Shown here: piece after piece, positions 1 to 44,108 of the stretch
How positions within the stretch are numbered: position 1 is the first letter of the stretch
How the letters are laid out: the number at the start of each line of letters is the position of its first letter
Source: a virus
Reading direction: 5' to 3' (one strand)
DNA: 44,108 nucleotides
Virus genome (UHGV): UHGV-0106768
Made by a program: the position numbers and the translations under genes
Notes under the pieces: generated by a model
Database searches by the model: none
Told to the model about the DNA's origin: nothing
The model's input: the letters and a program-made list of their open reading frames with translations, nothing else

Positions 1-104
1 TACTGACAACTTCGCCATCAACCCACTTCGCCACGATAGATATACAGAACAAGAGACTGGAGCTATGTTGGAAATACCATAAGTTGCGAAACAGGAGGGC
101 GTAA

Positions 105-1097
105 ATGACTATATATCTTGAAAGAGGACCGTTTCTCACCATTCCCGATAAGCTGCATCCGGGACAGTACAGAGTGATCCGTAACCCCGACTGGCACGGA
201 GAACTGCCGGAGATCGTGTCCTTCACCGATTTTCTCAAATGGAACTACACACTGGAGTACGGTCAGTATATCCGAAAACTGCACTGCTATCGTCGGCTTC
301 CGCTGCCGTGGGGCGTTCCACAGGATGCCGAGATCGAAACTGTCATCATCGAGGAAGGCAGATATGACCGCATTGATCACGATTCCTTTGATATGTATGT
401 GATATGCGATGTCGTGTTCGAGATGAACGGCTGCCGGCAATGCCAGAAGTATATCGTGCACGGCTTTTACTGCTCTTACGGCGGTTCAGACTTTCTGTGT
501 GATGCGGAGCTGTACGATGGGCAGTTTATCCGGCTGAACAATCCTCTGGATGAGTTTCTGGTTCCCGTTCTCTCAAAGAAAGACTTTGAGAGCATTGCAC
601 AGGATATCCTCAACAGCTACTATTCATATAAGTCGAATTATCCTTGCCGCATCAATACTGCTTCGATTGCAAAGGCTATGGGGCTTGACATCAAGTATGC
701 CCGACTGTCAAAAAACGGAAATGTCAAGTCCAAGCTGATCCTGGACAAGCGGGATACGACCGTCTATGATAAGGAATGCAAAGCTGTCAAAATGCGGATC
801 GACAGTCCTACGATCCTTGTGGACGAGTCATTGGAGGAGGATGAAGCGCAGAACGCCATTATTCATGAGTGCGTTCACGCTTACCTTCACAACCTCTTCT
901 ATGAGCTGCAGAGCTACTATCGGAAAATGGTCGGCAGGAAGATGCCGGAGTTCAATGACTACTTCTATTCCAAGACGCAGCGTAGCTGCCTGAAATGGAT
1001 GGAAACACAGGCAAATGCCATCCCACGCTTTATTCAGATGCCGGAGGAGCAGGCATCCGATGTCATCCTGAACTTCTTCGAGCGACTCCCCGGATAG
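105..1097 (+). CDS. HExxH zinc-metallopeptidase-like protein (ImmA/IrrE-like, tentative)
   Basis: 330-aa ORF with AGGAGG RBS 7 nt upstream of ATG 105; HExxH motif (IIHECVHAYLH) near C-terminus; ends at in-frame TAG 1095-1097 followed by open same-frame sequence. Confidence 0.55.
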   Translation: MTIYLERGPFLTIPDKLHPGQYRVIRNPDWHGELPEIVSFTDFLKWNYTLEYGQYIRKLHCYRRLPLPWGVPQDAEIETVIIEEGRYDRIDHDSFDMYVICDVVFEMNGCRQCQKYIVHGFYCSYGGSDFLCDAELYDGQFIRLNNPLDEFLVPVLSKKDFESIAQDILNSYYSYKSNYPCRINTASIAKAMGLDIKYARLSKNGNVKSKLILDKRDTTVYDKECKAVKMRIDSPTILVDESLEEDEAQNAIIHECVHAYLHNLFYELQSYYRKMVGRKMPEFNDYFYSKTQRSCLKWMETQANAIPRFIQMPEEQASDVILNFFERLPG

Positions 1098-1133
1098 CCT
1101 GACTGGGACGATTACAGAGAACTGATCGACCTT

Positions 1134-2033
1134 GTGAAATGGAAGTTCGGAGTATCCCGCAATGCTGCGAAGAAGCGTATCATTGAGCTTGGCTGGCCGG
1201 AGGTGCGCGGTGTGTATGTCTACAACACCACAGGATATGTTGAGGACTACGATGTCGAACTGAGATTCCCGGATGACTATACCTATACACTGTCATTCCG
1301 TCATATCTCTGATGTGTTCGCATCCTGCGAGACCTTTGCAGAGCTTGTAAGCTCCAAGAAGTTCATATATCTGGACGGTCATGTTGTCATCAACAGCGAC
1401 AAGTATATCCGTAAGGAACACGGCATCGCTATAGGCTTGACAGAGTATGCTAGACACCACATGGCAGAGTGCTGTCTGGATTTCAAGCGTATCTACGCAG
1501 AATTCGACTACAGCTATACCTATGGCGAGCTACACAAGGATGACCTGACCGAGATCACGGCCGAAAACCGTTCGTTCAGCGATGAACAGCGAAAGAAGAT
1601 CCGCATGGCAATGTATGAGATCACAGAAGAAAACGATAAACTGACCGTTCCTTCAGATGTCAACGAATTCGGCAAGGCGGTGCGTTTCCATATGGAGAGA
1701 TGCGGTCTCACCTCGGATCTGGTTGCAGACCGCAGCGGCATGGGTGTGAACACTGTCAATAAGATGCGCAGCGGTAAGAAAGTGAAGCTCGAAACGGTAC
1801 TGGCATTCTGTGTAGCTTTGGAGCTTGAGGAGTCGTTCCGCATTGACCTTATGCAGAAAGCAAAGGTCGATTATGATATGAACAATCCCGCCCACAGGTT
1901 GTATGTGACGATTTTTGAGCTTATGGAGAAGCCTAATGTGTTTCAGATCAACGAACTGCTGAAGGCAGAAGGCTTTACTCCGTGGACGAGAGACTGCGAG
2001 GAAAAGAAGCGGTACGCTAAGATAAGTATGTAA
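1134..2033 (+). CDS. HTH (XRE-like) DNA-binding protein; possibly the C-terminal part of the upstream ORF
   Basis: 299-aa ORF in same frame as 105..1097; nominal GTG start with no RBS; C-terminal region (GKAVRFHMERCGLTSDLVADRSGMGVNTVNKMRSG) resembles a helix-turn-helix. Confidence 0.5.
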   Translation: MKWKFGVSRNAAKKRIIELGWPEVRGVYVYNTTGYVEDYDVELRFPDDYTYTLSFRHISDVFASCETFAELVSSKKFIYLDGHVVINSDKYIRKEHGIAIGLTEYARHHMAECCLDFKRIYAEFDYSYTYGELHKDDLTEITAENRSFSDEQRKKIRMAMYEITEENDKLTVPSDVNEFGKAVRFHMERCGLTSDLVADRSGMGVNTVNKMRSGKKVKLETVLAFCVALELEESFRIDLMQKAKVDYDMNNPAHRLYVTIFELMEKPNVFQINELLKAEGFTPWTRDCEEKKRYAKISM

Positions 2034-2046
2034 TAACAGCATTTTC

Positions 2047-2072
2047 AGGAGGCTTTCGAGCCTCCTTTTTTT
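2047..2072 (+). terminator. rho-independent terminator
   Basis: Stem AGGAGGCT / AGCCTCCT with TTCG loop followed by a T6 run, 14 nt after the stop at 2033. Confidence 0.8.
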
Positions 2073-2095
2073 ATGCCCTGAAATATTTTCATGAA

Positions 2096-2130
2096 GCCCC
2101 CAGAAAAAATGGGGGGCGATTTTTGTTTTT
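2096..2130 (+). terminator. second hairpin plus T-rich tract (terminator-like)
   Basis: GCCCCC / GGGGGC stem with A-rich loop followed by GATTTTTGTTTTT. Confidence 0.4.
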
Positions 2131-2674
2131 GAAACAGTTTAGAAATAGAATATTTATAAAATATCCATTTAATTTAGATGATGTGAACAAGTGCAGATTA
2201 TATATCAAAGTTGAGATAAGCATAGTGCATAAAAAACAGCCCCCATTTTTTATGTATGTAAAAGAGAATTCGGATATGTTATGATATAGACACAGTCAAG
2301 GACAGGCACCGCCGCCCATGACTGGAAACAACCTCTATATGCCGGATGCATACGGCAGAGGACGGTCATATGAGAGCAGAACTGAACACCACAGGTATAT
2401 CCCGTGTTCGGAATCTGACATCATATGGCTACTCTGTGTCATGCATCCGGCTATTTTTCTGCCGCGGCATTCGGAGCATGGCAAATCGATCATTACATTT
2501 GTTAGTCAGGGCGCGCACTGGCGGACAGATGCTCATAACGGAAAACAATGCCTGTGGTCTGTATAGACCGGAACAGGTACCGAAAGATTTTCCGTGTGGA
2601 CATTGTCTGCCTGCGTGCCTTTTCGCAGTAAGAGCATCTGCCGCTGAGTGCGTTCCTTGCAGAAAGGAACGATT

Positions 2675-3397
2675 ATGGAAAACGTGAATGTTCAGAATGC
2701 TGCCGCTATTACCGATCAGACCACACTCGGAGAACTGCTTGCAATGCTTGACCTCGCTGATAAGGCAGGCAAGATGCCGACACCGAGAGAACTGTTTGAG
2801 ACCGCCGGTGAGACGATTGCCGACATGAACGGCTGCACGCTCTTCAGCAACGGGTTCGCTGTCTACCAGAATATCACCGGACGTACTGTTGTCTGGCTGC
2901 CTTACTGTAAGAGCTTCACCTATTACTTCGGCAAGCTCCGTGATTCCGAGAAAGACACGCTGACAGAGACCTATGAGCTGCCGGATGGATTTCTGGAAAC
3001 ACAGCCGTGGGTGATCGCAGTAACACTGATCGGCGACCATCGTGTGGAGGCAAACAGCATGAACCGCACCGGCAGCCGCAAGGATACCACAGATTATGAC
3101 AGCGCCGATAACGGCGATAAAGACGGTGATGCAGAGGAGGCTTTGGCAGATCCGTATCGCAGGGCATTCAACTGGTATGACGGACGCATGGGCGAGAATC
3201 CGCAGGATGCCGTGGAGCGCAGAGAGACACGCGAGGAGATGCTTGCAGACATGACGGACAAGCAGCGTGAAGCCTTTATTATGTACTTCAGGGATGGTAT
3301 GACGCAGGAAGAGATTGCTTCATATATAGGGGTAAGCCGTGATTCCATAAATGACAGGCTTGAAGGTGCATTGAAAAAAGCAAAAAAATATTTTTGA
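2675..3397 (+). CDS. sigma-70 region-4-like HTH protein (putative phage transcription factor)
   Basis: ATG 2675 with AAAGGA RBS (ORF track starts at in-frame GTG 2648); C-terminus (REAFIMYFRDGMTQEEIASYIGVSRDSINDRLEGALKKA) resembles sigma region 4; no region 2 recognised. Confidence 0.5.
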   Translation: MENVNVQNAAAITDQTTLGELLAMLDLADKAGKMPTPRELFETAGETIADMNGCTLFSNGFAVYQNITGRTVVWLPYCKSFTYYFGKLRDSEKDTLTETYELPDGFLETQPWVIAVTLIGDHRVEANSMNRTGSRKDTTDYDSADNGDKDGDAEEALADPYRRAFNWYDGRMGENPQDAVERRETREEMLADMTDKQREAFIMYFRDGMTQEEIASYIGVSRDSINDRLEGALKKAKKYF

Positions 3398-3442
3398 GGA
3401 TACCCACAAAAAGACCTCTCCCATGACAGTATATGAGAGGGC
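3398..3442. repeat. conserved ~45-bp element, copy 1 (GGATACCCACAAAA...hairpin)
   Basis: Near-identical to 17237..17280; CCTCTC/GAGAGG stem; lies immediately 3' of a stop codon after a T-run. Confidence 0.6.
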
Positions 3443-3529
3443 TTGAAAAGAAACCAAACCGCAAGCGGCTGCAAAGCCCTCGCAGCCGAACCATTATTAC
3501 ATCGGTCGAAAGACCTGAACAGAAAGGAA

Positions 3530-3895
3530 ATGCTTATGCCTATGGAAAACAGAGTCCCGAAAAACCGCTACAACGGCGGTGCCGCGCCCAATGCTGACAA
3601 ACAGGACAAGCCCGATGTGCTGAAGATGATCGAAACGGCAATGGACAAGCGTGCGGCTGGCATAGCACAGACGGTCACGGATATGTTCCGTTTCATGTCG
3701 ATGGCATCCGCCATGCTCCCGAATATGGAGATGGATGTCGGTGTGTTCCGTCTGAAGATCGACGATGACGGCGTGTTCTTTGAAATCCGCTACCCGTCCG
3801 GCTTCAGGCGCAAGCACAAGCCCGATGAGGACGGCGAAAAGCTGCCGGACAACTATGACGATAACGAGGAGGGACTGATCTATGACGGAGACTGA
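3530..3895 (+). CDS. hypothetical protein
   Basis: ORF with AGAAAGGAAA RBS; alternative in-frame ATG at 3536; no recognisable motif. Confidence 0.5.
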   Translation: MLMPMENRVPKNRYNGGAAPNADKQDKPDVLKMIETAMDKRAAGIAQTVTDMFRFMSMASAMLPNMEMDVGVFRLKIDDDGVFFEIRYPSGFRRKHKPDEDGEKLPDNYDDNEEGLIYDGD

Positions 3896-4376
3896 GAAGA
3901 AGTTCACTGTGCCGGGACCGGTGCCTGTGGACGCAAAGAAGCTGATCGATGGGCTTGGTACGATCTTCGGCGGCGTGATCCAGATTCTGGCGGCAATGGA
4001 GCCGGGCATGGCAAAGGAACTGGCAGACATGGCGTTGGGCGGTGTGCCGAAGGAGCAGGTGCCGGAGACCATTAATCCGGACGATTTCGAGGAGATCATC
4101 GCTGCTGACGATCTGCCGTGGGATACAGAGCCGGAGCAGCCTGAACCGCCCAAGCCTGCGGAAAAATCCAAGCCGAAGAAGGCAGCAAAGAAGGCGGAGC
4201 CTGCATCGGAGCTGACCGCCGACGATCTCATCCGTGTGGTGACGCAGAAGATCAAGAAGGACCGCACCAACAAGGACAAAGTGCTGGCACTGCTGAAGTC
4301 CTACGGTGCGGCAAAGGTCAGCGACATTCCGCAGGAAAAGTATGAGGCGTTCCTCACGGATGTGTCGCAGCTCTGA
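3882..4376 (+). CDS. hypothetical protein (Pro/Lys/Glu-rich centre)
   Basis: 164-aa ORF overlapping the upstream stop by 14 nt; GAGGAGGG RBS. Confidence 0.55.
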   Translation: MTETEKKFTVPGPVPVDAKKLIDGLGTIFGGVIQILAAMEPGMAKELADMALGGVPKEQVPETINPDDFEEIIAADDLPWDTEPEQPEPPKPAEKSKPKKAAKKAEPASELTADDLIRVVTQKIKKDRTNKDKVLALLKSYGAAKVSDIPQEKYEAFLTDVSQL

Positions 4377-4390
4377 TCGGGGGTGGCATC

Positions 4391-5638
4391 ATGCCTGACG
4401 TTCACGCACTGCTCAGTGCGTCCAGTTCAAAACAGTGGCTACACTGTCCGCCGTCAGTCCGTTTGCAGGAGGGATTTCCGAATGAGAGTTCAGTCTACGC
4501 CGCAGAGGGCACGTTTGCCCACGAGATCTGCGAATACAAGGTACGTAAGTACCTGAAGGAGCGTGTGAAGCGTCCGCAGTCCGAGGAATATGACACCGAG
4601 GAAATCGAGCAGATCACAGATGTGTATGCGGAGTTCGTGATCTCCATCATTGAGCAGATGAAGGAGAACGGCTGTGAGCCGCTTGCTTTTGTTGAGGAGC
4701 GTGTGGACTACAGCCACATTGCCCCTTCCGGCTTTGGCACGGCAGATATGCTCATCATCGGTAAGGACGAGCAGGGACGCGGAATCCTTCATGTATGCGA
4801 TTTCAAGACGGGTGCAGGCGTGTTTGTGGATGCAGACCACAACAGCCAGATGATGCTCTATGCGATCGGAGCTTTAGCCGCCTACGGCTTTTTGTATGAT
4901 TTTGAGATCGTGCGTATGAGCATCATTCAGCCTCGTCTGGATAATATCAGCACATTCGAGTGTAGCAGAGCCGAGCTTGAGGAATGGGGCGAGAGCATCA
5001 AGCCCATTGCGAAACTTGCCTACGAGGGCAAAGGTGAACAGCACCCCGGCGACTGGTGTCGGTTCTGCCGTGCAAAGCCTGTTTGCAAAGCGTGTGCCAA
5101 TGAAGCACTGGCACTCTGCCGTGAGGATTTCCTTGACCTCGATGCCGGAGCATTCGATGATACTGCGGAGGAAAGCGATATGACCGCACCATACGAAGCG
5201 GATATACAGACTGCCGTATTCAAGCAGCCGTGACTGATTCCTATCAGCGAACTTGCGGAGATCCTGCCGACTCTGAACCGCATCAGCTCTTGGATCGAGG
5301 CGGTATTCGCATTCGTATCCTCCGAGGCGATCAATCACGGTGTACCGATTCCCGGCTATAAGGTGGTCGAAGGGCGCAGCAAGCGTGTATTCACAGATAC
5401 AAAAGCTGTGGTCGATACCGCTGTTCAGAACGGGTACACCGACCTTTACAAGCAGACGCTCATCACGCTGACGGAATTTGAAAAGATGATGGGCAAGAAA
5501 AAGTTCAACGAGCTGCTCGGTGAGTATGTCGCCAAGCCACCCGGAAAGCTGGCACTTGTGCCGGAGAGCGATCCGAGAGAACCCGTTGATCTCACAACAC
5601 CCGGTCAGGAATTTGAAGTTCTCTCTGATGATGAGTGA
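4391..5638 (+). CDS. DUF2800-like PD-(D/E)XK nuclease (Cas4/RecB-like), interrupted by in-frame TGA at 5231-5233
   Basis: N-terminal MPDVHALLSASSSKQWLHCPPS and C-terminal Cys cluster CRFCRAKPVCKAC are as expected for DUF2800; same-frame continuation through the stop reads as protein (ISELAEILPTLNRISSWIEAV...GYKVVEGRSKRVF); downstream part has no RBS or ATG. Confidence 0.7.
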
Positions 5639-5711
5639 GGATCATACAATAATGCCGCAATTATTCTGTTTGGTGAATACGCAAAATTGAATGAAATATA
5701 GGAGGTATACT

Positions 5712-6287
5712 ATGGCAAACACAACACCCGCGACTAAAGTGGTTATTCCCTGTCGCATTTCTTTTGCGAACATCTGGGAGCCAAAATCAATTAATGGCAG
5801 CGAAGAGAAGTATTCCGTTTCCCTACTGATCCCGAAGGATGACAAGGCAACGCTCGCCAAGATCAAGAAGGCAATTGAGGCGGCAAAGGAAGCGGCGAAG
5901 GAGAAGAAGTGGGGCGGCAAGATCCCGCCGAACCTCAAGCTGCCGATGCATGACGGCGACATCGACCGTCCTGATGACGAGAACTATGCCGGTCACTTCT
6001 TCTTCAATGCCACGAGCAAGGATGCACCGCAGATCGTTGACCGCCATGTGCAGCCGATTCTCGATCCGATGGAGTGCGGCAGCGGTGACTATTGCAATGT
6101 CAGCGTGAACTTCTACGGTTTTGCAGCATCCGGCAACAAGGGCATCGCAGCAGGACTCCAGAACATCCAGCTTGTCCGCCACGGTGAGCGTCTTGCCGGC
6201 AGGCCGACCGCCGCATCCGACTTCGTTGAGGTCGAGGGTGATGATGCGGATGATCTCGCAGACGATGATCTGGATTTCCTGAACTGA
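5712..6287 (+). CDS. DUF2815-like ssDNA-binding protein
   Basis: ATG 5712 with GGAGG RBS 6 nt upstream; sits in the DUF2800 - DUF2815 - PolA arrangement typical of this replication module. Confidence 0.65.
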   Translation: MANTTPATKVVIPCRISFANIWEPKSINGSEEKYSVSLLIPKDDKATLAKIKKAIEAAKEAAKEKKWGGKIPPNLKLPMHDGDIDRPDDENYAGHFFFNATSKDAPQIVDRHVQPILDPMECGSGDYCNVSVNFYGFAASGNKGIAAGLQNIQLVRHGERLAGRPTAASDFVEVEGDDADDLADDDLDFLN

Positions 6288-6327
6288 CGCATAAGGGAGG
6301 CTTGCCTCCCTGTACATACACAAACAG

Positions 6328-9213
6328 GTGGTGATTTTATTGAGCAGACGTGTACTTTCTATCGACCTTGAGACCTACAGCGATGTTGACCTTCCGAACT
6401 GCGGTGTGTACCGCTATGTTGAGGGGGATTTTCATATCCTGCTGTTCGCATATGCATTCGATGATGAAGAAACAAAGTGTATCGACATGGCCTGCGGTGA
6501 ACAGCTTCCCGCAGAGGTTGTGGATGCCATACACAATGAAAATATCATCAAATCTGCGTGGAATGCGCAGTTTGAGCGCATCTGTCTGTCAAAATATCTC
6601 GGCATCAGGCTTTCTCCGGACTCGTGGCAATGCACGATGGTATGGGCGGCATCGCTGTCCCTGCCGCTGAAGCTGGCAACGGCAGCACAGGCTTTGAAAA
6701 CTGCACAGCAGAAAGACAGTGTCGGTGAACGGCTGATCCGCTACTTTTCGATTCCGTGTAAGCCTACCAAATCTAACGGCGGTCGCACACGCAATCTGCC
6801 GGAACACGCTCCGGAGGACTGGGCGCTGTTCAAAAGCTACTGTATTCAGGATGTGGAAACGGAACGGGATATCCGCCGAAGACTTGAAAAGTTTCCGCTG
6901 ATGCCGCAGGAATGGGATTTTTATCACATGGATCAGCGGATCAATGACCGCGGCATCCTGATCGACAGAGAGCTTGTGCAGCAGGCAATTATCTGTAATA
7001 TGGCAATGTCTGAGGAGATGACCAAACGCGCCTATGCACTGACGGGACTTGAAAATCCCAATTCTGTATCTCAGCTGAAGTCATGGCTGGAAGATCGCGG
7101 CATCGAGGTGGATTCCCTCGGCAAAAAGAATGTCGCTTCTCTGATCACAGACCTTGACAAGCACAGTGCGGACGGTGAAGCTCTGGATATGATGAAGCTG
7201 CGGTTGCAGATGGCAAAGTCCTCTGTGAAAAAGTATCAGGCGGCAGAGAGATACATCTGTCAGGACGGCAGGGCGCACGGACTGTTTCAGTTTTCCGGAG
7301 CTCAGCGAACACAGCGCTGGTGTCTTACCGGCGATCATGAAATACTGACAGATAAAGGCTGGCTCAGGCTTGATAATTGGCAGGGCGGTAAGATTGCTTG
7401 TTGGAATCCTAATCAGGAAATGGTCTCGTTCCAGAAAGCGAACGTATTGTGCTTTGAATATGACGGTCCTATCTACCGCTATGAGGACAAACGGATCGAT
7501 CAGATCAGCACGCCGGATCACAAAATGCGTGTAAAGAAACGGTATAACGGCGAGTGGACGGATGACACTGTTGGCAATATGGAAAAGTATCGTCCTTCTA
7601 TTCCGTTTACCGGACGCAGACAAACGATGCCCGGCTTGGAGCACGCAGAACTGAGGGTACTGGTGATGACGCAGGCTGACGGCAGCTATAAAGAAGATGG
7701 AATGCTCTGCTTCCATTTCAAGAAGAAAAGGAAAATAGAACGGTGCAAACATCTGCTCAGACAGGCGGGCATTTATTTCACAGTGAATGAATGCAGGACA
7801 GATGGAACAACGCAGATCAAGATTCCTTCCCGTGAGCAGCCGATGTATCTAAGAATGTTTCATAACAAGACATTTGGAATGTGGCTTCTCGATGAAAGCC
7901 CGGATGTTTTCTTTGATGAGCTTCGGTATTGGGACGGATCGCAAAGCGCCAAAAACAGTATCCAATATACCACAACGAACAAAGTGAATGCCGATATTGT
8001 TCAGGCTTTTGCTCATACAAGTGGTCGCTGTGCAAAAATGAAACCGGTCATCCGGGATAAAGAACACCCGAATTGGAGCGATGCATACTATCTCGATATA
8101 TGGCTCACTCCGAAAAACTGTCATGAAATCAGAGTGAAGCCGACTATCTCGCAATTCAGCGGCAAAATATACTGTGCTGAAACCCCAACCGGATACTTCC
8201 TTGTAAGACGTAATGGTAAAGTGTGGGTAACAGGAAACAGCGGGCGCGGCATTCAATTACAGAACCTGCCGCAGAACCACATCTCTACCCTCGATGAAGC
8301 AAGAGAACTTGTCAAAATGGGCTGCTTTGACATGATCGAAGCACTGTACGGCAATACGCCGGATATCCTGTCACAGCTTATCCGCACGATGCTCATTCCG
8401 AAGGACGGCTGTGAATTTATCGTGGCAGACTTCTCCGCCATTGAAGCGAGAGTACTTGCGTGGCTTGCCGGAGAACAGTGGCGGCTCGATGCCTTCAAGC
8501 GTGGCGAGGATATTTACTGTGCATCCGCATCGCAAATGTTCGGTGTTCCGGTCGTGAAGCACGGCATCAACGGTGAACTGCGGCAGAAAGGCAAGGTCGC
8601 AGAATTGGCCTGCGGTTACGGCGGCGGTGCCGGTGCGCTGATCTCAATGGGCGCACTGGATATGGGACTGAAAGAGGACGAACTTCCCGACATCATTTCA
8701 AGCTGGCGCGACGCAAACCCGGAGATCGTGAAATTCTGGTATGCTGTGGAAAAAGCCGCGATTGAAACAGTCAAGGATCACAATGACAGATCGGTCGGCC
8801 GGATCGGATTTCAGTTTTCAGCAAATACACTGTGGATCGTTCTTCCGTCCGGACGCAGGCTTGCCTACATCAAACCGAGATTACAGCCGAACCGCTTCGG
8901 GCGTATGGCACTGACATTTGAGGGGCTTGGTGCAAACAACAAGTGGGTGCGCGGCGAAACCTATTCCGGCAAGCTGACAGAGAACATCACACAGGCAACT
9001 GCCCGTGATCTCCTTGCAGAAGCAATGCGCCGTATAGAACTTGCAGGGCTTGGAATCGTCGGGCATGTGCATGATGAGGTCATTCTCGAAGTGCCGAAAG
9101 GACAATACACGGTCGATGATGTATGCAGCATCATGAATCAGAATCCGAAATGGGCGGAGGACTTACCGTTGTCAAGTGCAGGATATACGGGTGCATGGTA
9201 CTACAAAGATTAA
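6328..9213 (+). CDS. family A DNA polymerase with 3'-5' exonuclease domain, intein-containing
   Basis: Exo I motif SIDLETYS; pol motif A IVADFSAIEAR, motif B RQKGKVAELACGYGGG, motif C VHDEVI; NLQNLP-like motif; start ambiguous (GTG 6328 or TTG 6340). Confidence 0.85.
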   Translation: MVILLSRRVLSIDLETYSDVDLPNCGVYRYVEGDFHILLFAYAFDDEETKCIDMACGEQLPAEVVDAIHNENIIKSAWNAQFERICLSKYLGIRLSPDSWQCTMVWAASLSLPLKLATAAQALKTAQQKDSVGERLIRYFSIPCKPTKSNGGRTRNLPEHAPEDWALFKSYCIQDVETERDIRRRLEKFPLMPQEWDFYHMDQRINDRGILIDRELVQQAIICNMAMSEEMTKRAYALTGLENPNSVSQLKSWLEDRGIEVDSLGKKNVASLITDLDKHSADGEALDMMKLRLQMAKSSVKKYQAAERYICQDGRAHGLFQFSGAQRTQRWCLTGDHEILTDKGWLRLDNWQGGKIACWNPNQEMVSFQKANVLCFEYDGPIYRYEDKRIDQISTPDHKMRVKKRYNGEWTDDTVGNMEKYRPSIPFTGRRQTMPGLEHAELRVLVMTQADGSYKEDGMLCFHFKKKRKIERCKHLLRQAGIYFTVNECRTDGTTQIKIPSREQPMYLRMFHNKTFGMWLLDESPDVFFDELRYWDGSQSAKNSIQYTTTNKVNADIVQAFAHTSGRCAKMKPVIRDKEHPNWSDAYYLDIWLTPKNCHEIRVKPTISQFSGKIYCAETPTGYFLVRRNGKVWVTGNSGRGIQLQNLPQNHISTLDEARELVKMGCFDMIEALYGNTPDILSQLIRTMLIPKDGCEFIVADFSAIEARVLAWLAGEQWRLDAFKRGEDIYCASASQMFGVPVVKHGINGELRQKGKVAELACGYGGGAGALISMGALDMGLKEDELPDIISSWRDANPEIVKFWYAVEKAAIETVKDHNDRSVGRIGFQFSANTLWIVLPSGRRLAYIKPRLQPNRFGRMALTFEGLGANNKWVRGETYSGKLTENITQATARDLLAEAMRRIELAGLGIVGHVHDEVILEVPKGQYTVDDVCSIMNQNPKWAEDLPLSSAGYTGAWYYKD
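7321..8238 (+). mobile_element. intein (306 aa) with LAGLIDADG homing-endonuclease domain inside the PolA gene
   Basis: Begins CLTGDHEILTDKGW (block A), TPDH block B, two LAGLIDADG-like motifs (VMTQADGSY, LRYWDGS), ends ...VWVTGN followed by Ser; removing it joins RTQRW to SGRGIQLQNLP, restoring the conserved TGR-S/NLQN region. Confidence 0.7.
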
Positions 9214-9247
9214 GTGTATAAACAATATTTCAGAGGAGGATATCTTT

Positions 9248-10297
9248 ATGAAACAAGGCAGATCATTACCGGAAGTGCTGACTGAGCTTCAGCGTCAGAA
9301 TGCGGCAAAGCAGGACTACATCGGTGCAGCGGAGGCTTTCCGTCTGGACGAGGACGGCAGCACATTCAATATTGGCACCGACCACAGCTTCGGCACCACG
9401 CAGCTTTTTCATCGTCAGGTGGCATCGGCGCTTGGCATTCCGGCGAAATACTACGATATGATGCAGAAACAGAAGCCCGATCTTCTGGCAGACAATGTGA
9501 ATGCATGGTTCAGTGACAAGGGCAGCAGCTACATGGTGCGTACCCTTGATTACGGCAGCGGACAGGTTGCGAGAGCCTTTCTGTCTGACCGTTACCGCCG
9601 TATCGATAACCTTGAAATTGCCTCGGCTGTTCTCCCGATTTTCGCCGGACAGGAAGGCATGGAGGTCATGAGCTGCGAGGTCACAGAGAATAAGCTGTAT
9701 CTGAAGATCGTCAATCACCGTCTGGAAATGGCGTGTGTCGGTGACCGTGTGCAGGCAGGTGTCATCATCTCCAATTCGGAGGTTGGACTCGGTGCTGTGT
9801 CTGTTCAGCCGCTTGTCTATACACTTGCCTGCACCAACGGCATGGTGGTCAACAGTATGGGCGAACGCCGTACCCATGTGGGCAGAGCTGCGAAGGCGCT
9901 GGAAGACAGCTTCAATATCTACACAGATGAAACCCTCGAAGCCGAAGATAAGGCATTCATGCTGAAGCTCCGTGATACCACAATGGCAGCAATTGAAGAG
10001 GCTCGTTTCGCACAGATCATCGGTGTGTTGGAGCAGAGCCACGGCGCAAAGATCACAGGACGTGTGCAGGATGTCATCGAACTGACCGGCAAGGCGTATG
10101 ACCTGAATCAGCCGGAACAGGACAGCATTCTGAACTATCTCATCAAGGGCGGCGATCTTTCCCTCTATGGTCTGAGCAATGCCATCACACGCGCTTCGCA
10201 GGATGTAGATTCCTACGACAGAGCCACTGCGTTAGAGGGCATCGGCTGGCAGGTGGCGACCATGCCTGCAAATCAGTGGAAGGAGATCAACGCATGA
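9248..10297 (+). CDS. DUF932-like phage/plasmid protein (tentative)
   Basis: ATG 9248 with GAGGAGGA RBS; 349 aa; family assignment from memory of motif pattern only. Confidence 0.45.
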   Translation: MKQGRSLPEVLTELQRQNAAKQDYIGAAEAFRLDEDGSTFNIGTDHSFGTTQLFHRQVASALGIPAKYYDMMQKQKPDLLADNVNAWFSDKGSSYMVRTLDYGSGQVARAFLSDRYRRIDNLEIASAVLPIFAGQEGMEVMSCEVTENKLYLKIVNHRLEMACVGDRVQAGVIISNSEVGLGAVSVQPLVYTLACTNGMVVNSMGERRTHVGRAAKALEDSFNIYTDETLEAEDKAFMLKLRDTTMAAIEEARFAQIIGVLEQSHGAKITGRVQDVIELTGKAYDLNQPEQDSILNYLIKGGDLSLYGLSNAITRASQDVDSYDRATALEGIGWQVATMPANQWKEINA

Positions 10298-10527
10298 GCA
10301 GAACCTGGAAAGACAGAAAAGGATATAAAACACGCAGAAAACGACACGGATATCCTGTGCCGGAAATCTGCAATTACACACGCGGCAGCTATGAAGATTA
10401 TGACCACAGCGATGAGGAACTGTATGTCGATGACCAGTGCTGCGAGAACTGCCGCTTTTGCGGATGTTGCCGTCATACACCGTTCCCGTCGGGCTGGTGC
10501 GAATACTGGAAGGACGGCACACATTGA
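10294..10527 (+). CDS. small Cys-rich hypothetical protein
   Basis: ATG overlaps the upstream stop (ATGA); GGAAGGAG RBS; CCENCRFCGCC cluster. Confidence 0.5.
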   Translation: MSRTWKDRKGYKTRRKRHGYPVPEICNYTRGSYEDYDHSDEELYVDDQCCENCRFCGCCRHTPFPSGWCEYWKDGTH

Positions 10528-10964
10528 GAGAATATGTTGTCGAAAACGAGTTTATCAAGGCGGTAAAAGCGGCAGGCGGTGTGGCATACAAGCTGACATC
10601 GCAGACCGCAAACGGACTGCCGGACAGACTCGTTCTGTTCCCGGCGGCAAAGACGATTTTCGTGGAGCTGAAAGCACCGGGGAAAATGATGCGACCGTTG
10701 CAGCGTAAAAGACGGTATCAGCTTATGAAACTCGGCTTTCCGGTGCTGTGCATTGACAGGATGCCGCAGATCAAGCCGTTCATATCAGCAGCATTGTCAT
10801 GGACACCCGGTGAGCCGTTCCCGGAAGGCATCGGTGCGAAGATACCCGATCTGGAAAGGGCAACGCTGCCGACGGATATGGATAACTTCGGGGAAACGCT
10901 TGAACCCATCGATCCAGACAATCTGATAGAGTTTTATGAAATAGAGGACGGTGATGATGCATGA
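10524..10964 (+). CDS. VRR-NUC domain nuclease
   Basis: GLPDRLVLFP...FVELKAPG...LQRKRRYQ pattern; probable TTG start at 10524 (ORF track gives overlapping ATG 10437). Confidence 0.6.
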   Translation: MREYVVENEFIKAVKAAGGVAYKLTSQTANGLPDRLVLFPAAKTIFVELKAPGKMMRPLQRKRRYQLMKLGFPVLCIDRMPQIKPFISAALSWTPGEPFPEGIGAKIPDLERATLPTDMDNFGETLEPIDPDNLIEFYEIEDGDDA

Positions 10965-11458
10965 TTAACCCTAAACGCAGAGCTGTGAGAAAAAGCTGCT
11001 CATACTGCGGAACTGTCTTTACCTATGTCGGAAGTCATGGTACAAGAAATAAGCATTTTTTCTGTTCTCATGAATGCTATATTGCCTTTAAGACAAAGAA
11101 AGCAGAAGTGAAATGCGATTGGTGCGGCAAATCAATGCTGAAAAAACGCTCTGAAATATGGAGAACGGATCACAATTTCTGCTGCCCCGAATGCTGTTTA
11201 CTGTATAGGCAAAAGCAAGGCGAAACTTCATGGAATCATCGTGTGAATGGAATAACCGTACACAGGGGCATTTTGGAGAAGAAGCTCGGACGAGAACTGC
11301 GTGCGGATGAAGAAGTACACCATATCGATGGTAACCATTTCAATAATGATCCGGACAATCTCATCGCCCTTTCCAAATCGGAACACGCCAAAATTCATTC
11401 TTCTTGGAAAGCGAGGGACGAGTATGGAAAATACGTTAAAACGCAGTCAGATTCATGA
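10961..11458 (+). CDS. HNH endonuclease (free-standing, homing-endonuclease-like)
   Basis: Cys-rich N-terminus plus HNH motif EVHHIDGNHFNNDPDNLIALSKSEHAKIH; overlaps both neighbours. Confidence 0.75.
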   Translation: MINPKRRAVRKSCSYCGTVFTYVGSHGTRNKHFFCSHECYIAFKTKKAEVKCDWCGKSMLKKRSEIWRTDHNFCCPECCLLYRQKQGETSWNHRVNGITVHRGILEKKLGRELRADEEVHHIDGNHFNNDPDNLIALSKSEHAKIHSSWKARDEYGKYVKTQSDS

Positions 11459-12806
11459 ATACCAAAAATACTGTGTTGACTTTATTAAGTCTCATCCCGT
11501 ATCAGCACTCTTTTTGGATTGCGGACTTGGAAAGACGATCATTTCATTGACTGCAATATATGATCTAATGTTTGATGAGCTGAAGGTATTTAAAGTTCTT
11601 GTAATTGCCCCTCTAAGAGTGACAAATGTCTGGAAAGCGGAGGTTCAGAAATGGAGTCATCTGCAAGATGTTGATGTTGCGATAGTAGTCGGAACTGTAA
11701 AACAGCGGATTGCTGCGATTAACAGTAACGCTCTTGTTTACGCTGTCAACCGTGAAAATGTGAAGTGGCTCGTAGAGTATTACGAGAAAAACGGTCTTCG
11801 TTGGGATTTTGACATGATTGTCATTGACGAGCTGAGTTCCTTCAAAAACTACCAGTCACAGCGGTTCAAATGGTTGCGTAAGGTTCGGCCTTTCGTGAAG
11901 CGCTGGGTAGGCTTGACAGGTACGCCGACTTCCAACGGACTCATGGACTTATGGGCAGAGATCGGTATCCTTGACGGCGGTGAGAGGCTTGGACGATTTA
12001 TCGGGCGTTTCCGAGAGTCTTACTTCAAGCCTGCATCCATGAACCCAAGTACGGGTGTGGTGTTCTCATATACACCCCGTCCCGGTGCGGAGGAACAGAT
12101 ATATCAGAAGATCTCCGACATCACCATTTCTATGAAAGCACTGGACTATCTGGATATGCCTGAATGCGTGTATGTCAATCATGAGGTCGAGATGAATGCA
12201 GCGGAGCGAAAGCTCTACGATCAGTTGAAGCACGACCTCATTATCCCGCTTGAGGACGGCGACATTGATGCCGCCAACGCTGCATCGCTTTCCAATAAAC
12301 TGCTCCAGATGGCGAACGGCGCGGTCTATGATGAGAACAAGGAAACACGCACCATTCACAGCCGCAAGCTGGAGATGCTGGAAGACCTGATCGAATCGGC
12401 AAACGGACAACCTGTGCTGATCGGTTACTGGTTCAAGCATGACCGCACCCGAATTATAGAGCATCTGACCGCTTGTGGTTATGCTCCGAGGGATATTAAG
12501 GATTCCGACGATATCACTGACTGGAACGCCGGAAAGATCAGTGTTGCTCTGATACATCCGGCTTCGGCAGGACACGGACTGAATATCCAGTCCGGCGGTC
12601 ATATCCTGATCTGGTTTGGCCTGACATGGAGTCTGGAGCTGTATCAGCAGACCAATGCAAGACTCTGGCGGCAGGGGCAGCAGCACACTGTTACTATCCA
12701 TCACATCGTAACAAAAGACACAGTAGATGAAGATGTCCTGAAAGCTCTCGCTTCAAAGGACGTGACGCAGGAGAAGCTGATCGCAGCAGTCAAGGCAAGA
12801 TTGTAA
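11424..12806 (+). CDS. SNF2-family helicase
   Basis: Walker A-like LDCGLGKT, DEAD-like IVIDELSSFKN, motif III LTGTPTSNG, C-terminal helicase motifs; ATG 11424 with RBS. Confidence 0.8.
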   Translation: MENTLKRSQIHEYQKYCVDFIKSHPVSALFLDCGLGKTIISLTAIYDLMFDELKVFKVLVIAPLRVTNVWKAEVQKWSHLQDVDVAIVVGTVKQRIAAINSNALVYAVNRENVKWLVEYYEKNGLRWDFDMIVIDELSSFKNYQSQRFKWLRKVRPFVKRWVGLTGTPTSNGLMDLWAEIGILDGGERLGRFIGRFRESYFKPASMNPSTGVVFSYTPRPGAEEQIYQKISDITISMKALDYLDMPECVYVNHEVEMNAAERKLYDQLKHDLIIPLEDGDIDAANAASLSNKLLQMANGAVYDENKETRTIHSRKLEMLEDLIESANGQPVLIGYWFKHDRTRIIEHLTACGYAPRDIKDSDDITDWNAGKISVALIHPASAGHGLNIQSGGHILIWFGLTWSLELYQQTNARLWRQGQQHTVTIHHIVTKDTVDEDVLKALASKDVTQEKLIAAVKARL

Positions 12807-12902
12807 CAATATACAGTCTGTATGATCCACCCCTTATTGACGACAGGAAGACGGCAAAGCGGCGACAATTCGGTTACGCCGCAAACCACGGAGGTGAAAA
12901 CT

Positions 12903-13388
12903 ATGGCTCGTAAGAACAAACGCCTAAAAACAGAATACCACAGAGGGCTCGGCTTTGATCCGAGAAAATATATTACGGCACCGGTGCAGCACCACACCAT
13001 CGCTCACAAGCCGCAGCGCGGTGACATCTGGTTTGCGGATCTTGGCTGTCATCCGGATTCCAGCGTGCAGAGCGGCATCCGTCCGGTTATCATTCTCTCG
13101 AATGATATGGGCAATGCACACGCCGACACGGTCAATATCATTCCCATGACGCGGCATCTGAAAAAGCCGGAGCTGCCGTGCCATACGCATCTGTTCCCCG
13201 ACAGTATTTCCGATCTTCATCAGCATCTATATCCGTCCATGATCCTGGCGGAGCAGCTCACGACTGTCAGCAAGCATGCGCTTCGCAGCTATGCCGGACA
13301 TATCTCGGACGCCGATGCGATGAACCGTATTGAAACCGCTGTCATTGCACAGCTTTTCATTGAAAGGAGACATTCCGAATGCCTGTAA
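12903..13388 (+). CDS. MazF/PemK-like endoribonuclease-fold protein with ~38-aa basic N-terminal extension
   Basis: RGDIWFADLG...GIRPVIILSND...VNIIPMT pattern; GGAGGTGA RBS 5 nt upstream of ATG 12903. Confidence 0.65.
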   Translation: MARKNKRLKTEYHRGLGFDPRKYITAPVQHHTIAHKPQRGDIWFADLGCHPDSSVQSGIRPVIILSNDMGNAHADTVNIIPMTRHLKKPELPCHTHLFPDSISDLHQHLYPSMILAEQLTTVSKHALRSYAGHISDADAMNRIETAVIAQLFIERRHSECL

Positions 13389-15808
13389 ATTTCGTAAATA
13401 TCCCGGACGCACTGAAGCAGTCGGCATCCTTCTGTGTCTGGAAGCTGGAAAAGAGATCCGGACGCCCCACAAAAGTGCCGTACAATCCGAGAACCGGCAA
13501 CATGGCAAAAACCAACGAGCCGGACACCTTCACCGACTTCAAGACCGCTATGAAAGCGTATGCGATTGGCGGCTGGAACGGCATCGGCTACAGAGTTTCC
13601 GAGGGAATCGGTGCAATCGACATCGACCACTGTATCCGGGAGGACGGCAGCCTGAATGATGTGGCAGCATCCATTCTCGGTATCTTCAGCACTGCCTACT
13701 TTGAACGCTCTCCATCCGGCACCGGACTGCGCGGCTTCTTCAAACTCAGCCCTGAGTTTGCCTACGATAAGACTGTGTACTACATCAACAACCGCAAACA
13801 CGGTCTGGAGGTCTATCTGCCCGGAACGACCAACCGCTTTGTAACTGTTACGGGAGATATGTTCCGTCCCGGTACCGTTGAGCGTGATGATGATGCACTC
13901 CGCAATCTGCTTGACACCTTCATGAAGCGCAGCACCCGTGTATCAAATAAGACGATCGAGCCTGCATCCTATCTTGATGACGAGGGTGTCATCGCACACG
14001 CATTCGCCTCTGCTTCTGGTGATAAATTCAAAGCACTCTACGAGGGACACTGGGAGGAAGGCTATGATTCGCAGTCTGATGCAGACATGGCGTTCGTGTC
14101 CATGCTGTGCTTCTGGTGCGGCAATGTGGAGGAGCAGATCGACCGTATCTTCCGAACTTCCGGTCTGATGCGTGATAAGTGGGATCGTATGACCGGTGAC
14201 AGGACCTACGGTCAGATCACGATCCGCAATGCCATCGCATCGACATCCGAGATCTATACACCTATTGCGGACTCCTCCGCAGAGGATGATTTTGAAGATA
14301 TTGAGGGCGAGACAGATACAGAGCAGCTGATGTTTGAGCCGGATTTCACCCACATCACCCTGACGCTGGAACAGATGCAGCCGCACACAAATCCTCGCTA
14401 TCAGCGTGACGAGATCGGTATTGGCTATGCATTTGCGGATTACTATAAGCCAATCGCTCATTTCGACCGTGAGCGCGGTATCTGGTATGTCTTTGACGGG
14501 AAGGTGTGGCAGCCGGACGAAAATGCTCTCGCTGTGGCGGAGATTGCAAAGCGTCTGGCAGACAGGCTGTATACCTTCGCCCTTCAGATCAAGGATGAGG
14601 ATACTCGAAACAGGTATATCAAGCGTGTACAGAAGCTCCAACTCCGCAAAAACCGCCGCACCATGATCGAAGATGCGAAATCCGTGTATCCAGTGCCGCA
14701 CGCTATCTTTGACCGCAATACCGATCTGTTCAACAGTCAGAACGGCACGCTGAACCTCACCACAGGTGAATTCCGTCCGCACGATCCGGCAGACTTTCTC
14801 ACCATGATGTCCGGTGTCACCTATGATCCGAATGCCACCTGTCCGAGATGGGAGCAGTTCATTTCCGAAGTTATGTGTAACGATGCTGACCTCGCATTAT
14901 ACTTGCAAAAAGCCCTCGGATATGCGCTTACCGGCGACACATCGCTCGAATGCCTGTTCATCCTCTACGGTGCGACCTCCCGAAACGGAAAAGGCACCAC
15001 AATGGAGACATTTCTGAAGATCATGGGTGATTACGGCAAAACCTCCAATCCGGAGATGCTGTCTACAAAATTCGGCAACACCAATGCGTCCGGACCGTCT
15101 GAGGAGATTGCTCGCCTTGCGGGTGTGCGTTTCGTTAATATCTCCGAGCCGGAGAAGAAGATCACCTTCAATGCAGCACTGGTAAAGCGTATGACGGGTA
15201 ACGATACACTGAATGCTCGTTTTCTGCATGAGAACAGCTTCGATTTCAAGCCGAATTTCAAGATCTTCATCAATACGAATTACAAACCGTCCGTTTCTGA
15301 TATGACACTGTTTTACTCCAACCGTCTGAAGCTCATTCCGTTCAAACGCCATTTTGAGGAGCATGAGCAGGACAAAGGTCTGAAAGCATTTTTCAGTACG
15401 GATGTCTGCCTCTCTGCCATCTTTAACTGGTGCTATGAAGGATATAAGCGGTTTCGTTCCGAAGGTCTGGAGGATCCGGCTGCTGTTTCTCAGGCAACCA
15501 AGGAGTATCAGGAGGAGTCTGACCGCATCGGTCAGTTTGTGGATGCATGGCTCGAAGAAGGCGAAGCATTTGAAGTTCGTACCTCTGCGGCATATAAGCT
15601 GTACGGTGAATGGTGCGATAAGTATGGCTACCGCAAGGAGAACAGCACCAACTTCAATAATGCGATTCAGCGTTTCTTCCCCATCGTGCGTAAGCGTCCG
15701 AACGATACAAAGGGTGCGCAGAAAACAACAATGCTTGTGGGGTGCCGTTTCCTGGATCATGAAAACGGCGAAGCTGACGAACCGGATGAGTTTGCTGCCT
15801 TGGAGTAA
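13379..15808 (+). CDS. DNA primase/helicase (prim-pol-like N-terminal domain plus P4/D5-type helicase)
   Basis: 809 aa; Walker A GATSRNGKGT; N-terminal bifunctional primase-polymerase-like region; AAGGAGA RBS. Confidence 0.8.
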   Translation: MPVNFVNIPDALKQSASFCVWKLEKRSGRPTKVPYNPRTGNMAKTNEPDTFTDFKTAMKAYAIGGWNGIGYRVSEGIGAIDIDHCIREDGSLNDVAASILGIFSTAYFERSPSGTGLRGFFKLSPEFAYDKTVYYINNRKHGLEVYLPGTTNRFVTVTGDMFRPGTVERDDDALRNLLDTFMKRSTRVSNKTIEPASYLDDEGVIAHAFASASGDKFKALYEGHWEEGYDSQSDADMAFVSMLCFWCGNVEEQIDRIFRTSGLMRDKWDRMTGDRTYGQITIRNAIASTSEIYTPIADSSAEDDFEDIEGETDTEQLMFEPDFTHITLTLEQMQPHTNPRYQRDEIGIGYAFADYYKPIAHFDRERGIWYVFDGKVWQPDENALAVAEIAKRLADRLYTFALQIKDEDTRNRYIKRVQKLQLRKNRRTMIEDAKSVYPVPHAIFDRNTDLFNSQNGTLNLTTGEFRPHDPADFLTMMSGVTYDPNATCPRWEQFISEVMCNDADLALYLQKALGYALTGDTSLECLFILYGATSRNGKGTTMETFLKIMGDYGKTSNPEMLSTKFGNTNASGPSEEIARLAGVRFVNISEPEKKITFNAALVKRMTGNDTLNARFLHENSFDFKPNFKIFINTNYKPSVSDMTLFYSNRLKLIPFKRHFEEHEQDKGLKAFFSTDVCLSAIFNWCYEGYKRFRSEGLEDPAAVSQATKEYQEESDRIGQFVDAWLEEGEAFEVRTSAAYKLYGEWCDKYGYRKENSTNFNNAIQRFFPIVRKRPNDTKGAQKTTMLVGCRFLDHENGEADEPDEFAALE

Positions 15809-15846
15809 AAGTAGACTTTTCTCCGTATTTGCGCTGTTTTCCGCAG

Positions 15847-15936
15847 TTGGGGCAACGTGGGGCAAGTTTTTTCGGTGGTTATTATTATTACTTCTCTTTA
15901 TATATATTACTATTTTTACTTGCCCCTACTTGCCCC
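15847..15936. repeat. putative replication origin: two GGGGCAA repeats, AT-rich spacer, two inverted TTGCCCC repeats
   Basis: GGGGCAAG at 15859-15866 is the exact reverse complement of CTTGCCCC at 15919-15926 and 15929-15936; ~50 bp of >85% AT between; further CCTTGCC/GGCAAGG inverted pair at 16021-16076. Confidence 0.5.
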
Positions 15937-16114
15937 AAATAAATAAAAACAATAGAAAAGATAAGAAGAATAGAGGATTTTCACTGATTTGAACCATTAC
16001 CCATTTTGCACTGTTTTGAACCTTGCCCGATGCTGTCACTGACAAAGAGTGTGTAAGCGACAAAGCGTGGCAAGGTCAAAATCCAACGATCAATCATGCA
16101 GGAGGAACAAGAAT

Positions 16115-17209
16115 ATGAGAATCATCACTTCAGAACAGGTATCCGCAGGACACCCCGACAAGATCTGTGACCAGATCGCAGATGCTATCGTGACCGACTG
16201 CCTGCAGCATGACCACAACAGCCGTGTCGCCATCGAGTGCCTTTTCAAGAACCGCTTCCTTGTGATCGCCGGTGAACTGACCAGCACCCATGAGCCCGAC
16301 TACAAGGCACTGGTGCAGAGCGTGTTTGACCGCATCAACAACGGCGGAGCAGAGAGTACCGATGCAGGTTTTGATTACAAGCTGGATTTCACAGCCGATG
16401 ATCTGGACATTGCGATTCTGGTCGATCACCAGAGTAGCGACATTGCCCTCGGTGTGAATACCGGCGGTGCAGGAGATCAGGGTATGATGTACGGCTATGC
16501 GACCAACGAAACGCCGGAGATGCTCCCGATCCCCTTCGTGCTGGCTACCAGATTTCTGGAACTGCTGAAAGCCTACCCCTGCCGTATGCTGAAAGCCGAC
16601 GCAAAGGCACAGGTCAGCTATGACTATGACAGCGGTCGCATTACCACCTTCCTCTGCTCGGTGCAGCATACACACGATGTGGATGTTGAGGACTTCAAGC
16701 CCATCATCGAAAAGCTGATGGTGAGAACGGCAACCGAATACGGGCTGAATACAGACTTTGCAAAGCTCGTCAACCCGACCGGCAGATTTGTCATAGGCAG
16801 TTCCTTTGCGGACTGCGGCGTTACCGGACGCAAGCTCGCCTGCGATACCTATGGCGGTATCGGGCATATCGGCGGCGGTGCAATGTCCGGCAAAGATCCG
16901 TCTAAGGTTGACCGCAGCGGCGCATATGCAGCAAGAAAAATCGCAAGGGATATCGTCAGTGCCGGATATGCGGATATGGCAGAGGTGCAGATCGCATATG
17001 CCATCGGCGTGGCAGAACCCGTATCCGTGTATGTGGAAACCTTCGGCACGGAGCATCAGGATACGGAGTTCATCAGCCAGTATGTCCGTGAGAACTACGA
17101 CCTGACACCGAGAGGTATCATTGAAGGACTGCATTTGCTGGATGTGGACTACAACGCTGTTTCCGCATACGGACACTTCGGAAAACAGAACCTTCCGTGG
17201 GAACTATAA
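16115..17209 (+). CDS. metK: S-adenosylmethionine synthetase (MetK)
   Basis: SEQVSAGHPDKICDQIADAI N-terminus, GAGDQGMMYGYA and GGGAMSGKDPSKVDRSGAYAARKIA motifs; CAGGAGGA RBS. Confidence 0.85.
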   Translation: MRIITSEQVSAGHPDKICDQIADAIVTDCLQHDHNSRVAIECLFKNRFLVIAGELTSTHEPDYKALVQSVFDRINNGGAESTDAGFDYKLDFTADDLDIAILVDHQSSDIALGVNTGGAGDQGMMYGYATNETPEMLPIPFVLATRFLELLKAYPCRMLKADAKAQVSYDYDSGRITTFLCSVQHTHDVDVEDFKPIIEKLMVRTATEYGLNTDFAKLVNPTGRFVIGSSFADCGVTGRKLACDTYGGIGHIGGGAMSGKDPSKVDRSGAYAARKIARDIVSAGYADMAEVQIAYAIGVAEPVSVYVETFGTEHQDTEFISQYVRENYDLTPRGIIEGLHLLDVDYNAVSAYGHFGKQNLPWEL

Positions 17210-17236
17210 TAAATTTTTTGAAATTTTTTTTTGATT

Positions 17237-17280
17237 GGATACCCACAAAATGCCCTCTCCCACGACAGTATATGAGGGGC
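17237..17280. repeat. conserved ~45-bp element, copy 2
   Basis: GGATACCCACAAAATGCCCTCTCCCACGACAGTATATGAGGGGC; matches 3398..3442 with stem-preserving differences. Confidence 0.6.
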
Positions 17281-17360
17281 GTTGCTCAGACCGAACAACA
17301 CATCATTTGCGGGGCTGACCGTCCCTCACCAAATATCAACACAGGAAGGAGGCAGAGACA

Positions 17361-17720
17361 ATGCCGAGCAGACCAAAGACACCATGCCGTCACCCCGGCT
17401 GTGCGGCGCTCGTACCCTACGGTGCGAAGTACTGCGGCAAGCACCGTTCTCTCCATCCGGAGGATACACGCTCCGCAGGCAGTCGAGGCTATGGCACCGC
17501 ATGGAACAAGGCCCGCAAGCGTTACCTTGAGACGCATCCGCTGTGTGTGGAGTGCATGAAGCAAGGACGCTACGTCAAGGCGACCGATGTGGATCACATC
17601 ATGCCGCACCGAGGAGACAATGTTCTCTTCTGGGATCAGAGCAACTGGCAGAGCCTCTGCCACCGACACCACAGCATCAAAACCAGAAACGAGGATCACA
17701 CCCCTGAGTACAAGTACTGA
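17361..17720 (+). CDS. HNH endonuclease
   Basis: CxxC...CxxC plus VDHIMPH...N.Q.LCH..H..K motif; AGGAAGGAGG RBS. Confidence 0.8.
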   Translation: MPSRPKTPCRHPGCAALVPYGAKYCGKHRSLHPEDTRSAGSRGYGTAWNKARKRYLETHPLCVECMKQGRYVKATDVDHIMPHRGDNVLFWDQSNWQSLCHRHHSIKTRNEDHTPEYKY

Positions 17721-18177
17721 CTGCGGCTCACCAACTTACTCTGCGATTCAGACTCGGCTCAGGGGTGTACCTATGGGCGGGGCTGGGGGCTGGGGCTGCC
17801 CGCCGGGGCGGGTTCATTTCTCTGTGTGAAAGCGAACACAAGACCGTCGGCCCCTCTCGTGTGAAAAAACGCGAATTTGCAAGGGCCCCGGTCATTTGGG
17901 ACACTGACAGAGATATATTAGCTGTAAATGAAATACTGTGCAGAAAACAGAAAACGCAGATTTTTCGTGCTTTTCCATATGCTGCCGTAGGAAACTGCGG
18001 CCGCAGGATACATACAGAGTTTCGTTACAAAATGCACTGTAAAACGGCGAATTTACGTCAAAAAGCGATAGAATTAGCACATTTTTAGCGCCAAACCGCA
18101 TTTTACAGTTTTATTCTTGGCGGAGCCCGTGTGGATACCGAAAACCGCATAAAATCAGAAGTTTCGAGGTGAATCAG

Positions 18178-18471
18178 ATGACAGATTCTCAAAAATATCA
18201 AGTACGAATTATGCGGATGCAGGGCATTGGATATAAGGCAATAGCAAGGTCGCTGGGCTTGAAAACCAATCAGGTGCAGCTCTTTTGCAAGGCTCACGGT
18301 CTTGCAGGAGACAATCATCTGGTCGATGTCAACTATCAAATCTGGTGTCAGCAAAACAACCGCTGTCCGGTCTGCGGTGCAAAAATCGATCAGCCGAGAA
18401 TCGGACGCAGGAAGAGATTCTGCTCCGGTCGGTGCAGAACGAAATACTGCCGTGAGCAGAAAGGAGAATGA
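18178..18471 (+). CDS. small HTH / zinc-ribbon protein
   Basis: ATG 18178 with GAGGTGA RBS (ORF track starts at GTG 18169); CPVCG...CSGRC. Confidence 0.5.
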   Translation: MTDSQKYQVRIMRMQGIGYKAIARSLGLKTNQVQLFCKAHGLAGDNHLVDVNYQIWCQQNNRCPVCGAKIDQPRIGRRKRFCSGRCRTKYCREQKGE

Positions 18472-18473
18472 GA

Positions 18474-18647
18474 ATGCTTGTAACAGTTTTATGCCTTACC
18501 TACATGATGATCATTATCCTGATCCATGCGATCTGGATCAGCTCAATCATCAAGCATGACGGCAAATGCCACTTTGGTAACTGCAGCCGCTGTCCGTATG
18601 ACGGCTATTGCCCGATGCAGGAAGGAGATACACATGGAGACAAGTAA
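18474..18647 (+). CDS. small hydrophobic (membrane) protein with Cys-rich tail
   Basis: 57-aa ORF below the ORF-track cutoff; AGGAGA RBS 6 nt upstream; LVTVLCLTYMMIIILIHAIWISSII hydrophobic stretch. Confidence 0.35.
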   Translation: MLVTVLCLTYMMIIILIHAIWISSIIKHDGKCHFGNCSRCPYDGYCPMQEGDTHGDK

Positions 18648-18915
18648 TGGCAGCAGAGTAGCAGGTGCGGTAATCGCGCCGAAGGCAAATGATGAAATCA
18701 ACCATCCCTCACACTATACCGCCGGCAGCATTGAGGTCATCGACTTCCTCGAAGCATGGGACTTCCCTTTCCATCTGGCGAACGCGATCAAATATATCTG
18801 CCGCGCAGGGCGGAAAGATAAGAACGCTCTCGTCACCGATCTGAAGAAGGCAGTGTGGTATATCAACCGCTACATCGATTATGTTGAGAAGGGTGGCAAG
18901 GAGGGCAAGGCATGA
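18634..18915 (+). CDS. DUF3310-like phage protein
   Basis: ATG 18634 with GGAAGGAG RBS; NHPSHY...GSIEVIDF...NAIKYI.RAG.KD pattern. Confidence 0.5.
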   Translation: METSNGSRVAGAVIAPKANDEINHPSHYTAGSIEVIDFLEAWDFPFHLANAIKYICRAGRKDKNALVTDLKKAVWYINRYIDYVEKGGKEGKA

Positions 18916-19397
18916 CGCTGACTGAGAACTTCATTCAGAATGCCATCCATCTCGATGCGGGTGCGGAGGTCATGTACGGCAGCGATCAGATGTACGACAC
19001 CTACCCTTGCCGTTTTCCGGCTGTGGAGTTTCAACTTATGGCAACGGATGCTCTTGTTGAGGTTGCAGACCGCATCCGCATGGAGAAGGGCTACCTTCCG
19101 ATGCATCCGAGAGACGGCAAGACAGACGATGTGGACTGCGATGGTTTCTATGATTTTTATGTCGGGATTTCAAAGCTCCCCGGCGACCATCAGCAGTGCC
19201 AGCTTGACAGCAGCATCAGCTTTATGGTTGTCAATTCGGATTCGGATGACAACGAGGATATGTACAATATCGACTTGACAGAAGCAGAACGGGAATATGT
19301 GTATGAGATACTGAACCGACAGTGCCGGAGGTATCACGGCAAGGACTGCGCCGAACTTCTGGCAGAGTCTGAAAAGGAGCTGATGGATACAGCATGA
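18912..19397 (+). CDS. hypothetical protein
   Basis: 161-aa ORF overlapping the upstream stop (ATGA); RBS GGAGGG. Confidence 0.5.
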   Translation: MTLTENFIQNAIHLDAGAEVMYGSDQMYDTYPCRFPAVEFQLMATDALVEVADRIRMEKGYLPMHPRDGKTDDVDCDGFYDFYVGISKLPGDHQQCQLDSSISFMVVNSDSDDNEDMYNIDLTEAEREYVYEILNRQCRRYHGKDCAELLAESEKELMDTA

Positions 19398-21541
19398 GAA
19401 TTATCAAGCGAAACGGCGCAGAGGTGCCGTATGACTGTGAAAAGATCAGAGCCGCAATTACTGCGGCAAACGATGAGATGGATTCCGGCGACAGGATCAC
19501 AGATACAGTAATCGGCTTTATTGCTGGTAATGTAGAAAAGCGATGTGAGGCACTTGCAAGGCCTGTCCATGTCGAAGAAGTCCAGGACATGGTTCTTGAT
19601 GAACTGGACAGGGCCGAAGCGTACAAACTTGCACGGCACTACAGCGAGTACCGCCTGCGTCATGAACAGCAGCGCCGGATGAACACAACGGACGGCAAGA
19701 TTCTCAGTCTCCTTGAGAGGAACAACGAGGAGGCAAAACAGGAGAACGCCAACAAGAACCCGATCATCAACAGCACGCTCCGTGACTATATGGCGGGGGA
19801 GGTCAGCCGAGACATCTGCCGCCGATTCCTGTTTCCCGAAGATGTAATCGCTGCCCACGATGACGGCATCATTCATGTACACGATCTGGACTACATCGCA
19901 GAGCCGATGCATAACTGCTGTCTGGTGAATCTGGAGGATATGCTTCAGAACGGCACAGTGGTATCCGGTACTATAATTGAGAAGCCGCACAGCTTTTCGA
20001 CTGCCTGCAATATCGCAACGCAGATCATTGCACAGGTCGCCTCGAATCAGTACGGTGGACAGACCGTCAGCCTTGCACATCTTGCACCTTTCGTGGATGT
20101 GAGCAGAAAAAAGATCCGCACCGAGGTGTTCGAGGATGTGAACTGCGACTGCGGTGCAAAGCTGTCTGAAAAAGAACTGGACTACATCGTAGAAAAGCGT
20201 GTGCGACGGGAGGTCAAGCGTGGCGTGCAGACGATACAGTATCAGATCAACACGCTGCTCACTACCAACGGACAGACGCCGTTCGTCACAGTGTTTATGT
20301 ATCTTGATGAAGTGCCGGAGGGACAGACCCGTGATGACCTTGCGCTCATCATCGAGGAAACACTGCTTCAGCGTATCGAGGGTGTGAAAAACGAAAAGGG
20401 CATCTGGATCACACCGGCATTTCCGAAGCTGATCTATGTTCTTGATGAGGATAACATTCAGCCCGGTTCCAAGTATTACTATCTCACCGAGCTTGCCGCC
20501 AAGTGTACTGCAAAGCGCATGGTTCCCGACTATATTTCCGCAAAGGTGATGAAACGTCTGAAGGGTGATGTGTATGCCTGCATGGGCTGCCGATCTTTCC
20601 TGACACCTTCGGATGACCACAAATACTACGGGCGATTCAATCAGGGAGTCATCACGATCAACCTTGTGGATGTTGCGTGTAGCGCAGGCGGAGACGAAGA
20701 TAAATGCTGGCAGCTTCTTGATGAACGCTGCGAACTGTGCCGCAAAGCGCTTGTGTGTCGGCATGACCGCCTGAAAGGGACACCGTCCGATGTTGCACCA
20801 ATCCTCTGGCAGTATGGCGCACTTGCGAGACTGAAGAACGGCGAGGTCATTGACGATCTGCTGTATAACAACTACAGCACGATCTCGCTCGGCTATGCCG
20901 GCATCGCGGAAATGACCTATCACATGACAGGCCGTTCGCATACAGAGCCAGAAGGAAAAGCGTTTGCACTGAAGGTCATGCGATTCCTGAACGATAAGTG
21001 CAGCAAATGGAGAGCTGAAAGCAATATCTCGTTCTCGCTGTACGGCACGCCGATGGAGAGCGTCACCTACAAATTTGCACAATGTTTGCAGCGCAGACAC
21101 GGCATCATTCCTCATGTGACCGACAAGAGCTATATCACCAACAGCTATCATGTCCATGTGACTGAGCCGATCGATGCCTTCAGCAAGCTAATTTTTGAGG
21201 CAGAGTTTCAGGAGCTTTCTCCGGGCGGTGCGATCAGTTATGTGGAAGTACCGAATCTGCAAAACAATATCCCTGCAGTGCTGGTGCTCATGAGACACAT
21301 CTACGAAACGATTCTGTACGCCGAACTGAATACCAAGTCCGATTACTGTCAGGCTTGCGGCTATGACGGCGAGATCGGGATCGTGGAAGAAGACGGCAAG
21401 CTGATCTGGGAATGTCCGAACTGCGGCAACCGCGATCAGCGAACACTGAATGTCTGCCGCCGCACCTGCGGTTACCTCGGAACGCAGTTCTGGAATCAGG
21501 GACGCACTGCTGAGATCAAGGATCGGGTGATGCACCTGTGA
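19394..21541 (+). CDS. nrdD: anaerobic ribonucleoside-triphosphate reductase (class III, NrdD)
   Basis: 715 aa; C-terminal zinc ribbon (CQACG...CPNCG) and glycyl-radical motif RTCGYLG. Confidence 0.85.
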   Translation: MRIIKRNGAEVPYDCEKIRAAITAANDEMDSGDRITDTVIGFIAGNVEKRCEALARPVHVEEVQDMVLDELDRAEAYKLARHYSEYRLRHEQQRRMNTTDGKILSLLERNNEEAKQENANKNPIINSTLRDYMAGEVSRDICRRFLFPEDVIAAHDDGIIHVHDLDYIAEPMHNCCLVNLEDMLQNGTVVSGTIIEKPHSFSTACNIATQIIAQVASNQYGGQTVSLAHLAPFVDVSRKKIRTEVFEDVNCDCGAKLSEKELDYIVEKRVRREVKRGVQTIQYQINTLLTTNGQTPFVTVFMYLDEVPEGQTRDDLALIIEETLLQRIEGVKNEKGIWITPAFPKLIYVLDEDNIQPGSKYYYLTELAAKCTAKRMVPDYISAKVMKRLKGDVYACMGCRSFLTPSDDHKYYGRFNQGVITINLVDVACSAGGDEDKCWQLLDERCELCRKALVCRHDRLKGTPSDVAPILWQYGALARLKNGEVIDDLLYNNYSTISLGYAGIAEMTYHMTGRSHTEPEGKAFALKVMRFLNDKCSKWRAESNISFSLYGTPMESVTYKFAQCLQRRHGIIPHVTDKSYITNSYHVHVTEPIDAFSKLIFEAEFQELSPGGAISYVEVPNLQNNIPAVLVLMRHIYETILYAELNTKSDYCQACGYDGEIGIVEEDGKLIWECPNCGNRDQRTLNVCRRTCGYLGTQFWNQGRTAEIKDRVMHL

Positions 21542-22005
21542 ATTACTGCGGACTGAATAAAAACGATATCGCCAACGGCGAAGGTGTCCGTGTATCGCTG
21601 TTTGTATCCGGATGCCGGAATCAATGCAAGGGCTGTCACAACCCAGAGGCATGGGATTTCAGCTATGGACAGCCCTTCACAAAAGAAACTGAAGATGAGA
21701 TCATCGAAGCCCTGCGTCCTTCTTGGATACAGGGCATTTCCATACTCGGTGGTGAACCCTGTGAGCCGGAAAATGAAAAAACACTCCTGCCTCTGCTGAA
21801 AAAGATCTGGTGGGAGATGCCAGAAAAAGATATCTGGCTGTACAGCGGATACACTTACGAGCAGTTGCAAGGCAGAGCCATACTTCGGTATGTGGATGTT
21901 CTGGTTGACGGGCCGTTCCTAATCGACCAGAAGGATATCTCCCTTGCATTTCGAGGCAGTCGGAATCAACGGATCCTCCGATTAAGAAATGGGGTGCGGG
22001 TATGA
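21538..22005 (+). CDS. nrdG: anaerobic RNR activating protein (radical SAM, NrdG)
   Basis: CRNQCKGC radical-SAM cysteine motif near N-terminus; immediately downstream of and overlapping NrdD; GTG start. Confidence 0.75.
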   Translation: MNYCGLNKNDIANGEGVRVSLFVSGCRNQCKGCHNPEAWDFSYGQPFTKETEDEIIEALRPSWIQGISILGGEPCEPENEKTLLPLLKKIWWEMPEKDIWLYSGYTYEQLQGRAILRYVDVLVDGPFLIDQKDISLAFRGSRNQRILRLRNGVRV

Positions 22006-22319
22006 GAGCCAGACTGAAACCGCCGGGAGATGCCGTTCGCTGCGATGCCTGCGGATGTGCCTTTGTGCCGGAGCCGAAAATGCAGCGTGAGGGCGAGATC
22101 GAATACAGCTTCTTCAACTGTGATTACTGTGGCAAAGCGTATATCGTGTCTGTGACCGATGCCGCACTCCGCCGGAGCATCCGCAAGTACCGGACGCTTG
22201 CCGAAAAGCTGAAGGACAAGCCGCTGAGTGAAGAAACGCTCCGTGAAGTCACGGCGCTGAAGGATGCGAACACAAAAAGAGCCGCAGAGCTGCGGCAGAT
22301 GTATATACGGGAGGGATGA
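22002..22319 (+). CDS. zinc-ribbon hypothetical protein
   Basis: CDACGC...CDYCG; overlaps neighbours. Confidence 0.45.
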   Translation: MRARLKPPGDAVRCDACGCAFVPEPKMQREGEIEYSFFNCDYCGKAYIVSVTDAALRRSIRKYRTLAEKLKDKPLSEETLREVTALKDANTKRAAELRQMYIREG

Positions 22320-22320
22320 G

Positions 22321-23592
22321 ATGAAAACAGCAGAACTTCGCATGATCCCTGTCTCGGAACTGAAGCCTGCGGAATACAACCCGCGTAAAAAGCTGAAGCC
22401 CGGCGACAAGGAATACGAGAAGATCAAAAACAGCATCGAGGAATTCGGTTTTGCCGACCCTTTGGTAGTCAACGCCGATATGACCATCATCGGCGGACAT
22501 CAGAGACTGACCGTAGCGATGGCGCTCGGCTACACGGAAGTTCCGTGTGCGGTGGTAGACATCGACAAGGTTCGTGAGAAGGCACTGAACATCGCACTGA
22601 ACAAGATCACGGGTGCGTGGGACGAGAACCTTCTTGCTGAACTTCTGGAGGATATTCAGAACAGTGATTTCGATCTTGGCAAGACCGGCTTTGACCCGCC
22701 GGAGATCGAGCAGCTTTTCAATCAGGTACACGATAAGCAGGTCAAAGAGGACAGCTTCGATGTGGAGGAGGAGCTTCAGAAACCGACCTTCTCTCAGCCG
22801 GGAGATACCTGGATCCTCGGCAGGCACAGAGTCATCTGCGGCGACAGCACAGTTGCGGAGACATACACAAAGCTGATGGACGGACAGAAAGCAAATCTCG
22901 TCCTGACGGACCCGCCTTACAATGTGGATGTTGAGGAGACCGCCGGCAAGATCATGAACGATAACATGAGCGACAGCGATTTCTACAACTTCCTGCTTGC
23001 CGCCTATAAGTGTATGTATGACAGTCTTGCCGATGACGGCAGCATCTATGTATGGCACGCCGACACCGAGGGGCTGAATTTCAGAAAGGCATTCAAGGAC
23101 GCAGGATTCCAGCTTTCCGGCTGCTGTATCTGGAAGAAGAATTCGCTGGTGCTCGGGCGCAGTCCTTACCAGTGGATCCATGAACCGTGCCTGTTCGGCT
23201 GGAAGCAGAAGGGCAAGCATCAGTGGTACGCCGACCGCAAGCAGACGACCGTCTGGGAATACGACAAGCCGAAAAGCAGTCCCGATCATCCGACCACAAA
23301 GCCCATCCCGCTGATGGCGTACCCGATCAAGAACAGCACCATGACAAACGGCATCGTCCTCGATCCATTTCTCGGCTCTGGCTCTACGCTGATCGCCTGC
23401 TGTGAGACAGACCGTGTCTGCCGGGGCATCGAGCTTGACCCGAAGTTCGTGGATGTCATCGTGAAACGTTACCTCGCATGGTGTCAGGAGAAGCAGACCG
23501 CAGAGGTCGCATATGTTCTCCGTGACGGCCAGAAGCTGTCATACGAGGAAGCGATTGCAGTAATGCCGCAGGACGGTGATGCTGTTGAGTGA
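22321..23592 (+). CDS. ParB-like N-terminal domain fused to N6-adenine/N4-cytosine DNA methyltransferase
   Basis: ParB-N-like GGHQRL; MTase motif IV DPPY before motif I LDPFLGSGST (beta-class order); GGGAGGGA RBS. Confidence 0.8.
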   Translation: MKTAELRMIPVSELKPAEYNPRKKLKPGDKEYEKIKNSIEEFGFADPLVVNADMTIIGGHQRLTVAMALGYTEVPCAVVDIDKVREKALNIALNKITGAWDENLLAELLEDIQNSDFDLGKTGFDPPEIEQLFNQVHDKQVKEDSFDVEEELQKPTFSQPGDTWILGRHRVICGDSTVAETYTKLMDGQKANLVLTDPPYNVDVEETAGKIMNDNMSDSDFYNFLLAAYKCMYDSLADDGSIYVWHADTEGLNFRKAFKDAGFQLSGCCIWKKNSLVLGRSPYQWIHEPCLFGWKQKGKHQWYADRKQTTVWEYDKPKSSPDHPTTKPIPLMAYPIKNSTMTNGIVLDPFLGSGSTLIACCETDRVCRGIELDPKFVDVIVKRYLAWCQEKQTAEVAYVLRDGQKLSYEEAIAVMPQDGDAVE

Positions 23593-24352
23593 AGTAAAAT
23601 GCGTTCTCATACACGACAATTTCCAGAATTACAAGGGCTACAGCATTCCGAGGGCACAGCTCGTCATTGCGGATATCCCGTATAACATTGGCGGAGATTT
23701 TTACGCAAGTCGCCCGGACTGGTATGTGAATGGCGACAATCAGAACGGCGAAAGCAGCAAAGCGCACAAGGCGGCATTCCACACGGACTACTCTTTCAAC
23801 ATCGCTGAGTATTTCGCATTCTGCAACCGACTGCTCAAAAAGGAACCGTCCAAAGGTGAAAAGGATGCTCCCTGCATGATCATGTTCTGCGCCTTCCAGC
23901 AGATCCCGGAGGTCATCCGGCAGGCGGAGAAATAAGGCTTCAAGCACTACCAGTTTTTATGCTTTATGAAGAACTACAGTCCGCAGGTGCTGAAAGCAAA
24001 CATGAGGATCGTTGGTGCTACCGAATATGCGCTGGTGCTGTATCGGGGCAAGCTGCCGAAGTTCCGCAATACCGATGCGGACGGCAAGCGGCACATGATC
24101 TTCGACCATTTCGACTGGGTGCGGGACGGCAAAGATATCCCGAAGATACATCCAAGCCAGAAGCCGGTGAATCTGCTGAAGCGCCTGATTGGGATATTTA
24201 CCGATGAGGGCGATGTGGTCATCGACCCCTGTGCGGGTTCAGGAAGTACACTGAGAGCCGCAAGAGAAATGGGACGCAACAGCTACGGCTTTGAGGTCAG
24301 CAGGGATTTCTATACCAAAGCCCGTGAGCAGATGCTCGGAGGTGCGGAATGA
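23579..24352 (+). CDS. N6/N4 DNA methyltransferase interrupted by in-frame TAA at 23933-23935
   Basis: Motif IV DIPY upstream of the stop; HPSQKP and motif I IDPCAGSGST downstream; same frame, continuous protein-like read-through (AEK * GFKHYQFLCFMKN). Confidence 0.65.
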
Positions 24353-24594
24353 CGAAACAGGAATGTGCCATCGTGACAGCGTACACAGGGTTCGCTATGC
24401 TGAAGGGCAGCGACCTGAAATATCTGTACAATTATCTCTCCGGTCTCATCGGCAGGCCGGTGTATTCACACGAGATCCCTGCGGTCGCAGAAGCCTGCAA
24501 GGAACAAATACGAGAAGATTTCCTTGCCCTGTGCAGGAACGCAAAGGAGGCGGATGATGGATCATACAACAATGACGCTCGGCAGTCTGTTTGA
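24349..24594 (+). CDS. hypothetical small protein
   Basis: 81-aa ORF overlapping both MTase genes. Confidence 0.4.
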   Translation: MTKQECAIVTAYTGFAMLKGSDLKYLYNYLSGLIGRPVYSHEIPAVAEACKEQIREDFLALCRNAKEADDGSYNNDARQSV

Positions 24595-26848
24595 CGGCTC
24601 CGGGGGCTTTCCGCTTGGTGGCATCCTCGCAGGGATCGAGCCAAGGTGGAGCAGCGAAATTGAACCTTTTCCGGTGCTTGTCACGCACAAGCGGCTGCCG
24701 CAGGTGCAGCACTACGGTGATGTATCTACGCTGAACGGCGCAGAGCTTCCGCCGGTGGATATCATCACCTTAGGCAGTCCTTGTCAGGACCTGTCTATTG
24801 CGGGCAAGCGTGCCGGAATCCATGACGGTGATCGGTCGAACCTGTTCTTTCAGGCGATCCGCATCATCAAAGAAATGAGGGATGCAACAAATGGACGATA
24901 TCCGCGATACTGCGTCTGGGAAAATGTCCCCGGCGCTTTCTCATCCAACGGAGGAAACGACTTCAAGGCTGTCCTCGAAGCAGTTATCGGAGTTAAAGAA
25001 AAAGGGATCGAGGTGCCTGCGCCTGAAAATCACAGATGGGCAAAATCAGACGTATATCTGGGAGACGGATGGAGCGTGGCTTACCGAGTTTTCGATGCTC
25101 AATACTGGGGTGTCCCCCAACGCAGAGCAAGAATCTACCTTGTCGCAGATTTTGCTGGCGAAAGTGCCGGAGAAATACTATTTAAGTCCGAAGGCGTGTC
25201 TTGGTATACTCCGCAGGGCTTCCGTGCGTGGCAAGGAGCTGCCGGAGGTGCTGAAGAAGGCACTGGAGAAACAGGCGGGCGGTCTGACGCTGGAGGTGGA
25301 ACCCTCTGCCTGAATACACAGGGCAACAGCGGCGTCGGCATCACCGAGGACAAGGCTCTCGCACTGGTCGCACAGGATCACGGGAATCATCCTGCCGTTC
25401 TTGCCGCAGGTTTTTCCACAGAGCATAGTGCAAAAGCACGCAGCATCGGATACGAGGAGGAAGTCTCCCCGACACTGAGAGCAGGTGTTGTTCCTGCGGC
25501 ACTCTCGGTCGAAAACCATCCGACAGACGGTCGTGTGAAGATCCGTGAGGACGACACCTGCCAGACACTTTGCAGCAGAGCCGGGACGGGCGGCAACAAT
25601 GTACCGCTTGTCGCTGAACCGATCACGCTGAAAATCAGGTCAGGCTGCGAAGGCGGCGGCAAGGGCGCTCTCTGGCAAACTGATAAATCTGCTACGCTTG
25701 CTACCAACAACAACCAGACACTCTTTCAGCCAGAGATCAAAGCCTTCGGTGTATGTAGCAAGCATTCCAATGCGATGATGTCAGACAATCCGCACAGTGG
25801 CTTTTACGAAGCGACCACGAGCAGAACGCTTGACCAGAGCGGTGGAAACTCCGTAACATCGAATCAGGGCGGCATCTGCGTGGTAGCACCTGCGCCGGAG
25901 ACATTCGATGTGCGTTTCACATCGGACGGCACGAAAAATGCTCGTGGGCATTGTTACCCGACAGACATTTCCCGATGCCTTGATACGAGCGAGGGATCGC
26001 CAGACTCGAATCACGGCGGTGTCGCTGTGGTGGCTCTTGAACCGGGGGCTGCATCACGTGTCGGCGGTCATGTGTACAGTGACGGCAAAAGCGGTACGCT
26101 TCGAGCCAATGCCGGCGATAATCAGCAGGCTGTTGTGGTCGCCGAGCCGGAGACCTATGCTCTGCAAGGCTCGATGATCGGTCGTGCCGACAAGAACGGT
26201 CCGCAGGGTGACGGCATCAATGAGGATGTGTGCTTTACGCTCAATACTTCAGACAGGCACGCTATTGCCGCACCCGATCCGTCTTTCACGATTTCCCGTG
26301 ACAATCACTTCGCCGTTTCGGAAGATATATCTGTTACGGCAGTTGCGAGAGGTCCTGCAACGGTCGCAGCCCCGGCAGATCACTACTGCACAAGCAAGAA
26401 TTCACACCACACGGTCGCTGTGCATGAGCAGGCAAACACGCTGGTCGCATCCGACTGGAAGGATCCGCCGCTTGTGAACGACCTTCCGAATGACGAGCCG
26501 GTATATATCGTAAGAAGGCTGACTCCGGTGGAGTGCGCCAGATTGCAGGGATTCCCGGACTGGTGGTGTGCCGACCTTGCGATTCCTGATCCTTCTGACG
26601 AGGAGATCGCCTTCTGGATGGAAGTATGGGAAACTTGGAGACAGATCACAAATCCCAAGGGCAAACCGAAAACGGAAAAGCAGATCCGCAAATGGCTGGC
26701 TAATCCGTACACGGACAGTGCCGAGTACAAGTTATGGGGCAACGGTGTCTCAGAGCCCGTTGTGTTCTTCGTGCTATCCGGCATTGCCTGGGCGGCACAG
26801 AATTCTGAAACTAATGCAGCAAATTGTGAACATTCTGATACTATGTAA
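24557..26848 (+). CDS. DNA (cytosine-5) methyltransferase, unusually long, probably multispecific
   Basis: Motif I LFDGSGG, motif IV GSPCQDLS, motif VI ENVPG, C-terminal motif IX/X RRLTPVECARLQGFPDWW; ~450-aa variable region between catalytic and C-terminal motifs. Confidence 0.85.
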   Translation: MDHTTMTLGSLFDGSGGFPLGGILAGIEPRWSSEIEPFPVLVTHKRLPQVQHYGDVSTLNGAELPPVDIITLGSPCQDLSIAGKRAGIHDGDRSNLFFQAIRIIKEMRDATNGRYPRYCVWENVPGAFSSNGGNDFKAVLEAVIGVKEKGIEVPAPENHRWAKSDVYLGDGWSVAYRVFDAQYWGVPQRRARIYLVADFAGESAGEILFKSEGVSWYTPQGFRAWQGAAGGAEEGTGETGGRSDAGGGTLCLNTQGNSGVGITEDKALALVAQDHGNHPAVLAAGFSTEHSAKARSIGYEEEVSPTLRAGVVPAALSVENHPTDGRVKIREDDTCQTLCSRAGTGGNNVPLVAEPITLKIRSGCEGGGKGALWQTDKSATLATNNNQTLFQPEIKAFGVCSKHSNAMMSDNPHSGFYEATTSRTLDQSGGNSVTSNQGGICVVAPAPETFDVRFTSDGTKNARGHCYPTDISRCLDTSEGSPDSNHGGVAVVALEPGAASRVGGHVYSDGKSGTLRANAGDNQQAVVVAEPETYALQGSMIGRADKNGPQGDGINEDVCFTLNTSDRHAIAAPDPSFTISRDNHFAVSEDISVTAVARGPATVAAPADHYCTSKNSHHTVAVHEQANTLVASDWKDPPLVNDLPNDEPVYIVRRLTPVECARLQGFPDWWCADLAIPDPSDEEIAFWMEVWETWRQITNPKGKPKTEKQIRKWLANPYTDSAEYKLWGNGVSEPVVFFVLSGIAWAAQNSETNAANCEHSDTM

Positions 26849-26925
26849 GCTGTTCTGTATGGGCTTTCCGTGATATGCACAATCTCAGGGGCGTAAAAGC
26901 CCCGTACACTCTACGATTTACAGTC

Positions 26926-26954
26926 TTGATATATCCGCCGTAATGGCGTAATAT
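26926..26954 (+). promoter_or_regulatory. sigma-70-type promoter P1 (TTGATA-17-TAATAT)
   Basis: Consensus-like hexamers with 17-bp spacer ~55 nt upstream of ATG 27011. Confidence 0.6.
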
Positions 26955-27010
26955 GTGACTACCGCAAGGGAAAACCGAGCGGAATCAAAAACGAAACGGA
27001 GGATTCACAT

Positions 27011-28132
27011 ATGAAAACTTATGCAATGATCATTGGAAACCGCAAGGAACTCACAAAGAGAATCGAGGCACTCACCGGAGAGCGCAGCGTATACACCTTC
27101 ATGCCGAGATGCGCCTATGAGATCGGGGCATTCGCAGTCGAGAAGGACGGCACACTTACGGCACAGGACGATGCCGACCAGAGCGTGATCGACACCCTGA
27201 GAGCCGAGGGTATGATCGGTGGTGAGATCATCGCAGAGAGCATCAAGGCAGTCGAGCCGGAGCAGACCGATGAGACCGCAGAGCCGGAACAGCCTGCACC
27301 GCCCGTAAGCACCGATGAATGGGACGATGATGAGGATGACGACGATGAGAACAGCGTCGAGGGCGAGAATGCGGAAGCGGAAGAGCCGGAGGAGTCCGAA
27401 GAAAATGCCGATAAGTCGGAGCCTTCCGCAGAGCCAGAAGCCGCACCTCCTGCGACCGAGGATGCCTGGGATGATGAACCGGAGGATGAACCCGGCGACG
27501 AGCCGGAAGAAACCACCGAGCTTCCTGAACCGCTGACCGCAGAGATCAGCTTCCCGCTGAGCCATCACACGGTGCAGAGCCTTACAAACCTCATCTGCAT
27601 GATCCACTCCCGCGGCGCACTTCTCAGCAAGGCAACCGGCGGACAGTTTTACGCTGACAAGAGCCTCGCCGATGCGATCCTCGATGACAAGACCTTCCGC
27701 AGCATTCACGAGCTGATCGCCTACATCAGAGAATGGGAGGAGACGAATCCTGAACTGAAGGGCATCCGCTTCGCCGATGACAAGCTAATCTTTGACGGCT
27801 TCGGTGCAGCGCAGGATGCCGAAACGGTGCAGACCTTCACCAAGCTCGCCACAGCCATGAACAGGATGGCGATCACGCAGAAACGTGTGCAGGCAAAGGA
27901 TGTCGATGACAGCAACGAAAAGTACGCACTCCGCATCTGGCTGATCCGCCTTGGGCTGAACGGCGCAGACTGCAAGGTTGACCGCAAGCGCCTCATGGCT
28001 CCGCTTTCCGGACACACCGCATTCCGCAACGATGCGGAGCGTGTGCGCTGGGAGGCAAAGCAAAAGGCAAAGCGTGATGCTGCCAGAACCGAACTGACCG
28101 AGGAGGATGAAAACGATGCAGTTTCCGAATGA
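27011..28132 (+). CDS. acidic protein with amidoligase-like C-terminal module
   Basis: 373 aa; long D/E-rich tract (DEWDDDEDDDDENSVEGENAEAEEPEESEEN...); C-terminal ~70 aa align with the C-terminus of the 28562 amidoligase. Confidence 0.6.
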   Translation: MKTYAMIIGNRKELTKRIEALTGERSVYTFMPRCAYEIGAFAVEKDGTLTAQDDADQSVIDTLRAEGMIGGEIIAESIKAVEPEQTDETAEPEQPAPPVSTDEWDDDEDDDDENSVEGENAEAEEPEESEENADKSEPSAEPEAAPPATEDAWDDEPEDEPGDEPEETTELPEPLTAEISFPLSHHTVQSLTNLICMIHSRGALLSKATGGQFYADKSLADAILDDKTFRSIHELIAYIREWEETNPELKGIRFADDKLIFDGFGAAQDAETVQTFTKLATAMNRMAITQKRVQAKDVDDSNEKYALRIWLIRLGLNGADCKVDRKRLMAPLSGHTAFRNDAERVRWEAKQKAKRDAARTELTEEDENDAVSE

Positions 28133-28364
28133 AAGACAGCTCAGAGCCTTGCGGGAGCGTTATCCCGCAGGAACCCGCATCCGACTGAAGCATATGGATG
28201 ACCCTTATGCACCCGTACCGCCCGGCACGGTCGGAGAGGTTCAGATGGTCGATGACGGCGGCAACATACACATGGTCTGGGAGAATGGCAGAACGCTCTC
28301 CCTTATAGACGGTGTCGATGATTTCCAAGTCATTTCTGACCGCAATGGGGGCTCCGGAAAATAA
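28116..28364 (+). CDS. DUF4314-like small protein
   Basis: MQFPNERQLRALRERYPAGTRIRLKHMDDPYAPVPPGTVGEV...; GAGGAGGA RBS 9 nt upstream of ATG 28116. Confidence 0.5.
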   Translation: MQFPNERQLRALRERYPAGTRIRLKHMDDPYAPVPPGTVGEVQMVDDGGNIHMVWENGRTLSLIDGVDDFQVISDRNGGSGK

Positions 28365-28477
28365 GAGATCCTATTCCATTGTATCCGAGTATACCATAGA
28401 ATTTCAAGTATATCAAGTGTACACATACACCAGATATGAGCAATGTATTTTCCTCGATATTCTGTGGTTTTAGCGGC

Positions 28478-28506
28478 TTGCTATATCCTCCGAAAGACGG
28501 TAACAT
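28478..28506 (+). promoter_or_regulatory. promoter P2 (TTGCTA-17-TAACAT)
   Basis: Same architecture as P1; followed by conserved leader with GGGC-AAAC-GCCC hairpin. Confidence 0.6.
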
Positions 28507-28561
28507 GTGACACAACGGAAGGGCAAACGCCCACCGAAAAACCGAATCGGAGGATACCAAA

Positions 28562-29506
28562 ATGACTGAGAAAACCGCACAGCAGATCAACAGAATGAAG
28601 GAGCAGACCATCGGGGTTGAGATCGAGATGAACAACATCACCCGCAAGGCTGCCGCAAAGCTCGCCGCCAACTTCTTCGGCACCAGCCGCACCGAGTACA
28701 CCGCACACCGCAACGGCTACGAAACCTACAGCGCATGGGATGCACAGGGCAGAGAGTGGAAATTCCAGAAGGACGTCAGCATCGCAGGCCCCGACAGCGA
28801 AAAGTGCGAACTGGTCACACCGATCCTGCACTACGCAGACATCGAAACCCTGCAGGAGCTTGTGAGAAGGCTCAGAAAGGCAGGAGCGCGCAGTGATTAC
28901 ACGCGGGGATGTGGAGTCCACTGCCACATTGGAGCCCAGGGACACACACCGCAGACCTTGAGAAACCTCGCAAACCTGATGGCAAGCCACGAAACCCTGA
29001 TCGCCGAGGCAATCAGAGTAGACCAGAGCAGAATGCGCCGCTACTGCAGAACAGTTGACCCGAGATTCCTTGAACAGCTCAACCGCAAAAAGCCCACCAC
29101 GATGGCACAGCTTGCGGACATCTGGTACGGCGCACAGGGCTGCGAATACGGCAGAACCCACCACTACAACGACAGCCGCTATCACATGCTCAACCTCCAC
29201 GCTACCTTCACCAAAGGCACGGTCGAGTTCAGACTTTTCCAGTTCGCACCGCCTTCCAACGGCAAGCAGAACGGGCTCCACGCAGGCAAGCTCAAGAGCT
29301 ACATTCAGCTCTGCCTCGCAATGAGCCAGATGGCAAAGGACCTGCGGAGCGCCAGCCCCAAGGAACAGCAGAAGGAAAACAAAAAGTTCGCCATGCGGAC
29401 TTGGCTGATGAGAATGGGATTCATCGGGGACGAATTCGCAACCGCAAGGGAAACCCTCACCGAGAACCTTACAGGCGACAACAGCTTCCGCTTCGGCAGA
29501 CCTTAA
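28562..29506 (+). CDS. Amidoligase_2-family enzyme (glutamine-synthetase-like amidoligase)
   Basis: N-terminal IGVEIEMN motif characteristic of the family; 314 aa. Confidence 0.65.
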   Translation: MTEKTAQQINRMKEQTIGVEIEMNNITRKAAAKLAANFFGTSRTEYTAHRNGYETYSAWDAQGREWKFQKDVSIAGPDSEKCELVTPILHYADIETLQELVRRLRKAGARSDYTRGCGVHCHIGAQGHTPQTLRNLANLMASHETLIAEAIRVDQSRMRRYCRTVDPRFLEQLNRKKPTTMAQLADIWYGAQGCEYGRTHHYNDSRYHMLNLHATFTKGTVEFRLFQFAPPSNGKQNGLHAGKLKSYIQLCLAMSQMAKDLRSASPKEQQKENKKFAMRTWLMRMGFIGDEFATARETLTENLTGDNSFRFGRP

Positions 29507-29709
29507 AGCCTGCCCTGCGGGGCGGAAGAACAAGCGGAACGTCACGGCGGCGCACACAGCACCCTCATCGCCACGTGTGGGGCGGAAGGGTATCCTCCGA
29601 ACACATACCCAACTCAGTCAACCGAGCCACACAGCGCAAATGTAGGCAAGGCATAAAATGCACAACATACGGCACAGAATCGCCCTCGATGATCTGTTCA
29701 TTTACTCGC

Positions 29710-29738
29710 TTGATAATGCCGCCGAAAAGAGTTAACAT
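29710..29738 (+). promoter_or_regulatory. promoter P3 (TTGATA-17-TAACAT)
   Basis: 17-bp spacing; upstream of ATG 29778. Confidence 0.6.
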
Positions 29739-29777
29739 GGCACTACCGCAAGGAAAAAACGCAAAGGAGAACATAGC

Positions 29778-30239
29778 ATGAACAAGAAAAAATACTACAT
29801 AGCCTACGGCAGCAACCTCAACATCCGCCAGATGCGGTTCCGCTGCCCAGGCGCAAAGCCCATCGGCATTTCCGCGATTCCTGACTACGAACTGCTCTTC
29901 AAGAGCAGCAAGACGGGAGCGTACCTCACCATCGAGCCGAAGGACGGCGGGCTTGTTCCGGTCGCCGTGTGGGAAGTGACAGCCGACGATGAGAAGCACC
30001 TCGACATCTACGAGGGCTACCCGAACTTCTACTACAAAAAAGAAGTACGCCTGCCGATCAAGCTGGCAAACGGCAAGACCAAAAAGGTCACGGCATTTGT
30101 CTACATCATGCACGAGGAGCGTGAGATTGCGATCCCGTCAATGACCTACATCCGCACCTGCGAGGAAGGCTACCGCAACTTCGGATTTGATGTGAAGTAC
30201 CTTGACAGGGCATACATGAGAAGCACAAAGGAGGACTGA
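29778..30239 (+). CDS. gamma-glutamyl cyclotransferase-like (AIG2/GGCT family) protein
   Basis: N-terminal YIAYGSNLN motif and EGYP motif. Confidence 0.65.
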   Translation: MNKKKYYIAYGSNLNIRQMRFRCPGAKPIGISAIPDYELLFKSSKTGAYLTIEPKDGGLVPVAVWEVTADDEKHLDIYEGYPNFYYKKEVRLPIKLANGKTKKVTAFVYIMHEEREIAIPSMTYIRTCEEGYRNFGFDVKYLDRAYMRSTKED

Positions 30240-30241
30240 AA

Positions 30242-30445
30242 ATGAAAGAACAGGTTTTTGAGAAGCGTACATGTCCGCAATGCGGACGCACCTACACCGA
30301 GCGTCCTGCCCTATCCCGCTACGACAACGACACGATCATCTGCCCGGACTGCGGCACGAGGGAGGCACTCGAAAGCATGGGCATCAGCATCGAGGAACAG
30401 GACAAGATCCTCGGCATCATCCACGAGAAGTACAACGGCGAATAA
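30242..30445 (+). CDS. small zinc-ribbon protein
   Basis: CPQCG...CPDCG; starts 3 nt after the GGCT stop (same operon). Confidence 0.55.
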   Translation: MKEQVFEKRTCPQCGRTYTERPALSRYDNDTIICPDCGTREALESMGISIEEQDKILGIIHEKYNGE

Positions 30446-30453
30446 GGCGACAT

Positions 30454-30475
30454 AAAGGGGCGTTACAGCCCCTTT
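30454..30475 (+). terminator. terminator hairpin (AAAGGGGC / GCCCCTTT)
   Basis: 8-bp GC-rich stem 9 nt after the stop; weak U-tract. Confidence 0.5.
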
Positions 30476-30517
30476 CCGCATTCTCAGGGATAACTTTATC
30501 CCCCACTTTCCGGGCGT

Positions 30518-30553
30518 GACACGGCGCGTTCTGGCGCAAACTGTGGGCTTGTG
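30518..30553. repeat. cassette boundary repeat, partial copy (i)
   Basis: Core GACACGGCGCGTTCTGGCGC...TGTGGGCTTG shared with copies at 32212, 33081, 34408. Confidence 0.5.
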
Positions 30554-30617
30554 TATATGTACCTGTTCAGCTTGCTGAAAACGGCGATTCTTCTACGATT
30601 TATTTTGCATATAGGCG

Positions 30618-30646
30618 TGGACATATCGCCGGGATCATGGTAATAT
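30618..30646 (+). promoter_or_regulatory. promoter P4 (TGGACA-17-TAATAT with extended -10 TG)
   Basis: Upstream of ATG 30705. Confidence 0.6.
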
Positions 30647-30704
30647 GCTACACAACGGCAGGGGCAGACAGCCCACCGGAATTCATAACATGGAGGATAC
30701 GAAC

Positions 30705-31175
30705 ATGAACGAAAGCTACTTTGAGGAGATGACCTTCCAGTGCGCCGCCTATGAACGCGCCAAAAAGGAGCGCGCCGAGCGCAAGGCTCAGATTGCCGAA
30801 GCCCACGGCTACGACAGCCCGGAGATGGACGCTTGGTACGCTGAGGAGAAGGCGGCGGGTCCTTACCCCTACAGCGGCGGTGAGATGAAAGCCTACTGGG
30901 TGTACAAGATGCGCCGCGAGAACGACGGTGACGAGTTCGAGATGAGCGATTACTGCTGGGACAAGGAATTCCACGATTTCATCGAAACGCTCCGCAAGCT
31001 AGGCATCACCGAGTTCACGATCACCAATCAGAGCACGGCGCTGATGGAGAACATCTACGGATTTATTGCAGAAGGCTGCACGATGGTCGGAACGCACACC
31101 ATCACCAAGAAGAGCCTGCGCTGGAGCGAGGAAGAATACGAAACGGCACAGGGCATCCTTTTCAAGGTGAACTGA
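30705..31175 (+). CDS. hypothetical protein
   Basis: ATG 30705 with GGAGGA RBS (in-frame ATG 30690 sits inside the RBS). Confidence 0.55.
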   Translation: MNESYFEEMTFQCAAYERAKKERAERKAQIAEAHGYDSPEMDAWYAEEKAAGPYPYSGGEMKAYWVYKMRRENDGDEFEMSDYCWDKEFHDFIETLRKLGITEFTITNQSTALMENIYGFIAEGCTMVGTHTITKKSLRWSEEEYETAQGILFKVN

Positions 31176-31183
31176 TATCGACA

Positions 31184-31220
31184 GGAGCAGGGCTTCGGCT
31201 CTGCTCCCCCTCCCCCTTTT
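31184..31220 (+). terminator. rho-independent terminator
   Basis: 10-bp stem GGAGCAGGGC / GCTCTGCTCC with TTCG loop, followed by CCCCCTCCCCCTTTTCC. Confidence 0.7.
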
Positions 31221-31293
31221 CCTCATGTGTAACTCCTACAATACGAAAGGCTGAGATCGGCGATTCTTCTACGTTTTATTTTGCACATAGGCG

Positions 31294-31322
31294 TGGACTT
31301 ATCAGCAGGATCATGGTAATAT
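31294..31322 (+). promoter_or_regulatory. promoter P5 (TGGACT-17-TAATAT, extended -10)
   Basis: Upstream of ATG 31378. Confidence 0.6.
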
Positions 31323-31377
31323 GTGACACAACGGAAGGGCAGAACGCCTACCGAAAAACGAAACGGAGGATAACACC

Positions 31378-31698
31378 ATGAACCCCTACACACTGAGAAA
31401 GAGCCTGAACCTGATTGATGCCAACACGGCGATCACCCGCGAGGACTTCGAGAGCCTCTTCTGCAAGACTGCAGAGCGTGTCACCTTTACCTTCAACGGT
31501 TGGGACGGCAAGAGCTATGATGGCGAGAGCCGCAGCGGTTACGTTTACCGCACCATCATCGAGGGCTACGAGAATGTGAGATTCGTTAAGGTCGGCAAGG
31601 GACTGCATTACATCGATGAGGACAGCAGCATTACCGAGAAGGCTACGGGCATCGCCCACAAGGAAGCAGAGTGGCTGGTCGATGTGAAGAGAGCATAA
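31378..31698 (+). CDS. hypothetical protein
   Basis: 106-aa ORF with ACGGAGGA RBS. Confidence 0.55.
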   Translation: MNPYTLRKSLNLIDANTAITREDFESLFCKTAERVTFTFNGWDGKSYDGESRSGYVYRTIIEGYENVRFVKVGKGLHYIDEDSSITEKATGIAHKEAEWLVDVKRA

Positions 31699-31763
31699 GC
31701 AAAACAGCGGAGCCCTTCCTGCGGGGAGGGCTTACCGCAGAAAAAACATGGAGGTTTACGAAC

Positions 31764-32147
31764 ATGAGTACGAATTCAAGAGTCGGAATCCTGCATCAGG
31801 ACGGCGCCACGGAGACAATCTACTGCCATTGGGACGGCTACCCCGAACACCAGATGCCCATCCTCACCGAGCATTATAACACCGCCGAGAAGGTCAAGGC
31901 ACTGCTTGCCCTTGGAGACATCAGCATCCTCGGCGAGCGCCTTGCTCCCGATGCGGATGAGCCGCACAGCTTTGAAAAGCCTGCCGATGGTGTGACGGTT
32001 GCTTACCACCGCGACCGCAAAGAGCCGATGCAGCCTGCGGTCACCCACAAGAGCGTTGTTTCCCTGATGAGCGATGACTGGGGCATTCCGTATTACTACC
32101 TTTTCGATGAGGAAAAAGGAGCATGGCTTCCGCCGACCGAGGACTGA
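31764..32147 (+). CDS. hypothetical protein
   Basis: ATG 31764; translation-initiation region AACATGGAGGTTTACGAACATG nearly identical to that of the 30705 gene. Confidence 0.55.
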   Translation: MSTNSRVGILHQDGATETIYCHWDGYPEHQMPILTEHYNTAEKVKALLALGDISILGERLAPDADEPHSFEKPADGVTVAYHRDRKEPMQPAVTHKSVVSLMSDDWGIPYYYLFDEEKGAWLPPTED

Positions 32148-32211
32148 TAGGTTCAGCCCTGCGGTGCTGACTTGCCCCACGTTGTCCTTTGTGCGGTTTT
32201 CCTGCGATAAG

Positions 32212-32269
32212 CTTGCCCCTGCGGAAAGCCGCCTCACACGGCGCGTTTGTGTGCCTCCTGTGGGCTTGG
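32212..32269. repeat. cassette boundary repeat, copy (ii)
   Basis: CTTGCCCCTGCGGAAAGCCGCCTCACACGGCGCGTTTGTGTGCCTCCTGTGGGCTTGG. Confidence 0.55.
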
Positions 32270-32327
32270 TGCTATGTATACAACAAATGGCGCAGATACG
32301 CCGATTTTGTTCTGAACATTTAGCCGC

Positions 32328-32356
32328 TTGCTATTCCGGAAAGATCATGGTAATAT
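32328..32356 (+). promoter_or_regulatory. promoter P6 (TTGCTA-17-TAATAT, extended -10)
   Basis: Upstream of ATG 32413. Confidence 0.6.
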
Positions 32357-32412
32357 GCTACACAACGGAAGGGCAAACGCCCACCGAATACAAAACACGG
32401 AGGTAAACCACC

Positions 32413-32778
32413 ATGACAAAGAAGGAAATGAAAGCCGCAGTTGACAAGCTGAAGATGCTGCAGAACGGCAAAGCCGCCCTTGAGGGAATGACCGAAGCGG
32501 ACTGCCTTGAGCTTTTCGGGATCAGCAGAGCGCAGGCACTTGCAAACACAAACGCCGCCCTTGCCAAAACCGAGCAGGAGATTTTCAGAGCCGAGCATCC
32601 GCTGACAGGCATCGACAAACAGCTCTTCGAGATCGCAGCAAAGCACCTGATCACGGTGCAGGAGCGCGGAGACCTTGAAGCCCGCCACTGCGACAGCGAG
32701 GACTTCATCGAGGTTTCGGTCTGGGGGCTGGAAGCCGCCCTCAAGGATGCCTACGAGGCAGGACGCAAGAGCAAGTAA
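32413..32778 (+). CDS. hypothetical protein
   Basis: 121-aa ORF with ACGGAGG RBS. Confidence 0.55.
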   Translation: MTKKEMKAAVDKLKMLQNGKAALEGMTEADCLELFGISRAQALANTNAALAKTEQEIFRAEHPLTGIDKQLFEIAAKHLITVQERGDLEARHCDSEDFIEVSVWGLEAALKDAYEAGRKSK

Positions 32779-32843
32779 CCAAACGGAACAGCGCAGCCCT
32801 TCCGCAGGGAGGAGGGGCTGCCAATCCCGAAGGAGGAAAGAAC

Positions 32844-33023
32844 ATGGATACATACGCACAGCTTGAAATGCTGACCGCAGTCATCGCAAACCTGTCGGCC
32901 ACGGGAACATGGACGGAGCGAGAAGTGATGGAAACGCTGCTGGATGTCTTTGAACCGAAGGAGCTTGAACAGCTCGGCTACGGCGACTGCGTGAACGCAT
33001 ACTTGGAAGAGTACGGCGGATAG
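32844..33023 (+). CDS. small hypothetical protein (59 aa)
   Basis: Below ORF-track cutoff; GAAGGAGGA RBS 7 nt upstream of ATG 32844; ends TAG 33021-33023. Confidence 0.4.
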   Translation: MDTYAQLEMLTAVIANLSATGTWTEREVMETLLDVFEPKELEQLGYGDCVNAYLEEYGG

Positions 33024-33080
33024 CGACGACACACGCACCACGTTGCCTCGTGTGGGGCGGTGCCGGGGAGATGCGTACAG

Positions 33081-33124
33081 CTTGCCCCTGCGAAAAGCCG
33101 CCTTACACGGCGCGTTCTGGCGCG
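33081..33124. repeat. cassette boundary repeat, copy (iii)
   Basis: CTTGCCCCTGCGAAAAGCCGCCTTACACGGCGCGTTCTGGCGCG. Confidence 0.55.
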
Positions 33125-33193
33125 TCCTATACGATGTACAATTCCGCCCGACTTCCCGCCTCATGTTTGTCACATTTATTTTGCAGACAGACG

Positions 33194-33222
33194 TGGACTT
33201 TTCTGCGAAAAGACGGTAATAT
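33194..33222 (+). promoter_or_regulatory. promoter P7 (TGGACT-17-TAATAT)
   Basis: Upstream of ATG 33270. Confidence 0.6.
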
Positions 33223-33269
33223 GTGACTACCGCAAGAGAAGCGGAATCAATCAAAAGGAGCGAATCTAC

Positions 33270-33623
33270 ATGAAAATTCTGGTATGCGAACCCGGCAAGC
33301 ACCCCTACGTCAAGGACATCGAGTCGGGGCTGGAGAACCTTCAGCACGAGGTGGACGGACTGATTCAGGCCCTCTACCCATTTTCCGAAGAGGCGGCTGT
33401 TGTGTGCAACGAAGAAGGGCTGTTCCGCGATGACCTCGAATGGAACAGAACGGTCGATCCCTATGGTCCGATCAAGGGAACATTCTTCATTTGTGGGCTC
33501 GGCTTTGAAGATTTTACAGGACTGACCGATGAACAGATCGAAAAGTACACTAAGCTCTTCTGGCCTCCTGAGCTTTTCATCCCGACACCGAACGGCATGG
33601 TGGTGCTTCACATTGTGGAATGA
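33270..33623 (+). CDS. DUF3846-like protein
   Basis: MKILVCEPGKHPYVKDIESGLENLQHEVDG...VVCNEEGLF pattern; AAAAGGAG RBS. Confidence 0.55.
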   Translation: MKILVCEPGKHPYVKDIESGLENLQHEVDGLIQALYPFSEEAAVVCNEEGLFRDDLEWNRTVDPYGPIKGTFFICGLGFEDFTGLTDEQIEKYTKLFWPPELFIPTPNGMVVLHIVE

Positions 33624-33631
33624 CCGCAACA

Positions 33632-33655
33632 GGGGCAGGGCTTCGGCTCTGCTCC
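33632..33655 (+). terminator. terminator-like hairpin (near-duplicate of the 31184 stem)
   Basis: GGGGCAGGGC / GCTCTGCTCC with TTCG loop, 9 nt after the stop; no clear U-tract. Confidence 0.45.
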
Positions 33656-33726
33656 GCACCATTCCCCGGTCATAATGTACACAACTGAACGCCGAAAAAT
33701 GCAGAAATGATCGTGATTACTCACGC

Positions 33727-33755
33727 TTGATAATGTAGGCAAGAAGAGTTATACT
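33727..33755 (+). promoter_or_regulatory. promoter P8 (TTGATA-17-TATACT)
   Basis: Upstream of ATG 33813. Confidence 0.6.
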
Positions 33756-33812
33756 GTGTACAACGGAAGGGCGGAAAGCCCAGCCGAAAACGAAAATGCG
33801 GAGGTACACACC

Positions 33813-33992
33813 ATGAAAACGAAGCAGGAACTGATCGAGAAGGCAAAGAAAGAGTGGGGCGAGACTTGGAACGAGGGCATGATCGAGTACGATGCCGAGT
33901 ACAACGAGTACATCGTCTGGGTAGGCAAGCCGGACATCTACAAAGCCTTCTTCGATGCCGACACCCTCAGATGCATTGGCACGAAGTGCTGA
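33813..33992 (+). CDS. small hypothetical protein (59 aa)
   Basis: ATG 33813 with GCGGAGG RBS. Confidence 0.45.
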   Translation: MKTKQELIEKAKKEWGETWNEGMIEYDAEYNEYIVWVGKPDIYKAFFDADTLRCIGTKC

Positions 33993-34047
33993 GAACAACC
34001 GCCGCCCTTCGGGGCGGCACAACACCAATACTAAGGAGGACATTTAC

Positions 34048-34321
34048 ATGAGCGAGAACACAGAAAAGCGCGATGCAGCCGAAGAACTAAGAACTTACCG
34101 ATGCACAGGCAGACCGCAACGATGACATCTACGAGGCAGCTTTTGAATTCTGCAAGGTGCTGACCGAGAACCCCGACCTCGAATGGGACATGGCGTTCCT
34201 CGGTGAGATCGCCGACCTTGCCGCTGGCATCATGACCGAGCAGGGACACAAGGTGCGGTTCCCCAGTGTGGTCACCGAGCAGGACGGCACGCAGTACATT
34301 GAAGAATACTACGGCGGCTGA
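34048..34321 (+). pseudogene. small gene disrupted by a 7-bp tandem duplication (frameshift)
   Basis: ATG 34048 with AAGGAGGA RBS; AAGAACT repeated in tandem at 34082-34095 shifts the frame; removing one copy gives a continuous ~89-aa ORF ending at TGA 34319-34321. Confidence 0.55.
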
Positions 34322-34407
34322 TCGGCAAAACGGAGCAGTCCTTCTGCGGAGGGGCTGTTCCACGCCACGTTCGCTTGTGTGGGGGGCTTACGGCTTTCTG
34401 CGGATAT

Positions 34408-34464
34408 CTTGCCCCGCGATAAAAGCCGCCCACACGGCGCATTTGTGTGCCTCCTGCGGCAAGG
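34408..34464. repeat. cassette boundary repeat, copy (iv)
   Basis: CTTGCCCCGCGATAAAAGCCGCCCACACGGCGCATTTGTGTGCCTCCTGCGGCAAGG; flanked by CTTGCC/GGCAAG inverted ends. Confidence 0.55.
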
Positions 34465-34522
34465 CATAATATGTACAACAACCGACAAAAAATCACCTTG
34501 CACATTCTGGTAGTTTAGCCGC

Positions 34523-34551
34523 TTGATATATCTGCCGAAAAGAGTTATAGT
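34523..34551 (+). promoter_or_regulatory. promoter P9 (TTGATA-17-TATAGT)
   Basis: Upstream of ATG 34608. Confidence 0.6.
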
Positions 34552-34607
34552 GTGTACAACGGAACGGGAAACCGAGCCGAAAACTACGAAAGAACGAGGT
34601 AAACACT

Positions 34608-34844
34608 ATGTGGCACGAAGGCACGATTCTGGCACCGACCAAGGAAGGCAAGACGGTGGTTCACTACTGGGCAAAGGTCTACGACGAGGGCAGCCAGTAC
34701 GGCATCAACGAGGGCAGAATCAGTAAACTGACACTCAAGGAGAATGGCAAGGTCATCTACAACTACGACAGAGGCGAGGATGTACCCGAGCAGAACGAGG
34801 CTGCGGAGATTGCCCTTGCGATCCTGATGTACGAGTACAAGTAA
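34608..34844 (+). CDS. hypothetical protein
   Basis: 78-aa ORF; last gene before the packaging module. Confidence 0.5.
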   Translation: MWHEGTILAPTKEGKTVVHYWAKVYDEGSQYGINEGRISKLTLKENGKVIYNYDRGEDVPEQNEAAEIALAILMYEYK

Positions 34845-34932
34845 ATAGAACGGTCGGTGGGCGGTAGCATTAAGCCGCCCATCCAAACCAAGACGGACAC
34901 ACATATAAATTCAAGGTGGATATACATAGGAG

Positions 34933-34962
34933 AGGCTTGCAGTTTTGCAGGCCTTTTCTTTA
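34933..34962 (+). terminator. terminator-like hairpin plus T-tract immediately upstream of terS
   Basis: AGGCTTGCA / TGCAGGCCT stem (one G-U pair), GTTT loop, then TTTTCTTT; only ~25 nt before the terS start. Confidence 0.4.
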
Positions 34963-34992
34963 TGCACATTTTTATTGGAAGGAGTGATGCGG

Positions 34993-35466
34993 ATGGCTCA
35001 GAGAGGCAGAAAACCAACGCCTACGGCGATCAAAGAGCTGGAAGGCAATCCGGGCAAGCGTCCGCTGAATGATGCAGAGCCGAAGCCGGAACGCAAGGCA
35101 CCGCCCTGTCCGAAGTGGCTGGAGCCCGAAGCAAAAAAGGAATGGCGCAGGCTGTCAAAGCAACTGGAGCAGATTGGTGTGCTGACCGAGGTCGATCAGG
35201 CGGCATTCGCATCCTACTGTCAGGCATACGCACGATGGAAAGAAGCCGAGGAATTCATGACCCAGCACGGCACGATCGTAAAAACAAAATCAGGTTACTG
35301 GCAGCAGGTTCCGCAGGTATCCATTGCGCAAACTTATCTGAAGATCATGAACAAGATCGCAGAGCAGTTTGGCCTGACCCCGGCGGCAAGAAGCCGTATC
35401 ACTGCCGGCGCAGATATGAAAAACGCTGCCGTTGACGATATGGATGAACTTCTCGGAGGTGGCTGA
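34993..35466 (+). CDS. terminase small subunit (P27 family)
   Basis: GRKPTPTAIKELEGNPGKRPLN...AFASYCQAYARWKEAEEF...FGLTPAARSRI pattern; GGAAGGAG RBS; in-frame ATG also at 34987. Confidence 0.75.
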   Translation: MAQRGRKPTPTAIKELEGNPGKRPLNDAEPKPERKAPPCPKWLEPEAKKEWRRLSKQLEQIGVLTEVDQAAFASYCQAYARWKEAEEFMTQHGTIVKTKSGYWQQVPQVSIAQTYLKIMNKIAEQFGLTPAARSRITAGADMKNAAVDDMDELLGGG

Positions 35467-38132
35467 TGGCGAGAACGGCAAAGGCAAGAGAAAGACCTGC
35501 CAACTATCCGAAACTGAAGGATTATAAACCGACACGCTTTATGCTGCCGGAATCGCACTACGATGCGGCAAAGGCTGACCGAGCTGTGCGGTTCATCGAG
35601 AATCTCTGCCATACCAAAGGACGCTGGGCAGGCAAACCGTTCTGGCTGCTTCCGTGGCAGGAACAGATCATCCGGGATATTTTCGGCATCGTCAAAGAGG
35701 ACGATATGCGGCAATTTCGTACCGCCTATGTCGAAATTCCAAAGAAAAATGGGAAGCAGCTTGCACTGGATACACCGATCCCGACTCCGCAGGGATTCAC
35801 CAATATGGGAGATCTGAAGGTCGGAGATACAGTATTCGATGAAAACGGCATTCCGTGCCATGTGGTTGCGAAAAGTCCTGTGGATGATACAGAGCAAGCC
35901 TACAAGCTGACCTTCAAGGACGGCACCTCGATCATTGCCGGGGAAAGGCATCTGTGGAACTGTCAGTATATTTACGGCAAACGCAAGGATGTTCTCTGGA
36001 CGACCGGCGAGATCTATCGCAGGACAACGGAATACAGACAGCGTTTTTCCGACAGACCACAGACAAAGCGGGATTCCCTTATCCGAATTCCGGTGTGCGG
36101 TGTCCTTCAGACAGAAGCGGCAGTTTTACCGATTGATCCGTATCTGTACGGCTACTGGCTCGGAAACGGTAATGTGACCATGCCGGAGATCACTGTTCGG
36201 ACGGAGGATGTCGAGGATATCATCTCGAATATTCCGTATAAGGTACACAACCGTTATCCGCAGAAATGCGGCGGCAGTGAGATCATAAAGTACAATGAAC
36301 TGAAAGCAGTACTACTTGACAGCTTCCGTGAAAAGAAGATCCGACCAGAATATCTGAGGGCATCCGCAGAGCAGAGATGGGCATTACTGCAAGGGCTTAT
36401 GGATTCGGACGGCTGTATCGGTGAACGCAAAGGGCAAAGTGTGTATGTCACAACGCTGCGAGAGCTGGCGCTTTCCGTCAGAGAACTGCTGTGGTCACTC
36501 GGCATCAAAAATGCAGTGAAATGTGAGCCTTCTACACGGCATGGGTGGCCGACCGGCGAGATTTTGTATATCGTCCGTTTTACAACCTTTGATGACCAAC
36601 CGACATCAAGGCTTAAACGCAAAAATACACGCACACAGGCGCGGTTAAAGGAAACTCGCTCCTGTTTTCATTATCTGCTGGATATTCAACCTGTAAATCA
36701 TCCTGTAAAAATGCAGTGCATTCAGGTGGACAGTCCGAGTCACCAATATCTCGCAGGACCGTCATTTGTGCCTACGCACAACAGTGAGCTTGCAGCGGCA
36801 ATTGCACTGTATCTGCTCTACGCCGACAACGAGCCGTCTGCTGAGGTCTACGGCGCTGCTGCTGATCGTGGGCAGGCATCCATTGTATTCGATGTCGCCA
36901 AAAGAATGGTTGAGATGACACCGGCACTTCTGAAACGCTCAAAAATCATGGCGGCGACAAAGCGTCTGGTGAATTACAGTAATGTTGGCTTTTATCAGGT
37001 GCTTTCAGCGGAAGTCGGTACAAAGCACGGATTGAATGTATCCGGTCTGGTTTTGGATGAACTTCATGCCCAACCGAACCGCAGCCTTGTGGATGTTCTC
37101 ACAAAGGGTTCCGGTGATGCCCGTACTCAGCCGCTGTACTTCCTGATCACAACCGCCGGAACGGATCGCAACAGCATCTGCTACGAGTATCACACGAAAG
37201 CAAAAGATATTCTGGACGGCAGGCGCATTGATCCGTCCTTCTATCCTGTGATCTACGGCTTGAACGATGATGACGACTGGAACGCAGAGGAGTCATGGTA
37301 TAAGGCAAATCCCTCGCTCGGATACACTATCGCCATCGACCGAGTCCGCGATGCTCACCGGGAAGCCCTTACAAATCCCGCTGAAGAAAATGTATTCCGT
37401 CAGCTGAGGCTTGACCAGTGGGTAGGCAGTGCGGTGGCATGGATTCCGGAGCATATCTACGACAGGGGCAATCTTCCGATCGACCTCGAAAAGCTCCGGG
37501 GACGGGAGTGCTACGCAGGTCTTGACCTATCCAGCACATCGGATATCACGGCATTTGTGCTGGTGTTCCCTCCGCTGCATGACGGCGAGAAATACATCGT
37601 TGTCCCGCACTTCTGGCTGCCGAGAGAAACGCTCGATTTACGAGTACGGCGAGACCATGTTCCCTACGATGTATGGGAGCGCATGGGATTATTTCATATC
37701 ACCGAGGGCAATGTGGTCGATTACAATTTCGTGCGGAAAACGATCAACGAGCTGCACACGATGTACAACATCAAGGAAATTGCTGCCGACCGCTGGAATG
37801 CCACACAGCTTATCACAGACCTTGAGGGAGACGGATTTACCGTTGTTCCGATGGGCATGGGCTTCAAGGATATGTCCCCGCCGATGAAGGAACTGTACAA
37901 GCTCATACTCGAAGGGCAGTTTATCCACGGCGGCAACCCTGTACTCCGCTGGATGGCAGGAAATGTGGTCGCTGAAATTGATGCAGCGGAGAACATCAAA
38001 CCAAGTAAAAAGAAAAGTACAGAAAAGATTGACGGTATCGTGGCATGGATCATGGCACTTGACCGCTGCATCCGCCACGAAATGCAGGGCAGTGTCTATG
38101 ACGAACCCGGCCACGATCTTGTGGTCATCTGA
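35466..38132 (+). CDS. terminase large subunit, intein-containing
   Basis: Walker A KKNGK split from SELAAAIALYLLYAD by an insertion; downstream Walker B-like LVLDELHAQ, ITTAGTD, nuclease-domain motifs. Confidence 0.85.
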   Translation: MARTAKARERPANYPKLKDYKPTRFMLPESHYDAAKADRAVRFIENLCHTKGRWAGKPFWLLPWQEQIIRDIFGIVKEDDMRQFRTAYVEIPKKNGKQLALDTPIPTPQGFTNMGDLKVGDTVFDENGIPCHVVAKSPVDDTEQAYKLTFKDGTSIIAGERHLWNCQYIYGKRKDVLWTTGEIYRRTTEYRQRFSDRPQTKRDSLIRIPVCGVLQTEAAVLPIDPYLYGYWLGNGNVTMPEITVRTEDVEDIISNIPYKVHNRYPQKCGGSEIIKYNELKAVLLDSFREKKIRPEYLRASAEQRWALLQGLMDSDGCIGERKGQSVYVTTLRELALSVRELLWSLGIKNAVKCEPSTRHGWPTGEILYIVRFTTFDDQPTSRLKRKNTRTQARLKETRSCFHYLLDIQPVNHPVKMQCIQVDSPSHQYLAGPSFVPTHNSELAAAIALYLLYADNEPSAEVYGAAADRGQASIVFDVAKRMVEMTPALLKRSKIMAATKRLVNYSNVGFYQVLSAEVGTKHGLNVSGLVLDELHAQPNRSLVDVLTKGSGDARTQPLYFLITTAGTDRNSICYEYHTKAKDILDGRRIDPSFYPVIYGLNDDDDWNAEESWYKANPSLGYTIAIDRVRDAHREALTNPAEENVFRQLRLDQWVGSAVAWIPEHIYDRGNLPIDLEKLRGRECYAGLDLSSTSDITAFVLVFPPLHDGEKYIVVPHFWLPRETLDLRVRRDHVPYDVWERMGLFHITEGNVVDYNFVRKTINELHTMYNIKEIAADRWNATQLITDLEGDGFTVVPMGMGFKDMSPPMKELYKLILEGQFIHGGNPVLRWMAGNVVAEIDAAENIKPSKKKSTEKIDGIVAWIMALDRCIRHEMQGSVYDEPGHDLVVI
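35757..36782 (+). mobile_element. class-3-like intein (342 aa) with LAGLIDADG homing-endonuclease domain inside terL
   Basis: Starts QLALDTPIPTPQGF (Gln, not Cys/Ser/Thr); block B HLW; block F Cys (MQCIQVD); ends FVPTHN followed by Ser; LAGLIDADG-like LYGYWLGNGN and LLQGLMDSDG; excision restores EIPKKNGK-SELAAAIALY. Confidence 0.7.
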
Positions 38133-38147
38133 CAGGAGGTAATGTTT

Positions 38148-39530
38148 ATGAGCTTTTTAAGCTGGCTCGGCATCAGCAAGCCGAGAGATGCGCCGATGCT
38201 GCCTGATATTCAGGACAATGTCCGTGATTCTGGAAATCTGTTCGTATTCGGCATGACGCACAGCGGTGAACGTGTCGATGAGCGCACGGCGATGCAGATC
38301 GTGACTGTTTACGCCTGTGTTCGACTGCTCTCCAATACGATTGCTGGACTGCCGCTGCACCTATACAGATACACCGGCAAGGGCGATGATAAGGAATTAG
38401 CCATTGACCATCCGCTGTACAAAATACTCTATCGGCAGCCGAATCCCGAAATGAGTTCATTCTCGTTCTGGGAAGCACTGATGTGCCACCTTTTACTATG
38501 GGGCAACGCCTATGCACAGATTGTCCGGGACGGCAAAAACGGCATCCTCGGTCTCTATCCCCTGCTTCCCGAAAATGTCGAGATCGACCGTGATCCGAAA
38601 TCCGGCGACCTGATCTACACTTACCACGCCTACACCGACGAAAAGCCCGGTGAGCATGACAAGGATATTATCTTCCGCAGGGATGAAATCTTACACATCC
38701 CCGGTCTGGGATTCAATGGACTGGTCGGTTTCTCACCGATAGCGATGATGAAAAATGCACTCGGTGCGGTCATGGCAGTAGAGCGATACGGCAGCGCCTT
38801 CTTCAAAAACGGAGCGCAGCCTGCCGGAGTTCTCGAACATCCGGGCGTGCTGAAGGATCCGCAGAAGATCCGCGACAACTGGACAAAGGCATACGGCGGC
38901 GCACGGAACGCACACCGCATCGCAGTCCTCGAAGAAGGTATGCAGTATAAGCCAATCTCCCTGCCGCCGGAGGATTCGCAGTTTCTGTCCACAAGAGAAT
39001 TCGATGTGGAGGAAATCTGCCGGATGTTTCAGGTTCCGCCGCATCTGGTACAAGACCTCAAACGCAGTACCTTCAATAACATCGAGCATCAGGGTATTGC
39101 ATTTGTGCAGTATTCTCTTATGCCGTGGATCATTCGCATCGAAAAGGGCATCATGAAAGATTTGCTGCTTGAAGAGGAACAGGATGTATATTTTCCGAAG
39201 TTCAATGTGGACGGTCTCATGCGAGGTGATTATCAGAGCCGCATGAACGCCTATGCCATAGGTGTGGGTAACGGCTTTATGTCGCCCAATGATGTGCGCC
39301 GTCTTGAAAATATGGACTTGATCCCTGACGATCAGGGCGGCAACGACTACTACCTGAACGGCTCGTATAACAAGCTGGAGGATGCAGGTGCGGCATATGC
39401 TCTGAATCAGCCGCAGGAACAGCCGGATACCGAGGAACAGGATGAGCCGGACGAGAATCCGGGCGAAGAAACCGATGACAGATTCCTGCGAAAAAAGCGC
39501 AGGAAGAAATACAAGAATGGGGGTATGTAA
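38148..39530 (+). CDS. portal protein (HK97 family)
   Basis: Conserved VYACVRLLSNTIAGLP...GNAY...FFKNGAQP pattern; AGGAGGT RBS 7 nt upstream (ORF track starts at ATG 38142). Confidence 0.8.
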   Translation: MSFLSWLGISKPRDAPMLPDIQDNVRDSGNLFVFGMTHSGERVDERTAMQIVTVYACVRLLSNTIAGLPLHLYRYTGKGDDKELAIDHPLYKILYRQPNPEMSSFSFWEALMCHLLLWGNAYAQIVRDGKNGILGLYPLLPENVEIDRDPKSGDLIYTYHAYTDEKPGEHDKDIIFRRDEILHIPGLGFNGLVGFSPIAMMKNALGAVMAVERYGSAFFKNGAQPAGVLEHPGVLKDPQKIRDNWTKAYGGARNAHRIAVLEEGMQYKPISLPPEDSQFLSTREFDVEEICRMFQVPPHLVQDLKRSTFNNIEHQGIAFVQYSLMPWIIRIEKGIMKDLLLEEEQDVYFPKFNVDGLMRGDYQSRMNAYAIGVGNGFMSPNDVRRLENMDLIPDDQGGNDYYLNGSYNKLEDAGAAYALNQPQEQPDTEEQDEPDENPGEETDDRFLRKKRRKKYKNGGM

Positions 39531-40466
39531 ATGGAAAAGTTCTGGAATTGGATCCACGATGACAGCGGCGGCAGAGTTCTTCGTCTCGAAGGTCCTATCG
39601 ACTCGGAGAGCTTCTGGGGTGATGAAATTACGCCGCAATCTTTCCGCGATGAACTGTATGCCGAGGAGGGTGACATTACACTTTGGCTGAATAGTCCAGG
39701 CGGCAATGTGTTCGCAGCAGCAGAAATTTACACGATGATACGTGATTATCCGCACAGGGTAACGATAAAAATCGCAAGCATTGCAGCATCGGCGGCGAGC
39801 GTGATTGCTATGGCAGGAAATACTGTGCAGATGTCTCCGACCGCACTCCTGTTCGTGCATGATCCGTCCACAATTGCGATGGGAAACGCCAAGGACATGG
39901 AAAAAGCCATCGCAACACTGAATGAGGTCAAAGAGAGCATCATCAACGCATATGCCGCAAAAACCGGACTCAGCAGAAACCGCATCAGCAAGCTCATGTC
40001 GGACGAGACATGGATCAATGCGAAAAAGGCGGTGGAGCTTGGCTTTGCCGATGTGATCCTCTTTGACGAAAAGAAGCCCGAACAGCCTGATCCGGAAAAG
40101 AAGGAGGAGGAAGATCCGGACGAGCCTGAGAAGCCTGATCAGGAAGGCGGTGACGATGAGGGTGATGAAAAGAAAGAGACCGAAAAGAAGCCGTTCAAGT
40201 TGGACACCGACGATGCCCTTTGGGAGTACAGTACCCGTGTCATGGGACAGACCATTCTGGGAAAGATCACCGCTTCCGCAGCAACGGAAGGCACAGAGCC
40301 GTCCGATGACGGCAAGGCAGAGGATGCACAGAAACCTTCCGAGGAAGGGCTGACCGCACCGACAGTTACAGTGCCGGATATGCCTGTGATCGGCATGGAC
40401 GGTAAAACCGCAGACGGCGCAATGCCGTATGAAATTCTGAAACAGCAGCTTGCATTTTTGAGATAA
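39531..40466 (+). CDS. prohead protease (ClpP/S14 family) with acidic C-terminal extension
   Basis: LWLNSPGGNVFAAAEIY...IASIAASAASVIAMAG pattern; Glu/Asp/Lys-rich C-terminal region may be scaffold-like. Confidence 0.8.
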   Translation: MEKFWNWIHDDSGGRVLRLEGPIDSESFWGDEITPQSFRDELYAEEGDITLWLNSPGGNVFAAAEIYTMIRDYPHRVTIKIASIAASAASVIAMAGNTVQMSPTALLFVHDPSTIAMGNAKDMEKAIATLNEVKESIINAYAAKTGLSRNRISKLMSDETWINAKKAVELGFADVILFDEKKPEQPDPEKKEEEDPDEPEKPDQEGGDDEGDEKKETEKKPFKLDTDDALWEYSTRVMGQTILGKITASAATEGTEPSDDGKAEDAQKPSEEGLTAPTVTVPDMPVIGMDGKTADGAMPYEILKQQLAFLR

Positions 40467-40522
40467 GGCTGGCTGTATTTTTATGCGACACCGGATTTTA
40501 TCCGGAGAAATGGAGAAAAGAT

Positions 40523-41749
40523 ATGAGCAAGATCATGGAACTTCGCAGTAAACGTAATACCCTGTGGGAGCAGACAAAGGCATTCCTTGAAAAGCACCGT
40601 GGTGAGAACGGTCTCGTGGAGGCATCCGCAGTTGAGCAGTACAACAAAATGGCCGGTGAGGTGCAGGCTCTCGGTGCAGAGATCGAGCGTCTGGAACAGC
40701 AGGCAGCCGTGGATGCGGCACTTTCCGCACCGACCTCCAAGCCCGTCACCAACGCTCCCGGCGCAAAGAACACGCCGCCCACTAACCCGACCGCAACGGA
40801 CGAGTACAAGTGTGCGTTCTGGGATATGATCCGCAACAAGGGCGATCAGCTTGTAGTCCGCAACGCACTCTCTGTCGGTGAGGACACCGAGGGCGGCTAC
40901 ACTGTGCCCGACGAGTTCGAGCGCCGTCTGATTCAGGCGCTTGAGGAAAACAACATCTTCCGCCAGATGGCAACGGTCATCAAGACCAATTCCGGTACCC
41001 GCAAGATCCCGATCGCCAATGACACGATGGAAGCACAGTGGATCGATGAGGGTGAGGAGATCCCGGAGACCGATACTCGTTTCGGTCAGACCACGCTCTC
41101 CGCATACAAGCTCGGCACAATGATCAAGATCAGCAACGAGCTTCTGCACGATTCCGCCTTCGACCTCGCAAGCTATATCGCTGCACGTTTCGGTGTAGCA
41201 ATGGGCAATGCCGAGGAGCGTGCTTTCTTCACCGGTGACGGCGACAAGAAGCCTCTCGGTATTCTCGCAGACACAGGTGGTGCGGAGCTTGGTGTGACAA
41301 CGGCATCGCAGACAACGGTCACTTTCGATGAGATTTTCGACCTCTATTACAGTCTACGTTCTCCCTACCGCCGCAACGCTGTGTTCGTCTGCAATGAAAC
41401 GCTCCTTCTCCAGCTCATGAAGATCAAGGACAAGAACGACAACTATATCTGGAAGCCTTCGCTCGACATTGCAAAGCCCGATACTATTCTTGGCAGACCG
41501 GTTCGCACCAGTTCCTTTATGCCGGCAATTGGCAAGGGCGAACGTGTGCTTCTCTTCGGCGACATGAAAAATTATTGGGTGGCTGACCGTCAGAACCGCA
41601 CCTTCCGCCGCCTGAATGAGCTGTATGCCCGCACCGATCAGGTGGGATTTATGACCACCCAGCGTGTGGACGGCCGTTTGATTCTGCCGGAATCTGTGAA
41701 AGTACTGAAAATGGCAGGCACTAAGGTAGCCGCAGGCGGCAATGCCTGA
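40523..41749 (+). CDS. major capsid protein (HK97 fold)
   Basis: 408 aa; N-terminal coiled-coil-like delta region; position after protease; conserved core pattern. Confidence 0.8.
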   Translation: MSKIMELRSKRNTLWEQTKAFLEKHRGENGLVEASAVEQYNKMAGEVQALGAEIERLEQQAAVDAALSAPTSKPVTNAPGAKNTPPTNPTATDEYKCAFWDMIRNKGDQLVVRNALSVGEDTEGGYTVPDEFERRLIQALEENNIFRQMATVIKTNSGTRKIPIANDTMEAQWIDEGEEIPETDTRFGQTTLSAYKLGTMIKISNELLHDSAFDLASYIAARFGVAMGNAEERAFFTGDGDKKPLGILADTGGAELGVTTASQTTVTFDEIFDLYYSLRSPYRRNAVFVCNETLLLQLMKIKDKNDNYIWKPSLDIAKPDTILGRPVRTSSFMPAIGKGERVLLFGDMKNYWVADRQNRTFRRLNELYARTDQVGFMTTQRVDGRLILPESVKVLKMAGTKVAAGGNA

Positions 41750-41762
41750 TGAGGGCAGATAA

Positions 41763-42041
41763 GTGACTCTGATCTCACTGCCTGAAACAAAAAACTATCT
41801 CCGTGTAGATCATTGCGAGGATGACAAGCTCATCCTCACTCTGATCGATACGGCACAGCGGCTCGTGATGGATGTGGGGCGCATGACCGAAAAGCAGCTC
41901 GCGGAAAATGAGGAAACCTCCCGGCAGGCTATGCTGTATACTGTTTCGTACCTCTATGGAAACCGCAATACTGCTGATTATCATGCACTGACGCTGACAC
42001 TCAGGGCTCTGCTGTTCGCACAGAGGGAGGGCATTGTCTGA
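41763..42041 (+). CDS. head-tail connector protein (gp6-like)
   Basis: Conserved N-terminal pattern (ETKNYLRVDHCEDDKLILTLIDTAQ); GTG start; position. Confidence 0.65.
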   Translation: MTLISLPETKNYLRVDHCEDDKLILTLIDTAQRLVMDVGRMTEKQLAENEETSRQAMLYTVSYLYGNRNTADYHALTLTLRALLFAQREGIV

Positions 42042-42400
42042 TGGAGATCGGTAAACTGAATCAGCGCATCGCCGTCCTTGAAAATCATGTCAAAAAAGAT
42101 GCGATCGGCAATCACAAGGCTCAGTGGGAGGAGGTGTTCTCACTCTGGGCATCTGTGACTGTATCCAATAACGGTGCTTCTGAGGAGACGGATACCGGCG
42201 TGACCAGAGCGATTCAGAAGATTGAGGTCATCATCCGGCAAACTCCGCAGACAAAAAGAATGTCCTCAACGCTTTATCGCATCCGCTTTGACGGTCTGGA
42301 CTACGACATCAAAGGCATTGTGCCGAATTACCAGACGCAGGACTATATGAAGCTGATCTGCGAATCCAGAAAGGCAGGTGCGAAGGATGACATCTATTGA
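42041..42400 (+). CDS. head closure / head-tail adaptor protein
   Basis: Position and pattern (WEEVFSLWASV...RIRFDGLDYDIKGIV). Confidence 0.6.
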   Translation: MEIGKLNQRIAVLENHVKKDAIGNHKAQWEEVFSLWASVTVSNNGASEETDTGVTRAIQKIEVIIRQTPQTKRMSSTLYRIRFDGLDYDIKGIVPNYQTQDYMKLICESRKAGAKDDIY

Positions 42401-42755
42401 CGATCTGGCATCGGAGGTCATGAAAGGGCTGACGGAATACGCAGAGCTTGCCGATACAGCCATGAAAAAGGCTGTGAAAAAGACAGCGACCGCAGTCAAG
42501 AACGAAATTTCCGCCAATGCTCCGAAAAAGTCCGGCAGATACAAAAAGAGCTGGGCTACAAAAAAGGTCAAGGAAAACAGCCACAGCCTTGAAATGACCG
42601 TTCACAGCAAGAACCGCTATCAGATCGCACATCTGCTGGAACACGGTCATGCGAAAAGGGGCGGCGGCAGAGTTGCGGCTATCCCGCATATCGCTCCTGC
42701 CGAAGCAAACGGTGCAGATATGCTCGAAACGCTCATCAAGAAGGAGTTATCGTGA
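42387..42755 (+). CDS. HK97 gp10-like tail-component protein
   Basis: APKKSGRYKKSW...LLEHGH pattern; ORF track gives GTG 42378 as alternative start. Confidence 0.6.
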   Translation: MTSIDDLASEVMKGLTEYAELADTAMKKAVKKTATAVKNEISANAPKKSGRYKKSWATKKVKENSHSLEMTVHSKNRYQIAHLLEHGHAKRGGGRVAAIPHIAPAEANGADMLETLIKKELS

Positions 42756-43069
42756 GCTACGAAGAGATCAATGAGATGATGCAGGAGATCGGGCTGCCAT
42801 TTGCGTATCATCACTTCGCAGAGGGTGAAAGCCCCGATCCGCCCTTCACATTGTTTCTGTCTCCCGGCGAGGATACCTTTTCCGCAGATAATTTCATGTA
42901 CCACAGCTTCAAAGAGCTGCACATCGAGCTTTATACGGATGAAAAATCGCCGGATACGGAACAGCGTGTGGAGGAAGTGCTGACACAGCACAACATCTAT
43001 TACACAAAATCTGAGGTATGGATAGAGTCTGAAAAGCTCTACGAAGTCCTCTATATCATGGAGGTATGA
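42752..43069 (+). CDS. putative tail completion / tail terminator protein (by position)
   Basis: 105-aa ORF between gp10-like and major tail genes; AAGGAG RBS; GTG start. Confidence 0.4.
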   Translation: MSYEEINEMMQEIGLPFAYHHFAEGESPDPPFTLFLSPGEDTFSADNFMYHSFKELHIELYTDEKSPDTEQRVEEVLTQHNIYYTKSEVWIESEKLYEVLYIMEV

Positions 43070-43073
43070 AAAA

Positions 43074-43715
43074 ATGGCACTTCAGAAAAACAAAGTCAAG
43101 TTCGGTCTGAACAAGGTCCACTATGCGAAGATCACCGCATGGAGCGATGAGGGTGTGCCCACCTTTGCAACTCCGGTGCGCCTGCCCGGTGCGGTGTCGC
43201 TTTCTATCGATGCCAACGGCGAGAACGAGAACTTTTTTGCCGATAACGGCGTGTACTACGTCATCAACAACAATGCTGGCTACGAGGGTGACCTTGAGGT
43301 GGCGCTCATCACCACCGACTTTGCAACAGCAATTCTCGGTGAACAGCTTGATGCAAAGGGTGTTCTTGTGGAGCGTAACGATGCCGAGACCTCGCAGTTT
43401 GCACTGCTCTTCGAGTTCAACGGCGACAAGAACCACATCCGTCATGTGCTGTACTGCTGCTCGGCATCCCGTCCCTCGACCGAGAGTTCCACTACGGAGG
43501 AGTCCACTGAGGTCAAGACGGAGACTCTCTCGATGAAGGCAACGGCACTTCCTGACGGTCTGGTGAAGTCCAAGACCTGTGAAAGCACCGACCAAACAGC
43601 GTATGATAACTGGTACAGCTCTGTGTATATCCCTGTGGCGGCAACCACCAACAGCACAAGGTCGGCTGCAAGCAGTTCCGGCACATCGACTGCATCTACA
43701 AGCACAACGAAGTAA
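43074..43715 (+). CDS. major tail protein
   Basis: Position after head-tail joining genes; Ser/Thr-rich C-terminus; phi13-like N-terminal pattern. Confidence 0.65.
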   Translation: MALQKNKVKFGLNKVHYAKITAWSDEGVPTFATPVRLPGAVSLSIDANGENENFFADNGVYYVINNNAGYEGDLEVALITTDFATAILGEQLDAKGVLVERNDAETSQFALLFEFNGDKNHIRHVLYCCSASRPSTESSTTEESTEVKTETLSMKATALPDGLVKSKTCESTDQTAYDNWYSSVYIPVAATTNSTRSAASSSGTSTASTSTTK

Positions 43716-43727
43716 GGAGAGAATATC

Positions 43728-44108
43728 ATGGCTATCAAGAAAAATATCACAATCGACGGCATCGAGGTTCCTTTCAAGGCGAGTGCTTCCCTGCCCCGCA
43801 TTTACCGTGCAAAATTCCGCAAGGACATCTTCAAGGATTTCGCCGCACTGAAGGACTCTGTGGACGAGAGCGATGAGCAGGATTCCGGTCTCGGCATCGA
43901 GAGCCTTGAGGTCTTCGAGAATATCGCATGGACGATGGCGAAGCACGCCGATCCGGAGAACGTTCCCGACAGCCCGGACGACTGGCTCGAACAGTTCAAC
44001 TGCTTCTCGATCTATGAGGTGCTGCCGCAGCTTTTCGAGCTGTGGGGCATGAATCTGGAGACACAGGCAGAGTCAAAAAAAAATCTCGCCCAGTTGACCG
44101 CGAGATGA
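43728..44108 (+). CDS. tail assembly chaperone (by position)
   Basis: Immediately downstream of the major tail gene; acidic small protein; ends at the window edge. Confidence 0.5.
   Translation: MAIKKNITIDGIEVPFKASASLPRIYRAKFRKDIFKDFAALKDSVDESDEQDSGLGIESLEVFENIAWTMAKHADPENVPDSPDDWLEQFNCFSIYEVLPQLFELWGMNLETQAESKKNLAQLTAR

Follow-up and report, generated by a model that had tools for sequence, protein, structure and literature searches.

The gene analyzed here belongs with the beta-class DNA methyltransferases of family PF01555. It has the same motif order and fold as M1.HpyAVI (PDB 5hfj/5hek), the closest solved enzyme, and then as M.BceJIV, CcrM, M.RsrI, M.MboIIA, and M.PvuII. Three bodies of work bear on a stop codon inside such a gene. 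In-frame stop codons are common and mostly short-lived in prokaryotes, with TGA singled out as the leaky codon (PMC7918605). In recoded gut phages, TAG is read as Gln and TGA as Trp (PMC11210395, PMC10879173). Prophage decay and domestication are treated by Bobay, Touchon, and Rocha (2014), in the form in which that work is cited in PMC7918605, and "grounded prophages" have also been described (PMC6379469). How does a TAA codon inside a small phage methyltransferase gene compare with these systems? We analyzed a stretch of 44,108 nucleotides (here called the window), which makes up positions 1 to 44108 of the ENA contig ERZ1303852 NODE_435, a SPAdes contig of 45,599 bp with 7.4x coverage according to its name. 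Our results suggest that the gene was very probably broken by an ordinary, recent nonsense mutation rather than being subject to unusual decoding. The phenomenon is already known: ordinary nonsense mutations are expected in the accessory genes of temperate phages.

Read directly from the window, the TAA lies at positions 23933 to 23935 on the plus strand in the context GCG GAG AAA TAA GGC TTC AAG. It is the sole internal stop of a 257-codon frame (23579..24352, plus strand), and translation of 23576 to 24352 through the stop gives "...VIRQAEK*GFKHYQFLCFMKN..." with one internal stop. The codon closes the ORF 23576/23579..23935, whose frame is the same as that of the ORF 23966..24352. In the read-through frame, DIPY (motif IV) lies 5' of the TAA, and HPSQKP and IDPCAGSGST (motif I) lie 3' of it. 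The match to the PF01555 N6_N4_Mtase profile is unbroken across the stop: residues 27 to 248 of the 257-aa product, with X at the stop, cover profile positions 2 to 219 of 221 (E = 3.7e-27). Because a single PF01555 stretch crosses the TAA, the two ORFs are not chance neighbors. The frame, the flanking motifs, and this single match confirm what an earlier note on this DNA had proposed, namely, that an in-frame TAA sits inside the second N6/N4 DNA methyltransferase gene.

On the 5' side of the stop (23579..23935, plus strand), the ORF encodes an N-terminal fragment of 118 aa, which by motif reading carries motif IV (DIPY) and lacks the AdoMet-binding motif I. The start of this ORF overlaps the 3' end of the upstream gene by 14 nt. 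The remainder of the methyltransferase gene (23936..24352, plus strand), as judged from the ORF, its motifs, and a reading of its start sites, holds a motif VIII-like strand, a target-recognition region, HPSQKP, and motif I (DPCAGSGST). From an in-frame ATG 10 codons 3' of the TAA (ATG 23966), gene callers predict a product of 128 aa with motif I. A run of five T (CAGTTTTTATGC) is found at 23953 to 23957, shortly 3' of the TAA.

DIPY occupies residues 32 to 35 and corresponds to the catalytic motif IV, (D/S)PP(Y/F); its D, P, and Y do not vary among 30 homologues. Motif I occupies residues 216 to 224, C-terminal to motif IV, which is the beta permutation. We used an AlphaFold model of an intact orthologue with 90% identity (P0001; pLDDT 80.8, pTM 0.82). 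Foldseek matched this model to M1.HpyAVI and the other enzymes named above with E values of 1e-14 to 1e-9, and the sequence match to the M1.HpyAVI structure 5hfj (E = 3e-15) runs through the stop position. Unlike in these enzymes, the frame in the window is broken at codon 119, where the TAA parts motif IV from motif I in what is no longer an uninterrupted coding sequence, and the product is a 118-aa fragment. Judged from its sequence, the gene is a beta-class N6/N4 DNA methyltransferase gene by descent and reads as a pseudogene as encoded. In the P0001 model, the Tyr at the stop site sits between a helix (residues 104 to 115) and a core beta-strand (residues 121 to 129), and a restart at Met131 would omit that whole strand. 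Methyltransferase activity is thus most likely lost, given a predicted fragment with the DPPY-type motif and lacking the AdoMet-binding motif I.

Which codon did the stop replace? A homologue search of a large protein collection gave thousands of matches. The best 120, which we examined, are uninterrupted, with lengths of about 230 to 311 aa, identities of 68 to 90%, and query coverage of 88 to 99% (96 to 99% in all but two). The alignment column at the stop holds Tyr in most of 30 homologues and otherwise His or Gln. We then took the DNA of relatives from IMG/VR and GTDB genomes and read the codon directly. Each of the 48 scorable relatives has a sense codon at the site, which specifies Tyr in 42 loci (TAC in 38 and TAT in 4) and His (CAC/CAT) in 6. 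All of the close relatives (∼35, with 91 to 99% amino acid identity) have TAC. Among the fetched loci, TAA was found only in L001 and L002, both of which match the window at 100% identity. We also scanned JGI metagenomes with a 48-nt context carrying N at the variable base; this retrieved ten contigs, and C (TAC) was present in 10/10. The comparison with orthologues that the earlier note had called for therefore yields a sense codon at the TAA site in the 48 scorable relatives and in the 10 context-matched contigs.

The gene itself is intact in these relatives. A tblastn comparison showed the full-length methyltransferase gene to be intact at 139 fetched loci, and no in-frame stop was seen among the relatives fetched without regard to length; most of the other loci end at a contig edge, and four gave partial matches. 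Since the relatives have a sense codon one base away, the event is a change of TAC to TAA, a C>A transversion at position 23935 that turns a Tyr codon into the nonsense codon 23933..23935. Across the loci compared, this change is specific to the window strain. Searches for its immediate TAC ancestor gave only relatives at 88 to 93% identity in the 48-nt context scan of JGI metagenomes, and a 66-nt strain-specific pattern had no match in IMG/VR.

Comparison with the nearest relatives also bears on the age of the lesion. The window methyltransferase gene is 90 to 92% identical to theirs in DNA and 97 to 98% identical in protein (60 to 74 nt and 6 to 8 aa differences), and the differences are spread evenly over the two halves of the gene. 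Of the codon changes unique to the window, 11 are synonymous, 1 is missense (V102M), and 1 is nonsense; 3' of the TAA, there are 6 synonymous changes and 0 missense changes. Purifying selection thus acted over essentially the whole of the window branch, which indicates that the stop is recent. The TAA would accordingly be a loss-of-function allele of young age rather than a long-standing pseudogene, its recency being deduced from these counts. The lack of missense changes 3' of the TAA fits a recent lesion and, equally, a gene that is still in use.

The TAA is one of three such stops in the window. A TGA at 5231..5233 (plus strand) interrupts a gene for a DUF2800/PD-(D/E)XK nuclease (4391 to 5638), and the two halves around it match PF10926 at positions 1 to 249 and 256 to 368. 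The codon at this site is Gly (GGN) in 32 of 35 scored relatives, the other three, which are more distant, having Ala or Asn; the nearest relative of the nuclease (L202, 99% amino acid identity) has GGA and an intact gene, so the change reads as GGA to TGA (G>T). The TGA allele is found on the same contig set as the TAA. A TAG at 1095..1097 (plus strand) interrupts a phrog_4031 gene (105 to 2033), with parts matching profile positions 120 to 311 and 328 to 622. In this gene, the metallopeptidase-like match of the N part is weak, and an HTH is found in the C part. Four IMG/VR relatives have GAG (Glu) at the site within an uninterrupted 642-codon frame, giving GAG to TAG (G>T). The earlier note had placed both of these stops, like the TAA, inside otherwise continuous genes, with each of the three stop codons occurring in this way once; the split DUF2800 nuclease, the split phrog_4031 frame, and the methyltransferase all agree with it. 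Its statement that the long ORFs are intact also held, in that all large structural and replication ORFs in the window are intact.

The TAG allele has a different history from the TAA. It occurs on 15 contigs from many human-gut cohorts and in two haplotypes (loci L149 to L158), which are set apart by 17 nucleotide and 5 amino acid differences 3' of the TAG. The TAG lesion is certainly real, and it is older and widely spread, unlike the TAA. The two-piece form of the phrog_4031 gene may be tolerated or even functional. The two haplotypes adjoin two different repressor genes, of 290 aa and 310 aa.

The three nonsense changes (1095, 5231, and 23935) are all G:C>T:A transversions. This class makes up 38% of the possible nonsense paths in the genome, and three of three has a p of about 0.014 to 0.054. 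Among the window-specific substitutions in the three genes, G:C>T:A accounts for 7/23 versus 50/405 (p = 0.02). Over the 6.3-kb methyltransferase region, the excess was not significant (9/32 versus 79/483, p = 0.076), and several relatives were similar. We rejected a mutator or oxidative-damage signature behind the three stops as not robust, the excess falling short of significance over 6.3 kb.

Is the TAA allele real? The truncated 118-aa product is called exactly on five contigs from ENA, JGI, and Logan assemblies, including an 84,952-bp JGI contig (3300029559), and in two of the five the retrieved 6.3-kb region shows 100% identity with the window. Further copies of the phage strain include a MEGAHIT contig named for ERR1190833 (PRJEB12124, human gut metagenome) and Logan contigs of ERR1190833. 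The TAA is present in every assembly of the window strain, as seen in contig sequences, and its agreement between several assemblers excludes an assembly slip. One run, ERR1190833, gave rise to two or more of the TAA contigs, and one sample with about 7x coverage may be the sole source of the allele. An error in sequencing or consensus, with TAC as the true codon and oxidative damage during library preparation as the source of G>T/C>A errors, would fit the shared mutation class of the three stops, the SPAdes coverage of just 7.4x, and the origin of at least two contigs in the same run. We consider such an error very improbable: the identical sequence was obtained in four or five assemblies by different software, damage errors are of low frequency and should not win the consensus three times, and the companion TAG allele, found in many unrelated cohorts, is beyond doubt.

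Could the stop instead be decoded as an amino acid? Reassignment of stop codons, as in an alternative genetic code, draws on a real resemblance, in that the window, like the well-documented recoded gut phages (PMC11210395, PMC10879173), has in-frame stops within conserved genes of a gut phage. It differs from them in several ways. Each of the three stop codons occurs in frame within genes only once, and the three differ; the residues aligned with them are Tyr, Gly, and Glu, with no single amino acid in common. The same codons terminate genes: the 44 genes of the window end with TGA (30), TAA (13), or TAG (1), so that TGA and TAA close 43/44. No tRNA gene was found by ARAGORN in the 44-kb window and about 31 kb of its flanks (loci L254, L149, L147, and L002). 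On these grounds (tRNA genes not found, normal use of TAA and TGA terminators, and mixed aligned residues), an alternative code or suppressor tRNA was rejected. We give reassignment almost no chance, and the earlier judgment that a genome-wide change of code is unlikely stands, given the 43/44 terminators and the relatives with sense codons one base away. A leaky stop would be a milder departure: near-cognate decoding (e.g., by tRNA-Tyr or tRNA-Gln) would yield a little full-length enzyme, making the stop an attenuator of expression and not a knockout. Both halves of the gene do look selected, with 11 synonymous changes versus 1 missense change on the window branch, and in a second lineage (L264/L265) a gene that is otherwise intact is interrupted by an in-frame TAG six codons further on. 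The window stop resembles those of Belinky et al. 2021 (PMC7918605), who argue that in-frame stops with low dN/dS are widespread in prokaryotes and may be read through briefly in evolution, in that it lies under a signature of purifying selection; it differs in being a TAA that is not conserved beyond one clonal strain, and the conclusion of the same study is that such stops are mostly deleterious and short-lived. Recency explains the low dN/dS equally well, and the stop is missing from every other relative examined. Its TAAG context is also the commonest context of normal TAA terminators in the window (5/13). UAA is the least leaky bacterial stop, since both release factors read it, and this likewise counts against read-through. 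With the stop unconserved, its context that of an ordinary terminator, and a suppressor tRNA not found in the sequence searched, the site-specific read-through that the earlier note had kept as an alternative is not supported; we regard it as very unlikely.

A related possibility is that the gene has become a split enzyme, in which translation restarts at ATG 23966 (30 nt downstream of the TAA) or ATG 24002 and the two fragments assemble into an active methyltransferase. The predicted 128-aa product with motif I and the in-frame ATG 10 codons past the TAA would suit such a restart, and other lesions fall just 5' of Met131, namely, the TAG at codon 125 in L264/L265 and a putative −1 frameshift in P0126. 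Several observations argue against it. A site of the GGAG/GAGG/AGGA/AAGG type is present at 23/44 of the predicted starts in the window; ATG 23966 lacks a Shine-Dalgarno sequence in the adjacent 20 nt, and ATG 24002 has just AGGTG 12 nt upstream. No promoter-like site was found between the two methyltransferase halves. The restart product would lack residues 119 to 130 and with them the core strand 121 to 129 of the model. The split is not conserved, the relatives being unsplit, and the clustering of lesions is an ascertainment effect of one length-restricted 90% cluster, in which the other 128-aa "halves" are contig-edge artifacts. Independently expressed halves, with a start belonging to the second, were therefore rejected: ATG 23966 has no start signal, the stretch between the halves holds neither a ribosome-binding nor a promoter-like site, and the core strand is lost. 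A functional split enzyme is, in our estimate, highly improbable. Two bolder proposals would give the lesions a purpose. The lesions just 5' of Met131 (TAA at codon 119, TAG at codon 125 in L264/L265, and the P0126 frameshift) could convert a constitutive phage methyltransferase into a two-piece or strongly attenuated enzyme, made by termination-reinitiation or by read-through at a low level; such a form might be favored where full methylation carries a cost (e.g., in hosts with methylation-dependent restriction). Alternatively, the three G:C>T:A stops could represent a selected "grounding" of the prophage, in which an antirepressor-like gene, a recombination nuclease, and the methyltransferase are lost and the structural genes are kept. 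We hold either to be a long shot. Loss of the methyltransferase, if adaptive, would bear on phage-host restriction dynamics, and we saw no sign of adaptiveness here.

The lesions of other relatives were drawn from the length-restricted 90% protein cluster (L261 to L265 and P0126), and it is this length-restricted look-up that makes their nearness to the TAA an ascertainment effect. In L264/L265 (ENA ERZ23499565 and ERZ27277094; positions 2501 to 3280), TTT TTG has become ATT TAG, which puts a TAG in frame at codon 125, six codons past the site where the window has its TAA, in a gene that is otherwise intact. The two loci come from two samples, differ at 3/5375 nt, and represent an independent lineage. 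An HNH endonuclease gene lies upstream of the ParB-methyltransferase gene in L264/L265 and is missing from the window. In L261 to L263 (three GAIO21-1 samples), a genuine truncation at residue 150 cuts the methyltransferase short and non-phage genes follow directly, which is a prophage-remnant boundary inside the methyltransferase gene. These non-phage genes encode an HTH protein, a TetR-like protein, and a large fn3/GH85-like protein. The P0126 peptide (...HYQFCAL*) is the expected product of a 1-nt deletion in the T5 run at 23953 to 23957; it would correspond to a −1 frameshift whose terminating TGA overlaps Met131 (ATGA), as deduced from the protein. We rejected recurrent splitting of the methyltransferase: the 128-aa "C-halves" (P0130, P0136, and P0137) start where their contigs are cut, the L260 scaffold contains Ns and a gap of 220 bp, and relatives fetched without a length criterion gave zero in-frame stops, the TAG of L264/L265 being genuine and independent.

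Nonsense mutation of an accessory gene thus remains the reading that we favor, and it agrees with the isolated nonsense lesions preferred in the earlier note, with single-base sense codons at all three sites (TAC, GGA, and GAG). The window has a cluster of three methyltransferase genes (a ParB-N6/N4 fusion, the small beta-class N6/N4 enzyme, and a C5 enzyme), which plausibly shields phage DNA from host restriction. The C>A transversion turns the conserved Tyr119 codon TAC into TAA; translation would end there, and the remaining 417 nt would probably not be usefully translated. Three single-base nonsense lesions in one genome fit with a phage that is copied mainly as a prophage. One potential explanation is that copying in this mode relaxes the constant selection on lytic-cycle and anti-restriction genes, which may have allowed the three lesions. 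The window in this respect resembles prophage nonsense pseudogenes: the changes are single-base, sense to stop, and lineage restricted, there are several per element, a repressor module is present, and there are truncated remnant relatives. It differs from decaying prophages in that no frameshifts or deletions were seen in it and its large structural and replication ORFs are intact. The element may be at most at the very start of decay and still viable.

These results affect how the region should be annotated. The ORFs 23579 to 23935 and 23966 to 24352 represent one disrupted methyltransferase gene and not two small proteins, and the window should not be marked as a recoded phage. They also indicate that a gut phage lineage can hold several fresh nonsense alleles, one of which (TAG 1095) is widespread across human cohorts.

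We read the window as a temperate phage or prophage of the siphovirus type, whose human-gut Clostridia host probably belongs to the Oscillospiraceae/Ruminococcus. Relatives were found in Oscillospiraceae and Ruminococcus MAGs, and the deposited phages that come nearest are those of Lachnospiraceae, Agathobacter, and Dorea, with about 73% identity confined to the ParB-methyltransferase. The window carries genes for replication and nucleotide metabolism (DNA polymerase A, the DUF2800 nuclease, a single-stranded DNA-binding protein, and NrdD/NrdG) and for packaging and structure (TerS/TerL, portal, ClpP-type protease, HK97-type capsid, and tail genes). To the left of the window in the 85-kb JGI contig (3300029559, Ga0244915_100163; L257, 1 to 9569) are genes for a CI-like S24 repressor, which adjoins the left end of the window, a thymidine kinase (TK), SRAP, and an HTH protein, together with a complete type I restriction-modification system (hsdM, hsdS, and hsdR). 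The right flank (L254, 11900 to 20642) holds Dit, a 1359-aa tape-measure ORF, and ORFs on the minus strand that carry dockerins; an IS110-family transposase lies within or beyond the tail module. The parts of this 85-kb contig that were read revealed neither an integrase nor an attachment site nor a clear host core gene, and the "prophage" assignment is deduced from the repressor module and the larger JGI contig.

Immediately upstream of the disrupted gene lies an intact gene in which a ParB-N domain is fused to an N6/N4 methyltransferase (22321..23592, plus strand; PF02195 and PF01555), called as a 423-aa gene in L001. An exact look-up of its longest-ORF version gave no match, as gene callers start it later. 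Downstream, a DUF7736 gene (24349..24594, plus strand) has its start overlapping the methyltransferase stop (ATGA) and has its own ribosome-binding site, GGAGGTG. The third methyltransferase gene of the cluster follows (24557..26848, plus strand); it is intact and encodes a C5-cytosine DNA methyltransferase of about 763 aa, with three stretches matching PF00145 (E = 4e-37) and a gene call in L001. This C5 methyltransferase is unusually long, and its PF00145 stretches surround a large Gly/Ser/Thr-rich middle region; it may be multispecific or insertion bearing. The large terminase (35466 to 38132, 888 aa) has a weak Pfam match to LAGLIDADG_3, which suggests an intein or homing-endonuclease insertion in TerL.

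What the first reader, a model, noticed from the sequence alone, without database searches (positions are those of the whole stretch)
26880..34850. Array of nine near-identical promoter and structured-leader cassettes driving small accessory genes
Between the methyltransferase genes and terS, nine promoters (-35 at 26926, 28478, 29710, 30618, 31294, 32328, 33194, 33727, 34523) all have exactly 17-bp spacers and near-consensus hexamers (TTGATA/TTGCTA/TGGACT then TAATAT/TAACAT/TATACT/TATAGT). Five are followed by a leader ACAACGGAAGGGC-loop-GCCCACCGAAAA, in which the loop varies (AAAC, AGACA, AGAAC, GGAAA) while the GGGC/GCCC stem is kept; the other four carry a related ACTACCGCAAGG / GGGAAACCGAGC-type leader. 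Each cassette carries one to three small genes (DUF4314-like, amidoligase, GGCT-like, DUF3846-like, several unknowns) and most end in hairpins. This modular, individually promoted layout is unlike the operon structure of the rest of the window. It fits an anti-defence or host-takeover locus with a shared cis-regulatory leader (RNA structure or protein-binding site), possibly assembled by cassette shuffling.
Basis: seen in the sequence. Interest (0 to 1): 0.85.

Follow-up and report, generated by a model that had tools for sequence, protein, structure and literature searches.

The report
Phage accessory-gene array with portable promoter-leader units
A rumen Ruminococcus phage carries, just before its DNA-packaging genes, nine small gene cassettes, each with its own copy of one portable promoter and hairpin-leader unit; relatives gain, lose and swap these cassettes, much as in the known T4 "PeSL" and phage "moron" systems.

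Summary
Nine co-oriented units (-35, exact 17-bp spacer, -10, about 40-58-nt leader, GGAGG ribosome site, ATG) lie at the stated coordinates. A profile of them hits nowhere else in the 44-kb window.

The unit is a lineage-wide family. About 320 further copies occur in 85 viral contigs and in Ruminococcus flavefaciens/Oscillospiraceae assemblies, always in one-strand arrays of 3-10 units between a C5 methyltransferase gene and terS.

In diverged orthologous cassettes the hexamers stay 81-97% identical, while spacers drift like or faster than third codon positions. This points to working sigma-A-type promoters.

Eight of nine window leaders, and 83% of 155 distinct leaders (12% of shuffles), form a two-tier hairpin starting 7-9 nt after the -10. 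Stems covary, loops vary from 3 to 8 nt, and wobble variants are 6 G.U to 0 A.C. This indicates an RNA structure. It is absent from Rfam.

The spacers also hold a second repeat, a roughly 110-nt long hairpin I call IGE. A crossover inside it removes cassettes 7 and 8 in close relatives.

The most likely role of the leader hairpin is a 5'-terminal stabiliser or insulator. That role is inferred, not shown. The anti-defence reading is untested because the cargo proteins are domains of unknown function. Verdict: a new variant of a known kind (PeSL or moron-like mobile regulatory cassettes), of moderate interest.

The parts
26926..27010 (+). Cassette 1 promoter and leader: -35 TTGATA 26926-26931, -10 TAATAT 26949-26954, hairpin 26962-26982 (CCGC-AA-GG-GAAAA-CC-GA-GCGG)
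28478..28561 (+). Cassette 2 promoter and leader: TTGCTA-17-TAACAT, hairpin 28516-28536 (CGG-AA-GGGC-AAAC-GCCC-A-CCG)
29710..29777 (+). Cassette 3 promoter and short leader: TTGATA-17-TAACAT, no hairpin
30618..30704 (+). Cassette 4 promoter and leader: TGGACA-17-TAATAT with ATGn extended -10, hairpin 30656-30678
31294..31377 (+). Cassette 5 promoter and leader: TGGACT-17-TAATAT, hairpin 31332-31353 (GGGC/GCCT, one G.U pair)
32328..32412 (+). Cassette 6 promoter and leader: TTGCTA-17-TAATAT, hairpin 32366-32386
33194..33269 (+). Cassette 7 promoter and leader: TGGACT-17-TAATAT, simple hairpin 33230-33244 (CCGC-AAGAGAA-GCGG)
33727..33812 (+). Cassette 8 promoter and leader: TTGATA-17-TATACT, hairpin 33764-33786
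34523..34607 (+). Cassette 9 promoter and leader: TTGATA-17-TATAGT, hairpin 34560-34579 (CGG-AA-CGG-GAAA-CCG-AG-CCG)
27011..28364 (+). Cargo 1: a 373-aa protein with a long acidic linker (matches the middle of PHROG 2443 'amidoligase enzyme'; its C-terminal 70 aa resemble the C-terminus of the cassette-2 amidoligase), plus DUF4314 (28107-28364)
28562..29506 (+). Cargo 2: Amidoligase_2 (PF12224)
   Evidence: E 9e-56
29778..30445 (+). Cargo 3: GGACT/AIG2-like gamma-glutamyl cyclotransferase (29778-30239) plus a 67-aa zinc ribbon (30242-30445)
30705..31175 (+). Cargo 4: DUF7698 (start at the ATG after the GGAGG site, not the longer mechanical ORF from 30645)
31378..32147 (+). Cargo 5: a 106-aa unknown protein (31378-31698) plus a 127-aa PHROG 1987 protein (31764-32147). 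The second gene has its own promoter unit in some relatives
32413..33023 (+). Cargo 6: DUF6900 (32413-32778) plus a 59-aa unknown protein (32844-33023)
33270..33623 (+). Cargo 7: DUF3846
33813..34321 (+). Cargo 8: a 59-aa unknown protein (33813-33992) plus an ORF broken by one extra A (34048-34321)
34608..34844 (+). Cargo 9: DUF7678. In most relatives this is the last cassette before terS
32174..32286 (+). IGE copy upstream of promoter 6: a long irregular hairpin, a short hairpin and a TATGTATACAAC box
33035..33144 (+). IGE copy upstream of promoter 7. It is the left partner of the crossover that deletes cassettes 7 and 8 in relatives
34362..34481 (+). IGE copy upstream of promoter 9. It is the right partner of that crossover
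30505..30565 (+). Partial IGE (3' half only) upstream of promoter 4. Coordinates are approximate. A more degenerate relic lies at about 29565-29665
   Evidence: (family D9)
33678..33701 (+). Decayed -10/start/leader relic (ATAATGTACACAAC...CCGAAAAA) upstream of promoter 8. Similar relics end the IGEs
   Evidence: (E 0.019)
34928..34960 (+). The only canonical intrinsic terminator of the array (14-bp GC stem plus a T run), between cassette 9 and terS
   Evidence: z -5.9

Best explanation
This is the hypervariable accessory-gene region of a Ruminococcus-type tailed phage. It is built from autonomous cassettes. Each cassette is a promoter of the host sigma-A type, a standard leader, one to three small genes, and GC-rich hairpins after the genes.

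Shown here: the promoter hexamers and their spacing are under purifying selection. The leader carries a hairpin that is conserved as a structure and starts 7-9 nt after the -10, which is 1-4 nt from the predicted RNA 5' end. The same promoter-leader unit sits in front of about 20 unrelated cargo families. Arrays in relatives differ by whole cassettes, and one deletion is mapped to a crossover between two copies of the spacer repeat IGE.

Inferred: host RNA polymerase fires all nine promoters without phage factors, either early in infection or from the prophage. The 5'-terminal hairpin protects the transcripts from 5'-end-dependent decay (RNase J or RNase Y in Firmicutes). It also keeps the leader from pairing with whatever cargo follows, so any captured gene is expressed in the same way. 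The repeated regulatory DNA provides the homology by which cassettes are exchanged. The strong terminator at 34928-34960 keeps this transcription out of the packaging and late genes.
For: - The profile of the unit hits only these nine sites in the window, all on the + strand. About 320 more copies occur in 85 viral loci, and in 82 of 84 loci all units lie on one strand.
- The arrays sit in the same position, between the C5 methyltransferase gene and terS.
- In diverged orthologous cassettes the hexamers are 81-97% identical, the 17-bp spacer 41-90%, and third codon positions 56-84%.
- Eight of nine window leaders fold with z scores of -2.3 to -3.2; cassette 7 is weaker.
- 129 of 155 distinct leaders have a hairpin starting 7-9 nt after the -10, against 12% of shuffles.
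- Seven of nine pairs show changes on both sides, in 49 cells, and no shuffle of 500 reached this (the alignment was fitted to the structure).
- On an alignment not fitted to the structure, the outer stem shows a GC to CG swap at 23:10, again with no shuffle of 500 reaching it.
- Single-substitution stem variants are 6 G.U to 0 A.C.
- The same unit precedes about 20 cargo families.
- Cassettes 7 and 8 are deleted in L052, L078 and L065 by a crossover inside the IGE sequence AAAGCCGCC.
- Blocks of similarity start in the spacers and stop at the leader or ATG more often than expected: 40% against 16%, and 32% of right-hand ends against 7%.
- 5'-proximal hairpins stabilise mRNA in Bacillus. This is established knowledge from the aprE and ermC leaders and from RNase J1 studies, and I recall it rather than having read it here.
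Against: - No transcription data exist. The start sites, the timing and the sigma factor are predictions.
- The phage encodes a protein with sigma-70 region 4 (2648-3397) that could read these promoters instead of the host sigma-A.
- About 17% of leaders, including cassette 3, lack the hairpin, so it is not essential.
- The invariant AA bulge and the constant flanks are not needed for a simple stabiliser and hint at specific recognition.
- RNAalifold on a plain MAFFT alignment predicts no structure.
- Much of the covariation may come from a few ancestral events.
- Some indels are illegitimate and not repeat-mediated.
- The block-end enrichment is partly produced by paralogous repeat matches.
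Confidence: 0.6

Rival explanations
1. The leader hairpin is an RNA operator. A trans-acting protein, from the phage or the host, binds the hairpin with its AA bulge on every cassette transcript and co-regulates them. The protein could be a translational repressor, a targeting site for a nuclease, or an N/boxB-type antiterminator that lets transcription run through the hairpins between cassettes, which lack U tracts.
For: - The AA internal loop and the flanks AC(A/T)AC and GAA(A/T) stay constant while both stems covary.
- The hairpin sits directly after the promoter, as nut sites do.
- Hairpins without U tracts follow nearly every gene, and one strong terminator closes the array.
- The phage encodes a MazF/PemK-like RNase (12822-13388).
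Against: - Loop length and sequence vary freely (3-8 nt), whereas boxB-type loops are the recognised part.
- No boxA-like conserved element was seen.
- Each cassette has its own promoter, so read-through is not required.
- No candidate RNA-binding partner was identified.
- About 17% of units lack the hairpin.
Confidence: 0.2
2. The promoters are read by the phage's own sigma-like protein, so the array is a middle or late class rather than an immediate-early or lysogenic class.
For: - A 249-aa protein with sigma-70 region 4 is encoded at 2648-3397.
- The -10 is almost always TAATAT rather than TATAAT across hundreds of copies.
Against: - The hexamers and the 17-bp spacing fit sigma-A (8-10 of 12), and some units have an extended -10.
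- The unit is absent upstream of terS and of every other operon in the window, where a phage sigma would be expected to act.
- A strong terminator insulates the late genes from the array.
Confidence: 0.12
3. The palindrome acts in double-stranded DNA as an operator for a dimeric repressor sitting on the transcription start.
For: - It is an inverted repeat located at about +5 to +25.
- A second TGTACAA-type box lies 50-60 bp upstream of several promoters.
Against: - The arms covary instead of keeping a half-site sequence.
- The distance between the arms changes by up to 5 bp, and the stem length ranges from 4 to 9 pairs.
- Wobble variants are 6 G.U to 0 A.C, which matters only for RNA of the + strand.
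Confidence: 0.05
4. The array is an integron-like, site-specific cassette system in which the IGE hairpins play the part of attC sites.
For: - Imperfect long hairpins lie between cassettes.
- Cassettes are present or absent between relatives, and IGE itself is facultative at a given junction.
Against: - No recombinase gene was found in the 44-kb window.
- The cassettes carry their own promoters.
- The order of the GTT and AAC motifs is the reverse of attC R''/R'.
- The mapped junction is a plain homologous crossover in a 9-nt identical stretch, and another is a 3-nt microhomology deletion.
Confidence: 0.03

Closest known systems
PeSLs (promoter-early stem-loops) of T4-type phages (Arbiol et al. 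2010, PMC2839356; Comeau et al. 2014, PMC4122927)
   Same: Both are repeated composite regulatory units, with a strong host-type promoter, an A/T-rich upstream stretch, a stable stem-loop and a Shine-Dalgarno site. Both flank small genes of unknown function in a hyperplastic region. In both, close relatives differ by cassette indels whose junctions lie inside the repeats.
   Different: This is an unrelated phage lineage (a Firmicutes host, with a DUF2800/PolA/D5 replication module) and the sequences are unrelated. Here the conserved, covarying hairpin lies downstream of the promoter in the 5' leader. The upstream hairpins (IGE and the post-gene hairpins) lack U tracts, and their terminator activity is untested. 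Mini-circles were not tested.
Morons (Juhala et al. 2000; Hendrix et al. 2000; as summarised in PMC6316719)
   Same: Both are autonomous transcription units (promoter, gene, hairpin) inserted between conserved genes, variably present among related phages, and often next to the packaging genes.
   Different: Classical morons are single, unrelated insertions. Here nine lie in tandem and share one homologous promoter-leader family. Expression from the prophage is not shown.
SPO1 host-takeover module (Stewart et al. 1998, as described in PMC6873191)
   Same: Both are in a Firmicutes phage and form a dense cluster of small genes in many short operons, with promoters and ribosome sites typical of highly expressed early genes.
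   Different: The SPO1 module lies in the terminal redundancy of a large lytic myovirus and its host-shutoff functions are demonstrated. Here the timing, the entry order and the functions are all unknown, and relatives occur as prophages.
5'-terminal stabiliser hairpins (B. subtilis aprE and ermC leaders, E. coli ompA, T7 phi10 leader; recalled from established literature, not read here)
   Same: Each is a short stable hairpin within a few nucleotides of the mRNA 5' end that does not occlude the ribosome site.
   Different: There is no sequence relationship. The 5' end here is only predicted. The invariant AA bulge has no counterpart in those examples.
Lambda nut/boxB antitermination sites
   Same: Each is a small GC stem with a purine-rich loop placed just downstream of an early promoter.
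   Different: Here the loop is not conserved, there is no boxA, there are nine copies per genome rather than two, and no N-like protein was identified.
Leading-region anti-defence islands of conjugative plasmids (Samuel et al. 2024, PMC11541004)
   Same: Both are arrays of small accessory genes at the DNA end expected to enter the cell first.
   Different: The plasmid islands use single-strand (Frpo-type) promoters formed by hairpins. Here both hexamers lie on one strand at duplex spacing, and the element is packaged by a terminase. No known anti-defence family was detected in the cargo.

Membership tests
PeSL-type mobile regulatory cassette | Repeated strong host-sigma (sigma-70/sigma-A-like) promoter with an A/T-rich upstream region | tested here: met
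   Nine copies with a 17-bp spacer and an upstream ATTTAG or TTTATTTTGCA stretch. The hexamers are conserved against drifting spacers.
PeSL-type mobile regulatory cassette | Stem-loop in the same unit that acts as a terminator for upstream transcription | tested here: inconclusive
   Stable hairpins precede the promoters (post-gene hairpins and IGE), but almost none has a U tract. Activity is not testable here.
PeSL-type mobile regulatory cassette | Concentrated in a hyperplastic region next to small genes of unknown function | tested here: met
   The units occur only at 26.9-34.6 kb of the window, and the cargo is mostly domains of unknown function.
PeSL-type mobile regulatory cassette | Indels between close relatives with junctions inside the repeated units | tested here: met
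   Window 33117-34364 is absent in L052, L078 and L065, with the crossover in the shared IGE sequence AAAGCCGCC. One other deletion is illegitimate.
PeSL-type mobile regulatory cassette | Formation of excised mini-circles | not testable with these tools
   This needs inverse PCR on infected cells.
Moron | Promoter, ORF and terminator forming an independent unit between conserved genes, variably present in related phages | tested here: met
   The terminator part is only hairpin-like.
Moron | Expressed from the repressed prophage | not testable with these tools
   Relatives lie in R. flavefaciens scaffolds of 220-783 kb, but no expression data are available.
Early-entry anti-defence or host-takeover locus (T7 0.3, T5 pre-early region, SPO1 module) | Cargo belongs to known anti-defence or host-shutoff families | tested here: not met
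   Pfam, PHROGs, the PDB sequence search and the literature search give only domains of unknown function, an amidoligase and a GGACT protein.
Early-entry anti-defence or host-takeover locus (T7 0.3, T5 pre-early region, SPO1 module) | Located on the DNA end that enters first and transcribed first | not testable with these tools
   The position directly upstream of terS fits 'packaged last, ejected first', but the termini and the timing are unknown.
Lambda-type nut site | Conserved boxB loop plus boxA, and an N-like protein | tested here: not met
   The loop varies from 3 to 8 nt with no conserved sequence. No boxA-like block appears in alignment A1.
Integron attC cassette array | Integrase, promoterless cassettes and R''/R' core sites at the cassette ends | tested here: not met
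   No recombinase was found in the window. Every cassette has a promoter. The junctions are a homologous crossover or a microhomology deletion.
Any Rfam family | Match to a curated covariance model | tested here: not met
   There were no hits at gathering score in the whole window. Only chance-level hits at E of 0.75 or higher were found in 26800-35000.

The most novel reading that the evidence does not exclude
The promoter-leader unit and the IGE together form a phage-borne 'plug-and-play' expression platform. In this reading the hairpin, with its invariant AA bulge, is an RNA operator read by a dedicated trans-acting factor that switches the whole accessory set on or off after transcription. 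The IGE hairpins would be processing or exchange sites that delimit cassettes. That would make it functionally analogous to an integron, but promoter-equipped and driven by homologous recombination.
Probability: 0.15. Interest if true: 0.75.

Novelty: new variant of a known kind. Interest (0 to 1): 0.5.

Why it matters
It extends the idea of 'mobile regulatory cassettes', so far documented for T4-type phages of Gram-negative hosts, to siphovirus-like phages and prophages of rumen and gut Clostridia. It adds a feature not described for PeSLs: a structurally conserved 5' leader hairpin shared by about 20 unrelated cargo families.

The family has more than 300 copies and a clear covariation pattern, and it is absent from Rfam. 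It is therefore ready to be curated as an RNA motif.

The array marks a defined hotspot, between the methyltransferase gene and terS, where these phages keep exchangeable genes of unknown function. That makes it a practical place to look for counter-defence or lysogenic-conversion functions in an uncultured phage group. The unit may also be useful as a compact, context-independent expression element for Clostridia.

Tried and rejected
- **Rfam.** Nothing at gathering score or at a permissive E-value.
- **Generic sigma-70 and terminator scan.** Not above chance, and it flags only 5 of the 9 promoters. The evidence comes from the repeat family, not from this scan.
- **RNAalifold on a plain MAFFT alignment of 35 leaders.** No structure was predicted, because variable loops misalign the 3' arms. 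I used single-sequence folds, an N-padded structural alignment, and pair counts on the unfitted alignment.
- **The best 150 hits to my covariance model of the leader hairpin (R1).** These are too uniform to show much covariation.
- **The IGE core CTTGCCCC as a protein site shared with the iteron-like region at 15.85-15.94 kb.** The 8-mer is enriched (8 against 1.4 expected). In relatives, however, the iterons change (CTTGCTACA, TTGTCGCA) while the IGE of the same contigs keeps TTGCCCC. I rejected the link.
- **IGE acting as RNA of the + strand.** There is no strand asymmetry in folding energy, so this is unresolved.
- **attC-like or Frpo-like single-strand promoter readings.** I rejected these on motif order, on both hexamers lying on one strand, and on packaging by a terminase.
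- **Cargo function.** Pfam and PHROGs gave no functional family beyond the amidoligase and GGACT, the PDB sequence search found no significant match, and one paper mentions DUF3846 only in passing. I did not run structure prediction, because the alignments available were shallow.
- **Annotated phage collection.** Only the amidoligase gene matches, at 77%. That phage, NatCom_991, has an amidoligase and a GGCT gene before terL but none of the promoter or IGE units.

Full report
**Observation.**
The region 26.9-34.9 kb contains nine units with the same plan. Each has an A/T-rich stretch, a -35 (TTGATA, TTGCTA or TGGACW), exactly 17 bp, a -10 (TAATAT, TAACAT, TATACT or TATAGT), a 39-58-nt leader, a GGAGG-type ribosome site and an ATG. 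All nine are on the + strand and all lie in gaps between ORFs. A profile built from the nine finds no further copy anywhere in the 44-kb window on either strand. A generic sigma-70 scan is not informative on its own: it found 16 sites against 12.7 expected and flagged only five of the nine. The hexamers match the consensus at 8-10 of 12 positions, so 'near-consensus' is a little generous. The flanks are a C5 methyltransferase gene and a Terminase_4 small subunit gene.

**Setting.**
Every gene in the window is on the + strand. Upstream lie a replication and nucleotide-metabolism module:
- DUF2800 nuclease, Enc34-type SSB, family A polymerase, SNF2 helicase and D5-type primase-helicase;
- SAM synthetase, NrdD/NrdG and three methyltransferase ORFs.

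The window also encodes a protein with sigma-70 region 4 and a MazF/PemK-like protein. Downstream come terS, terL, portal and capsid genes. The leader pattern occurs in assemblies of Ruminococcus flavefaciens and of rumen Oscillospiraceae and Clostridia, including R. flavefaciens scaffolds of 220 and 783 kb. At least some relatives therefore appear to be prophages.

**The unit is a family, not a local duplication.**
An exact leader pattern retrieved 85 stretches from the viral contig collection. The promoter profile then found about 320 units in them at E below 0.01, which reduce to 155-166 distinct sequences. In 82 of 84 loci all units lie on one strand. Where the flanks are present, the arrays of 3-10 units lie between the C5 methyltransferase gene and terS, and DUF7678 is usually the last cassette. 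The first genes downstream of the units fall into about 20 unrelated protein families.

**The promoters look functional.**
I compared orthologous cassettes that have diverged, with third codon positions 56-84% identical. The two hexamers remain 81-97% identical, whereas the 17-bp spacer is 41-90% identical and its length never changes. This is the signature of selection on a sigma-A-type promoter. In three families the spacer is less conserved than silent sites. The same cargo also occurs behind TTGATA-type and TGGACT-type promoters. Both points indicate promoter swapping.

**The leader hairpin.**
- Eight of the nine window leaders fold into a hairpin. Seven have z scores of -2.3 to -3.2, cassette 7 is weaker, and cassette 3 has no hairpin.
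- Taking units defined by the promoter alone, 129 of 155 distinct leaders have a hairpin that starts 7-9 nt after the -10, against 12% of shuffled leaders.
- The architecture is an outer stem of 3-4 pairs, an AA internal loop on the 5' side, an inner stem of 2-5 pairs and a loop of 3-8 nt.
- The stems differ between variants:
  - outer stem: CGG/CCG, CCGC/GCGG, CCGG/CCGG, CCG/CGG or GGC/GCC;
  - inner stem: GGGC/GCCC, GGC/GCC, CGG/CCG or AGGC/GCCT.
- On a structure-guided alignment, seven of nine pairs show changes on both sides (49 cells). No shuffle of 500 reached the observed covariation, and sliding the 3' partners by even one column abolishes it.
- That alignment was fitted to the structure. 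I therefore also counted the outer stem on a plain MAFFT alignment. The middle pair is G-C in 23 sequences and C-G in 10, with 2 unpaired, and again no shuffle of 500 reached the observed value.
- Single-substitution variants of the common stem are six G.U and no A.C. This asymmetry makes sense only for RNA of the + strand, although the six are not all independent events.
- Variable arm spacing and covarying arms argue against a double-stranded operator.
- Rfam has no such family.
- My covariance model finds the six CGG-type leaders in the window, nothing significant elsewhere, and one weak hit at 33678-33701 that is a decayed leader relic.

**What lies between cassettes.**
Nearly every gene, including those inside a cassette, is followed by a GC-rich hairpin, often with a CTTCGG-type loop and almost never with a U tract. 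The only canonical terminator is at 34928-34960, just before terS (z -5.9).

Three spacers carry a second repeat of about 110 nt, which I call IGE (32174-32286, 33035-33144, 34362-34481). Two more spacers hold partial copies. IGE occurs 182 times in the related loci, up to six times per locus. It has strongly conserved blocks (CCACGTTCGC, GTGTGGGGC, GATAAC-TTGCCCC, CCGCCCCACAC and ATGTACAA). It folds into one long irregular hairpin, with a mean z of -2.3, equally well on either strand. Its 3' end looks like a worn -10/start region of the promoter unit. IGE is facultative: the promoter of one cargo family has it in some relatives and not in others. Its function is unresolved.

**Cassette turnover.**
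- Close relatives (91-99% identical) differ by whole cassettes.
- L052, L078 and L065 lack window 33117-34364 (cassettes 7 and 8). The junction is a crossover within the identical stretch AAAGCCGCC of two IGE copies.
- L010 and L022 additionally lack 32255-32868. That deletion joins a 3-nt microhomology and truncates a gene.
- In more distant relatives the promoter-leader of cassettes 3, 4 and 5 is joined to different cargo. Similarity stops at the ribosome site or the ATG.
- Ends of similarity blocks are enriched in the spacers (40% against 16% expected). Right-hand ends are enriched at the leader or ATG (32% against 7%). Paralogous repeat matches contribute to this figure.
- Leader variants mostly track the cargo family, so the cassette as a whole is the unit of inheritance.

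**Mechanism.**
Shown: a family of portable promoter-leader units with a selected RNA hairpin, placed in front of diverse cargo in a syntenic hotspot, with repeat-mediated and illegitimate cassette loss.

Inferred:
- Host sigma-A polymerase drives the units.
- The hairpin lies 1-4 nt from the predicted 5' end. It stabilises the transcripts against 5'-dependent decay and standardises the leader whatever the cargo.
- The repeats supply the homology for exchange.
- The final terminator shields the late genes.

I put this reading at about 0.6 overall. The stabiliser role alone I put at about 0.4, because the invariant AA bulge and flanks also fit a specific RNA-binding factor (about 0.2).

Whether the array is early-lytic or lysogenic cannot be told. 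Its position directly upstream of terS would make it the last DNA packaged and the first ejected, if packaging starts at terS and runs rightwards as in lambda and SPP1. That is general knowledge and was not tested here.

**Cargo.**
No known anti-defence or host-shutoff family was detected. The amidoligase and GGACT pair recurs in Clostridia prophages (PMC11318856) and in Acutalibacteraceae phage NatCom_991, again just before the terminase gene but without these regulatory units. The anti-defence idea is therefore plausible by position only.

**Comparison and novelty.**
The closest concept is the PeSL of T4-type phages (PMC2839356, PMC4122927). Morons and the SPO1 host-takeover module are the other near analogues (PMC6316719, PMC6873191).

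The present system shares their logic. It differs in four ways: it belongs to another lineage; all nine units are homologous; the conserved hairpin lies in the 5' leader; and it has the extra IGE element. I class it as a new variant of a known kind. The finding is real and well delimited, and it is of moderate interest.

Noticed in passing
window 34048-34321: The second gene of cassette 8 is broken by one extra A (GAACTAAGAAC, against GAACTAGAAC in the 97%-identical relative L069). Intact homologues of about 92 aa exist in L042, L024 and L071. This is either a real pseudogene or an assembly error.
   Followed up: yes
window 35960-36664 (within terL 35466-38132): terL is 888 aa and carries a LAGLIDADG_3 domain. 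About 705 nt are absent from several close relatives (L052, L073, L078) and present in others (L069, L010, L036). This is an intein-like or homing-endonuclease insertion in the ATPase domain. Its boundaries were not defined.
   Followed up: partly
window 15809-16048: This is an AT-rich non-coding region after the D5 primase-helicase gene. It holds direct and inverted ACTTGCCCC repeats (a 21-nt inverted pair, 86% complementary). In relatives the repeat sequence changes (CTTGCTACA, TTGTCGCA, CTTTCCCAT) at the same position. That behaviour fits an iteron-type replication origin.
   Followed up: partly
window 28378-28416, minus strand: Two overlapping promoter-like sites matching 10 of 12 positions (TTGATA-17-TATACT with TG; TTGAAA-18-TACAAT) point leftwards in the AT-rich spacer between cassettes 1 and 2, antisense to DUF4314. 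They could be chance matches in AT-rich DNA or an antisense promoter.
   Followed up: no
window 12822-13388: The phage encodes a 188-aa protein with a PemK/MazF endoribonuclease domain (residues 65-176) and an N-terminal extension. No antitoxin partner was identified.
   Followed up: no
window 2648-3397 and 2034-2345: A 249-aa protein has sigma-70 region 4 only. It is preceded by a 312-nt AT-rich non-coding region with two hairpin and T-run terminators. This is probably the phage's regulatory switch region, and it may supply the late-gene activator.
   Followed up: no
window 23966-24352: A 128-aa ORF matches only the C-terminal half of the N6_N4_Mtase domain. It lies just after the ParB-fused N6 methyltransferase gene (22264-23592). 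It may be a gene fragment or a split gene.
   Followed up: no
window 27011-28132 and 28562-29506: The 373-aa cassette-1 protein has a roughly 110-aa strongly acidic linker. Its C-terminal approximately 70 aa resemble the C-terminus of the neighbouring amidoligase (31% identity, E 6e-10). It matches the middle of the 801-position PHROG 2443 profile, as if one long amidoligase-family protein had been split or had lost domains.
   Followed up: partly
window 34845-34992: Only about 30 nt separate the strong terminator from the terS ribosome site, and no promoter unit is present. The late promoter, or a promoter-plus-terminator arrangement that needs an antiterminator or activator, must lie within 34860-34930.
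   Followed up: no

Follow-up and report, generated by a model that had tools for sequence, protein, structure and literature searches.

A phage acidic protein as a probable catalytically dead paralogue of the neighbouring amidoligase

A strongly acidic protein encoded by a gut Firmicutes phage related to Ca. Heliusvirales is very probably a full-length, catalytically dead paralogue of the Amidoligase_2 enzyme encoded next to it, as judged from comparisons of the two sequences and of their families. The phage genome (UHGV-0106768) was analysed as a stretch of 44,108 nucleotides, termed here the window; all of the features discussed below lie on its plus strand. The acidic protein is homologous to the enzyme and all ten of its positions corresponding to presumed catalytic residues have been lost; hence it is termed here a pseudo-amidoligase. 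An earlier note, made from the DNA alone, had proposed that the two proteins share a C-terminal module of about 70 residues, and had read the acidic protein either as a degenerate amidoligase paralogue (that is, a pseudo-enzyme) or as a DNA-mimic-like protein that has an interaction or targeting domain in common with the enzyme. The former reading is supported by homology over the whole fold (E = 4e-29) and by a family-wide loss of the presumed catalytic positions.

Both open reading frames are as the note had described them. The pseudo-amidoligase gene (27011-28132; 373 aa) has a GGAGGA ribosome-binding site 7 nt 5' of its ATG, and its product lacks the GVEIEM motif and contains an acidic tract, here placed at residues 76-174, with a net charge of -43. 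The amidoligase gene (28562-29506; 314 aa) encodes a clear member of PF12224 (Amidoligase_2; E = 9e-56; 190 bits versus a cut-off of 22), which looks active in that the residues taken as catalytic are all intact. In BLASTP, the acidic protein (residues 269-339) and the amidoligase (residues 240-310) align over 71 residues without a gap (31% identity, 56% positives, composition-adjusted E = 6e-10), and the Smith-Waterman score of 107 lies far beyond those of 2000 shuffles (mean 34, sd 4.6, maximum 62; z = 16). The C-terminal similarity is thus real, and the pairwise and profile alignments that the note had proposed as a check are significant (E = 6e-10 to 4e-29). A chance match, or one due to the composition of a Lys/Arg/Ala-rich tail, might have been suspected, inasmuch as the acidic protein is indeed of low complexity past residue 340; however, z rises to 20 when just the local segments are shuffled with their composition kept, and family HMMs retrieve the partner protein in both directions (E of about 1e-16), with hhalign extending this range to 1e-29. 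The BLASTP, shuffling and reciprocal HMM results together rule this explanation out, leaving it no support and next to no probability.

The note had, on the other hand, understated the extent of the similarity, which spans almost the whole length of both proteins. When family profiles are compared using hhalign, residues 3-343 of the acidic protein align with residues 20-314 of the amidoligase over 248 columns (E = 4e-29). The C-terminal part by itself gives E = 5e-28 (probability 99.8%, 167 columns); the N-terminal domain by itself (residues 4-72 versus 21-113) is marginal (E = 2.7e-4, probability 42%). Even low-diversity profiles of the two families align over 162 columns (E = 3e-13), and this extension, first to 162 and then to 248 columns, rules out a similarity confined to a 70-residue add-on domain. 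Likewise, an HMM built from 150 diverse pseudo-amidoligases matches residues 120-310 of the window's amidoligase (E = 2.5e-27), and the matches of the two proteins to the profile phrog_2443 ('amidoligase enzyme') are colinear: the acidic protein matches over residues 10-355 (E = 2.1e-34, profile positions 166-431) and the amidoligase at profile positions 144-417 (E = 1e-112). Probably this profile already includes both families. Two other registers were discarded: an alignment of N-terminal residues 8-40 with amidoligase residues 94-125 (E = 0.024, probability 2%) was dropped because a more diverse amidoligase profile yielded the colinear one, and a second BLAST segment (149-221 versus 55-135, E = 0.92) was dropped because its register conflicts with that of hhalign.

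Predicted structures are in line with this. The AlphaFold2 (AF2) model of the acidic protein (overall pTM 0.53) and the amidoligase model agree in the order of their secondary-structure elements. An N-terminal α/β domain (residues 1-75; 27011-27235; pLDDT 81-89) corresponds to about residues 20-113 of the amidoligase, and a C-terminal domain (residues 175-340; 27533-28030; pLDDT about 90) is homologous, apart from two deletions, to residues 117-313 of the enzyme. The top BFVD matches are mostly phage amidoligases, and the best structural matches of both models are YbdK/GCS2 (1tt4) and the pupylation enzymes PafA/Dop (4bjr, 9cku).

Against this shared framework, the loss of presumed catalytic residues is complete. 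Ten positions (E20, E22, E83, H120, H122, R206, N211, H213, E222 and R224) were selected not with the aid of a solved Amidoligase_2 structure but by alignment invariance and general knowledge of GS/GCS-type ligases. None of them varies among 65 amidoligases, whereas 151 members of the acidic family have other residues or deletions in their place. The elements lost are the E-x-E on strand 1 and the strand bearing E83 (the E of ELVTP), both within the N-terminal domain, and the H-x-H, the R206/N211/H213 set and the E-F-R. Even so, the acidic protein may conceivably carry out some different chemistry.

What the acidic family conserves best is the shared module, which in the pseudo-amidoligase comprises residues 269-339 (27815-28027; the note's start, 27920, falls inside it) and in the amidoligase residues 240-310 (29279-29491). 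It consists of a long helix, a QKRxQAK/NEKY loop, a two-helix hairpin and an SGHxAFR tail. Nearly invariant among the 151 pseudo-amidoligases are R308, W310, R313, G315, G318, R325, G334, F338 and R339, the amidoligase equivalents of which are R279, W281, R284, G286, G289, R296, G305, F/W309 and R310. In the enzyme this module sits just past the end of the Pfam model (residues 255-314 lie beyond it), and Arthrobacter-phage amidoligases match the window's enzyme only to about residue 260. In the acidic protein it is not a separable C-terminal addition but the best-conserved part of a common fold.

Phage and prophage Amidoligase_2 proteins were reportedly described computationally by Iyer, Abhiman, Burroughs and Aravind in 2009 (Mol Biosyst; cited via PMC11318856) as carboxylate-amine ligases resembling GS and GCS2. 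The acidic protein resembles them in its whole-length homology, in belonging to the same PHROG and the same phage lineage (and usually to the same locus), and in having in common a GHTxxxLRNL helix, an F-x-x-F strand and the C-terminal R/W/G module. It differs from them in that all positions taken as metal-, ATP- or substrate-binding are replaced or deleted, in that about 65 residues of a helical subdomain are missing along with the E83 strand, in that an acidic insert has been added, and in that it fails to match PF12224 even at E = 0.1; 47 diverse members of its family gave no PF12224 match either. Nor did searches of Pfam, NCBIfam, PADLOC and PDB sequences with the acidic protein or its family yield a match. 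Within the same fold, PafA and Dop provide a precedent for paralogues that act on one substrate in different roles.

The acidic insert (residues 76-174; 27236-27532) separates the two halves of the fold and is predicted to be disordered (pLDDT below 50 for residues 76-171). Across the family its length varies from 0 to 285 aa (median 57), its median D+E fraction is 0.33, and it contains almost no K or R; where a linker is present, it is nearly always acidic. Such a tract, in a gene that directly follows three DNA methyltransferase genes and a SAM synthetase gene (an anti-restriction-like setting), might mimic DNA or another polyanion and thereby block host restriction or a DNA-binding defence, the amidoligase-like parts serving as a mere carrier. 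Like Ocr and ArdA, the protein is strongly acidic, encoded by a phage or mobile element, and situated near anti-restriction methyltransferases. Its charge, however, is clustered in a linker that is disordered and varies in length rather than in an ordered, rigid, DNA-shaped array, which argues against a structured mimic of the Ocr/ArdA type, and profile and structure searches found no sequence or fold match between such mimics and the acidic protein or its family. DNA mimicry appears improbable as the protein's function. As for the note's version of this idea, the notion that only a domain is shared with the enzyme finds no support; the mimicry itself is neither supported nor excluded.

The genes surrounding the pseudo-amidoligase recur in other phages. 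Its most constant neighbour, directly upstream, is a large C5 cytosine DNA methyltransferase gene (24524-26848; PF00145, E = 4e-37). In 58 of 65 loci a homologue of this gene lies no more than 1.2 kb upstream, and in Streptococcus, Erysipelothrix, Gardnerella and C. innocuum phages, too, a methyltransferase gene is directly upstream. Downstream is a DUF4314 gene (28116-28364; PF14192, E = 7e-29; probable start ATG 28116, alternative ATG 28107), the first 17 nt of which overlap the end of the pseudo-amidoligase gene, whose tail contains a GGAGG. An identical 17-nt overlap in four further phages of different hosts (five phages in total) points to translational coupling of the two genes. Beyond the amidoligase gene lies its usual companion, a GGACT/AIG2, gamma-glutamyl(amine) cyclotransferase-like gene (29778-30239; PF06094, E = 1e-12; phrog_2520, E = 5e-53), which 61 of 68 related loci contain. 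A promoter-like or leader cassette (26916-26977), belonging to repeat family D1, precedes the pseudo-amidoligase gene, and sister copies precede the amidoligase gene (at 28468) and the GGACT gene (at 29700); the underlying motif, TTGMTA-N17-TAAYATG, has 4 matches versus 0.09 expected. An Rfam scan of the window found nothing, intrinsic terminators around the genes show no excess over shuffled sequences, and none of the pseudo-amidoligase, DUF4314, amidoligase and GGACT proteins matches a PADLOC model.

This arrangement bears upon how the two paralogues might be related functionally. The dead copy could be an obligate non-catalytic subunit that forms a heterodimer with the amidoligase through the shared module and thereby activates or targets the enzyme (as a 'prozyme' does). 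This would fit with their being paralogous neighbours (58 of 68 related loci have the amidoligase downstream), with the same promoter-like cassette preceding both genes, and with the shared module being the best-conserved part of both proteins. Yet four complete phage genomes (Streptococcus Javan191, Erysipelothrix phi1605, NatCom_9291 and Gardnerella AB1) encode the pseudo-enzyme without any amidoligase, two others (NatCom_28775 and NatCom_3870) encode the amidoligase with its module but without the pseudo-enzyme, and the constant partners of the pseudo-enzyme are DUF4314 and the methyltransferase rather than the amidoligase. Because each gene thus occurs alone in complete genomes, it is likelier that the module is structural or serves a common ligand than that it forms the interface of an obligate heterodimer, and the subunit explanation is considered rather unlikely.

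Alternatively, the acidic protein could be the amidoligase's substrate or tag, modified at its acidic tract or C-terminal glutamate in a manner akin to pupylation or polyglutamylation and restored by the GGACT protein. In favor of this, Dop of the Pup system is the closest fold match, GGACT-type enzymes act on gamma-glutamyl amines, and many family members end in xAVSE. However, just 12 of 150 diverse members have that ending, and it is explained by dual coding with the start codon and N-terminus of the overlapping DUF4314 gene, so that it is ruled out as a Pup-like motif. Moreover, the acidic protein is large and folded, unlike Pup, and the phage genomes in which it occurs without an amidoligase apply here as well. 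A substrate role is accordingly regarded as very unlikely.

In the explanation favored here, the pseudo-amidoligase has lost the residues for ATP-dependent carboxylate-amine ligation while keeping the scaffold and, above all, its Arg/Trp/Gly-rich C-terminal helical module, and a variable, acidic, disordered linker has been inserted in the loop that connects the N-terminal sheet to the strand on which the enzyme bears its H-x-H. It might then have a non-catalytic role, as a scaffold or binding protein whose production is stoichiometric with that of DUF4314, within a phage accessory module of a host-takeover or anti-restriction-like kind. The shared module could have a structural role in this amidoligase subfamily or else be a recognition site for a common ligand or target; in phages that also encode the amidoligase, the dead paralogue may hold this target, present it or compete for it. 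This functional part is offered tentatively, as a possibility rather than a probability. A more specific and decidedly less likely version is that the pseudo-amidoligase and DUF4314 together form a stand-alone counter-defence or host-takeover factor, in which the C-terminal module binds the same host protein or nucleic acid that the amidoligase would modify covalently and the insert serves as a polyanion (DNA-like) decoy or as an autoinhibitor of the basic module. If so, then the two paralogues would be the 'bind' and the 'bind-and-modify' versions of a single anti-host weapon.

With at least 906 clusters at 90% identity, and at least 308 clusters at 50% identity (E < 1e-30), the pseudo-amidoligase family is large; it lacks a Pfam model and is misleadingly labeled 'virulence-related protein', 'amidoligase enzyme' or 'hypothetical'. 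Among its longer members the only domain fusions seen were a Vsr fragment joined to a C-terminal domain in P0384, which is probably chimeric as an ORF, and weak hints of GNAT or zinc-ribbon domains; none of these proved informative. The 'virulence-related protein' of Streptococcus (Javan), Erysipelothrix phi1605, Clostridium and Gardnerella prophages belongs to this same family, and the present analysis found no support for the 'virulence' label. In C. clostridioforme LM41 prophages, phrog_2443 'amidoligase enzyme' calls were assigned to orfs 35/37 and 206/208 (PMC11318856); the layout is the same as in the window, with two phrog_2443 genes one gene apart and a GGCT gene two positions past the second (PMC11318856). 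Both labels are automatic and neither tells of an inactivated paralogue.

Pseudo-enzyme paralogues are common, and in kind the finding is not very surprising. Nevertheless, the position of the pseudo-amidoligase is fixed in phages related to Ca. Heliusvirales, which is among the most widespread phage lineages of the human and ruminant gut, and its identification as a dead paralogue would correct their annotation: two 'amidoligase' calls per prophage do not mean two enzymes. It also singles out the C-terminal Arg/Trp/Gly module as that part of phage amidoligases likeliest to have a non-catalytic function, such as target recognition, and the binding partner of the dead copy would offer a tractable way into the biology of the phage amidoligase/GGACT system.

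With high confidence, the acidic protein (27011-28132, + strand; 373 aa) can be identified as a full-length but catalytically inactive paralogue of the phage amidoligase encoded nearby (28562-29506, + strand; 314 aa; PF12224 at residues 13-254, E 9e-56). The C-terminal alignment of these two proteins claimed in an earlier note is borne out: acidic protein residues 269-339 and amidoligase residues 240-310 match without gaps at 31% identity (BLASTP E 6e-10); their Smith-Waterman score of 107 compares with a mean of 34 and a maximum of 62 among 2000 shuffles (z 16, or z 20 when only the two matching segments are shuffled); and, with reciprocal HMMs built from close homologues, each protein's profile retrieves its counterpart (E about 1e-16). 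An HMM built from 150 diverse acidic-family members matches residues 120-310 of the window amidoligase (E 2.5e-27), and hhalign aligns the C-terminal parts, acidic protein 175-342 with amidoligase 117-313, over 167 columns (E 5e-28, probability 99.8%). With a diverse amidoligase profile (65 sequences, from related loci, Faecalibacterium phage Taranis, Arthrobacter phage Salgado and two other phages) the N-terminal domain is colinear as well, acidic protein 4-72 matching amidoligase 21-113 (E 2.7e-4, probability 42%), and a full-length local profile alignment joins acidic protein 3-343 to amidoligase 20-314 over 248 columns (E 4e-29). PHROG 2443 ('amidoligase enzyme') is likewise colinear with both (E 2e-34 for the acidic protein, 1e-112 for the amidoligase).

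The acidic protein family comprises at least 906 clusters at 90% identity and, at 50% identity, at least 308 clusters with E<1e-30 (3223 with E<1e-3); no Pfam family covers the protein or its relatives. Active-site residues were chosen by family invariance together with general knowledge of GS/GCS-type ligases: amidoligase E20, E22, E83, H120, H122, R206, N211, H213, E222 and R224 show little or no variation across 65 amidoligases, whereas in 151 acidic-family members the same ten positions are variable (K/R/T/N, T/S/E, S/A/T, T/I/S/V, T/D/S) or fall within deleted segments. Both families keep (amidoligase/acidic protein numbering) R28/R11, D71/D46, H128/H186, N135/N193 and F223/F261 and, within the C-terminal module, R279/R308, W281/W310, R284/R313, G286/G315, G289/G318, R296/R325, G305/G334, F/W309/F338 and R310/R339. 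This loss of active-site positions upholds the note's suggestion of a degenerate pseudo-enzyme. The module is the most conserved region of the dead family and, in the amidoligase, lies past the end of the Pfam model; because the match to amidoligases of Arthrobacter phages ends near residue 260, it is a trait of the Firmicutes-phage subfamily. In one acidic-family representative, P0384 (252 aa), a Vsr mismatch-endonuclease N-terminus (PF03852, E 1.5e-19) is joined to a pseudo-amidoligase C domain; this chimera probably reflects an artefact of deletion or fusion, in keeping with the Vsr and C5 methyltransferase genes that adjoin the pseudo-amidoligase gene in some elements.

The order of secondary structure in the acidic protein's AF2 model parallels that in the amidoligase model (strand, helix, several strands, helix, strand, helical region, strand pair, three C-terminal helices); pLDDT in the former is 81-89 at residues 1-75 and about 90 at 175-340. 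Among the top 60 chains, 17 of 60 are common to both match lists; the acidic protein's top BFVD matches are mostly phage amidoligases, though none is as good as E 0.001. The predicted fold is consistent, if modestly, with an amidoligase relative. The acidic tract between the domains (residues 76-174, net charge -43) is predicted to be disordered (pLDDT <50 at 76-171). Among 136 family members having both domains, this linker spans 0-285 residues (median 57), with a median D+E fraction of 0.33, a median net charge of -16 and almost no K/R. Acidity recurs across the family, yet a linker that is dispensable, variable and predicted to be disordered does not match a rigid mimic of the Ocr/ArdA type; sequence and fold searches with the acidic protein found no similarity to such mimics. 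That it acts as a DNA mimic is possible but of lower probability, as is a role as the amidoligase's substrate.

Gene context was surveyed at 80 IMG/VR loci, 68 of which had enough sequence. The amidoligase lies downstream of the pseudo-amidoligase in 58 of the 68; DUF4314 and GGACT, a gamma-glutamyl(amine) cyclotransferase-like gene, each occur in 61/68, GGACT often as two paralogues; and a large C5 methyltransferase is directly upstream of the pseudo-amidoligase in 58/65. The window has a single GGACT (29778-30239), whereas in many related loci (L013-L015, L019-L036 and others) two adjoin the amidoligase, preceding or following it. Directly after the window's GGACT, in a position kept in many related loci, a 67-aa zinc-ribbon protein with two CxxC pairs (30242-30445) has in PADLOC only weak zinc-finger-type matches to Cas12 models. 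The dead paralogue might be a subunit ('prozyme') of the amidoligase, but each is found without the other, which makes this less probable. Streptococcus phage Javan191, Erysipelothrix phage phi1605, Gardnerella phage AB1 and phage NatCom_9291 (complete genomes free of amidoligase and GGACT) carry a 217-232-aa family member, publicly labelled 'virulence-related protein', always with a DNA methyltransferase directly before it and a small DUF4314-like ORF after it; conversely, NatCom_28775 and NatCom_3870 carry the amidoligase, including its C-terminal module, without the dead paralogue. Because each gene occurs alone with the module, heterodimer contact is unlikely to be the module's sole role; the likelier alternatives are a structural element of this subfamily or a site at which both proteins bind a shared ligand or target.

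In the window, as in four phages whose hosts differ widely, the pseudo-amidoligase stop and the DUF4314 start (window gene 28116-28364, +) overlap by exactly 17 nt (window 28116-28132), and a GGAGG lies within the upstream gene; the overlap is shared by phages of Acutalibacteraceae, C. innocuum, Erysipelothrix and Gardnerella. DUF4314 most likely starts at ATG 28116 rather than 28107; the overlap accounts for the recurrent xAVSE C-terminus of the pseudo-amidoligase and points to translational coupling of the two genes. Copies of one promoter-like and 5'-leader cassette (TTGMTA-N17-TAAYATG, a hairpin-like core GGGCAAACGCCC, and GGAGGA-N7-ATG at its end) accompany the pseudo-amidoligase, the amidoligase and GGACT, one per gene, which fits co-regulated yet separately exchangeable gene cassettes. 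About nine copies, of about 60-110 nt each (26916, 28468, 29700, 30599, 31275, 32310, 33175, 33724 and 34513, + strand), precede nearly every accessory-region gene from the methyltransferases to the terminase, suggesting gene cassettes that are transcribed individually and co-regulated. A second intergenic repeat family (D3, D10; GCTTGCCCCTGCG.AAAGCCGCC.CACACGGCGCGTT...) lies upstream of some of the promoter cassettes (30514-30561, 32199-32263, 33068-33132 and 34395-34459).

The window is a tailed-phage genome (TerL at 35466-38132, portal, ClpP-type protease, HK97-type capsid protein) that also codes for family A DNA polymerase, D5-type primase-helicase, SNF2 helicase, SAM synthetase, NrdD and three DNA methyltransferases. 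Near-identical contigs are present in IMG/VR (acidic protein 98%), prophage copies in Ruminococcus flavefaciens and many rumen/gut MAGs, and its closest annotated relatives are the 'Ca. Heliusvirales' gut phages of Oscillospiraceae, Ruminococcus and Lachnospiraceae. The 888-aa TerL matches LAGLIDADG_3 at residues 303-370, before its ATPase domain match, which suggests a putative intein or inserted homing endonuclease; the phi1605 TerL is annotated 'intein-containing'. The C5 cytosine methyltransferase (24524-26848, 774 aa), whose PF00145 match is broken into three stretches, apparently with several hundred residues between N- and C-terminal motifs, may be a multispecific phage enzyme with several target-recognition domains. 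Of the N6_N4_Mtase profile, the 128-aa ORF at 23966-24352 covers only the C-terminal half (positions 121-219), and a 119-aa ORF (23576-23935) precedes it; the two together (23576-24352) may represent one methyltransferase gene that has been split or frameshifted.

Phage amidoligases were reportedly first described computationally by Iyer et al. in 2009; a literature search found no paper describing the pseudo-amidoligase family. A C. clostridioforme prophage survey lists, without comment, a pair of phrog_2443 'amidoligase' ORFs separated by a single gene, with a GGCT gene after them (PMC11318856); the Heliusvirales paper leaves the pseudo-amidoligase, amidoligase and GGACT genes unmentioned (PMC11283538); and amidoligases near thymidine-hypermodification genes have been described as uncharacterised (PMC8989533).

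The dead paralogue would presumably act in a non-catalytic role, and its constant partners, DUF4314 and the methyltransferase block, place it in the phage's accessory, anti-restriction-like module.

Follow-up and report, generated by a model that had tools for sequence, protein, structure and literature searches.

The stretch of DNA analysed here (the window; 44,108 nucleotides of UHGV virus genome UHGV-0106768) carries a module of five genes, which we judge, at slightly better than even, to be the Firmicute-phage version of a mobile-element 'γ-glutamyl amide' enzyme pair, performing the reversible γ-glutamylation of an amine. The genes encode, in order, an amidoligase paralogue, a DUF4314 protein, an Amidoligase_2 enzyme, a γ-glutamyl cyclotransferase (GGCT) and a Cys4 zinc-ribbon protein (Table 1). 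The window belongs to a 'Ca. Heliusvirales'-type siphophage of rumen and gut Clostridia; its 44 kb are part of the phage genome, and the gene absences given below hold for the window only. An earlier note on this DNA had described the last three genes; these genes are real and lie on the + strand, exactly where the note had placed them, but two conserved members of the module lying upstream (27011–28132 and 28107–28364) had been missed. The finding is a correctly spotted instance of a catalogued and automatically annotated gene pair, not a new kind, and both members of the pair are already named in PHROGs. What is new here is the full five-gene architecture, together with the pseudo-ligase and the conservation of its C-terminal ...V-S-E tail.

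Table 1. Genes, promoter-like elements and RNA structure of the module (feature, position in the window, strand, size or score)
Sigma-70-like promoter TTGATA-17-TAATAT + conserved leader, ahead of paralogue/DUF4314 unit	26926..26954	+	consensus scan 9/12
Catalytically degenerate amidoligase paralogue	27011..28132	+	373 aa
DUF4314 small protein	28107..28364	+	85 aa; Pfam DUF4314 100 bits
Weaker promoter-like element TTGCTA-17-TAACAT + conserved leader, ahead of amidoligase	28478..28561	+	8/12
Amidoligase_2 enzyme, predicted ATP-dependent glutamate-γ-carboxylate:amine ligase	28562..29506	+	314 aa; 190 bits
Sigma-70-like promoter TTGATA-17-TAACAT, ahead of GGCT–zinc-ribbon unit	29710..29738	+	9/12
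γ-Glutamyl cyclotransferase, GGCT/AIG2 fold	29778..30239	+	153 aa; GGACT 49 bits, AIG2_2 31 bits
Cys4 zinc-ribbon protein	30242..30445	+	67 aa; phrog_2945 E 2e-22
Stable stem-loop, 8 bp, 6-nt loop, just 3' of zinc-ribbon stop	30454..30475	+	RNA fold -16.8 kcal/mol

The amidoligase matches the Pfam Amidoligase_2 profile from position 1 to 244 of 245 (E 8.7e-56, 190 bits against a cut-off of 22) and phrog_2443 with an E value of 1e-112. The family named in the earlier note is therefore borne out by the profile HMM check, above the curated threshold, and the catalytic residues are intact. The sequence IGVEIEMNN occupies residues 17–25, and among 58 representatives at 36–65% identity the residues Glu20, Glu22, Glu83, His120, His122, Arg157, Arg206, His213, Glu222 and Arg224 are conserved in at least 90%. 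Read as ExE, E, HxH, R and ExR, these residues would constitute the conserved set expected for metal/ATP binding. In a fold comparison with the structural model (pLDDT 96), the nearest structures are glutamate-cysteine ligases (GCL/YbdK), followed by glutamine synthetase (GS) and PafA/Dop, and the enzyme is accordingly modelled with the catalytic fold of glutamine synthetase and glutamate-cysteine ligase. These nearest folds all act at the γ-carboxylate of glutamate, in keeping with a GGCT partner. Searching the PDB by sequence, with the amidoligase alone or with the family profile, detected no solved structure, and only the fold comparison worked. The Amidoligase_2 family amounts to ~3,900 clusters at 50% identity; a literature search found no member assayed for ATP-dependent amide-bond formation, and the only informative fusions among the long representatives were one with DUF6262 and a 956-aa protein with an unassigned C-terminal part.

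The GGCT/AIG2 assignment, likewise made earlier, stood up to the profile HMM check, both models of the GGCT/AIG2-like families (PF06094 and PF13772) scoring above their curated cut-offs (GGACT, 49.1 bits against 22.8; AIG2_2, 30.8 against 27). The protein also matches phrog_2520 (E 5e-53) and the structure of human GGCT (2pn7, E 1e-6). In the alignment to 2pn7, Tyr10-Gly-Ser-Asn-Leu14 of the sequence YYIAYGSNL falls on the human motif and Glu79 on the catalytic Glu98; the YGSNL motif and Glu79 are invariant among 125 orthologues. The active site is intact, and the protein is a predicted cyclotransferase that would release 5-oxoproline. Enzymes of the GGCT fold require a free α-amino group on the glutamyl moiety, so that the substrate is constrained.

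The zinc-ribbon gene is predicted to be translationally coupled to GGCT, its ATG at 30242 following the TGA stop of GGCT (30237–30239), with AAGGAGGA just 5' of the ATG. This spacing, and a CxxC...CxxC arrangement in which Cys11, Cys14, Cys34 and Cys37 are invariant (n = 111 orthologues), agree with the 'directly coupled Cys4 zinc-ribbon' of the earlier note. The protein matches a phage family (Table 1), all its matches to Pfam and NCBIfam zinc-ribbon models are below cut-off, and its conserved motifs are PALSR-DN and ICPDCGTREAL. It occurs elsewhere without the two enzymes, e.g., in phage Mushu, and is a lineage-specific accessory.

The paralogue has folded N- and C-terminal parts joined by a disordered, D/E-rich linker (approximately residues 77–170). 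It has lost the amidoligase catalytic residues and ends in a conserved ...DAVSE (family pattern ...[AE][VI]SE). It is probably a partner of the ligase, a regulator or a subunit that presents the substrate, and its conserved ...V-S-E tail could bind in the active site of the ligase. The last 26 nt of the paralogue gene are shared with the start of the DUF4314 gene. A split amidoligase or an intron was considered for the two-piece matches seen in several relatives, and was rejected: the two pieces are the paralogue and the true amidoligase, with DUF4314 between them in the annotated region. We also rejected a ubiquitin-like Gly-Gly tail on DUF4314, because a GG end is present in only 10 of 86 sequences and the pattern is inconsistent. 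DUF4314 was not mentioned in any paper in the literature search. None of the five proteins contains a hydrophobic segment, and all are predicted to be cytoplasmic; by predicted charge, the amidoligase and GGCT are basic, and the paralogue and zinc-ribbon protein acidic.

The promoter and leader repeat family that includes 26926–26954 is confined to 26.9–34.6 kb of the window. The amidoligase leader (identified through repeat families D1, D2 and D4 and a regex copy) contains a small GGGC/GCCC hairpin and a GGAGG; its fold (-11.6 kcal/mol, z -1.5) is not significant. A known RNA element in the repeated leader was rejected, as the Rfam search gave no match and the fold was not significant, and so was a stable terminator 3' of the amidoligase, where the fold is no better than that of shuffles. 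The stem-loop after the zinc-ribbon gene has a z of -2.5 against shuffles; it is without a T-run, and hence was not called by the terminator scan, and is possibly a transcript end or stabiliser. The promoter-like sequence at 29710–29738 lies inside the 271-nt gap between amidoligase and GGCT, in keeping with the separate promoter that the earlier note had placed before GGCT. Where this gap measures 151–400 nt, a promoter-like motif is present in 29 of 42 relatives (about 1% expected by chance), versus none of 53 where it is 150 nt or shorter. In the window the three genes of the earlier note form two transcription units rather than the single operon named there; about half of the relatives, however, have the short gap and no promoter-like motif.

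The five-gene order is kept in about 85–95% of ~100 related loci. GGCT and the zinc-ribbon gene are both present in all 58 amidoligase-anchored genome loci, and the amidoligase in 46 of 48 GGCT-anchored viral loci; the zinc-ribbon gene lies 3' of GGCT in 58/58 and 48/48 of these, with a median gap of 9–25 nt, and DUF4314, always flanked by the paralogue and the amidoligase, occurs in 51/58 and 45/48, all these counts being drawn mostly from one syntenic phage lineage (TerL 54–100% identical). Median identity across the loci is 76% for the amidoligase versus 62% for TerL, and the amidoligase appears to be under strong constraint, more conserved than the terminase. The order can be rearranged yet the pair kept: GGCT lies upstream of the amidoligase in four loci (L003–L005 and L011), and in another (L002) the paralogue is downstream of GGCT.

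The pairing extends beyond this lineage. Pseudomonas podophage LUZ24 encodes an Amidoligase_2 protein (gp18), a class-II amidotransferase (gp19) and a GGCT-fold protein (gp22); in Arthrobacter phage Laroye a GGACT (gp97), an amidoligase (gp98) and a GATase (gp99) are found; another phage has an amidoligase fusion plus GATase_6; and in a conjugative-element-like locus (L165) the amidoligase gene overlaps a tandem double GGCT, with SSB and primase genes adjacent. Some Amidoligase_2 genes have neither a GGCT nor a GAT-II neighbour (contexts P0204, P0209 and P0269, and phage Pioen). From these predicted families, the pair spans no fewer than four unrelated kinds of element and three host phyla, with divergent subfamilies of both enzymes. 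The two-enzyme core is a genuine functional pair, because Amidoligase_2 adjoins a gene for a GGCT-fold protein or class-II amidotransferase in several unrelated elements. In the Pfam description of PF12224, the neighbour in Proteobacteria is reportedly a glutamine-amidotransferase-like peptidase and that in Firmicutes an Aig2-family cyclotransferase; the latter neighbourhood is exactly the pairing in the window. The amidoligase/GGCT pair was reportedly predicted by comparative genomics by Iyer in 2009, and again, as cited in later papers, by Hardies in 2013. An independent earlier prediction has the gene pair 'metabolizing gamma-glutamyl amide linkages' (PMC4819975). That one enzyme forms and the other cleaves γ-glutamyl or amide bonds, as the earlier note proposed, is backed by the fold neighbours (GCL/YbdK, GS and PafA/Dop) and by the recurrence of the pair; the idea is a long-standing prediction, not original to the window (PMC4819975, PMC5498523, PMC10580990). 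Nothing supports the link to nucleotide signalling that was suggested with it, nor a role in DNA hypermodification or in a known defence system.

In Firmicutes, amidoligase/cyclotransferase synteny was annotated in C. difficile Tn6164, which also carries the pair, in 2012 (PMC3485107); it was annotated in C. clostridioforme prophages as well (PMC11318856). The papers covered call the upstream gene only 'hypothetical/virulence-related protein' or 'amidoligase enzyme', and the dead paralogue, its tail, and the membership of DUF4314 and the zinc ribbon are undescribed there. The podovirus cassettes of the LUZ24, phiEco32, PaP3 and RIO-1 type resemble the window in having Amidoligase_2 and GGCT-fold genes together in a phage (there in one early/middle operon), predicted, like the pair here, to be the maker and breaker of γ-glutamyl amide bonds (PMC4819975). 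However, three more enzymes accompany the pair there (a COOH-NH2 ligase, a class-II amidotransferase and a RimK-like ATP-grasp enzyme), and Pfam and PHROGs find none of the three among the open reading frames of the 44-kb window; the podovirus cassettes are, for their part, without the pseudo-ligase paralogue, DUF4314 and the phrog_2945 zinc ribbon. The amidoligase and GGCT subfamilies are also distant, with a YGTL-type GGACT against the YGSNL-type GGCT of the window, and BLAST E values of only 0.045 and 0.011.

As its fold and conserved residues suggest, the amidoligase, a compact member of the GS/GCL fold, would most likely use ATP to activate the γ-carboxylate of glutamate and, in the cytoplasm of the host, couple the activated glutamate to an amine, yielding γ-Glu-NH-X. 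With its YGSNL/Glu active site intact, GGCT would cyclise the glutamyl moiety to 5-oxoproline and free the amine. Acting together, and embedded with three accessories (the dead acidic ligase paralogue, DUF4314 and the small zinc-ribbon protein), the two enzymes may carry out an ATP-driven, reversible γ-glutamylation. As a best guess, the target might not be DNA but a peptide or small molecule (a polyamine or a cell-wall/peptide precursor, for instance), and the purpose might be to take over the host or to help the incoming element establish itself. Class-II amidotransferases and Ntn-hydrolases also cleave γ-glutamyl or glutamine amides, and the alternation of GGCT with such enzymes across elements indicates that one type of bond is concerned. 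Were the ligase and GGCT to act on one and the same bond, however, the net outcome would be a futile, ATP-driven conversion of glutamate to 5-oxoproline, which counts against this explanation. The two further ligases of the larger podovirus cassettes mean that the minimal pair may differ in overall function.

Known bacterial pathways that γ-glutamylate an amine differ in two respects. PuuA/PuuD (putrescine), γ-glutamylanilide synthase/hydrolase, GmaS, EgtA/EgtC and BtrJ/BtrG (the protecting-group chemistry of butirosin) work alongside further enzymes that process the amine while it is protected, and no such intermediate enzyme is evident in the window; they belong to cellular catabolic or biosynthetic operons, whereas the pair here is mobile-element cargo. 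BtrJ, moreover, has an ATP-grasp fold, unlike the GS-like ligase of the window.

The enzymes could alternatively remodel γ-glutamyl or unusual peptidoglycan-precursor linkages, such that other phages are kept out of an infected or lysogenic cell, a proposal reportedly made by Iyer (2009) and Hardies (2013), which we hold to be unlikely. Peptidoglycan stem peptides do contain a γ-D-Glu linkage, and a sigma-70-like promoter precedes each cassette in the window; expression in the lysogen is frequent for prophage genes that have promoters of their own. Published work returns to the same interpretation for the podovirus cassette (PMC5498523, PMC11945000, PMC10580990). There, however, the argument from 'three unusual linkages' needs the ATP-grasp enzyme, the COOH-NH2 ligase and Gn-AT-II, which the window does not contain. 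Furthermore, the α-amine of D-iGlu in the stem peptide is blocked, so that its cyclisation by GGCT would first require a cleavage; the five proteins are all predicted to be cytoplasmic; and phage exclusion is less obvious for the pair that lies beside SSB and primase genes in the conjugative-element-like locus.

A comparably doubtful proposal is that of an establishment or anti-defence device, in which the ligase and the dead acidic paralogue, with its ...V-S-E tail in the active site, would γ-glutamylate a host amine or the lysine of a host protein, and GGCT would reset or limit the modification. Candidates for the target include polyamines that restrain phage DNA, and immune effectors or signals. 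Against the defence-protein models of PADLOC-DB v2, four of the five module proteins gave 0 matches; a known defence system was rejected, the zinc-ribbon protein having only weak, spurious matches to the zinc-ribbon parts of Cas12 models. The literature search found nothing tying the amidoligase to anti-defence or to plasmid leading regions, and a search of a plasmid collection returned only four weak records, matches of the paralogue-like 'virulence-related protein' kind; plasmids do not commonly carry the pair. If true, the proposal would define a new class of phage counter-defence chemistry common to gut siphophages, Pseudomonas podophages, actinophages and conjugative elements.

Protein or peptide tagging in the manner of Pup is, in our view, quite improbable. 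Here the ligase would use the C-terminal glutamate of the paralogue (perhaps of the zinc-ribbon protein) as the carboxylate, either conjugating it to lysines of a target or extending or modifying the tail, and the dead paralogue would be a Dop/PafA-like partner. Among the structural neighbours of the amidoligase model, PafA/Dop come behind GCL and GS; a C-terminal glutamate occurs in 62 of the 111 zinc-ribbon orthologues. Pupylation employs a small disordered tag with a Gly-Gly-Gln/Glu end, and no Pup-like GG[EQ] tail is seen here: the paralogue ends in ...[AE][VI]SE, the zinc-ribbon tails are variable and those of DUF4314 show no consistent GG. The paralogue has lost its catalytic residues rather than retuned them, there is no proteasome/ARC partner here, and the universally linked partner is instead a GGCT, which is unable to act on peptide-bonded glutamate.

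We regard as similarly improbable a two-component amidotransferase, in which GGCT (elsewhere GAT-II) would free ammonia or an amine from a γ-glutamyl donor such as glutamine, and the ligase would place it on the ATP-activated carboxylate of another substrate. Class-II glutamine amidotransferases are the classical ammonia-donating partners of synthetases, and such a domain neighbours the ligase in other lineages, including LUZ24 (gp19); Laroye and LUZ24 have both GGCT and GAT-II, which are thus not simple substitutes. Against this arrangement, the use of glutamine as ammonia donor is not known for any GGCT-fold enzyme, the structures nearest to the ligase all activate glutamate and not a foreign carboxylate, and no channel-forming fusion was seen.

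It is very unlikely that the ligase decorates an amino-bearing modified base of the DNA, evading restriction. Genes for C5 and N6 methyltransferases are located directly upstream of the module, here and in relatives, and both enzymes of the pair are basic; in some viral contigs, amidoligase/amidotransferase genes co-occur with thymidine-hypermodification genes (PMC8989533). Yet the only genes of this kind detected in the window are those for C5 and N6 methyltransferases, MetK and NrdDG, and no gene for 5-HMUDK, aGPT-Pplase, TET/JBP, dUMP hydroxymethylase or deazaguanine (DpdA/Que) lies within its 44 kb, part of the genome. Stripping of the modification by GGCT would be counter-productive, and the listed neighbours of the pair in the conjugative-element-like locus include neither a methyltransferase nor a base-modification gene. 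Least probable of all is the absence of any joint function, with independent accessory cassettes adjacent by shared descent in one phage lineage: the separate promoter of each unit in the window, the shuffled cassettes with inserted genes such as a DUF6900-like ORF, the zinc ribbon alone in phage Mushu and the amidoligases without GGCT would agree with it, but the spread of divergent subfamilies over four or more unrelated kinds of element and three or more host phyla, the gene overlap in L165, the linkage that survives changes of order, and the complementary predicted chemistries all speak against it.

For the reversible γ-glutamylation that we favour, the identity of the amine would settle a prediction dating from 2009, and would show whether unrelated phages and conjugative elements share one takeover or entry chemistry. 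Handles for experiments are offered by the architecture of five genes, by the pseudo-ligase as a partner and by the conserved glutamate tail at its C-terminus, in phages of a type in which the enzyme pair is almost universal. Heliusvirales-type phages are described as widespread in the human gut (PMC11283538), and relatives occur in genomes of rumen and gut Clostridia.

The amidoligase, which carries the sequence IGVEIEMNN, covers the Amidoligase_2 profile of Pfam end to end with 190 bits (E 8.7e-56; cut-off 22 bits) and matches the "amidoligase enzyme" family of PHROGs (E 1e-112). No solved structure was detectable from its sequence or from a 58-member profile; the AF2 model is of excellent quality (pLDDT 96.4, pTM 0.94). 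Its structural neighbours (scores in brackets) are plant glutamate-cysteine ligase (2gwc, 13.9), a YbdK-like protein (1tt4, 13.8), GshAB (13.1), GshA (12.5), glutamine synthetases (about 11), Dop (10.9), PafA (10.4) and, among GS-like amine ligases, 1-naphthylamine GS (10.8) and gamma-glutamylmethylamide synthetase (9.8). All the named enzymes among these make or break an amide at the gamma-carboxylate of glutamate, most of them via ATP-dependent activation of that carboxylate. Across 58 representatives of 36-65% identity, residues E20, E22, D71, E83, H120, H122, R157, R206, H213, E222 and R224 are near-invariant, an acidic, histidine and arginine set of the kind expected for a site that would activate the glutamate gamma-carboxylate.

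Features of the amidoligase module and its flanking elements
Feature	Coordinates	Strand	Evidence or property
Amidoligase paralogue, 373 aa	27011-28132	+	amidoligase PHROG match, HHalign
DUF4314 gene	28107-28364	+	Pfam, 100 bits
Amidoligase_2 enzyme, 314 aa	28562-29506	+	Pfam Amidoligase_2, phrog_2443
Promoter-like TTGATA-17-TAACAT	29710-29738	+	ahead of GGCT
GGCT/AIG2 enzyme, 153 aa	29778-30239	+	GGACT, AIG2_2, phrog_2520
Zinc-ribbon protein (ZnR), 67 aa	30242-30445	+	two CxxC pairs, phrog_2945
Stem-loop ending GGCT + ZnR unit	30454-30475		-16.8 kcal/mol, z -2.5 (stable)

The gamma-glutamyl cyclotransferase (GGCT) carries YYIAYGSNL, scores above the curated Pfam thresholds of both GGACT and AIG2_2, and has its own PHROGs match. 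In an alignment with the human enzyme the YGSNL segments coincide and E79 corresponds to the catalytic Glu E98; the active site is intact. Two nucleotides separate the GGCT stop codon (30237-30239) from the start of the Cys4 zinc-ribbon gene, upstream of which lies AAGGAGGA. Generic zinc-ribbon models match this protein below threshold only, and it falls in a separate phage family (E 2e-22). The earlier note had described these three plus-strand genes, their families and the coupling of the last two, all of which our placement and profile searches bear out. The ZnR family does not always accompany the enzyme pair, because Faecalibacterium phage Mushu (L164, 1986-2237) carries a homologue in the early region and has neither amidoligase nor GGCT there, and phage Pioen (L176, 5305-5550) has an unrelated small zinc-ribbon ORF three genes downstream of an amidoligase for which no GGCT is detectable by Pfam.

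Between 26.9 and 34.6 kb small cassettes follow one another, and every one has a repeated sigma-70-like promoter in front of it, together with a conserved leader; both elements are confined to this part of the window. The five genes therefore form three similarly promoted units, i.e., paralogue with DUF4314, amidoligase, and GGCT with ZnR. The promoter that had been proposed ahead of GGCT is present, and the term operon holds loosely for the family, in part of which the gaps are short and free of promoter-like motifs, but not for the window, with its separately promoted units. Among unique amidoligase-GGCT gaps, the motif occurs in none of 53 that span 150 nt or less, which contain a GC-rich hairpin instead, and in 29 of 42 that span 151-400 nt, as in the window, where chance would give about 1%. 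The intervening promoter is thus a sub-lineage trait. The repeated promoters look like ordinary host sigma-70 sites; a phage protein with sigma-70 region 4 domains (2648-3397) could be a phage sigma factor. The region 26900-34600 holds about nine cassettes (promoter TTGATA/TTGCTA-N17-TAACAT/TAATAT, leader ACAACGGAAGGGCAAACGCCCACCGAAAAAC...GGAGG) and recurring intergenic repeat families D3 and D9, and resembles an array of accessory genes built from modules that can be shuffled. In the short-gap relatives (54-150 nt; loci L001, L030, L048, L064, L149 and others) the hairpin is conserved and has a loop of the UUCG type (CCGACCGCTTCGGCGGTC is one example); it may serve in RNA processing, RNA stability or attenuation between amidoligase and GGCT.

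The five-gene architecture is widely kept among relatives. In 58 amidoligase-anchored bacterial genome loci with enough flank, amidoligase, GGCT and ZnR are each found in all 58, the paralogue in 55 and DUF4314 in 51; the corresponding numbers for 48 GGCT-anchored IMG/VR viral loci are 46 (amidoligase), 48, 48, 46 and 45. The order paralogue-DUF4314-amidoligase-GGCT-ZnR is kept in 49/58 and 45/48, respectively. Most of these counts represent one syntenic phage lineage (large terminase, TerL, 54-100% identical), and on their own they could result from descent. Judged from published gene labels, the same arrangement looks to be present in C. clostridioforme prophages ("amidoligase ORFs 35, 37 + GGCT ORF 39"; PMC11318856) and in C. 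difficile Tn6164 ("virulence-related protein / amidoligase / AIG2", annotated in 2012; PMC3485107). The paralogue, DUF4314 and ZnR are accessory genes specific to the window's lineage.

Four lines of evidence argue for a functional link between amidoligase and GGCT. First, the linkage is retained where the gene order has changed: relatives L003-L005 and L011 have GGCT on the upstream side of the amidoligase, L002, a distant relative, has the paralogue on the downstream side of GGCT, and other cassettes are inserted between the two enzymes in some relatives. Second, the pairing is found again in elements that are unrelated and in different host phyla, with distant subfamilies of both enzymes, as in Pseudomonas podovirus LUZ24 (gp18 Amidoligase_2, gp22 GGACT-type) and Arthrobacter phage Laroye (gp97 GGACT, gp98 amidoligase, gp99 class-II GATase; PMC5513430). 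In the conjugative-element-like locus L165 (SSB, DUF3991-Toprim primase, TrbC), a 38%-identical amidoligase overlaps a tandem double GGCT of the window's own AYGSN.../YEGYP subfamily, and in a further phage a 956-aa amidoligase fusion is followed by a GATase_6 protein. Third, the GGCT fold and the class-II amidotransferase/Ntn hydrolases, the two partner types, both cleave gamma-glutamyl or glutamine amides. Fourth, the amidoligase is more constrained than the terminase (median identity 76% vs 62% for TerL in related loci). The link is not universal, as several Amidoligase_2 genes lack such neighbours. The double GGCT of metagenomic L165 (4142-5371) is a 409-aa protein with an acidic, Tyr-rich linker between its domains; it overlaps the amidoligase stop, and SSB, RNase T-like exonuclease, DUF3991-Toprim and TrbC-like genes adjoin. 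The neighbourhood of L172 (context of another Amidoligase_2 protein, P0209) is conflict-system-like: the amidoligase (474 aa) is extended at its N-terminus and adjoins convergent genes for two proteins, one with a TIR domain and one with a RyR domain, and for a Tpt1/KptA-like RNA 2'-phosphotransferase.

The gene whose end overlaps the DUF4314 start has no match in a Pfam scan, matches the amidoligase PHROG at 120 bits, and is read as a catalytically dead amidoligase paralogue. In an HHalign profile-profile comparison (109 paralogue orthologues vs 116 amidoligases), its residues 174-342 align with amidoligase residues 116-313 (probability 99.8%, E 8.5e-28), the HxH, HHYNDSRYH and EFR motifs are lost, and the N-terminal half gives no alignment to the ExE-bearing part. 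In the AF2 model, residues 1-73 and 175-367 are well folded, with a strand and helix order resembling that of the amidoligase model, and are joined by a D/E-rich disordered linker, which varies among relatives or is missing (orthologues of 214-373 aa). This insert (27240-27520; about 90 residues, pLDDT below 50) could be a nucleic-acid mimic or a mere linker. Apparently split amidoligase genes in some relatives are in fact paralogue plus true enzyme. The paralogue and ZnR are acidic (pI 4.3-4.9); amidoligase and GGCT are basic (pI 9.0-9.5).

The paralogue ends in a conserved [D/N]-[A/E]-[V/I]-S-E (last five codons, 28115-28129). A C-terminal Glu is present in 79/109 unique orthologues (72%; "SE" in 71/109) and in 62/111 ZnR orthologues (56%), against 13% among 1,914 ORFs of the same loci. 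PafA (on Pup), RimK (on S6) and TTL (on tubulin) all act on a Glu in the C-terminal position. The tail may be a ligase substrate or pseudo-substrate. However, it is absent in L002 and has no GG[EQ] signature, and GGCT cannot act on a Glu that is in peptide linkage.

The best-supported prediction is reversible gamma-glutamylation of a cytoplasmic amine, in which the ligase would attach the gamma-glutamyl group in an ATP-dependent step and GGCT would take it off as 5-oxoproline. This mechanism is favoured because of the fold neighbours, the conserved residue set, the intact GGCT site and the absence of hydrophobic segments from all five module proteins. The bond-forming and bond-cleaving logic of the earlier note is likewise sound, given the fold neighbours, the GGCT site and the recurrence in unrelated elements. 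Published predictions include cell-wall modification that blocks superinfection (PMC5498523, PMC11945000 and PMC10580990, citing Iyer 2009) and "possibly DNA hypermodification" (PMC8989533); Pfam and PHROGs scans found no DNA-hypermodification genes among the ORFs of the window. PADLOC gave no meaningful matches for the module proteins, and a literature search found nothing linking the module genes to anti-defence. The position of the pair beside SSB and primase genes in L165 hints, speculatively, at a function during entry of DNA into a new cell. Nucleotide signalling, also raised earlier, found no support.

The module is the Firmicute (AIG2-type) form of the mobile-element amidoligase system, a form already contained in the Pfam family description, and PHROGs/Pharokka name it automatically. 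The system was predicted by comparative genomics in 2009 (Iyer 2009, as relayed by citing papers), and its functions were still to "be explored" as of 2023 (PMC10580990). Unlike the full five-enzyme podovirus cassette, the window has no ATP-grasp, COOH-NH2 ligase or GAT-II genes among its ORFs by Pfam and PHROGs, and the module does not qualify as a pupylation system. The pseudo-ligase with its conserved tail, DUF4314, the zinc ribbon and the repeated promoter cassettes appear undescribed in the literature searched. The amidoligase-GGCT system is very widespread.

When the remaining ORFs were scanned with Pfam and PHROGs, the window proved to be a tailed phage with genes for a DUF2800 nuclease, an Enc34-type SSB, PolA, an SNF2 helicase and a D5-type primase; for MetK and NrdD/NrdG; for ParB-N6 and C5 methyltransferases; and for TerS, TerL, portal, ClpP protease and major capsid protein. 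Its nearest annotated relatives are "Candidatus Heliusvirales" gut phages (PMC11283538), and the nearest copies in genomes are Ruminococcus/Oscillospiraceae prophages of rumen and gut origin. TerL (35466-38132; 888 aa) has a LAGLIDADG_3 domain at residues 303-370, N-terminal to the matched ATPase part (442-580), which suggests an intein; match spans are about 1.3-1.4 kb (about 450 aa) in most relatives and a similar 2.6 kb in a few. Three genes are apparently split, phrog_4031 (105-1097 and 1134-2033), the DUF2800 nuclease (4391-5233 and 5363-5638) and an N6/N4 methyltransferase (23576-23935 and 23966-24352), which frameshifts, decay or errors in the assembly may explain. Within the replication module, the SNF2 helicase and D5-type primase flank an ORF with a PemK/MazF-like toxin domain (12822-13388).

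Follow-up and report, generated by a model that had tools for sequence, protein, structure and literature searches.

Putative stem-loop and promoter linkers, comparable to PeSL elements, between small accessory transcription units of a phage genome

PeSL (promoter-early stem-loop) cassettes have been described in T4-like phages (Arbiol et al. 2010, PMC2839356; Comeau et al. 2014, PMC4122927). They combine a strong sigma-70 promoter with a GGGG...CCCC stem-loop that terminates transcription and mediates indels (PMC2839356; PMC4122927). Comparable repeats are found in the window analysed here, a 44,108-nucleotide phage genome whose lineage we read as a rumen/gut Oscillospiraceae/Ruminococcus type. 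As with PeSLs, a repeated intergenic motif of at least ~100 bp holds both a stable GGGG...CCCC-type stem-loop, in the terminator position, and a strong host-type promoter, copies concentrate among small accessory ORFs in a hyperplastic part of the genome, and close relatives differ by indels with a hybrid motif at the junction. In both cases the phage's own recombination system is invoked rather than a dedicated recombinase. However, the two motifs are unrelated in sequence, and the window phage belongs to another lineage, with a Gram-positive-type promoter and ribosome-binding site. Its stem-loop is much longer (~70 nt), carries a conserved loop and lies ~110 nt 5′ of the promoter with a degenerate promoter copy between, whereas the PeSL loop lies inside or next to the -35/-10 region. 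The window stem-loop is also gained and lost as an independent module, unlike that of PeSLs. Terminator activity and mini-circles have been shown for PeSLs, whereas the window linker is known from its sequence.

Other systems share parts of this architecture. In phage T7, early genes have common upstream promoters, and RNase III cuts them out of one long transcript at conserved, paralogous, long and imperfect hairpins, which set and stabilise mRNA 3′ ends. The window likewise has conserved, paralogous, long, imperfect sense-strand hairpins between early genes, but its cassettes each have their own promoter, and cleavage at its hairpin is hypothetical. Integron attC sites are also imperfect boundary hairpins in one orientation whose inner-stem structure is kept more than its sequence; in contrast, the window has no integrase and no R′/R″ core sites, its crossovers vary, its cassettes carry promoters and exchange appears homology-driven. 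Lambdoid morons (promoter-gene-terminator) and the linker or boundary sequences of modular theory resemble the locus in having self-expressed accessory genes between promoter and hairpin and conserved intergenic sequences at mosaic joints. No common repeat family flanks morons, however, whereas the shared repeat of the window is itself the recombination substrate. REP/BIME, Correia and other MITE families are 35-150 nt intergenic inverted-repeat elements that may have promoter-like ends, fold within transcripts or serve as recombination sites, but these are genome-wide and in both orientations, whereas the window family occupies one array on one strand in one phage lineage.

The elements lie within a chain of ~10 small transcription units, for which the following genes serve as landmarks:

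24524-26848, DNA methylase, left border of the chain
31764-32147, orf127, 5′ neighbour of element copy A
32844-33023, orf59, 5′ neighbour of element copy B
34945-35466, small terminase, right border of the chain

The next genes after copy C are orf78 and the small terminase. Among the other phage genes are those for a sigma-70 region 4 protein, an HTH protein and a Zn-ribbon protein.

Three full copies (A, B and C), one decayed copy and one fragment are present in the window, each directly 5′ of a sigma-A-type promoter:

29572..29685, + strand, decayed element copy E (nhmmer E = 4e-6; alignment A1; repeats D7, D15)
30519..30555, + strand, fragment D, ACACGGCGCGTTCTGGCGC and adjacent bases (nhmmer E = 0.005; repeat D8)
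32170..32304, + strand, element copy A (nhmmer E = 6e-27; repeats D2/D3)
33031..33166, + strand, element copy B (nhmmer E = 2e-25)
34362..34499, + strand, element copy C (nhmmer E = 1e-35), last copy before orf78/small terminase

Repeat search recovered 65-nt copies at 32199-32263, 33068-33132 and 34395-34459 (74% identity to the reference), and this search and the profile (E = 1e-35 to 2e-25) bear out the copies that a first-pass annotation had reported at 32212, 33081 and 34408. The partial copy it had placed near 30518 was also recovered (30519-30555, E = 0.005); it matches model positions 76-112 only and is flanked by the Zn-ribbon gene and the DUF7698 cassette. Shorter motifs listed at ~29571 and ~29648 exist, but both fall inside the decayed copy (29572-29685, profile E = 4e-6), which has amidoligase 2 on one side and the GGACT cassette on the other. 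Three occurrences of the core GCCGCC-N1-2-ACACGGCGC were counted, against none in 100 dinucleotide shuffles. Copy A, comprising hairpin module and pre-promoter box, is placed between orf127 and the DUF6900 cassette promoter, while copy B begins ~20 nt past the orf59 stop codon and precedes the DUF3846 cassette with its TGGACT-17-TAATAT promoter. Homology blocks of 24 relatives open at the left edge of copy C (34363-34365). Promoters that lack the hairpin module occur in the window's intergenic regions 31176-31377 and 33624-33813 and in several relatives.

To define the family, we searched the window and 80 relatives with a profile built from 60 members. This gave 229 matches, 228 of them on the + (gene) strand and all upstream of the small terminase, with 162 full length and 1-6 copies per locus; 529 kb downstream of the small terminase yielded no element copy by profile search. 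The element was found in just one gene array of one phage lineage (48 IMG/VR stretches, 12 GTDB contigs), is carried by two sublineages whose TerL proteins are merely 61% identical, and has no match in Rfam. The gap from the upstream stop codon is at most 20 nt in 89/161 copies, the element keeps a fixed distance from the stop codon and from the next ribosome-binding site or promoter (162 copies), and no other structure separates stop codon and promoter in 55% of copies. The earlier statement that copies always follow a terminator is only partly true, as copy B stands ~20 nt past a stop codon with no separate hairpin, but the statement that they always precede the next promoter holds (median 95 nt from element to next GGAGG).

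The hairpin spans ~70 nt, with CGTGTGGGGCGG as its 5′ arm and the repeat core CCGCCCCACACG as its 3′ arm, in the imperfect layout CGCC-T-GTGTGGGG ... loop GCGGATAACTTGCCCC ... CCCCACAC-GGCG. CGTGTGGGGCGG had been taken for a separate motif (29574, 33049, 34375); it is reverse-complementary to the core CCGCC(N)CACACG and makes up one arm of a single long hairpin. Structure prediction, proposed earlier as a check, gave an average folding z of -3.2 across 60 distinct copies, 48 of which had z < -2. In the window, the hairpin cores of copies B (33045-33114) and C (34372-34441) fold at -39.8 kcal/mol (+ strand, z = -3.25; - strand, -27.7 kcal/mol) and -32.4 kcal/mol (z = -2.4), and that of copy A (32184-32245) is weak (-20.6 kcal/mol, z = -1.0) because of an 8-nt deletion in its 5′ arm.

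Arms pair better with their own partners than when swapped between copies (-12.9 vs -11.8 kcal/mol; z = -3.8; 0/5000 permutations as low), and some copies have inner stems of entirely unlike sequence, such as CGCCGUUCUG/CAGAACGGCG in L190. Column-wise covariation in the outer stem is flat, with 250/500 shuffles reaching the observed value, because this stem is simply conserved. G-U mismatches outnumber A-C mismatches (86 vs 30), which favours the sense strand. Fold energies are alike on both strands (-31.0 vs -30.9 kcal/mol), leaving room for a role at the DNA level. Because the sequence after the long hairpin (CGTTTGTG, CGTTCTGG or CAACTGTG) contains no canonical U-tract and terminator-like sites in the region are not in excess (10 vs 11.6 by shuffle), termination is a putative role. 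Conserved across the family are the loop GCGGATAACTTGCCCC, the stem base GTGTG/CACAC and the motif CCACGTT, but the loop differs in at least a third of copies (GGATAAC in 55/162). In a plain terminator, the conserved loop sequence and CCACGTT would be superfluous. Beyond the hairpin, a GGCGCG-N4-CGCGCC dyad is 86% paired, with a sense-strand G-U bias of 48 vs 7. This dyad stands family-wide where the CACAC/GTGTG inverted repeat noted earlier is found in copies A and C only, and the proposed CTTGCC/GGCAAG pairing does not generalise, just 69% of cells being paired across the family.

The 3′ third of the element, or pre-promoter box, is followed by a true promoter, as illustrated by copy C and by the other promoter cassettes of the window:

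34465..34512, + strand, pre-promoter box of copy C (CATAAT/TAATAT, GTACAAC, mini hairpin, T-rich stretch)
34523..34551, + strand, sigma-A-type promoter after copy C, TTGATA-17-TATAGT (consensus scan; repeat families D1, D5, D7)
26926-26954, further promoter cassette
28478-28506, further promoter cassette
29710-29738, further promoter cassette
30618-30646, further promoter cassette
31294-31322, further promoter cassette
32328-32356, further promoter cassette
33194-33222, further promoter cassette
33727-33755, further promoter cassette

Promoters were called by consensus scan and repeat families D1, D5 and D7, and remaining sites were read by hand. There are ~10 such repeated cassettes, 34523-34551 among them; a leader hairpin (ACAACGGAAGGGCAAACGCCC) and a GGAGG site come after every promoter (repeats D1/D3), and each cassette has its own promoter. 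The box aligns collinearly with nine true promoter cassettes and has the same geometry (TTTGTG-17-CATAAT-ATGTACAAC vs TTGATA-17-TATAGT-GTGTACAAC), and on this alignment it is a degenerate paralogue of the promoter part that spans -10, +1 and leader hairpin. It persists where the hairpin module is absent. Its -35-like part is variable (TTTGTG, TTCTGG, ACTGTG) and one element subtype lacks 10 nt between dyad and box, making a functional second promoter doubtful.

Comparison with relatives reveals losses of whole cassettes and of the hairpin module, listed here together with two genes of the candidate recombination machinery:

33117..34401, + strand, 1285-bp segment lost by B x C recombination (DUF3846 cassette and two small ORFs)
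34362..34464, + strand, copy C hairpin module, a present/absent unit (CCACGTT, long hairpin, GC dyad, to GGCAAGG)
4391-5233, + strand, phage exonuclease (PHROG 69, E = 6e-80)
5691-6287, + strand, gp2.5-like ssDNA-binding/annealing protein (PHROG 112, E = 1e-65)

In seven contigs from different metagenomes, exactly the B-to-C DNA is gone and a hybrid B/C element is left; the coordinates given fix the length alone, the true crossovers lying inside homology shared by B and C. Junction homology is 41-42 bp, and there are two crossover points, each in 9-10 bp identity tracts, one junction type being seen in L138, L176, L173 and L174 and the other in L136, L171 and L191. Promoter-by-promoter deletions of 906 and 1424 bp, with junction homology of 31-32 bp, are also found. 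The two B x C crossover points, and the fact that promoter repeats delete alike, point to ordinary homology-driven recombination rather than an attC-like process. The exonuclease and gp2.5-like protein (4391..6287) may constitute the machinery for such short-homology recombination. Neighbours are discordant on one or both sides in 73/313 pairs of near-identical elements. Copies thus recombine and sit at cassette boundaries, as the first-pass annotation had proposed, and the B x C deletions in relatives do break at copies; since about half of the ~8 clean indels available lack the element at one or both ends, its term 'hot spot' is not statistically established.

The module itself is polymorphic. 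L181 lacks exactly the 103 nt of 34362-34464 but retains what lies on either side, the gene with its terminator upstream and the CATAAT box and promoter downstream, and the A-position module (about 32171-32258) is missing in L170, L158 and L183. The hairpin module is thus not needed at every position.

On balance, we lean towards the reading that small early/accessory units are separated by PeSL-like linkers, which insulate cassettes and provide portable homology and which join a stem-loop to a promoter, the boundary repeat being the stem-loop half. On the gene strand, such a linker would run 5′ to 3′ from CCACGTT through the ~70-nt hairpin, a short GC dyad and the degenerate -10/+1/leader copy to a real sigma-A promoter, leader hairpin and GGAGG ribosome-binding site. 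The hairpin may take the terminator slot of the upstream cassette, where it could block read-through between units, or set and stabilise the 3′ end of the upstream mRNA. Since near-identical sequence of ~100-200 bp recurs every few genes in one orientation, element and promoter copies serve as portable homology, and copy-to-copy recombination, probably carried out by the exonuclease and annealing protein, deletes, inserts or swaps whole self-expressing cassettes.

A credible but fairly unlikely alternative is that the element chiefly serves a dedicated factor as its binding site, recombination being a side effect. The factor might be a phage regulator whose operator is the GC dyad, centred near the -35 position of the CATAAT box, or an antiterminator, a processing enzyme (compare the RNase III sites of the T7 early region) or a stability factor that binds the conserved loop in RNA. 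Regulator binding had been raised by the first-pass annotation, and the conserved loop and GC dyad speak in its favour. Constancy of GCGGATAACTTGCCCC, GTGTG/CACAC and CCACGTT while inner stems change with compensation speaks for such a site, as do the dyad's pairing (86%) and strong G-U sense bias (48 vs 7) and the promoter geometry of the 3′ part, and the phage encodes sigma-70 region 4, HTH and Zn-ribbon proteins. However, the -35-like part is unconserved, one subtype is 10 nt shorter, the loop varies in at least a third of copies (GGATAAC 55/162), paralogues homogenised through recombination may seem conserved without selection, Rfam holds no match, and the binding partner is purely hypothetical. 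The attC analogy drawn earlier is close to refuted. Integron-like site-specific exchange would account for imperfect 60-100 nt hairpins in a single orientation at cassette boundaries and for cassette loss between copies, but the same copy pair shows two crossover points, promoter repeats recombine similarly, every cassette has its own promoter, the flanking GTT is direct rather than inverted with no inverted RYYYAAC/GTTRRRY core pair, and a search of the 44-kb window turned up no integrase or tyrosine recombinase.

It is distinctly improbable that the module belongs to the small non-autonomous mobile elements (MITE/REP/Correia type), inserts 5′ of promoters and owes its copies to its own spread rather than to any gain for the phage. 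Although it is a discrete ~90-103 nt unit, edged by a 12-15 bp inverted repeat with CGTT on both sides in many copies, and is present or absent at two positions with both flanks kept, its orientation is the same in 228/229 copies and it is confined to a single gene array of a single lineage (48 IMG/VR stretches, 12 GTDB contigs). Moreover, indel ends differ from the inverted-repeat ends, target duplication was not seen, the 44-kb window yielded neither a transposase nor an HUH gene, and genomes differing by the module are only ~85% identical, so that multi-step homologous exchange explains the polymorphism. Also rather improbable is that the repeats are functionless remains of promoter cassettes that underwent tandem duplication and deletion ('solo' promoter remnants with an old terminator), gene conversion keeping the repeats alike. 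The degenerate promoter copy without a gene in the 3′ third, the decayed (29572-29685) and fragmentary (30519-30555) copies and the dispensability of the module at some positions fit such an origin; yet compensatory changes keep the hairpin across diverged subtypes and both sublineages (TerL 61% identical), and orientation is strict, with fixed stop-codon and promoter spacing in 162 copies.

The accessory genes of this tailed phage, whose genes all lie on the + strand, form a chain of short transcription units between a C5 methylase gene (24524-26848) and the small terminase gene (34945-35466). Elsewhere the phage encodes an HTH protein (1134-2033), a sigma-70 region 4 protein (2648-3397), endonucleases (10437-11458), an exonuclease, a gp2.5-like annealing protein, a DNA polymerase, a helicase, a primase, NrdD/G and several DNA methyltransferases, and its structural and packaging genes specify small and large terminases, a portal, a protease and a major head protein. 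Genes in the array encode two amidoligases, a gamma-glutamyl cyclotransferase-like protein, a Zn-ribbon protein, DUF7698, DUF6900 and DUF3846 proteins and several ORFans, and this content is strongly mosaic among relatives. In each unit, a recurring sigma-A-type promoter (TTGATA/TTGCTA/TGGACA-17-TAATAT/TATAGT) is followed by a recurring leader that contains a small GC hairpin and by a GGAGG ribosome-binding site. About 10 such promoters are present, and five of them have an additional repeat upstream (termed the element), whose full copies are composed of a hairpin module and a pre-promoter box.

The first-pass annotation had described recurring boundary repeats between these cassettes, and they are real. 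The three main copies are 65 nt repeats that are 74% identical to the reference, the repeat core occurs three times in the sequence versus none in 100 shuffles, and all of the motifs named in that annotation fall inside the full copies A, B and C, the decayed copy E or the fragment D. To define the family, we fetched 80 loci (at most 10 kb on each side) from the small-terminase relatives in IMG/VR, of which there are at least 438, and built a profile from 60 distinct copies. The profile identifies the following features in the window.

29572-29685, + strand, decayed copy E
30519-30555, + strand, fragment D
32170-32304, + strand, copy A
33031-33166, + strand, copy B
34362-34499, + strand, copy C

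The window and its relatives together contain 229 matches, 228 of them on the + strand, and 162 copies in 59 sequences are full length (one to six per locus). All 229 lie inside the methylase-terminase array, upstream of the terminase. A profile search of 529 kb downstream of the terminase revealed no copies, and the structural region carries none. A scan with a 15-base GC-rich core by itself was uninformative, giving at least 120 single chance matches in unrelated viral contigs.

An exact-pattern scan of GTDB species genomes recovered 12 contigs, all from Oscillospiraceae, Ruminococcus or Clostridia and all with the same array. In IMG/VR the pattern was found in 48 stretches, always in the array, and some of these belong to a sublineage with a TerL of just 61% identity. 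Among the 12 GTDB contigs is one from the isolate Ruminococcus flavefaciens 007c (L202, NZ_ATAX01000017.1, 82,484 bp), whose array with element copies makes this strain a cultivable host candidate. The related annotated Acutalibacteraceae phage NatCom_991 (Ca. Heliusvirales) has the amidoligase and the promoter family in common with the window and lacks the hairpin module; promoters and intergenic repeats go unmentioned in the Ca. Heliusvirales paper.

The family consensus begins CCACGTTCGCC-T-GTGTGGGG ... TCTGCGGATAACTTGCCCC ... CCCCACAC-GGCGCG-TTTG-TGCGCC and continues 3′ as TCCTGCGGCAAGG-CATAATATGTACAAC-AAACGGCGAAAAATCGCC-(T-rich)-TTTAGCCGC-TTGATA, where TTGATA is the -35 hexamer of the true promoter. 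The sequence CGTGTGGGGCGG, previously listed as a separate motif, corresponds to the repeat core CCGCCCCACACG in reverse complement, and pairing of the two closes an imperfect hairpin about 70 nt long. RNA structure prediction, a check proposed in the first-pass annotation, recovers the GTGTGGGG...CCCCACAC hairpin when its ends are defined by the family alignment: z values relative to dinucleotide shuffles average -3.2 and are below -2 in 48 of the 60 distinct copies. Single-sequence folds of arbitrary 101 nt windows were not significant, and only the alignment-defined ends made the folds stand out.

The outer stem is 85% paired and too conserved for covariation to be visible. RNAalifold predicted only three pairs on a MAFFT alignment. 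The inner stem varies among subtypes (for example, CGGTTTTCC/GGAAAACCG, CGGCTTT/AAAGCCG, GGCATTC/GAATGCC and CGCCGTTCTG/CAGAACGGCG), and because its pairs fall in different registers from one subtype to another, we replaced that analysis with an arm-swap test. The two arms of a given copy paired better with each other than with arms taken from other copies (z = -3.8, with none of 5000 permutations as low and no correction for relatedness among copies). Fold energies are the same on both strands, and mismatches on the sense strand comprise 86 of the G-U type versus 30 of the A-C type, an excess that weakly suggests that the hairpin acts in the sense transcript.

Pairing of CTTGCC in the loop with the downstream GGCAAG, an inverted repeat reported earlier that would form a pseudoknot, is not supported. 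A DnaA box in the loop (TGCGGATAA, 8/9 versus TGTGGATAA) was rejected, with GGATAAC kept in only 55 of 162 copies. Searches with Rfam 15 covariance models gave no match at gathering thresholds over the whole window, and nothing relevant at E <= 1 over 29400-34700.

The 3′ third of the element can be aligned collinearly with all nine true promoter cassettes in the window, such that TTTGTG-17-CATAAT-ATGTACAAC and a small hairpin correspond to TTGATA-17-TATAGT-GTGTACAAC and the leader hairpin. Since the -35 part of this region varies and one subtype lacks 10 nt there, we regard the 3′ third, from its sequence, as a degenerate promoter copy that would be at best a weak or factor-dependent promoter; on the same grounds, we doubt that the element contains a second working sigma-A promoter. 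We also discarded a micro-ORF that would begin with the ATG of CATAATATG, as its length ranges from 4 to 30 aa, its frame differs among subtypes and 29 copies have no ATG. The leaders of the true promoters share ACAACGGAAGGGCAAACGCCCACCGAAAA and a small GC hairpin at the predicted 5′ end, which may serve as an mRNA-stabilising 5′ stem-loop. Leaders with this shared start are located as follows.

28512-28554, leader with conserved start
31328-31370, leader with conserved start
32362-32404, leader with conserved start
33760-33802, leader with conserved start

The element always precedes a promoter, with a median of 95 nt from the end of the model to the next GGAGG. In 89 of 161 copies it starts no more than 20 nt from the preceding stop codon and is thus the sole structure in the terminator slot; in the remaining copies a simple hairpin precedes it. 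Intergenic regions of the window without an element (31176-31377 and 33624-33813) carry a simple GC hairpin. Tested as an intrinsic terminator, the element has the GC-rich hairpin and lacks the immediate U-tract, its tail containing 2-4 T per 8 nt. A consensus terminator scan found no excess of terminators and flagged only the mini hairpin at 32288-32303.

The first-pass annotation had also proposed that the repeats mediate cassette exchange. Relatives at the level of at least 93% identity display about eight clean indels within the array. The clearest of them, seen in seven contigs that each come from a different metagenome, takes out exactly the 1285 bp separating copy B from copy C and leaves a hybrid element. 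The switch between copies falls in AAAAGCCGCC in four of these loci (L138, L176, L173 and L174) and in ACACGGCGC in the other three (L136, L171 and L191). Two further deletions, of 906 and 1424 bp, join two promoter/leader copies across 31-32 bp of homology. The leader, which belongs to the repeated promoter cassette, is a recombination substrate as well. Two indels have one end in an element, and the rest have no connection to the repeats. Among more diverged relatives, the left edge of copy C is where blocks of homology begin in 24 loci, and that of copy B in eight; 73 of 313 near-identical element pairs differ in their neighbour on at least one side. The proposed outcome is borne out and the proposed mechanism is not. 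The crossovers do not occur at a fixed site. The phage encodes an exonuclease and a gp2.5-like annealing protein, and systems of this kind recombine short homologies.

Two other joints were seen in these comparisons. A deletion of 611-613 bp (32255-32868) in L171 and L191 connects the GC dyad of copy A with the interior of orf59 through only 3 bp of microhomology; this event is illegitimate and has one of its ends at the hairpin. In L121, L138 and L176, which are otherwise 93-97% identical, homology begins only at 27530-27551, inside amidoligase 1, so that the N-terminal third of this gene (27011-27550) and the region upstream have been replaced; this is a mosaic joint within a gene, away from any repeat.

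The hairpin module itself is optional. It is missing at the A position (~32171-32258) from L170, L158, L183 and others and at the C position (34362-34464) from L181, and these loci retain the gene upstream with its terminator, as well as the CATAAT box and the promoter. Polymorphic presence of a module containing an inverted repeat is what a mobile hairpin of MITE-like or REP-like origin would produce. Nevertheless, the ends of the indels lie outside the inverted repeat and no target duplication is seen, in genomes that are only about 85% identical. These observations lead us to favour multi-step homologous exchange over transposition. The dispersal in unrelated contexts and in both orientations that a mobile hairpin would be expected to show is also contradicted by the distribution, with all copies but one on a single strand and every public match in the one gene array. 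The conserved loop, together with the independent gain and loss of the module, does provide a lead to a specific factor. We consider it improbable that this module of about 100 nt, in which the loop and the CCACGTT edge are conserved, acts as an active signal for recombination or mobility rather than as a passive patch of homology. Such a signal would involve recognition of folded ssDNA or RNA by a phage protein, for example an HNH or other endonuclease or the annealing protein, and would amount to an integrase-free, hairpin-guided cassette-exchange system in a widespread lineage of gut and rumen phages.

The likeness to attC sites suggested by the first-pass annotation fails on several counts. 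Sites of the attC type carry inverted R″ (RYYYAAC) and R′ (GTTRRRY) at their ends, whereas in the element, as read from the sequences, ACGTT at the left end and GCGTT at the right end run in the same direction, and the inverted repeat is CGCC..GTGTG / CACAC..GGCG. The crossover position in attC is fixed, in contrast to the two intervals used by the B/C pair. Integron cassettes are promoterless and expressed from a common Pc promoter, whereas each phage cassette has its own. Finally, attC sites lie near a gene for the tyrosine recombinase IntI, and no integrase or transposase was found among the proteins of the 44 kb window.

A closer parallel is offered by the PeSLs of T4-like phages, repeated intergenic sequences that combine a strong sigma-70 promoter with a terminating GGGG...CCCC stem-loop (PMC2839356; PMC4122927). 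PeSLs concentrate in hyperplastic regions, and by recombining with one another they delete, insert or circularise ORFan cassettes without a dedicated recombinase (PMC2839356; PMC4122927). Like a PeSL, the element is a repeated intergenic motif with a promoter of the host sigma-70/sigma-A type, an AT-rich upstream region and an adjacent stable stem-loop, is restricted to a mosaic array comparable to the hyperplastic regions, rich in small non-essential ORFs, where PeSLs occur, and is the site where indels between close relatives end in two motifs and leave a hybrid at the junction. Judged by sequence, it appears to have all the features that define a PeSL at this level. Unlike a PeSL, the element in this lineage has a long hairpin with a conserved loop, a degenerate promoter copy between hairpin and promoter, and a hairpin module that is gained and lost independently. 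The sole relevant homology result is that copy C with its promoter found no match by blastn in 50,697 GenBank phage records, and hence we make no claim of descent: the likeness would be one of working like a PeSL. Our preferred description of the element is that of a stem-loop module belonging to a PeSL-like linker, carried by a lineage of Ruminococcus/Oscillospiraceae phages.

On this description, the PeSL principle, in which portable regulatory linkers insulate accessory genes and shuffle them as ready-to-express cassettes, would extend beyond the T4-like phages of Gram-negative bacteria to an abundant group of Oscillospiraceae/Ruminococcus phages (at least 438 related contigs in IMG/VR). 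The profile and consensus provide a sequence handle for marking out cassettes within the hypervariable array that precedes the terminase and for tracking cassette turnover in metagenomes. The array probably serves as a reservoir for early genes that may have anti-defence roles (amidoligases, GGACT, DUF3846 and DUF6900).

Several features of neighbouring genes were also observed. The two amidoligase paralogues (27011-28132 and 28562-29506) adjoin the gamma-glutamyl cyclotransferase-like gene (29778-30239) and the Zn-ribbon gene (30242-30445). This set, which is also kept beside the terminase in NatCom_991, may have an early role or one directed at host defence. At 16049-17209 and 22264-26848 the phage encodes a SAM synthetase along with at least three DNA methyltransferases, one of which has a fused ParB-like N-terminal domain. 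With these genes it invests heavily in DNA modification just upstream of the array. The gene at 34049-34321, between a terminator (~34000-34019) and copy C, looks disrupted: the ATG at 34049 leads to a stop at ~34124, and a second frame (34157-34321) runs to the end. Relatives align over this whole interval at 81-86% identity. A frameshifted pseudogene is one possible explanation, a sequencing error another. Among relatives there is also a 1367 bp indel directly after the small terminase gene (L162 versus L144). The large terminase ORF (35466-38132) encodes 888 aa, of which the TerL ATPase and nuclease domains occupy only residues 442-872. This arrangement, together with a LAGLIDADG domain at residues 303-370, suggests that the ORF carries an intein or a homing-endonuclease insertion.

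What the first reader, a model, noticed from the sequence alone, without database searches (positions are those of the whole stretch)
35757..36782. Class-3-like intein (Gln1, Trp/Cys/Thr triad) splitting the terminase P-loop
The terL Walker A motif is split (KKNGK / SELAAAIALY) by a 342-aa insertion with Hint block A (LALDTPIPTPQGF), LAGLIDADG endonuclease motifs, a C-terminal THN and Ser as the +1 residue. The first residue is Gln rather than Cys/Ser/Thr, and the block B Trp (HLW), block F Cys (MQCIQVD) and block G Thr (THN) match the WCT signature of class 3 inteins, which splice through a branched intermediate on the block F cysteine. Terminase activity would depend on protein splicing.
Basis: partly seen in the sequence, partly recalled or inferred. 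Interest (0 to 1): 0.7.

Follow-up and report, generated by a model that had tools for sequence, protein, structure and literature searches.

The report
Class 3 intein in phage terminase
The phage DNA-packaging enzyme (large terminase) is interrupted in its ATP-binding loop by a self-splicing protein element of a known, widespread kind (a class 3 intein with a homing endonuclease), so this is a well-supported but ordinary example.

Summary
ORF 35466..38132 (+) encodes an 888-aa large terminase. Its Walker A motif PKKNGK|S is split by a 342-aa insertion (35757-36782). Intein-free alleles that are 97% identical read ...PKKNGKSELAAAIALY... without a break.

The insertion aligns without gaps to experimentally characterised class 3 inteins (Msm DnaB-1, PDB 6bs8, E 1e-21). 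This places His65, Trp67, Cys321 (block F:4), Thr340, His341, Asn342 and Ser+1 at the defining positions. All of these are invariant in 94 distinct family members. Residue 1 is Gln or Glu, which cannot act as a nucleophile. An AlphaFold model (pLDDT 87) matches PI-SceI-type intein endonucleases and the class 3 DnaB inteins.

Full, mini (157 aa) and empty alleles coexist in near-identical phage backgrounds. Both extein and intein are under strong purifying selection, which argues for active splicing.

This kind is already described. Tori et al. 2010 noted WCT inteins in phage terminase P-loops, and the homologous superfamily has more than 15,000 cluster representatives. Gln1/Glu1 is a minority variant (about 5%) among many non-nucleophilic first residues.

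Verdict: a new member of a known kind, of low to moderate interest. Two side notes: the first LAGLIDADG catalytic Asp is a conserved Asn, and the DNA polymerase gene carries a second intein.

The parts
34945..35466 (+). Terminase small subunit gene (terS). Its stop overlaps the terL start.
   Evidence: PHROG phrog_83 terminase small subunit, E 1.7e-59; ORF list.
35466..38132 (+). terL precursor ORF, 888 aa: N-extein, intein and C-extein.
   Evidence: Pfam TerL_ATPase E 1.3e-19 and TerL_nuclease E 2.9e-47; phrog_9 E 2.5e-176.
35466..35756 (+). N-extein (aa 1-97). It ends with the first part of Walker A, PKKNGK (35739-35756). Lys97 is residue -1.
   Evidence: Alignment to intein-free TerL; codons checked.
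35757..36782 (+). Class 3 intein, 342 aa, Gln1 to Asn342.
   Evidence: Clean 342-aa gap against intein-free alleles; PDB hits 6bs8, 6rix and 6riy at E 1e-21 to 5e-18; Foldseek hits to PI-SceI, TliVMA and the class 3 DnaB inteins.
35757..35795 (+). Block A (QLALDTPIPTPQG). Gln1 is the non-nucleophilic first residue.
   Evidence: Aligns to (A)LALDTPLPTP of Msm DnaB-1. Position 1 is Q in 75 and E in 19 of 94 distinct family members.
35949..35957 (+). Block B His65-Leu66-Trp67 (B:10 His and B:12 Trp of the WCT triplet).
   Evidence: Ungapped alignment to His65 and Trp67 of Msm DnaB-1 (PMC5222942). Invariant in 94 of 94 family members.
36069..36656 (+). LAGLIDADG homing-endonuclease domain (about aa 105-300). 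Motif 1 is LYGYWLGNGN (36144-36173) with Asn137 (36165-36167) at the catalytic position. Motif 2 is LLQGLMDSDG (36384-36413) with Asp218 (36408-36410).
   Evidence: Pfam LAGLIDADG_3 E 1.9e-7. A profile against PI-SceI aligns N137 to D218 and D218 to D326. dN/dS is about 0.09. The 157-aa mini alleles lack this domain.
36708..36758 (+). Block F (KMQCIQVDSPSHQYLAG). Cys321 (36717-36719) is the F:4 nucleophile.
   Evidence: Aligns to Cys118 of Msm DnaB-1. Invariant in 94 of 94 family members and in 131 of 131 distant homologues.
36774..36785 (+). Block G: Thr340-His341-Asn342, then Ser+1 (36783-36785), which is also the Walker A Ser.
   Evidence: THN followed by S is found in all 119 family members.
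36783..38132 (+). C-extein: the rest of the ATPase domain plus the nuclease domain.
   Evidence: Pfam. dN/dS is 0.02-0.03 between intein-bearing alleles.

Best explanation
This is an active class 3 intein with a nested LAGLIDADG homing-endonuclease domain. It sits between Lys97 and the Ser of the TerL Walker A motif (GK|S). The 888-aa precursor cannot form a P-loop, so it must splice to become a working terminase.

Proposed splicing pathway, inferred from the class 3 mechanism:
1. The thiol of Cys321 (block F:4), activated by His65 and positioned with help from Trp67 and Thr340, attacks the Lys97-Gln1 peptide bond. This gives a thioester branched intermediate on Cys321.
2. The N-extein is transferred to the hydroxyl of Ser+1, giving the standard block G branched intermediate.
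3. Asn342 cyclises and releases the intein.
4. An O-to-N acyl shift restores the Lys-Ser peptide bond and an intact PKKNGKS P-loop.

At the DNA level the element behaves as a mobile, selfish insertion in terL of temperate phages of gut and rumen Bacillota. Full, mini and empty alleles segregate in the same phage lineage.

Shown here: the anatomy, the homology, the residue conservation, the allele polymorphism and the purifying selection. Inferred: the chemistry, that splicing actually occurs, and that the endonuclease drives homing.
For: - **Precise insertion in GK|S:** supported by a 73%-identical cultured-phage TerL and by 97%-identical 546-aa alleles.
- **Homology to characterised class 3 inteins:** E 1e-21 ungapped alignment to Msm DnaB-1 and also to Mch DnaB-1, with H65, W67, C321, T340, H341 and N342 at the published positions (PMC5222942, PMC7664689).
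- **Conservation:** all of these residues, plus Ser+1, are invariant in 94 distinct inteins of the family. Residue 1 is only Q or E there, or L in one genome locus.
- **Distant homologues:** among 131 full-length homologues from 150 cluster representatives, C is 131/131, W 125, T 128, N 130, +1 is S or T in 126, and -1 is K in 89.
- **Structure:** the AF2 model has pLDDT 87 and pTM 0.87. It matches PI-SceI, TliVMA and PI-PfuI (TMq 0.6-0.7) and the class 3 DnaB inteins (TMt about 0.8).
- **Selection:** dN/dS is 0.05 for the Hint N lobe, 0.09 for the endonuclease domain and 0.02-0.03 for the C-extein, with synonymous sites often saturated.
- **Spread:** the intein-bearing terL occurs in more than 50 genomes and MAGs across Oscillospiraceae, Lachnospiraceae, Acidaminococcus, Megasphaera and Selenomonas, and on viral contigs.
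- **Literature:** WCT inteins are reported in phage terminase large subunits, mostly in the P-loop (PMC2807308). The Lys|Thr P-loop site is called 'classic' (PMC5050341).
Against: - No experiment shows a spliced product for this intein.
- Pfam and NCBIfam Hint/intein models do not score it.
- Many carriers are prophages that could in principle be defective.
- A few genome loci (for example L049, L050, L051, L052) did not yield an uninterrupted intein reading frame in my parser. These may be disrupted copies or contig ends, and I did not examine them.
- The first LAGLIDADG catalytic position is Asn, not Asp. Double-strand cleavage by the endonuclease, and hence current homing, is uncertain.
Confidence: 0.9

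Rival explanations
1. It is a degenerate, non-splicing intein remnant in a defective prophage. The interrupted terL would then be a dead gene, or the precursor would work without splicing.
For: Inactive class 3 inteins exist, for example Arsp-FB24 Arth_1007, which lacks Cys F:4 (PMC3196547). Many carriers here are integrated prophages. Some loci gave no intact intein frame.
Against: All catalytic residues are intact and invariant in 94 family members. Hint-domain dN/dS is about 0.05 and C-extein dN/dS is 0.02-0.03, despite saturated synonymous sites. The insertion separates Lys from Ser in the P-loop, so an unspliced protein could not bind ATP normally. The window carries a complete packaging and head module next to terL.
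Confidence: 0.05
2. It splices, but by a class 1-like or class 2-like route. In a class 2 route, Ser+1 would attack the N-terminal junction directly, without a Cys321 branched intermediate.
For: Class 2 inteins also lack an N-terminal nucleophile (PMC4031507). The mechanism was not tested here.
Against: Gln1 cannot undergo an N-S or N-O acyl shift, so class 1 is excluded. All known class 2 inteins are KlbA orthologues with Ala1, Ser at G:6 and Cys+1 (PMC4031507). This intein instead has the full WCT triplet, His at G:6 and Ser+1, and it is a sequence homologue of inteins in which Cys F:4 is obligatory (PMC2807308, PMC5222942).
Confidence: 0.04
3. Splicing is conditional. The intein would act as a redox or stress switch that delays terminase maturation, as proposed for the homologous Msm DnaB-1 intein, and would not be a purely selfish element.
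For: Msm DnaB-1, the closest solved homologue, is reversibly inhibited by oxidative stress through its catalytic Cys (PMC6195587). This intein has eight cysteines (34, 69, 114, 171, 220, 256, 303, 321). The hosts are strict anaerobes.
Against: Nothing was tested here. Empty and intein-bearing alleles coexist in the same lineage, so the intein is dispensable. The pattern fits a selfish homing cycle.
Confidence: 0.15

Closest known systems
Mycobacterium smegmatis DnaB-1 and M. chimaera DnaB-1 class 3 mini-inteins (PDB 6bs8, 6rix, 6riy)
   Same: They share homologous Hint lobes (E 1e-21 to 5e-18, ungapped) with identical positions of His65, Trp67, Cys F:4, Thr-His-Asn and block A LALDTP. Both have P-loop-type insertion sites in an ATPase. 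The modelled splicing domain superposes on them with TMt about 0.8.
   Different: Their host protein is the DnaB helicase, not TerL. They are mini-inteins of 139-145 aa with no endonuclease. Their residue 1 aligns to window Gln1, but its identity was not printed by the tools. From my recollection, not checked here, it is Ala.
Mycobacteriophage Bethlehem DnaB intein (class 3 prototype; Tori et al. 2010, PMC2807308)
   Same: It has almost the same size (341 aa against 342) and the same architecture: a class 3 Hint domain plus a LAGLIDADG endonuclease. It has a non-nucleophilic residue 1, the WCT triplet, Thr or Ser at +1, and a phage origin.
   Different: It has Pro1 rather than Gln1, its host gene is dnaB, and its +1 residue is Thr. 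I did not align its sequence directly here.
Class 3 TerL inteins of actinobacteriophages (LittleE, Omega, Nebkiss and Gaia; Kelley 2016 PMC5050341; Gosselin 2025 bioRxiv 10.1101/2025.01.02.630785) and of Vibrio, Rhodobacter and Acidovorax phages
   Same: They are homologous over the full length at 33-36% identity and carry WCT, THN and a LAGLIDADG endonuclease. Several sit in terL at a G-K|T P-loop, for example Vibrio phage 489E54-1 KYGK|A...THN|T.
   Different: Their residue 1 is Ala, Arg, Cys or Gly. Most have Asp in LAGLIDADG motif 1, although Acidovorax ACF1 also has Asn. They belong to different host phyla and different terminase lineages. No GenBank phage record exceeds 60% identity.
PI-SceI (VMA1 intein) and related bifunctional intein endonucleases
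   Same: They share the two-domain fold of a Hint domain plus a LAGLIDADG domain (Foldseek E 4e-18, TMq 0.7). The LAGLIDADG helices align, with window D218 matching PI-SceI D326.
   Different: PI-SceI is a class 1 intein (Cys1, Cys+1). It has Asp218 where the window has Asn137. Sequence identity is about 15%.

Membership tests
Intein (Hint-fold protein-splicing element) | In-frame insertion that is precisely absent from orthologous alleles, within a conserved host-protein motif | tested here: met
   There is a clean 342-aa gap between GK and S of Walker A, both against the Javan244 TerL and against 97%-identical 546-aa alleles.
Intein (Hint-fold protein-splicing element) | Hint fold with splicing blocks A, B, F and G, a C-terminal Asn, and a nucleophilic +1 residue | tested here: met
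   PDB sequence hits to solved inteins at E 1e-21. The AF2 model with Foldseek matches PI-SceI, the class 3 DnaB inteins and the Hedgehog Hint domain. Asn342 and Ser+1 were verified. Pfam and NCBIfam Hint models gave no hit.
Intein (Hint-fold protein-splicing element) | Demonstrated protein splicing (excised intein plus ligated exteins) | not testable with these tools
   Only indirect support is available: purifying selection on intein and extein and invariant catalytic residues.
Class 3 intein (Tori et al. 2010) | No Cys, Ser or Thr nucleophile at intein position 1 | tested here: met
   The window has Gln1. The family has Q in 75 and E in 19 of 94. Distant homologues have A 80, P 17, L 6, M 5, S 5, Q 4, E 3 and others.
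Class 3 intein (Tori et al. 2010) | WCT triplet: Trp at B:12, Cys at F:4, Thr at G:5 | tested here: met
   Trp67, Cys321 and Thr340 align to the same positions in Msm DnaB-1, where Cys118 is F:4 (PMC5222942). All three are invariant in the family.
Class 3 intein (Tori et al. 2010) | Ser or Thr (rarely Cys) as the +1 residue | tested here: met
   Ser+1 is present in all 119 family members. Distant homologues have S 75, T 51 and C 5.
Class 3 intein (Tori et al. 2010) | Belongs to the monophyletic class 3 clade | tested here: inconclusive
   The best hits in PDB, in GenBank phages and in the representative library are all WCT inteins. I did not build a phylogeny that includes class 1 outgroups.
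Class 3 intein (Tori et al. 2010) | Obligate Cys F:4 nucleophile and a block F branched intermediate | not testable with these tools
   This needs C321A/S mutagenesis and trapping of the intermediate.
LAGLIDADG homing endonuclease (intein-nested, two-motif monomer) | Two LAGLIDADG helices within the alpha-beta-beta-alpha-beta-beta-alpha pseudo-dimer fold | tested here: met
   Pfam LAGLIDADG_3 E 1.9e-7. Both motifs align to PI-SceI blocks C and E. Foldseek also matches I-DmoI and PI-SceI.
LAGLIDADG homing endonuclease (intein-nested, two-motif monomer) | An acidic catalytic residue (Asp or Glu) at the end of each LAGLIDADG motif | tested here: not met
   Motif 2 has Asp218, matching PI-SceI D326. 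Motif 1 has Asn137 where PI-SceI has D218. Asn occupies this position in 78 of 81 family members, in 40 of 40 genome loci down to 54% identity and in 12 of 131 distant homologues. The fold belongs to the family, but canonical two-strand cleavage is in doubt.

The most novel reading that the evidence does not exclude
The nested LAGLIDADG domain, with Asn conserved in place of the first catalytic Asp and yet under strong purifying selection (dN/dS about 0.09), may not be a decaying endonuclease. It could be a natural single-strand nicking LAGLIDADG enzyme, or it could have a retained non-cleaving role such as DNA binding or assisting folding and splicing. Separately, the strict Gln/Glu at position 1 in this clade could take part in activating the N-terminal scissile bond, instead of being a neutral filler residue.
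Probability: 0.15. Interest if true: 0.6.

Novelty: new member of a known kind. Interest (0 to 1): 0.3.

Why it matters
The element shows that terminase maturation, and therefore DNA packaging, in a common group of gut and rumen Bacillota temperate phages depends on class 3 protein splicing.

The lineage also offers a natural set of full, mini and empty alleles in almost identical genomes. That is convenient material for studying the intein homing cycle and for finding compact class 3 mini-inteins (157 aa, Ser+1) for protein engineering.

It does not change the current understanding of inteins. The class, the host protein and the insertion site are all already described.

Tried and rejected
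- **Profile libraries:** Pfam and NCBIfam scans for Hint or intein-splicing models gave only endonuclease hits, or weak hits to intein-containing equivalogs. I therefore relied on PDB sequence hits and the fold search.
- **Literature:** Tori and Perler 2011 (PMC3133030) and the supplementary tables of Tori 2010 are not held. I could not check whether Gln1 class 3 inteins are already listed in InBase. I replaced this with my own census of 131 homologues.
- **Composition:** GC content in the intein is 0.48-0.51, against 0.50-0.56 in the flanks. This gives no clear foreign signature.
- **C5-methyltransferase ORF (24524..26848):** I considered a third intein here because of a split PHROG match. 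I rejected it because the sequence has no splicing blocks and looks like a long variable region.
- **Alternative intein boundaries:** only Gln1 to Asn342 reproduces the intein-free sequence.
- **Geometry:** the distance from Cys321 to the scissile bond could not be measured, because model coordinates are not exposed.
Full report
**1. What is in the sequence**

The + strand ORF 35466..38132 encodes an 888-aa protein. Its ends match the terminase large subunit (Pfam TerL_ATPase E 1.3e-19 in two stretches; TerL_nuclease E 2.9e-47; phrog_9 E 2.5e-176). It follows a small-terminase gene (34945..35466, phrog_83). Portal, head protease and major head protein genes come next.

The segment begins QLALDTPIPTPQGF and ends MQCIQVDSPSHQYLAGPSFVPTHN. 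PKKNGK lies upstream and SELAAAIALY lies downstream.

**2. It is a precise insertion in the P-loop**

- The intein-free TerL of Streptococcus phage Javan244 (73% identical over the exteins) reads VEIPKKNGKSELAAAIALYLLYAD. It aligns with a single clean 342-aa gap.
- A search with the conceptually spliced 546-aa protein found 546-aa alleles at 97% identity (P0121-P0127) with the same uninterrupted PKKNGKSELAAAIALY.
- The boundaries are therefore fixed at Lys97 | Gln1 ... Asn342 | Ser+1. The Ser is the Walker A Ser/Thr.

**3. It is a class 3 intein by every sequence criterion that can be tested**

- phmmer against all PDB chains gives, as best hits, the class 3 DnaB-1 inteins of M. smegmatis (6bs8, E 1.3e-21) and M. 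chimaera (6rix and 6riy, E 1e-18). The phage gp41-1 intein comes next.
- The alignment is ungapped in both Hint lobes. The published Msm DnaB-1 residues His65 (B:10), Trp67 (B:12), Cys118 (F:4) and Asn139 (G:7) (PMC5222942) therefore map to window His65, Trp67, Cys321 and Asn342. Thr340 falls at G:5.
- Tori et al. (PMC2807308) define class 3 by a non-nucleophilic residue 1, the WCT triplet, and Ser or Thr at +1. All three criteria are met.
- An AlphaFold2 model of the intein with five flanking residues on each side is confident (pLDDT 87, pTM 0.87).
- Foldseek against the PDB finds PI-SceI, TliVMA, PhoVMA and PI-PfuI over both domains (E down to 4e-18, TMq 0.6-0.7). It finds the class 3 DnaB inteins over the splicing domain (TMt about 0.8). 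I-DmoI, the Prp8 inteins and the Hedgehog Hint domain follow.
- The refutation condition 'no Hint-domain hit' therefore does not hold, even though Pfam and NCBIfam Hint profiles themselves did not score.

**4. Family context**

- Of the 120 best database relatives of the precursor, 119 carry an intein at the same site. They give 94 distinct intein sequences.
- His65, Trp67, Cys321, Asp325, Thr340, His341, Asn342 and Ser+1 are invariant in these sequences. Residue 1 is Gln (75) or Glu (19).
- A scan of species-representative genomes found 54 loci at 47-95% identity. The hosts are Oscillospiraceae, Lachnospiraceae (for example Faecalicatena contorta JCM 6483), Acidaminococcus, Megasphaera elsdenii, Selenomonas, Fonticella and others. 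These are prophages of gut, rumen and other anaerobic Bacillota. They show the same invariants, and one locus has Leu1.
- In GenBank phages, 607 records hold a full-length homologue at 33-36% identity. These include the known class 3 TerL inteins of mycobacteriophages LittleE, Omega and Gaia, the Cas4 exonuclease inteins, and TerL inteins of Vibrio, Rhodobacter and Acidovorax phages.
- An exhaustive HMMER scan of 1.84 billion cluster representatives found 15,018 proteins at E <= 1e-3 and 2,550 at E <= 1e-30.
- Counts in 131 full-length homologous segments from the top 150:

| Position | Residues observed |
|---|---|
| Intein residue 1 | A 80, P 17, L 6, M 5, S 5, Q 4, E 3, G 3, D 2, C 2, R 2, H 1, N 1 |
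| -1 | K 89 |
| -2 | G 73 |
| B:12 | W 125 |
| F:4 | C 131 |
| G:5 | T 128 |
| G:7 | N 130 |
| +1 | S 75, T 51, C 5 |

- The window's intein is therefore a typical member of a very large class. Gln1/Glu1 is a minority choice (about 5%), but unremarkable within a broad set of non-nucleophilic first residues.

**5. Evidence that it is functional, and a snapshot of the homing cycle**

- Three allele states coexist within the same terminase lineage (at least 95% extein identity):
  - empty (546 aa);
  - full intein (888 aa);
  - mini-intein (703 aa, with a 157-aa intein lacking the endonuclease domain).
- At the DNA level the mini allele L057 is about 100% identical to the window through both exteins and the first ~190 nt of the intein. 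It diverges only in the central region and for ~150 nt around the C-terminal junction.
- The empty allele L056 is 81-97% identical. It uses a TCT rather than an AGT Ser codon at the junction.
- Pairwise Nei-Gojobori estimates give dN/dS of about 0.05 for the Hint N lobe, 0.09 for the endonuclease domain and 0.24 for the short C lobe. The C-extein of intein-bearing alleles gives 0.02-0.03. Synonymous sites are saturated in most pairs.
- A terminase kept under this much constraint while its P-loop is interrupted implies efficient splicing. This is inference, not demonstration.

**6. Mechanism**

The proposed mechanism follows from established class 3 chemistry (PMC2807308, PMC4031507, PMC5222942, PMC7664689):
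1. Cys321 attacks the Lys97-Gln1 amide, forming the block F thioester branched intermediate.
2. Transesterification to Ser+1 forms the block G branched intermediate.
3. Asn342 cyclises and releases the 342-aa intein.
4. An O-N shift restores PKKNGKS.

None of these steps was observed here.

**7. Comparison with what is known, and novelty**

- Tori et al. [quoted passage not shown]
- Kelley et al. 2016 call the Lys|Thr P-loop site of TerL a 'classic' intein site.
- Gosselin et al. 2025 count 287 class 3 inteins in actinobacteriophages, mostly in TerL and Cas4.
- The present element extends this to a well-populated but apparently undescribed clade in Bacillota gut prophages. No GenBank phage record exceeds 60% identity.
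- It is a new member of a known kind.

**8. A feature that departs from the canonical picture**

- In the first LAGLIDADG motif (LYGYWLGNGN), Asn137 occupies the position of the catalytic Asp218 of PI-SceI. The second motif keeps its Asp (D218, matching PI-SceI D326).
- The Asn is found in 78 of 81 family members and in 40 of 40 genome loci down to 54% identity. It is also found in 12 of 131 distant homologues, and in the Acidovorax phage ACF1 TerL intein.
- Loss of the catalytic Asp residues in the LAGLIDADG motifs is taken as a sign of an inactive endonuclease (PMC8966425). Here, however, the domain is under strong purifying selection.
- Whether it cleaves, nicks or only binds DNA remains open.

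**9. Verdict**

Noticed in passing
window 7321-8238 (within ORF 6328..9213, +): The family-A DNA polymerase gene carries a second intein of 306 aa...FSGAQRTQRW | CLTGDHEIL...KVWVTGN | SGRGIQLQNLPQN. It has Cys1, a terminal Asn with a penultimate Gly, and Ser+1, so it looks like class 1. It is homologous over its full length (about 30% identity) to insertions in RtcB and ribonucleotide reductase genes of Bacillus and Staphylococcus phages. Block A matches the Spl DnaX mini-intein (E 1e-3).
   Followed up: partly
window 36144-36173 (Asn137 at 36165-36167): The first LAGLIDADG motif reads LGNGN. Asn replaces the catalytic Asp (PI-SceI D218), and this holds across the whole clade even though the endonuclease domain has dN/dS of about 0.09. 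It may be a nicking or non-cleaving endonuclease.
   Followed up: partly
L057/L058 (mini allele) and L056 (empty allele) against window 34966-38432: A 157-aa mini-intein allele sits in a phage that is about 100% DNA-identical to the window across terL. Identity drops to 80-89% only in the intein centre and for ~150 nt around the C-terminal junction, which suggests recent recombination or replacement of the endonuclease region. The empty allele uses TCT rather than AGT for the junction Ser and differs at several flanking wobble positions.
   Followed up: partly
P0106 (1166-aa TerL relative); equivalent window position after aa 518, about 37019: One relative carries a second, class-1-like intein of 282 aa (CVSEDTIV...GLITHN|T) inserted at SAEVG|TKHGLN in the ATPase domain, in addition to the P-loop class 3 intein.
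   Followed up: no
window 105..1097 and 1134..2033 (+): Two adjacent ORFs match the N-terminal half (positions 120-311) and the C-terminal half (336-622) of the same PHROG family, phrog_4031 (unknown function). This could be a split or interrupted gene.
   Followed up: no
window 24524..26848 (+): This 774-aa C5 cytosine DNA methyltransferase has a ~450-aa stretch between its conserved motifs. The Pfam match falls in three stretches, and phrog_116 spans aa 8-769 with only about 300 profile positions. No intein blocks are visible. It may be a multi-specific methyltransferase with expanded target-recognition regions.
   Followed up: partly
window 35757-35768 against 36786-36797: The intein start (Q/E)LAL (CAGCTTGCACTG) resembles the C-extein sequence just after Ser+1, ELAA (GAGCTTGCAGCG). 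This is probably coincidence, because LALDTP is the conserved class 3 block A in unrelated host proteins.
   Followed up: partly
L049, L050, L051, L052, L043, L048 (genome loci): Several genome loci with tblastn matches to the intein did not yield an uninterrupted intein ORF in my parser. Some matches are partial, and some have lengths that are not a multiple of three. They could be disrupted copies, further variants or contig ends.
   Followed up: no
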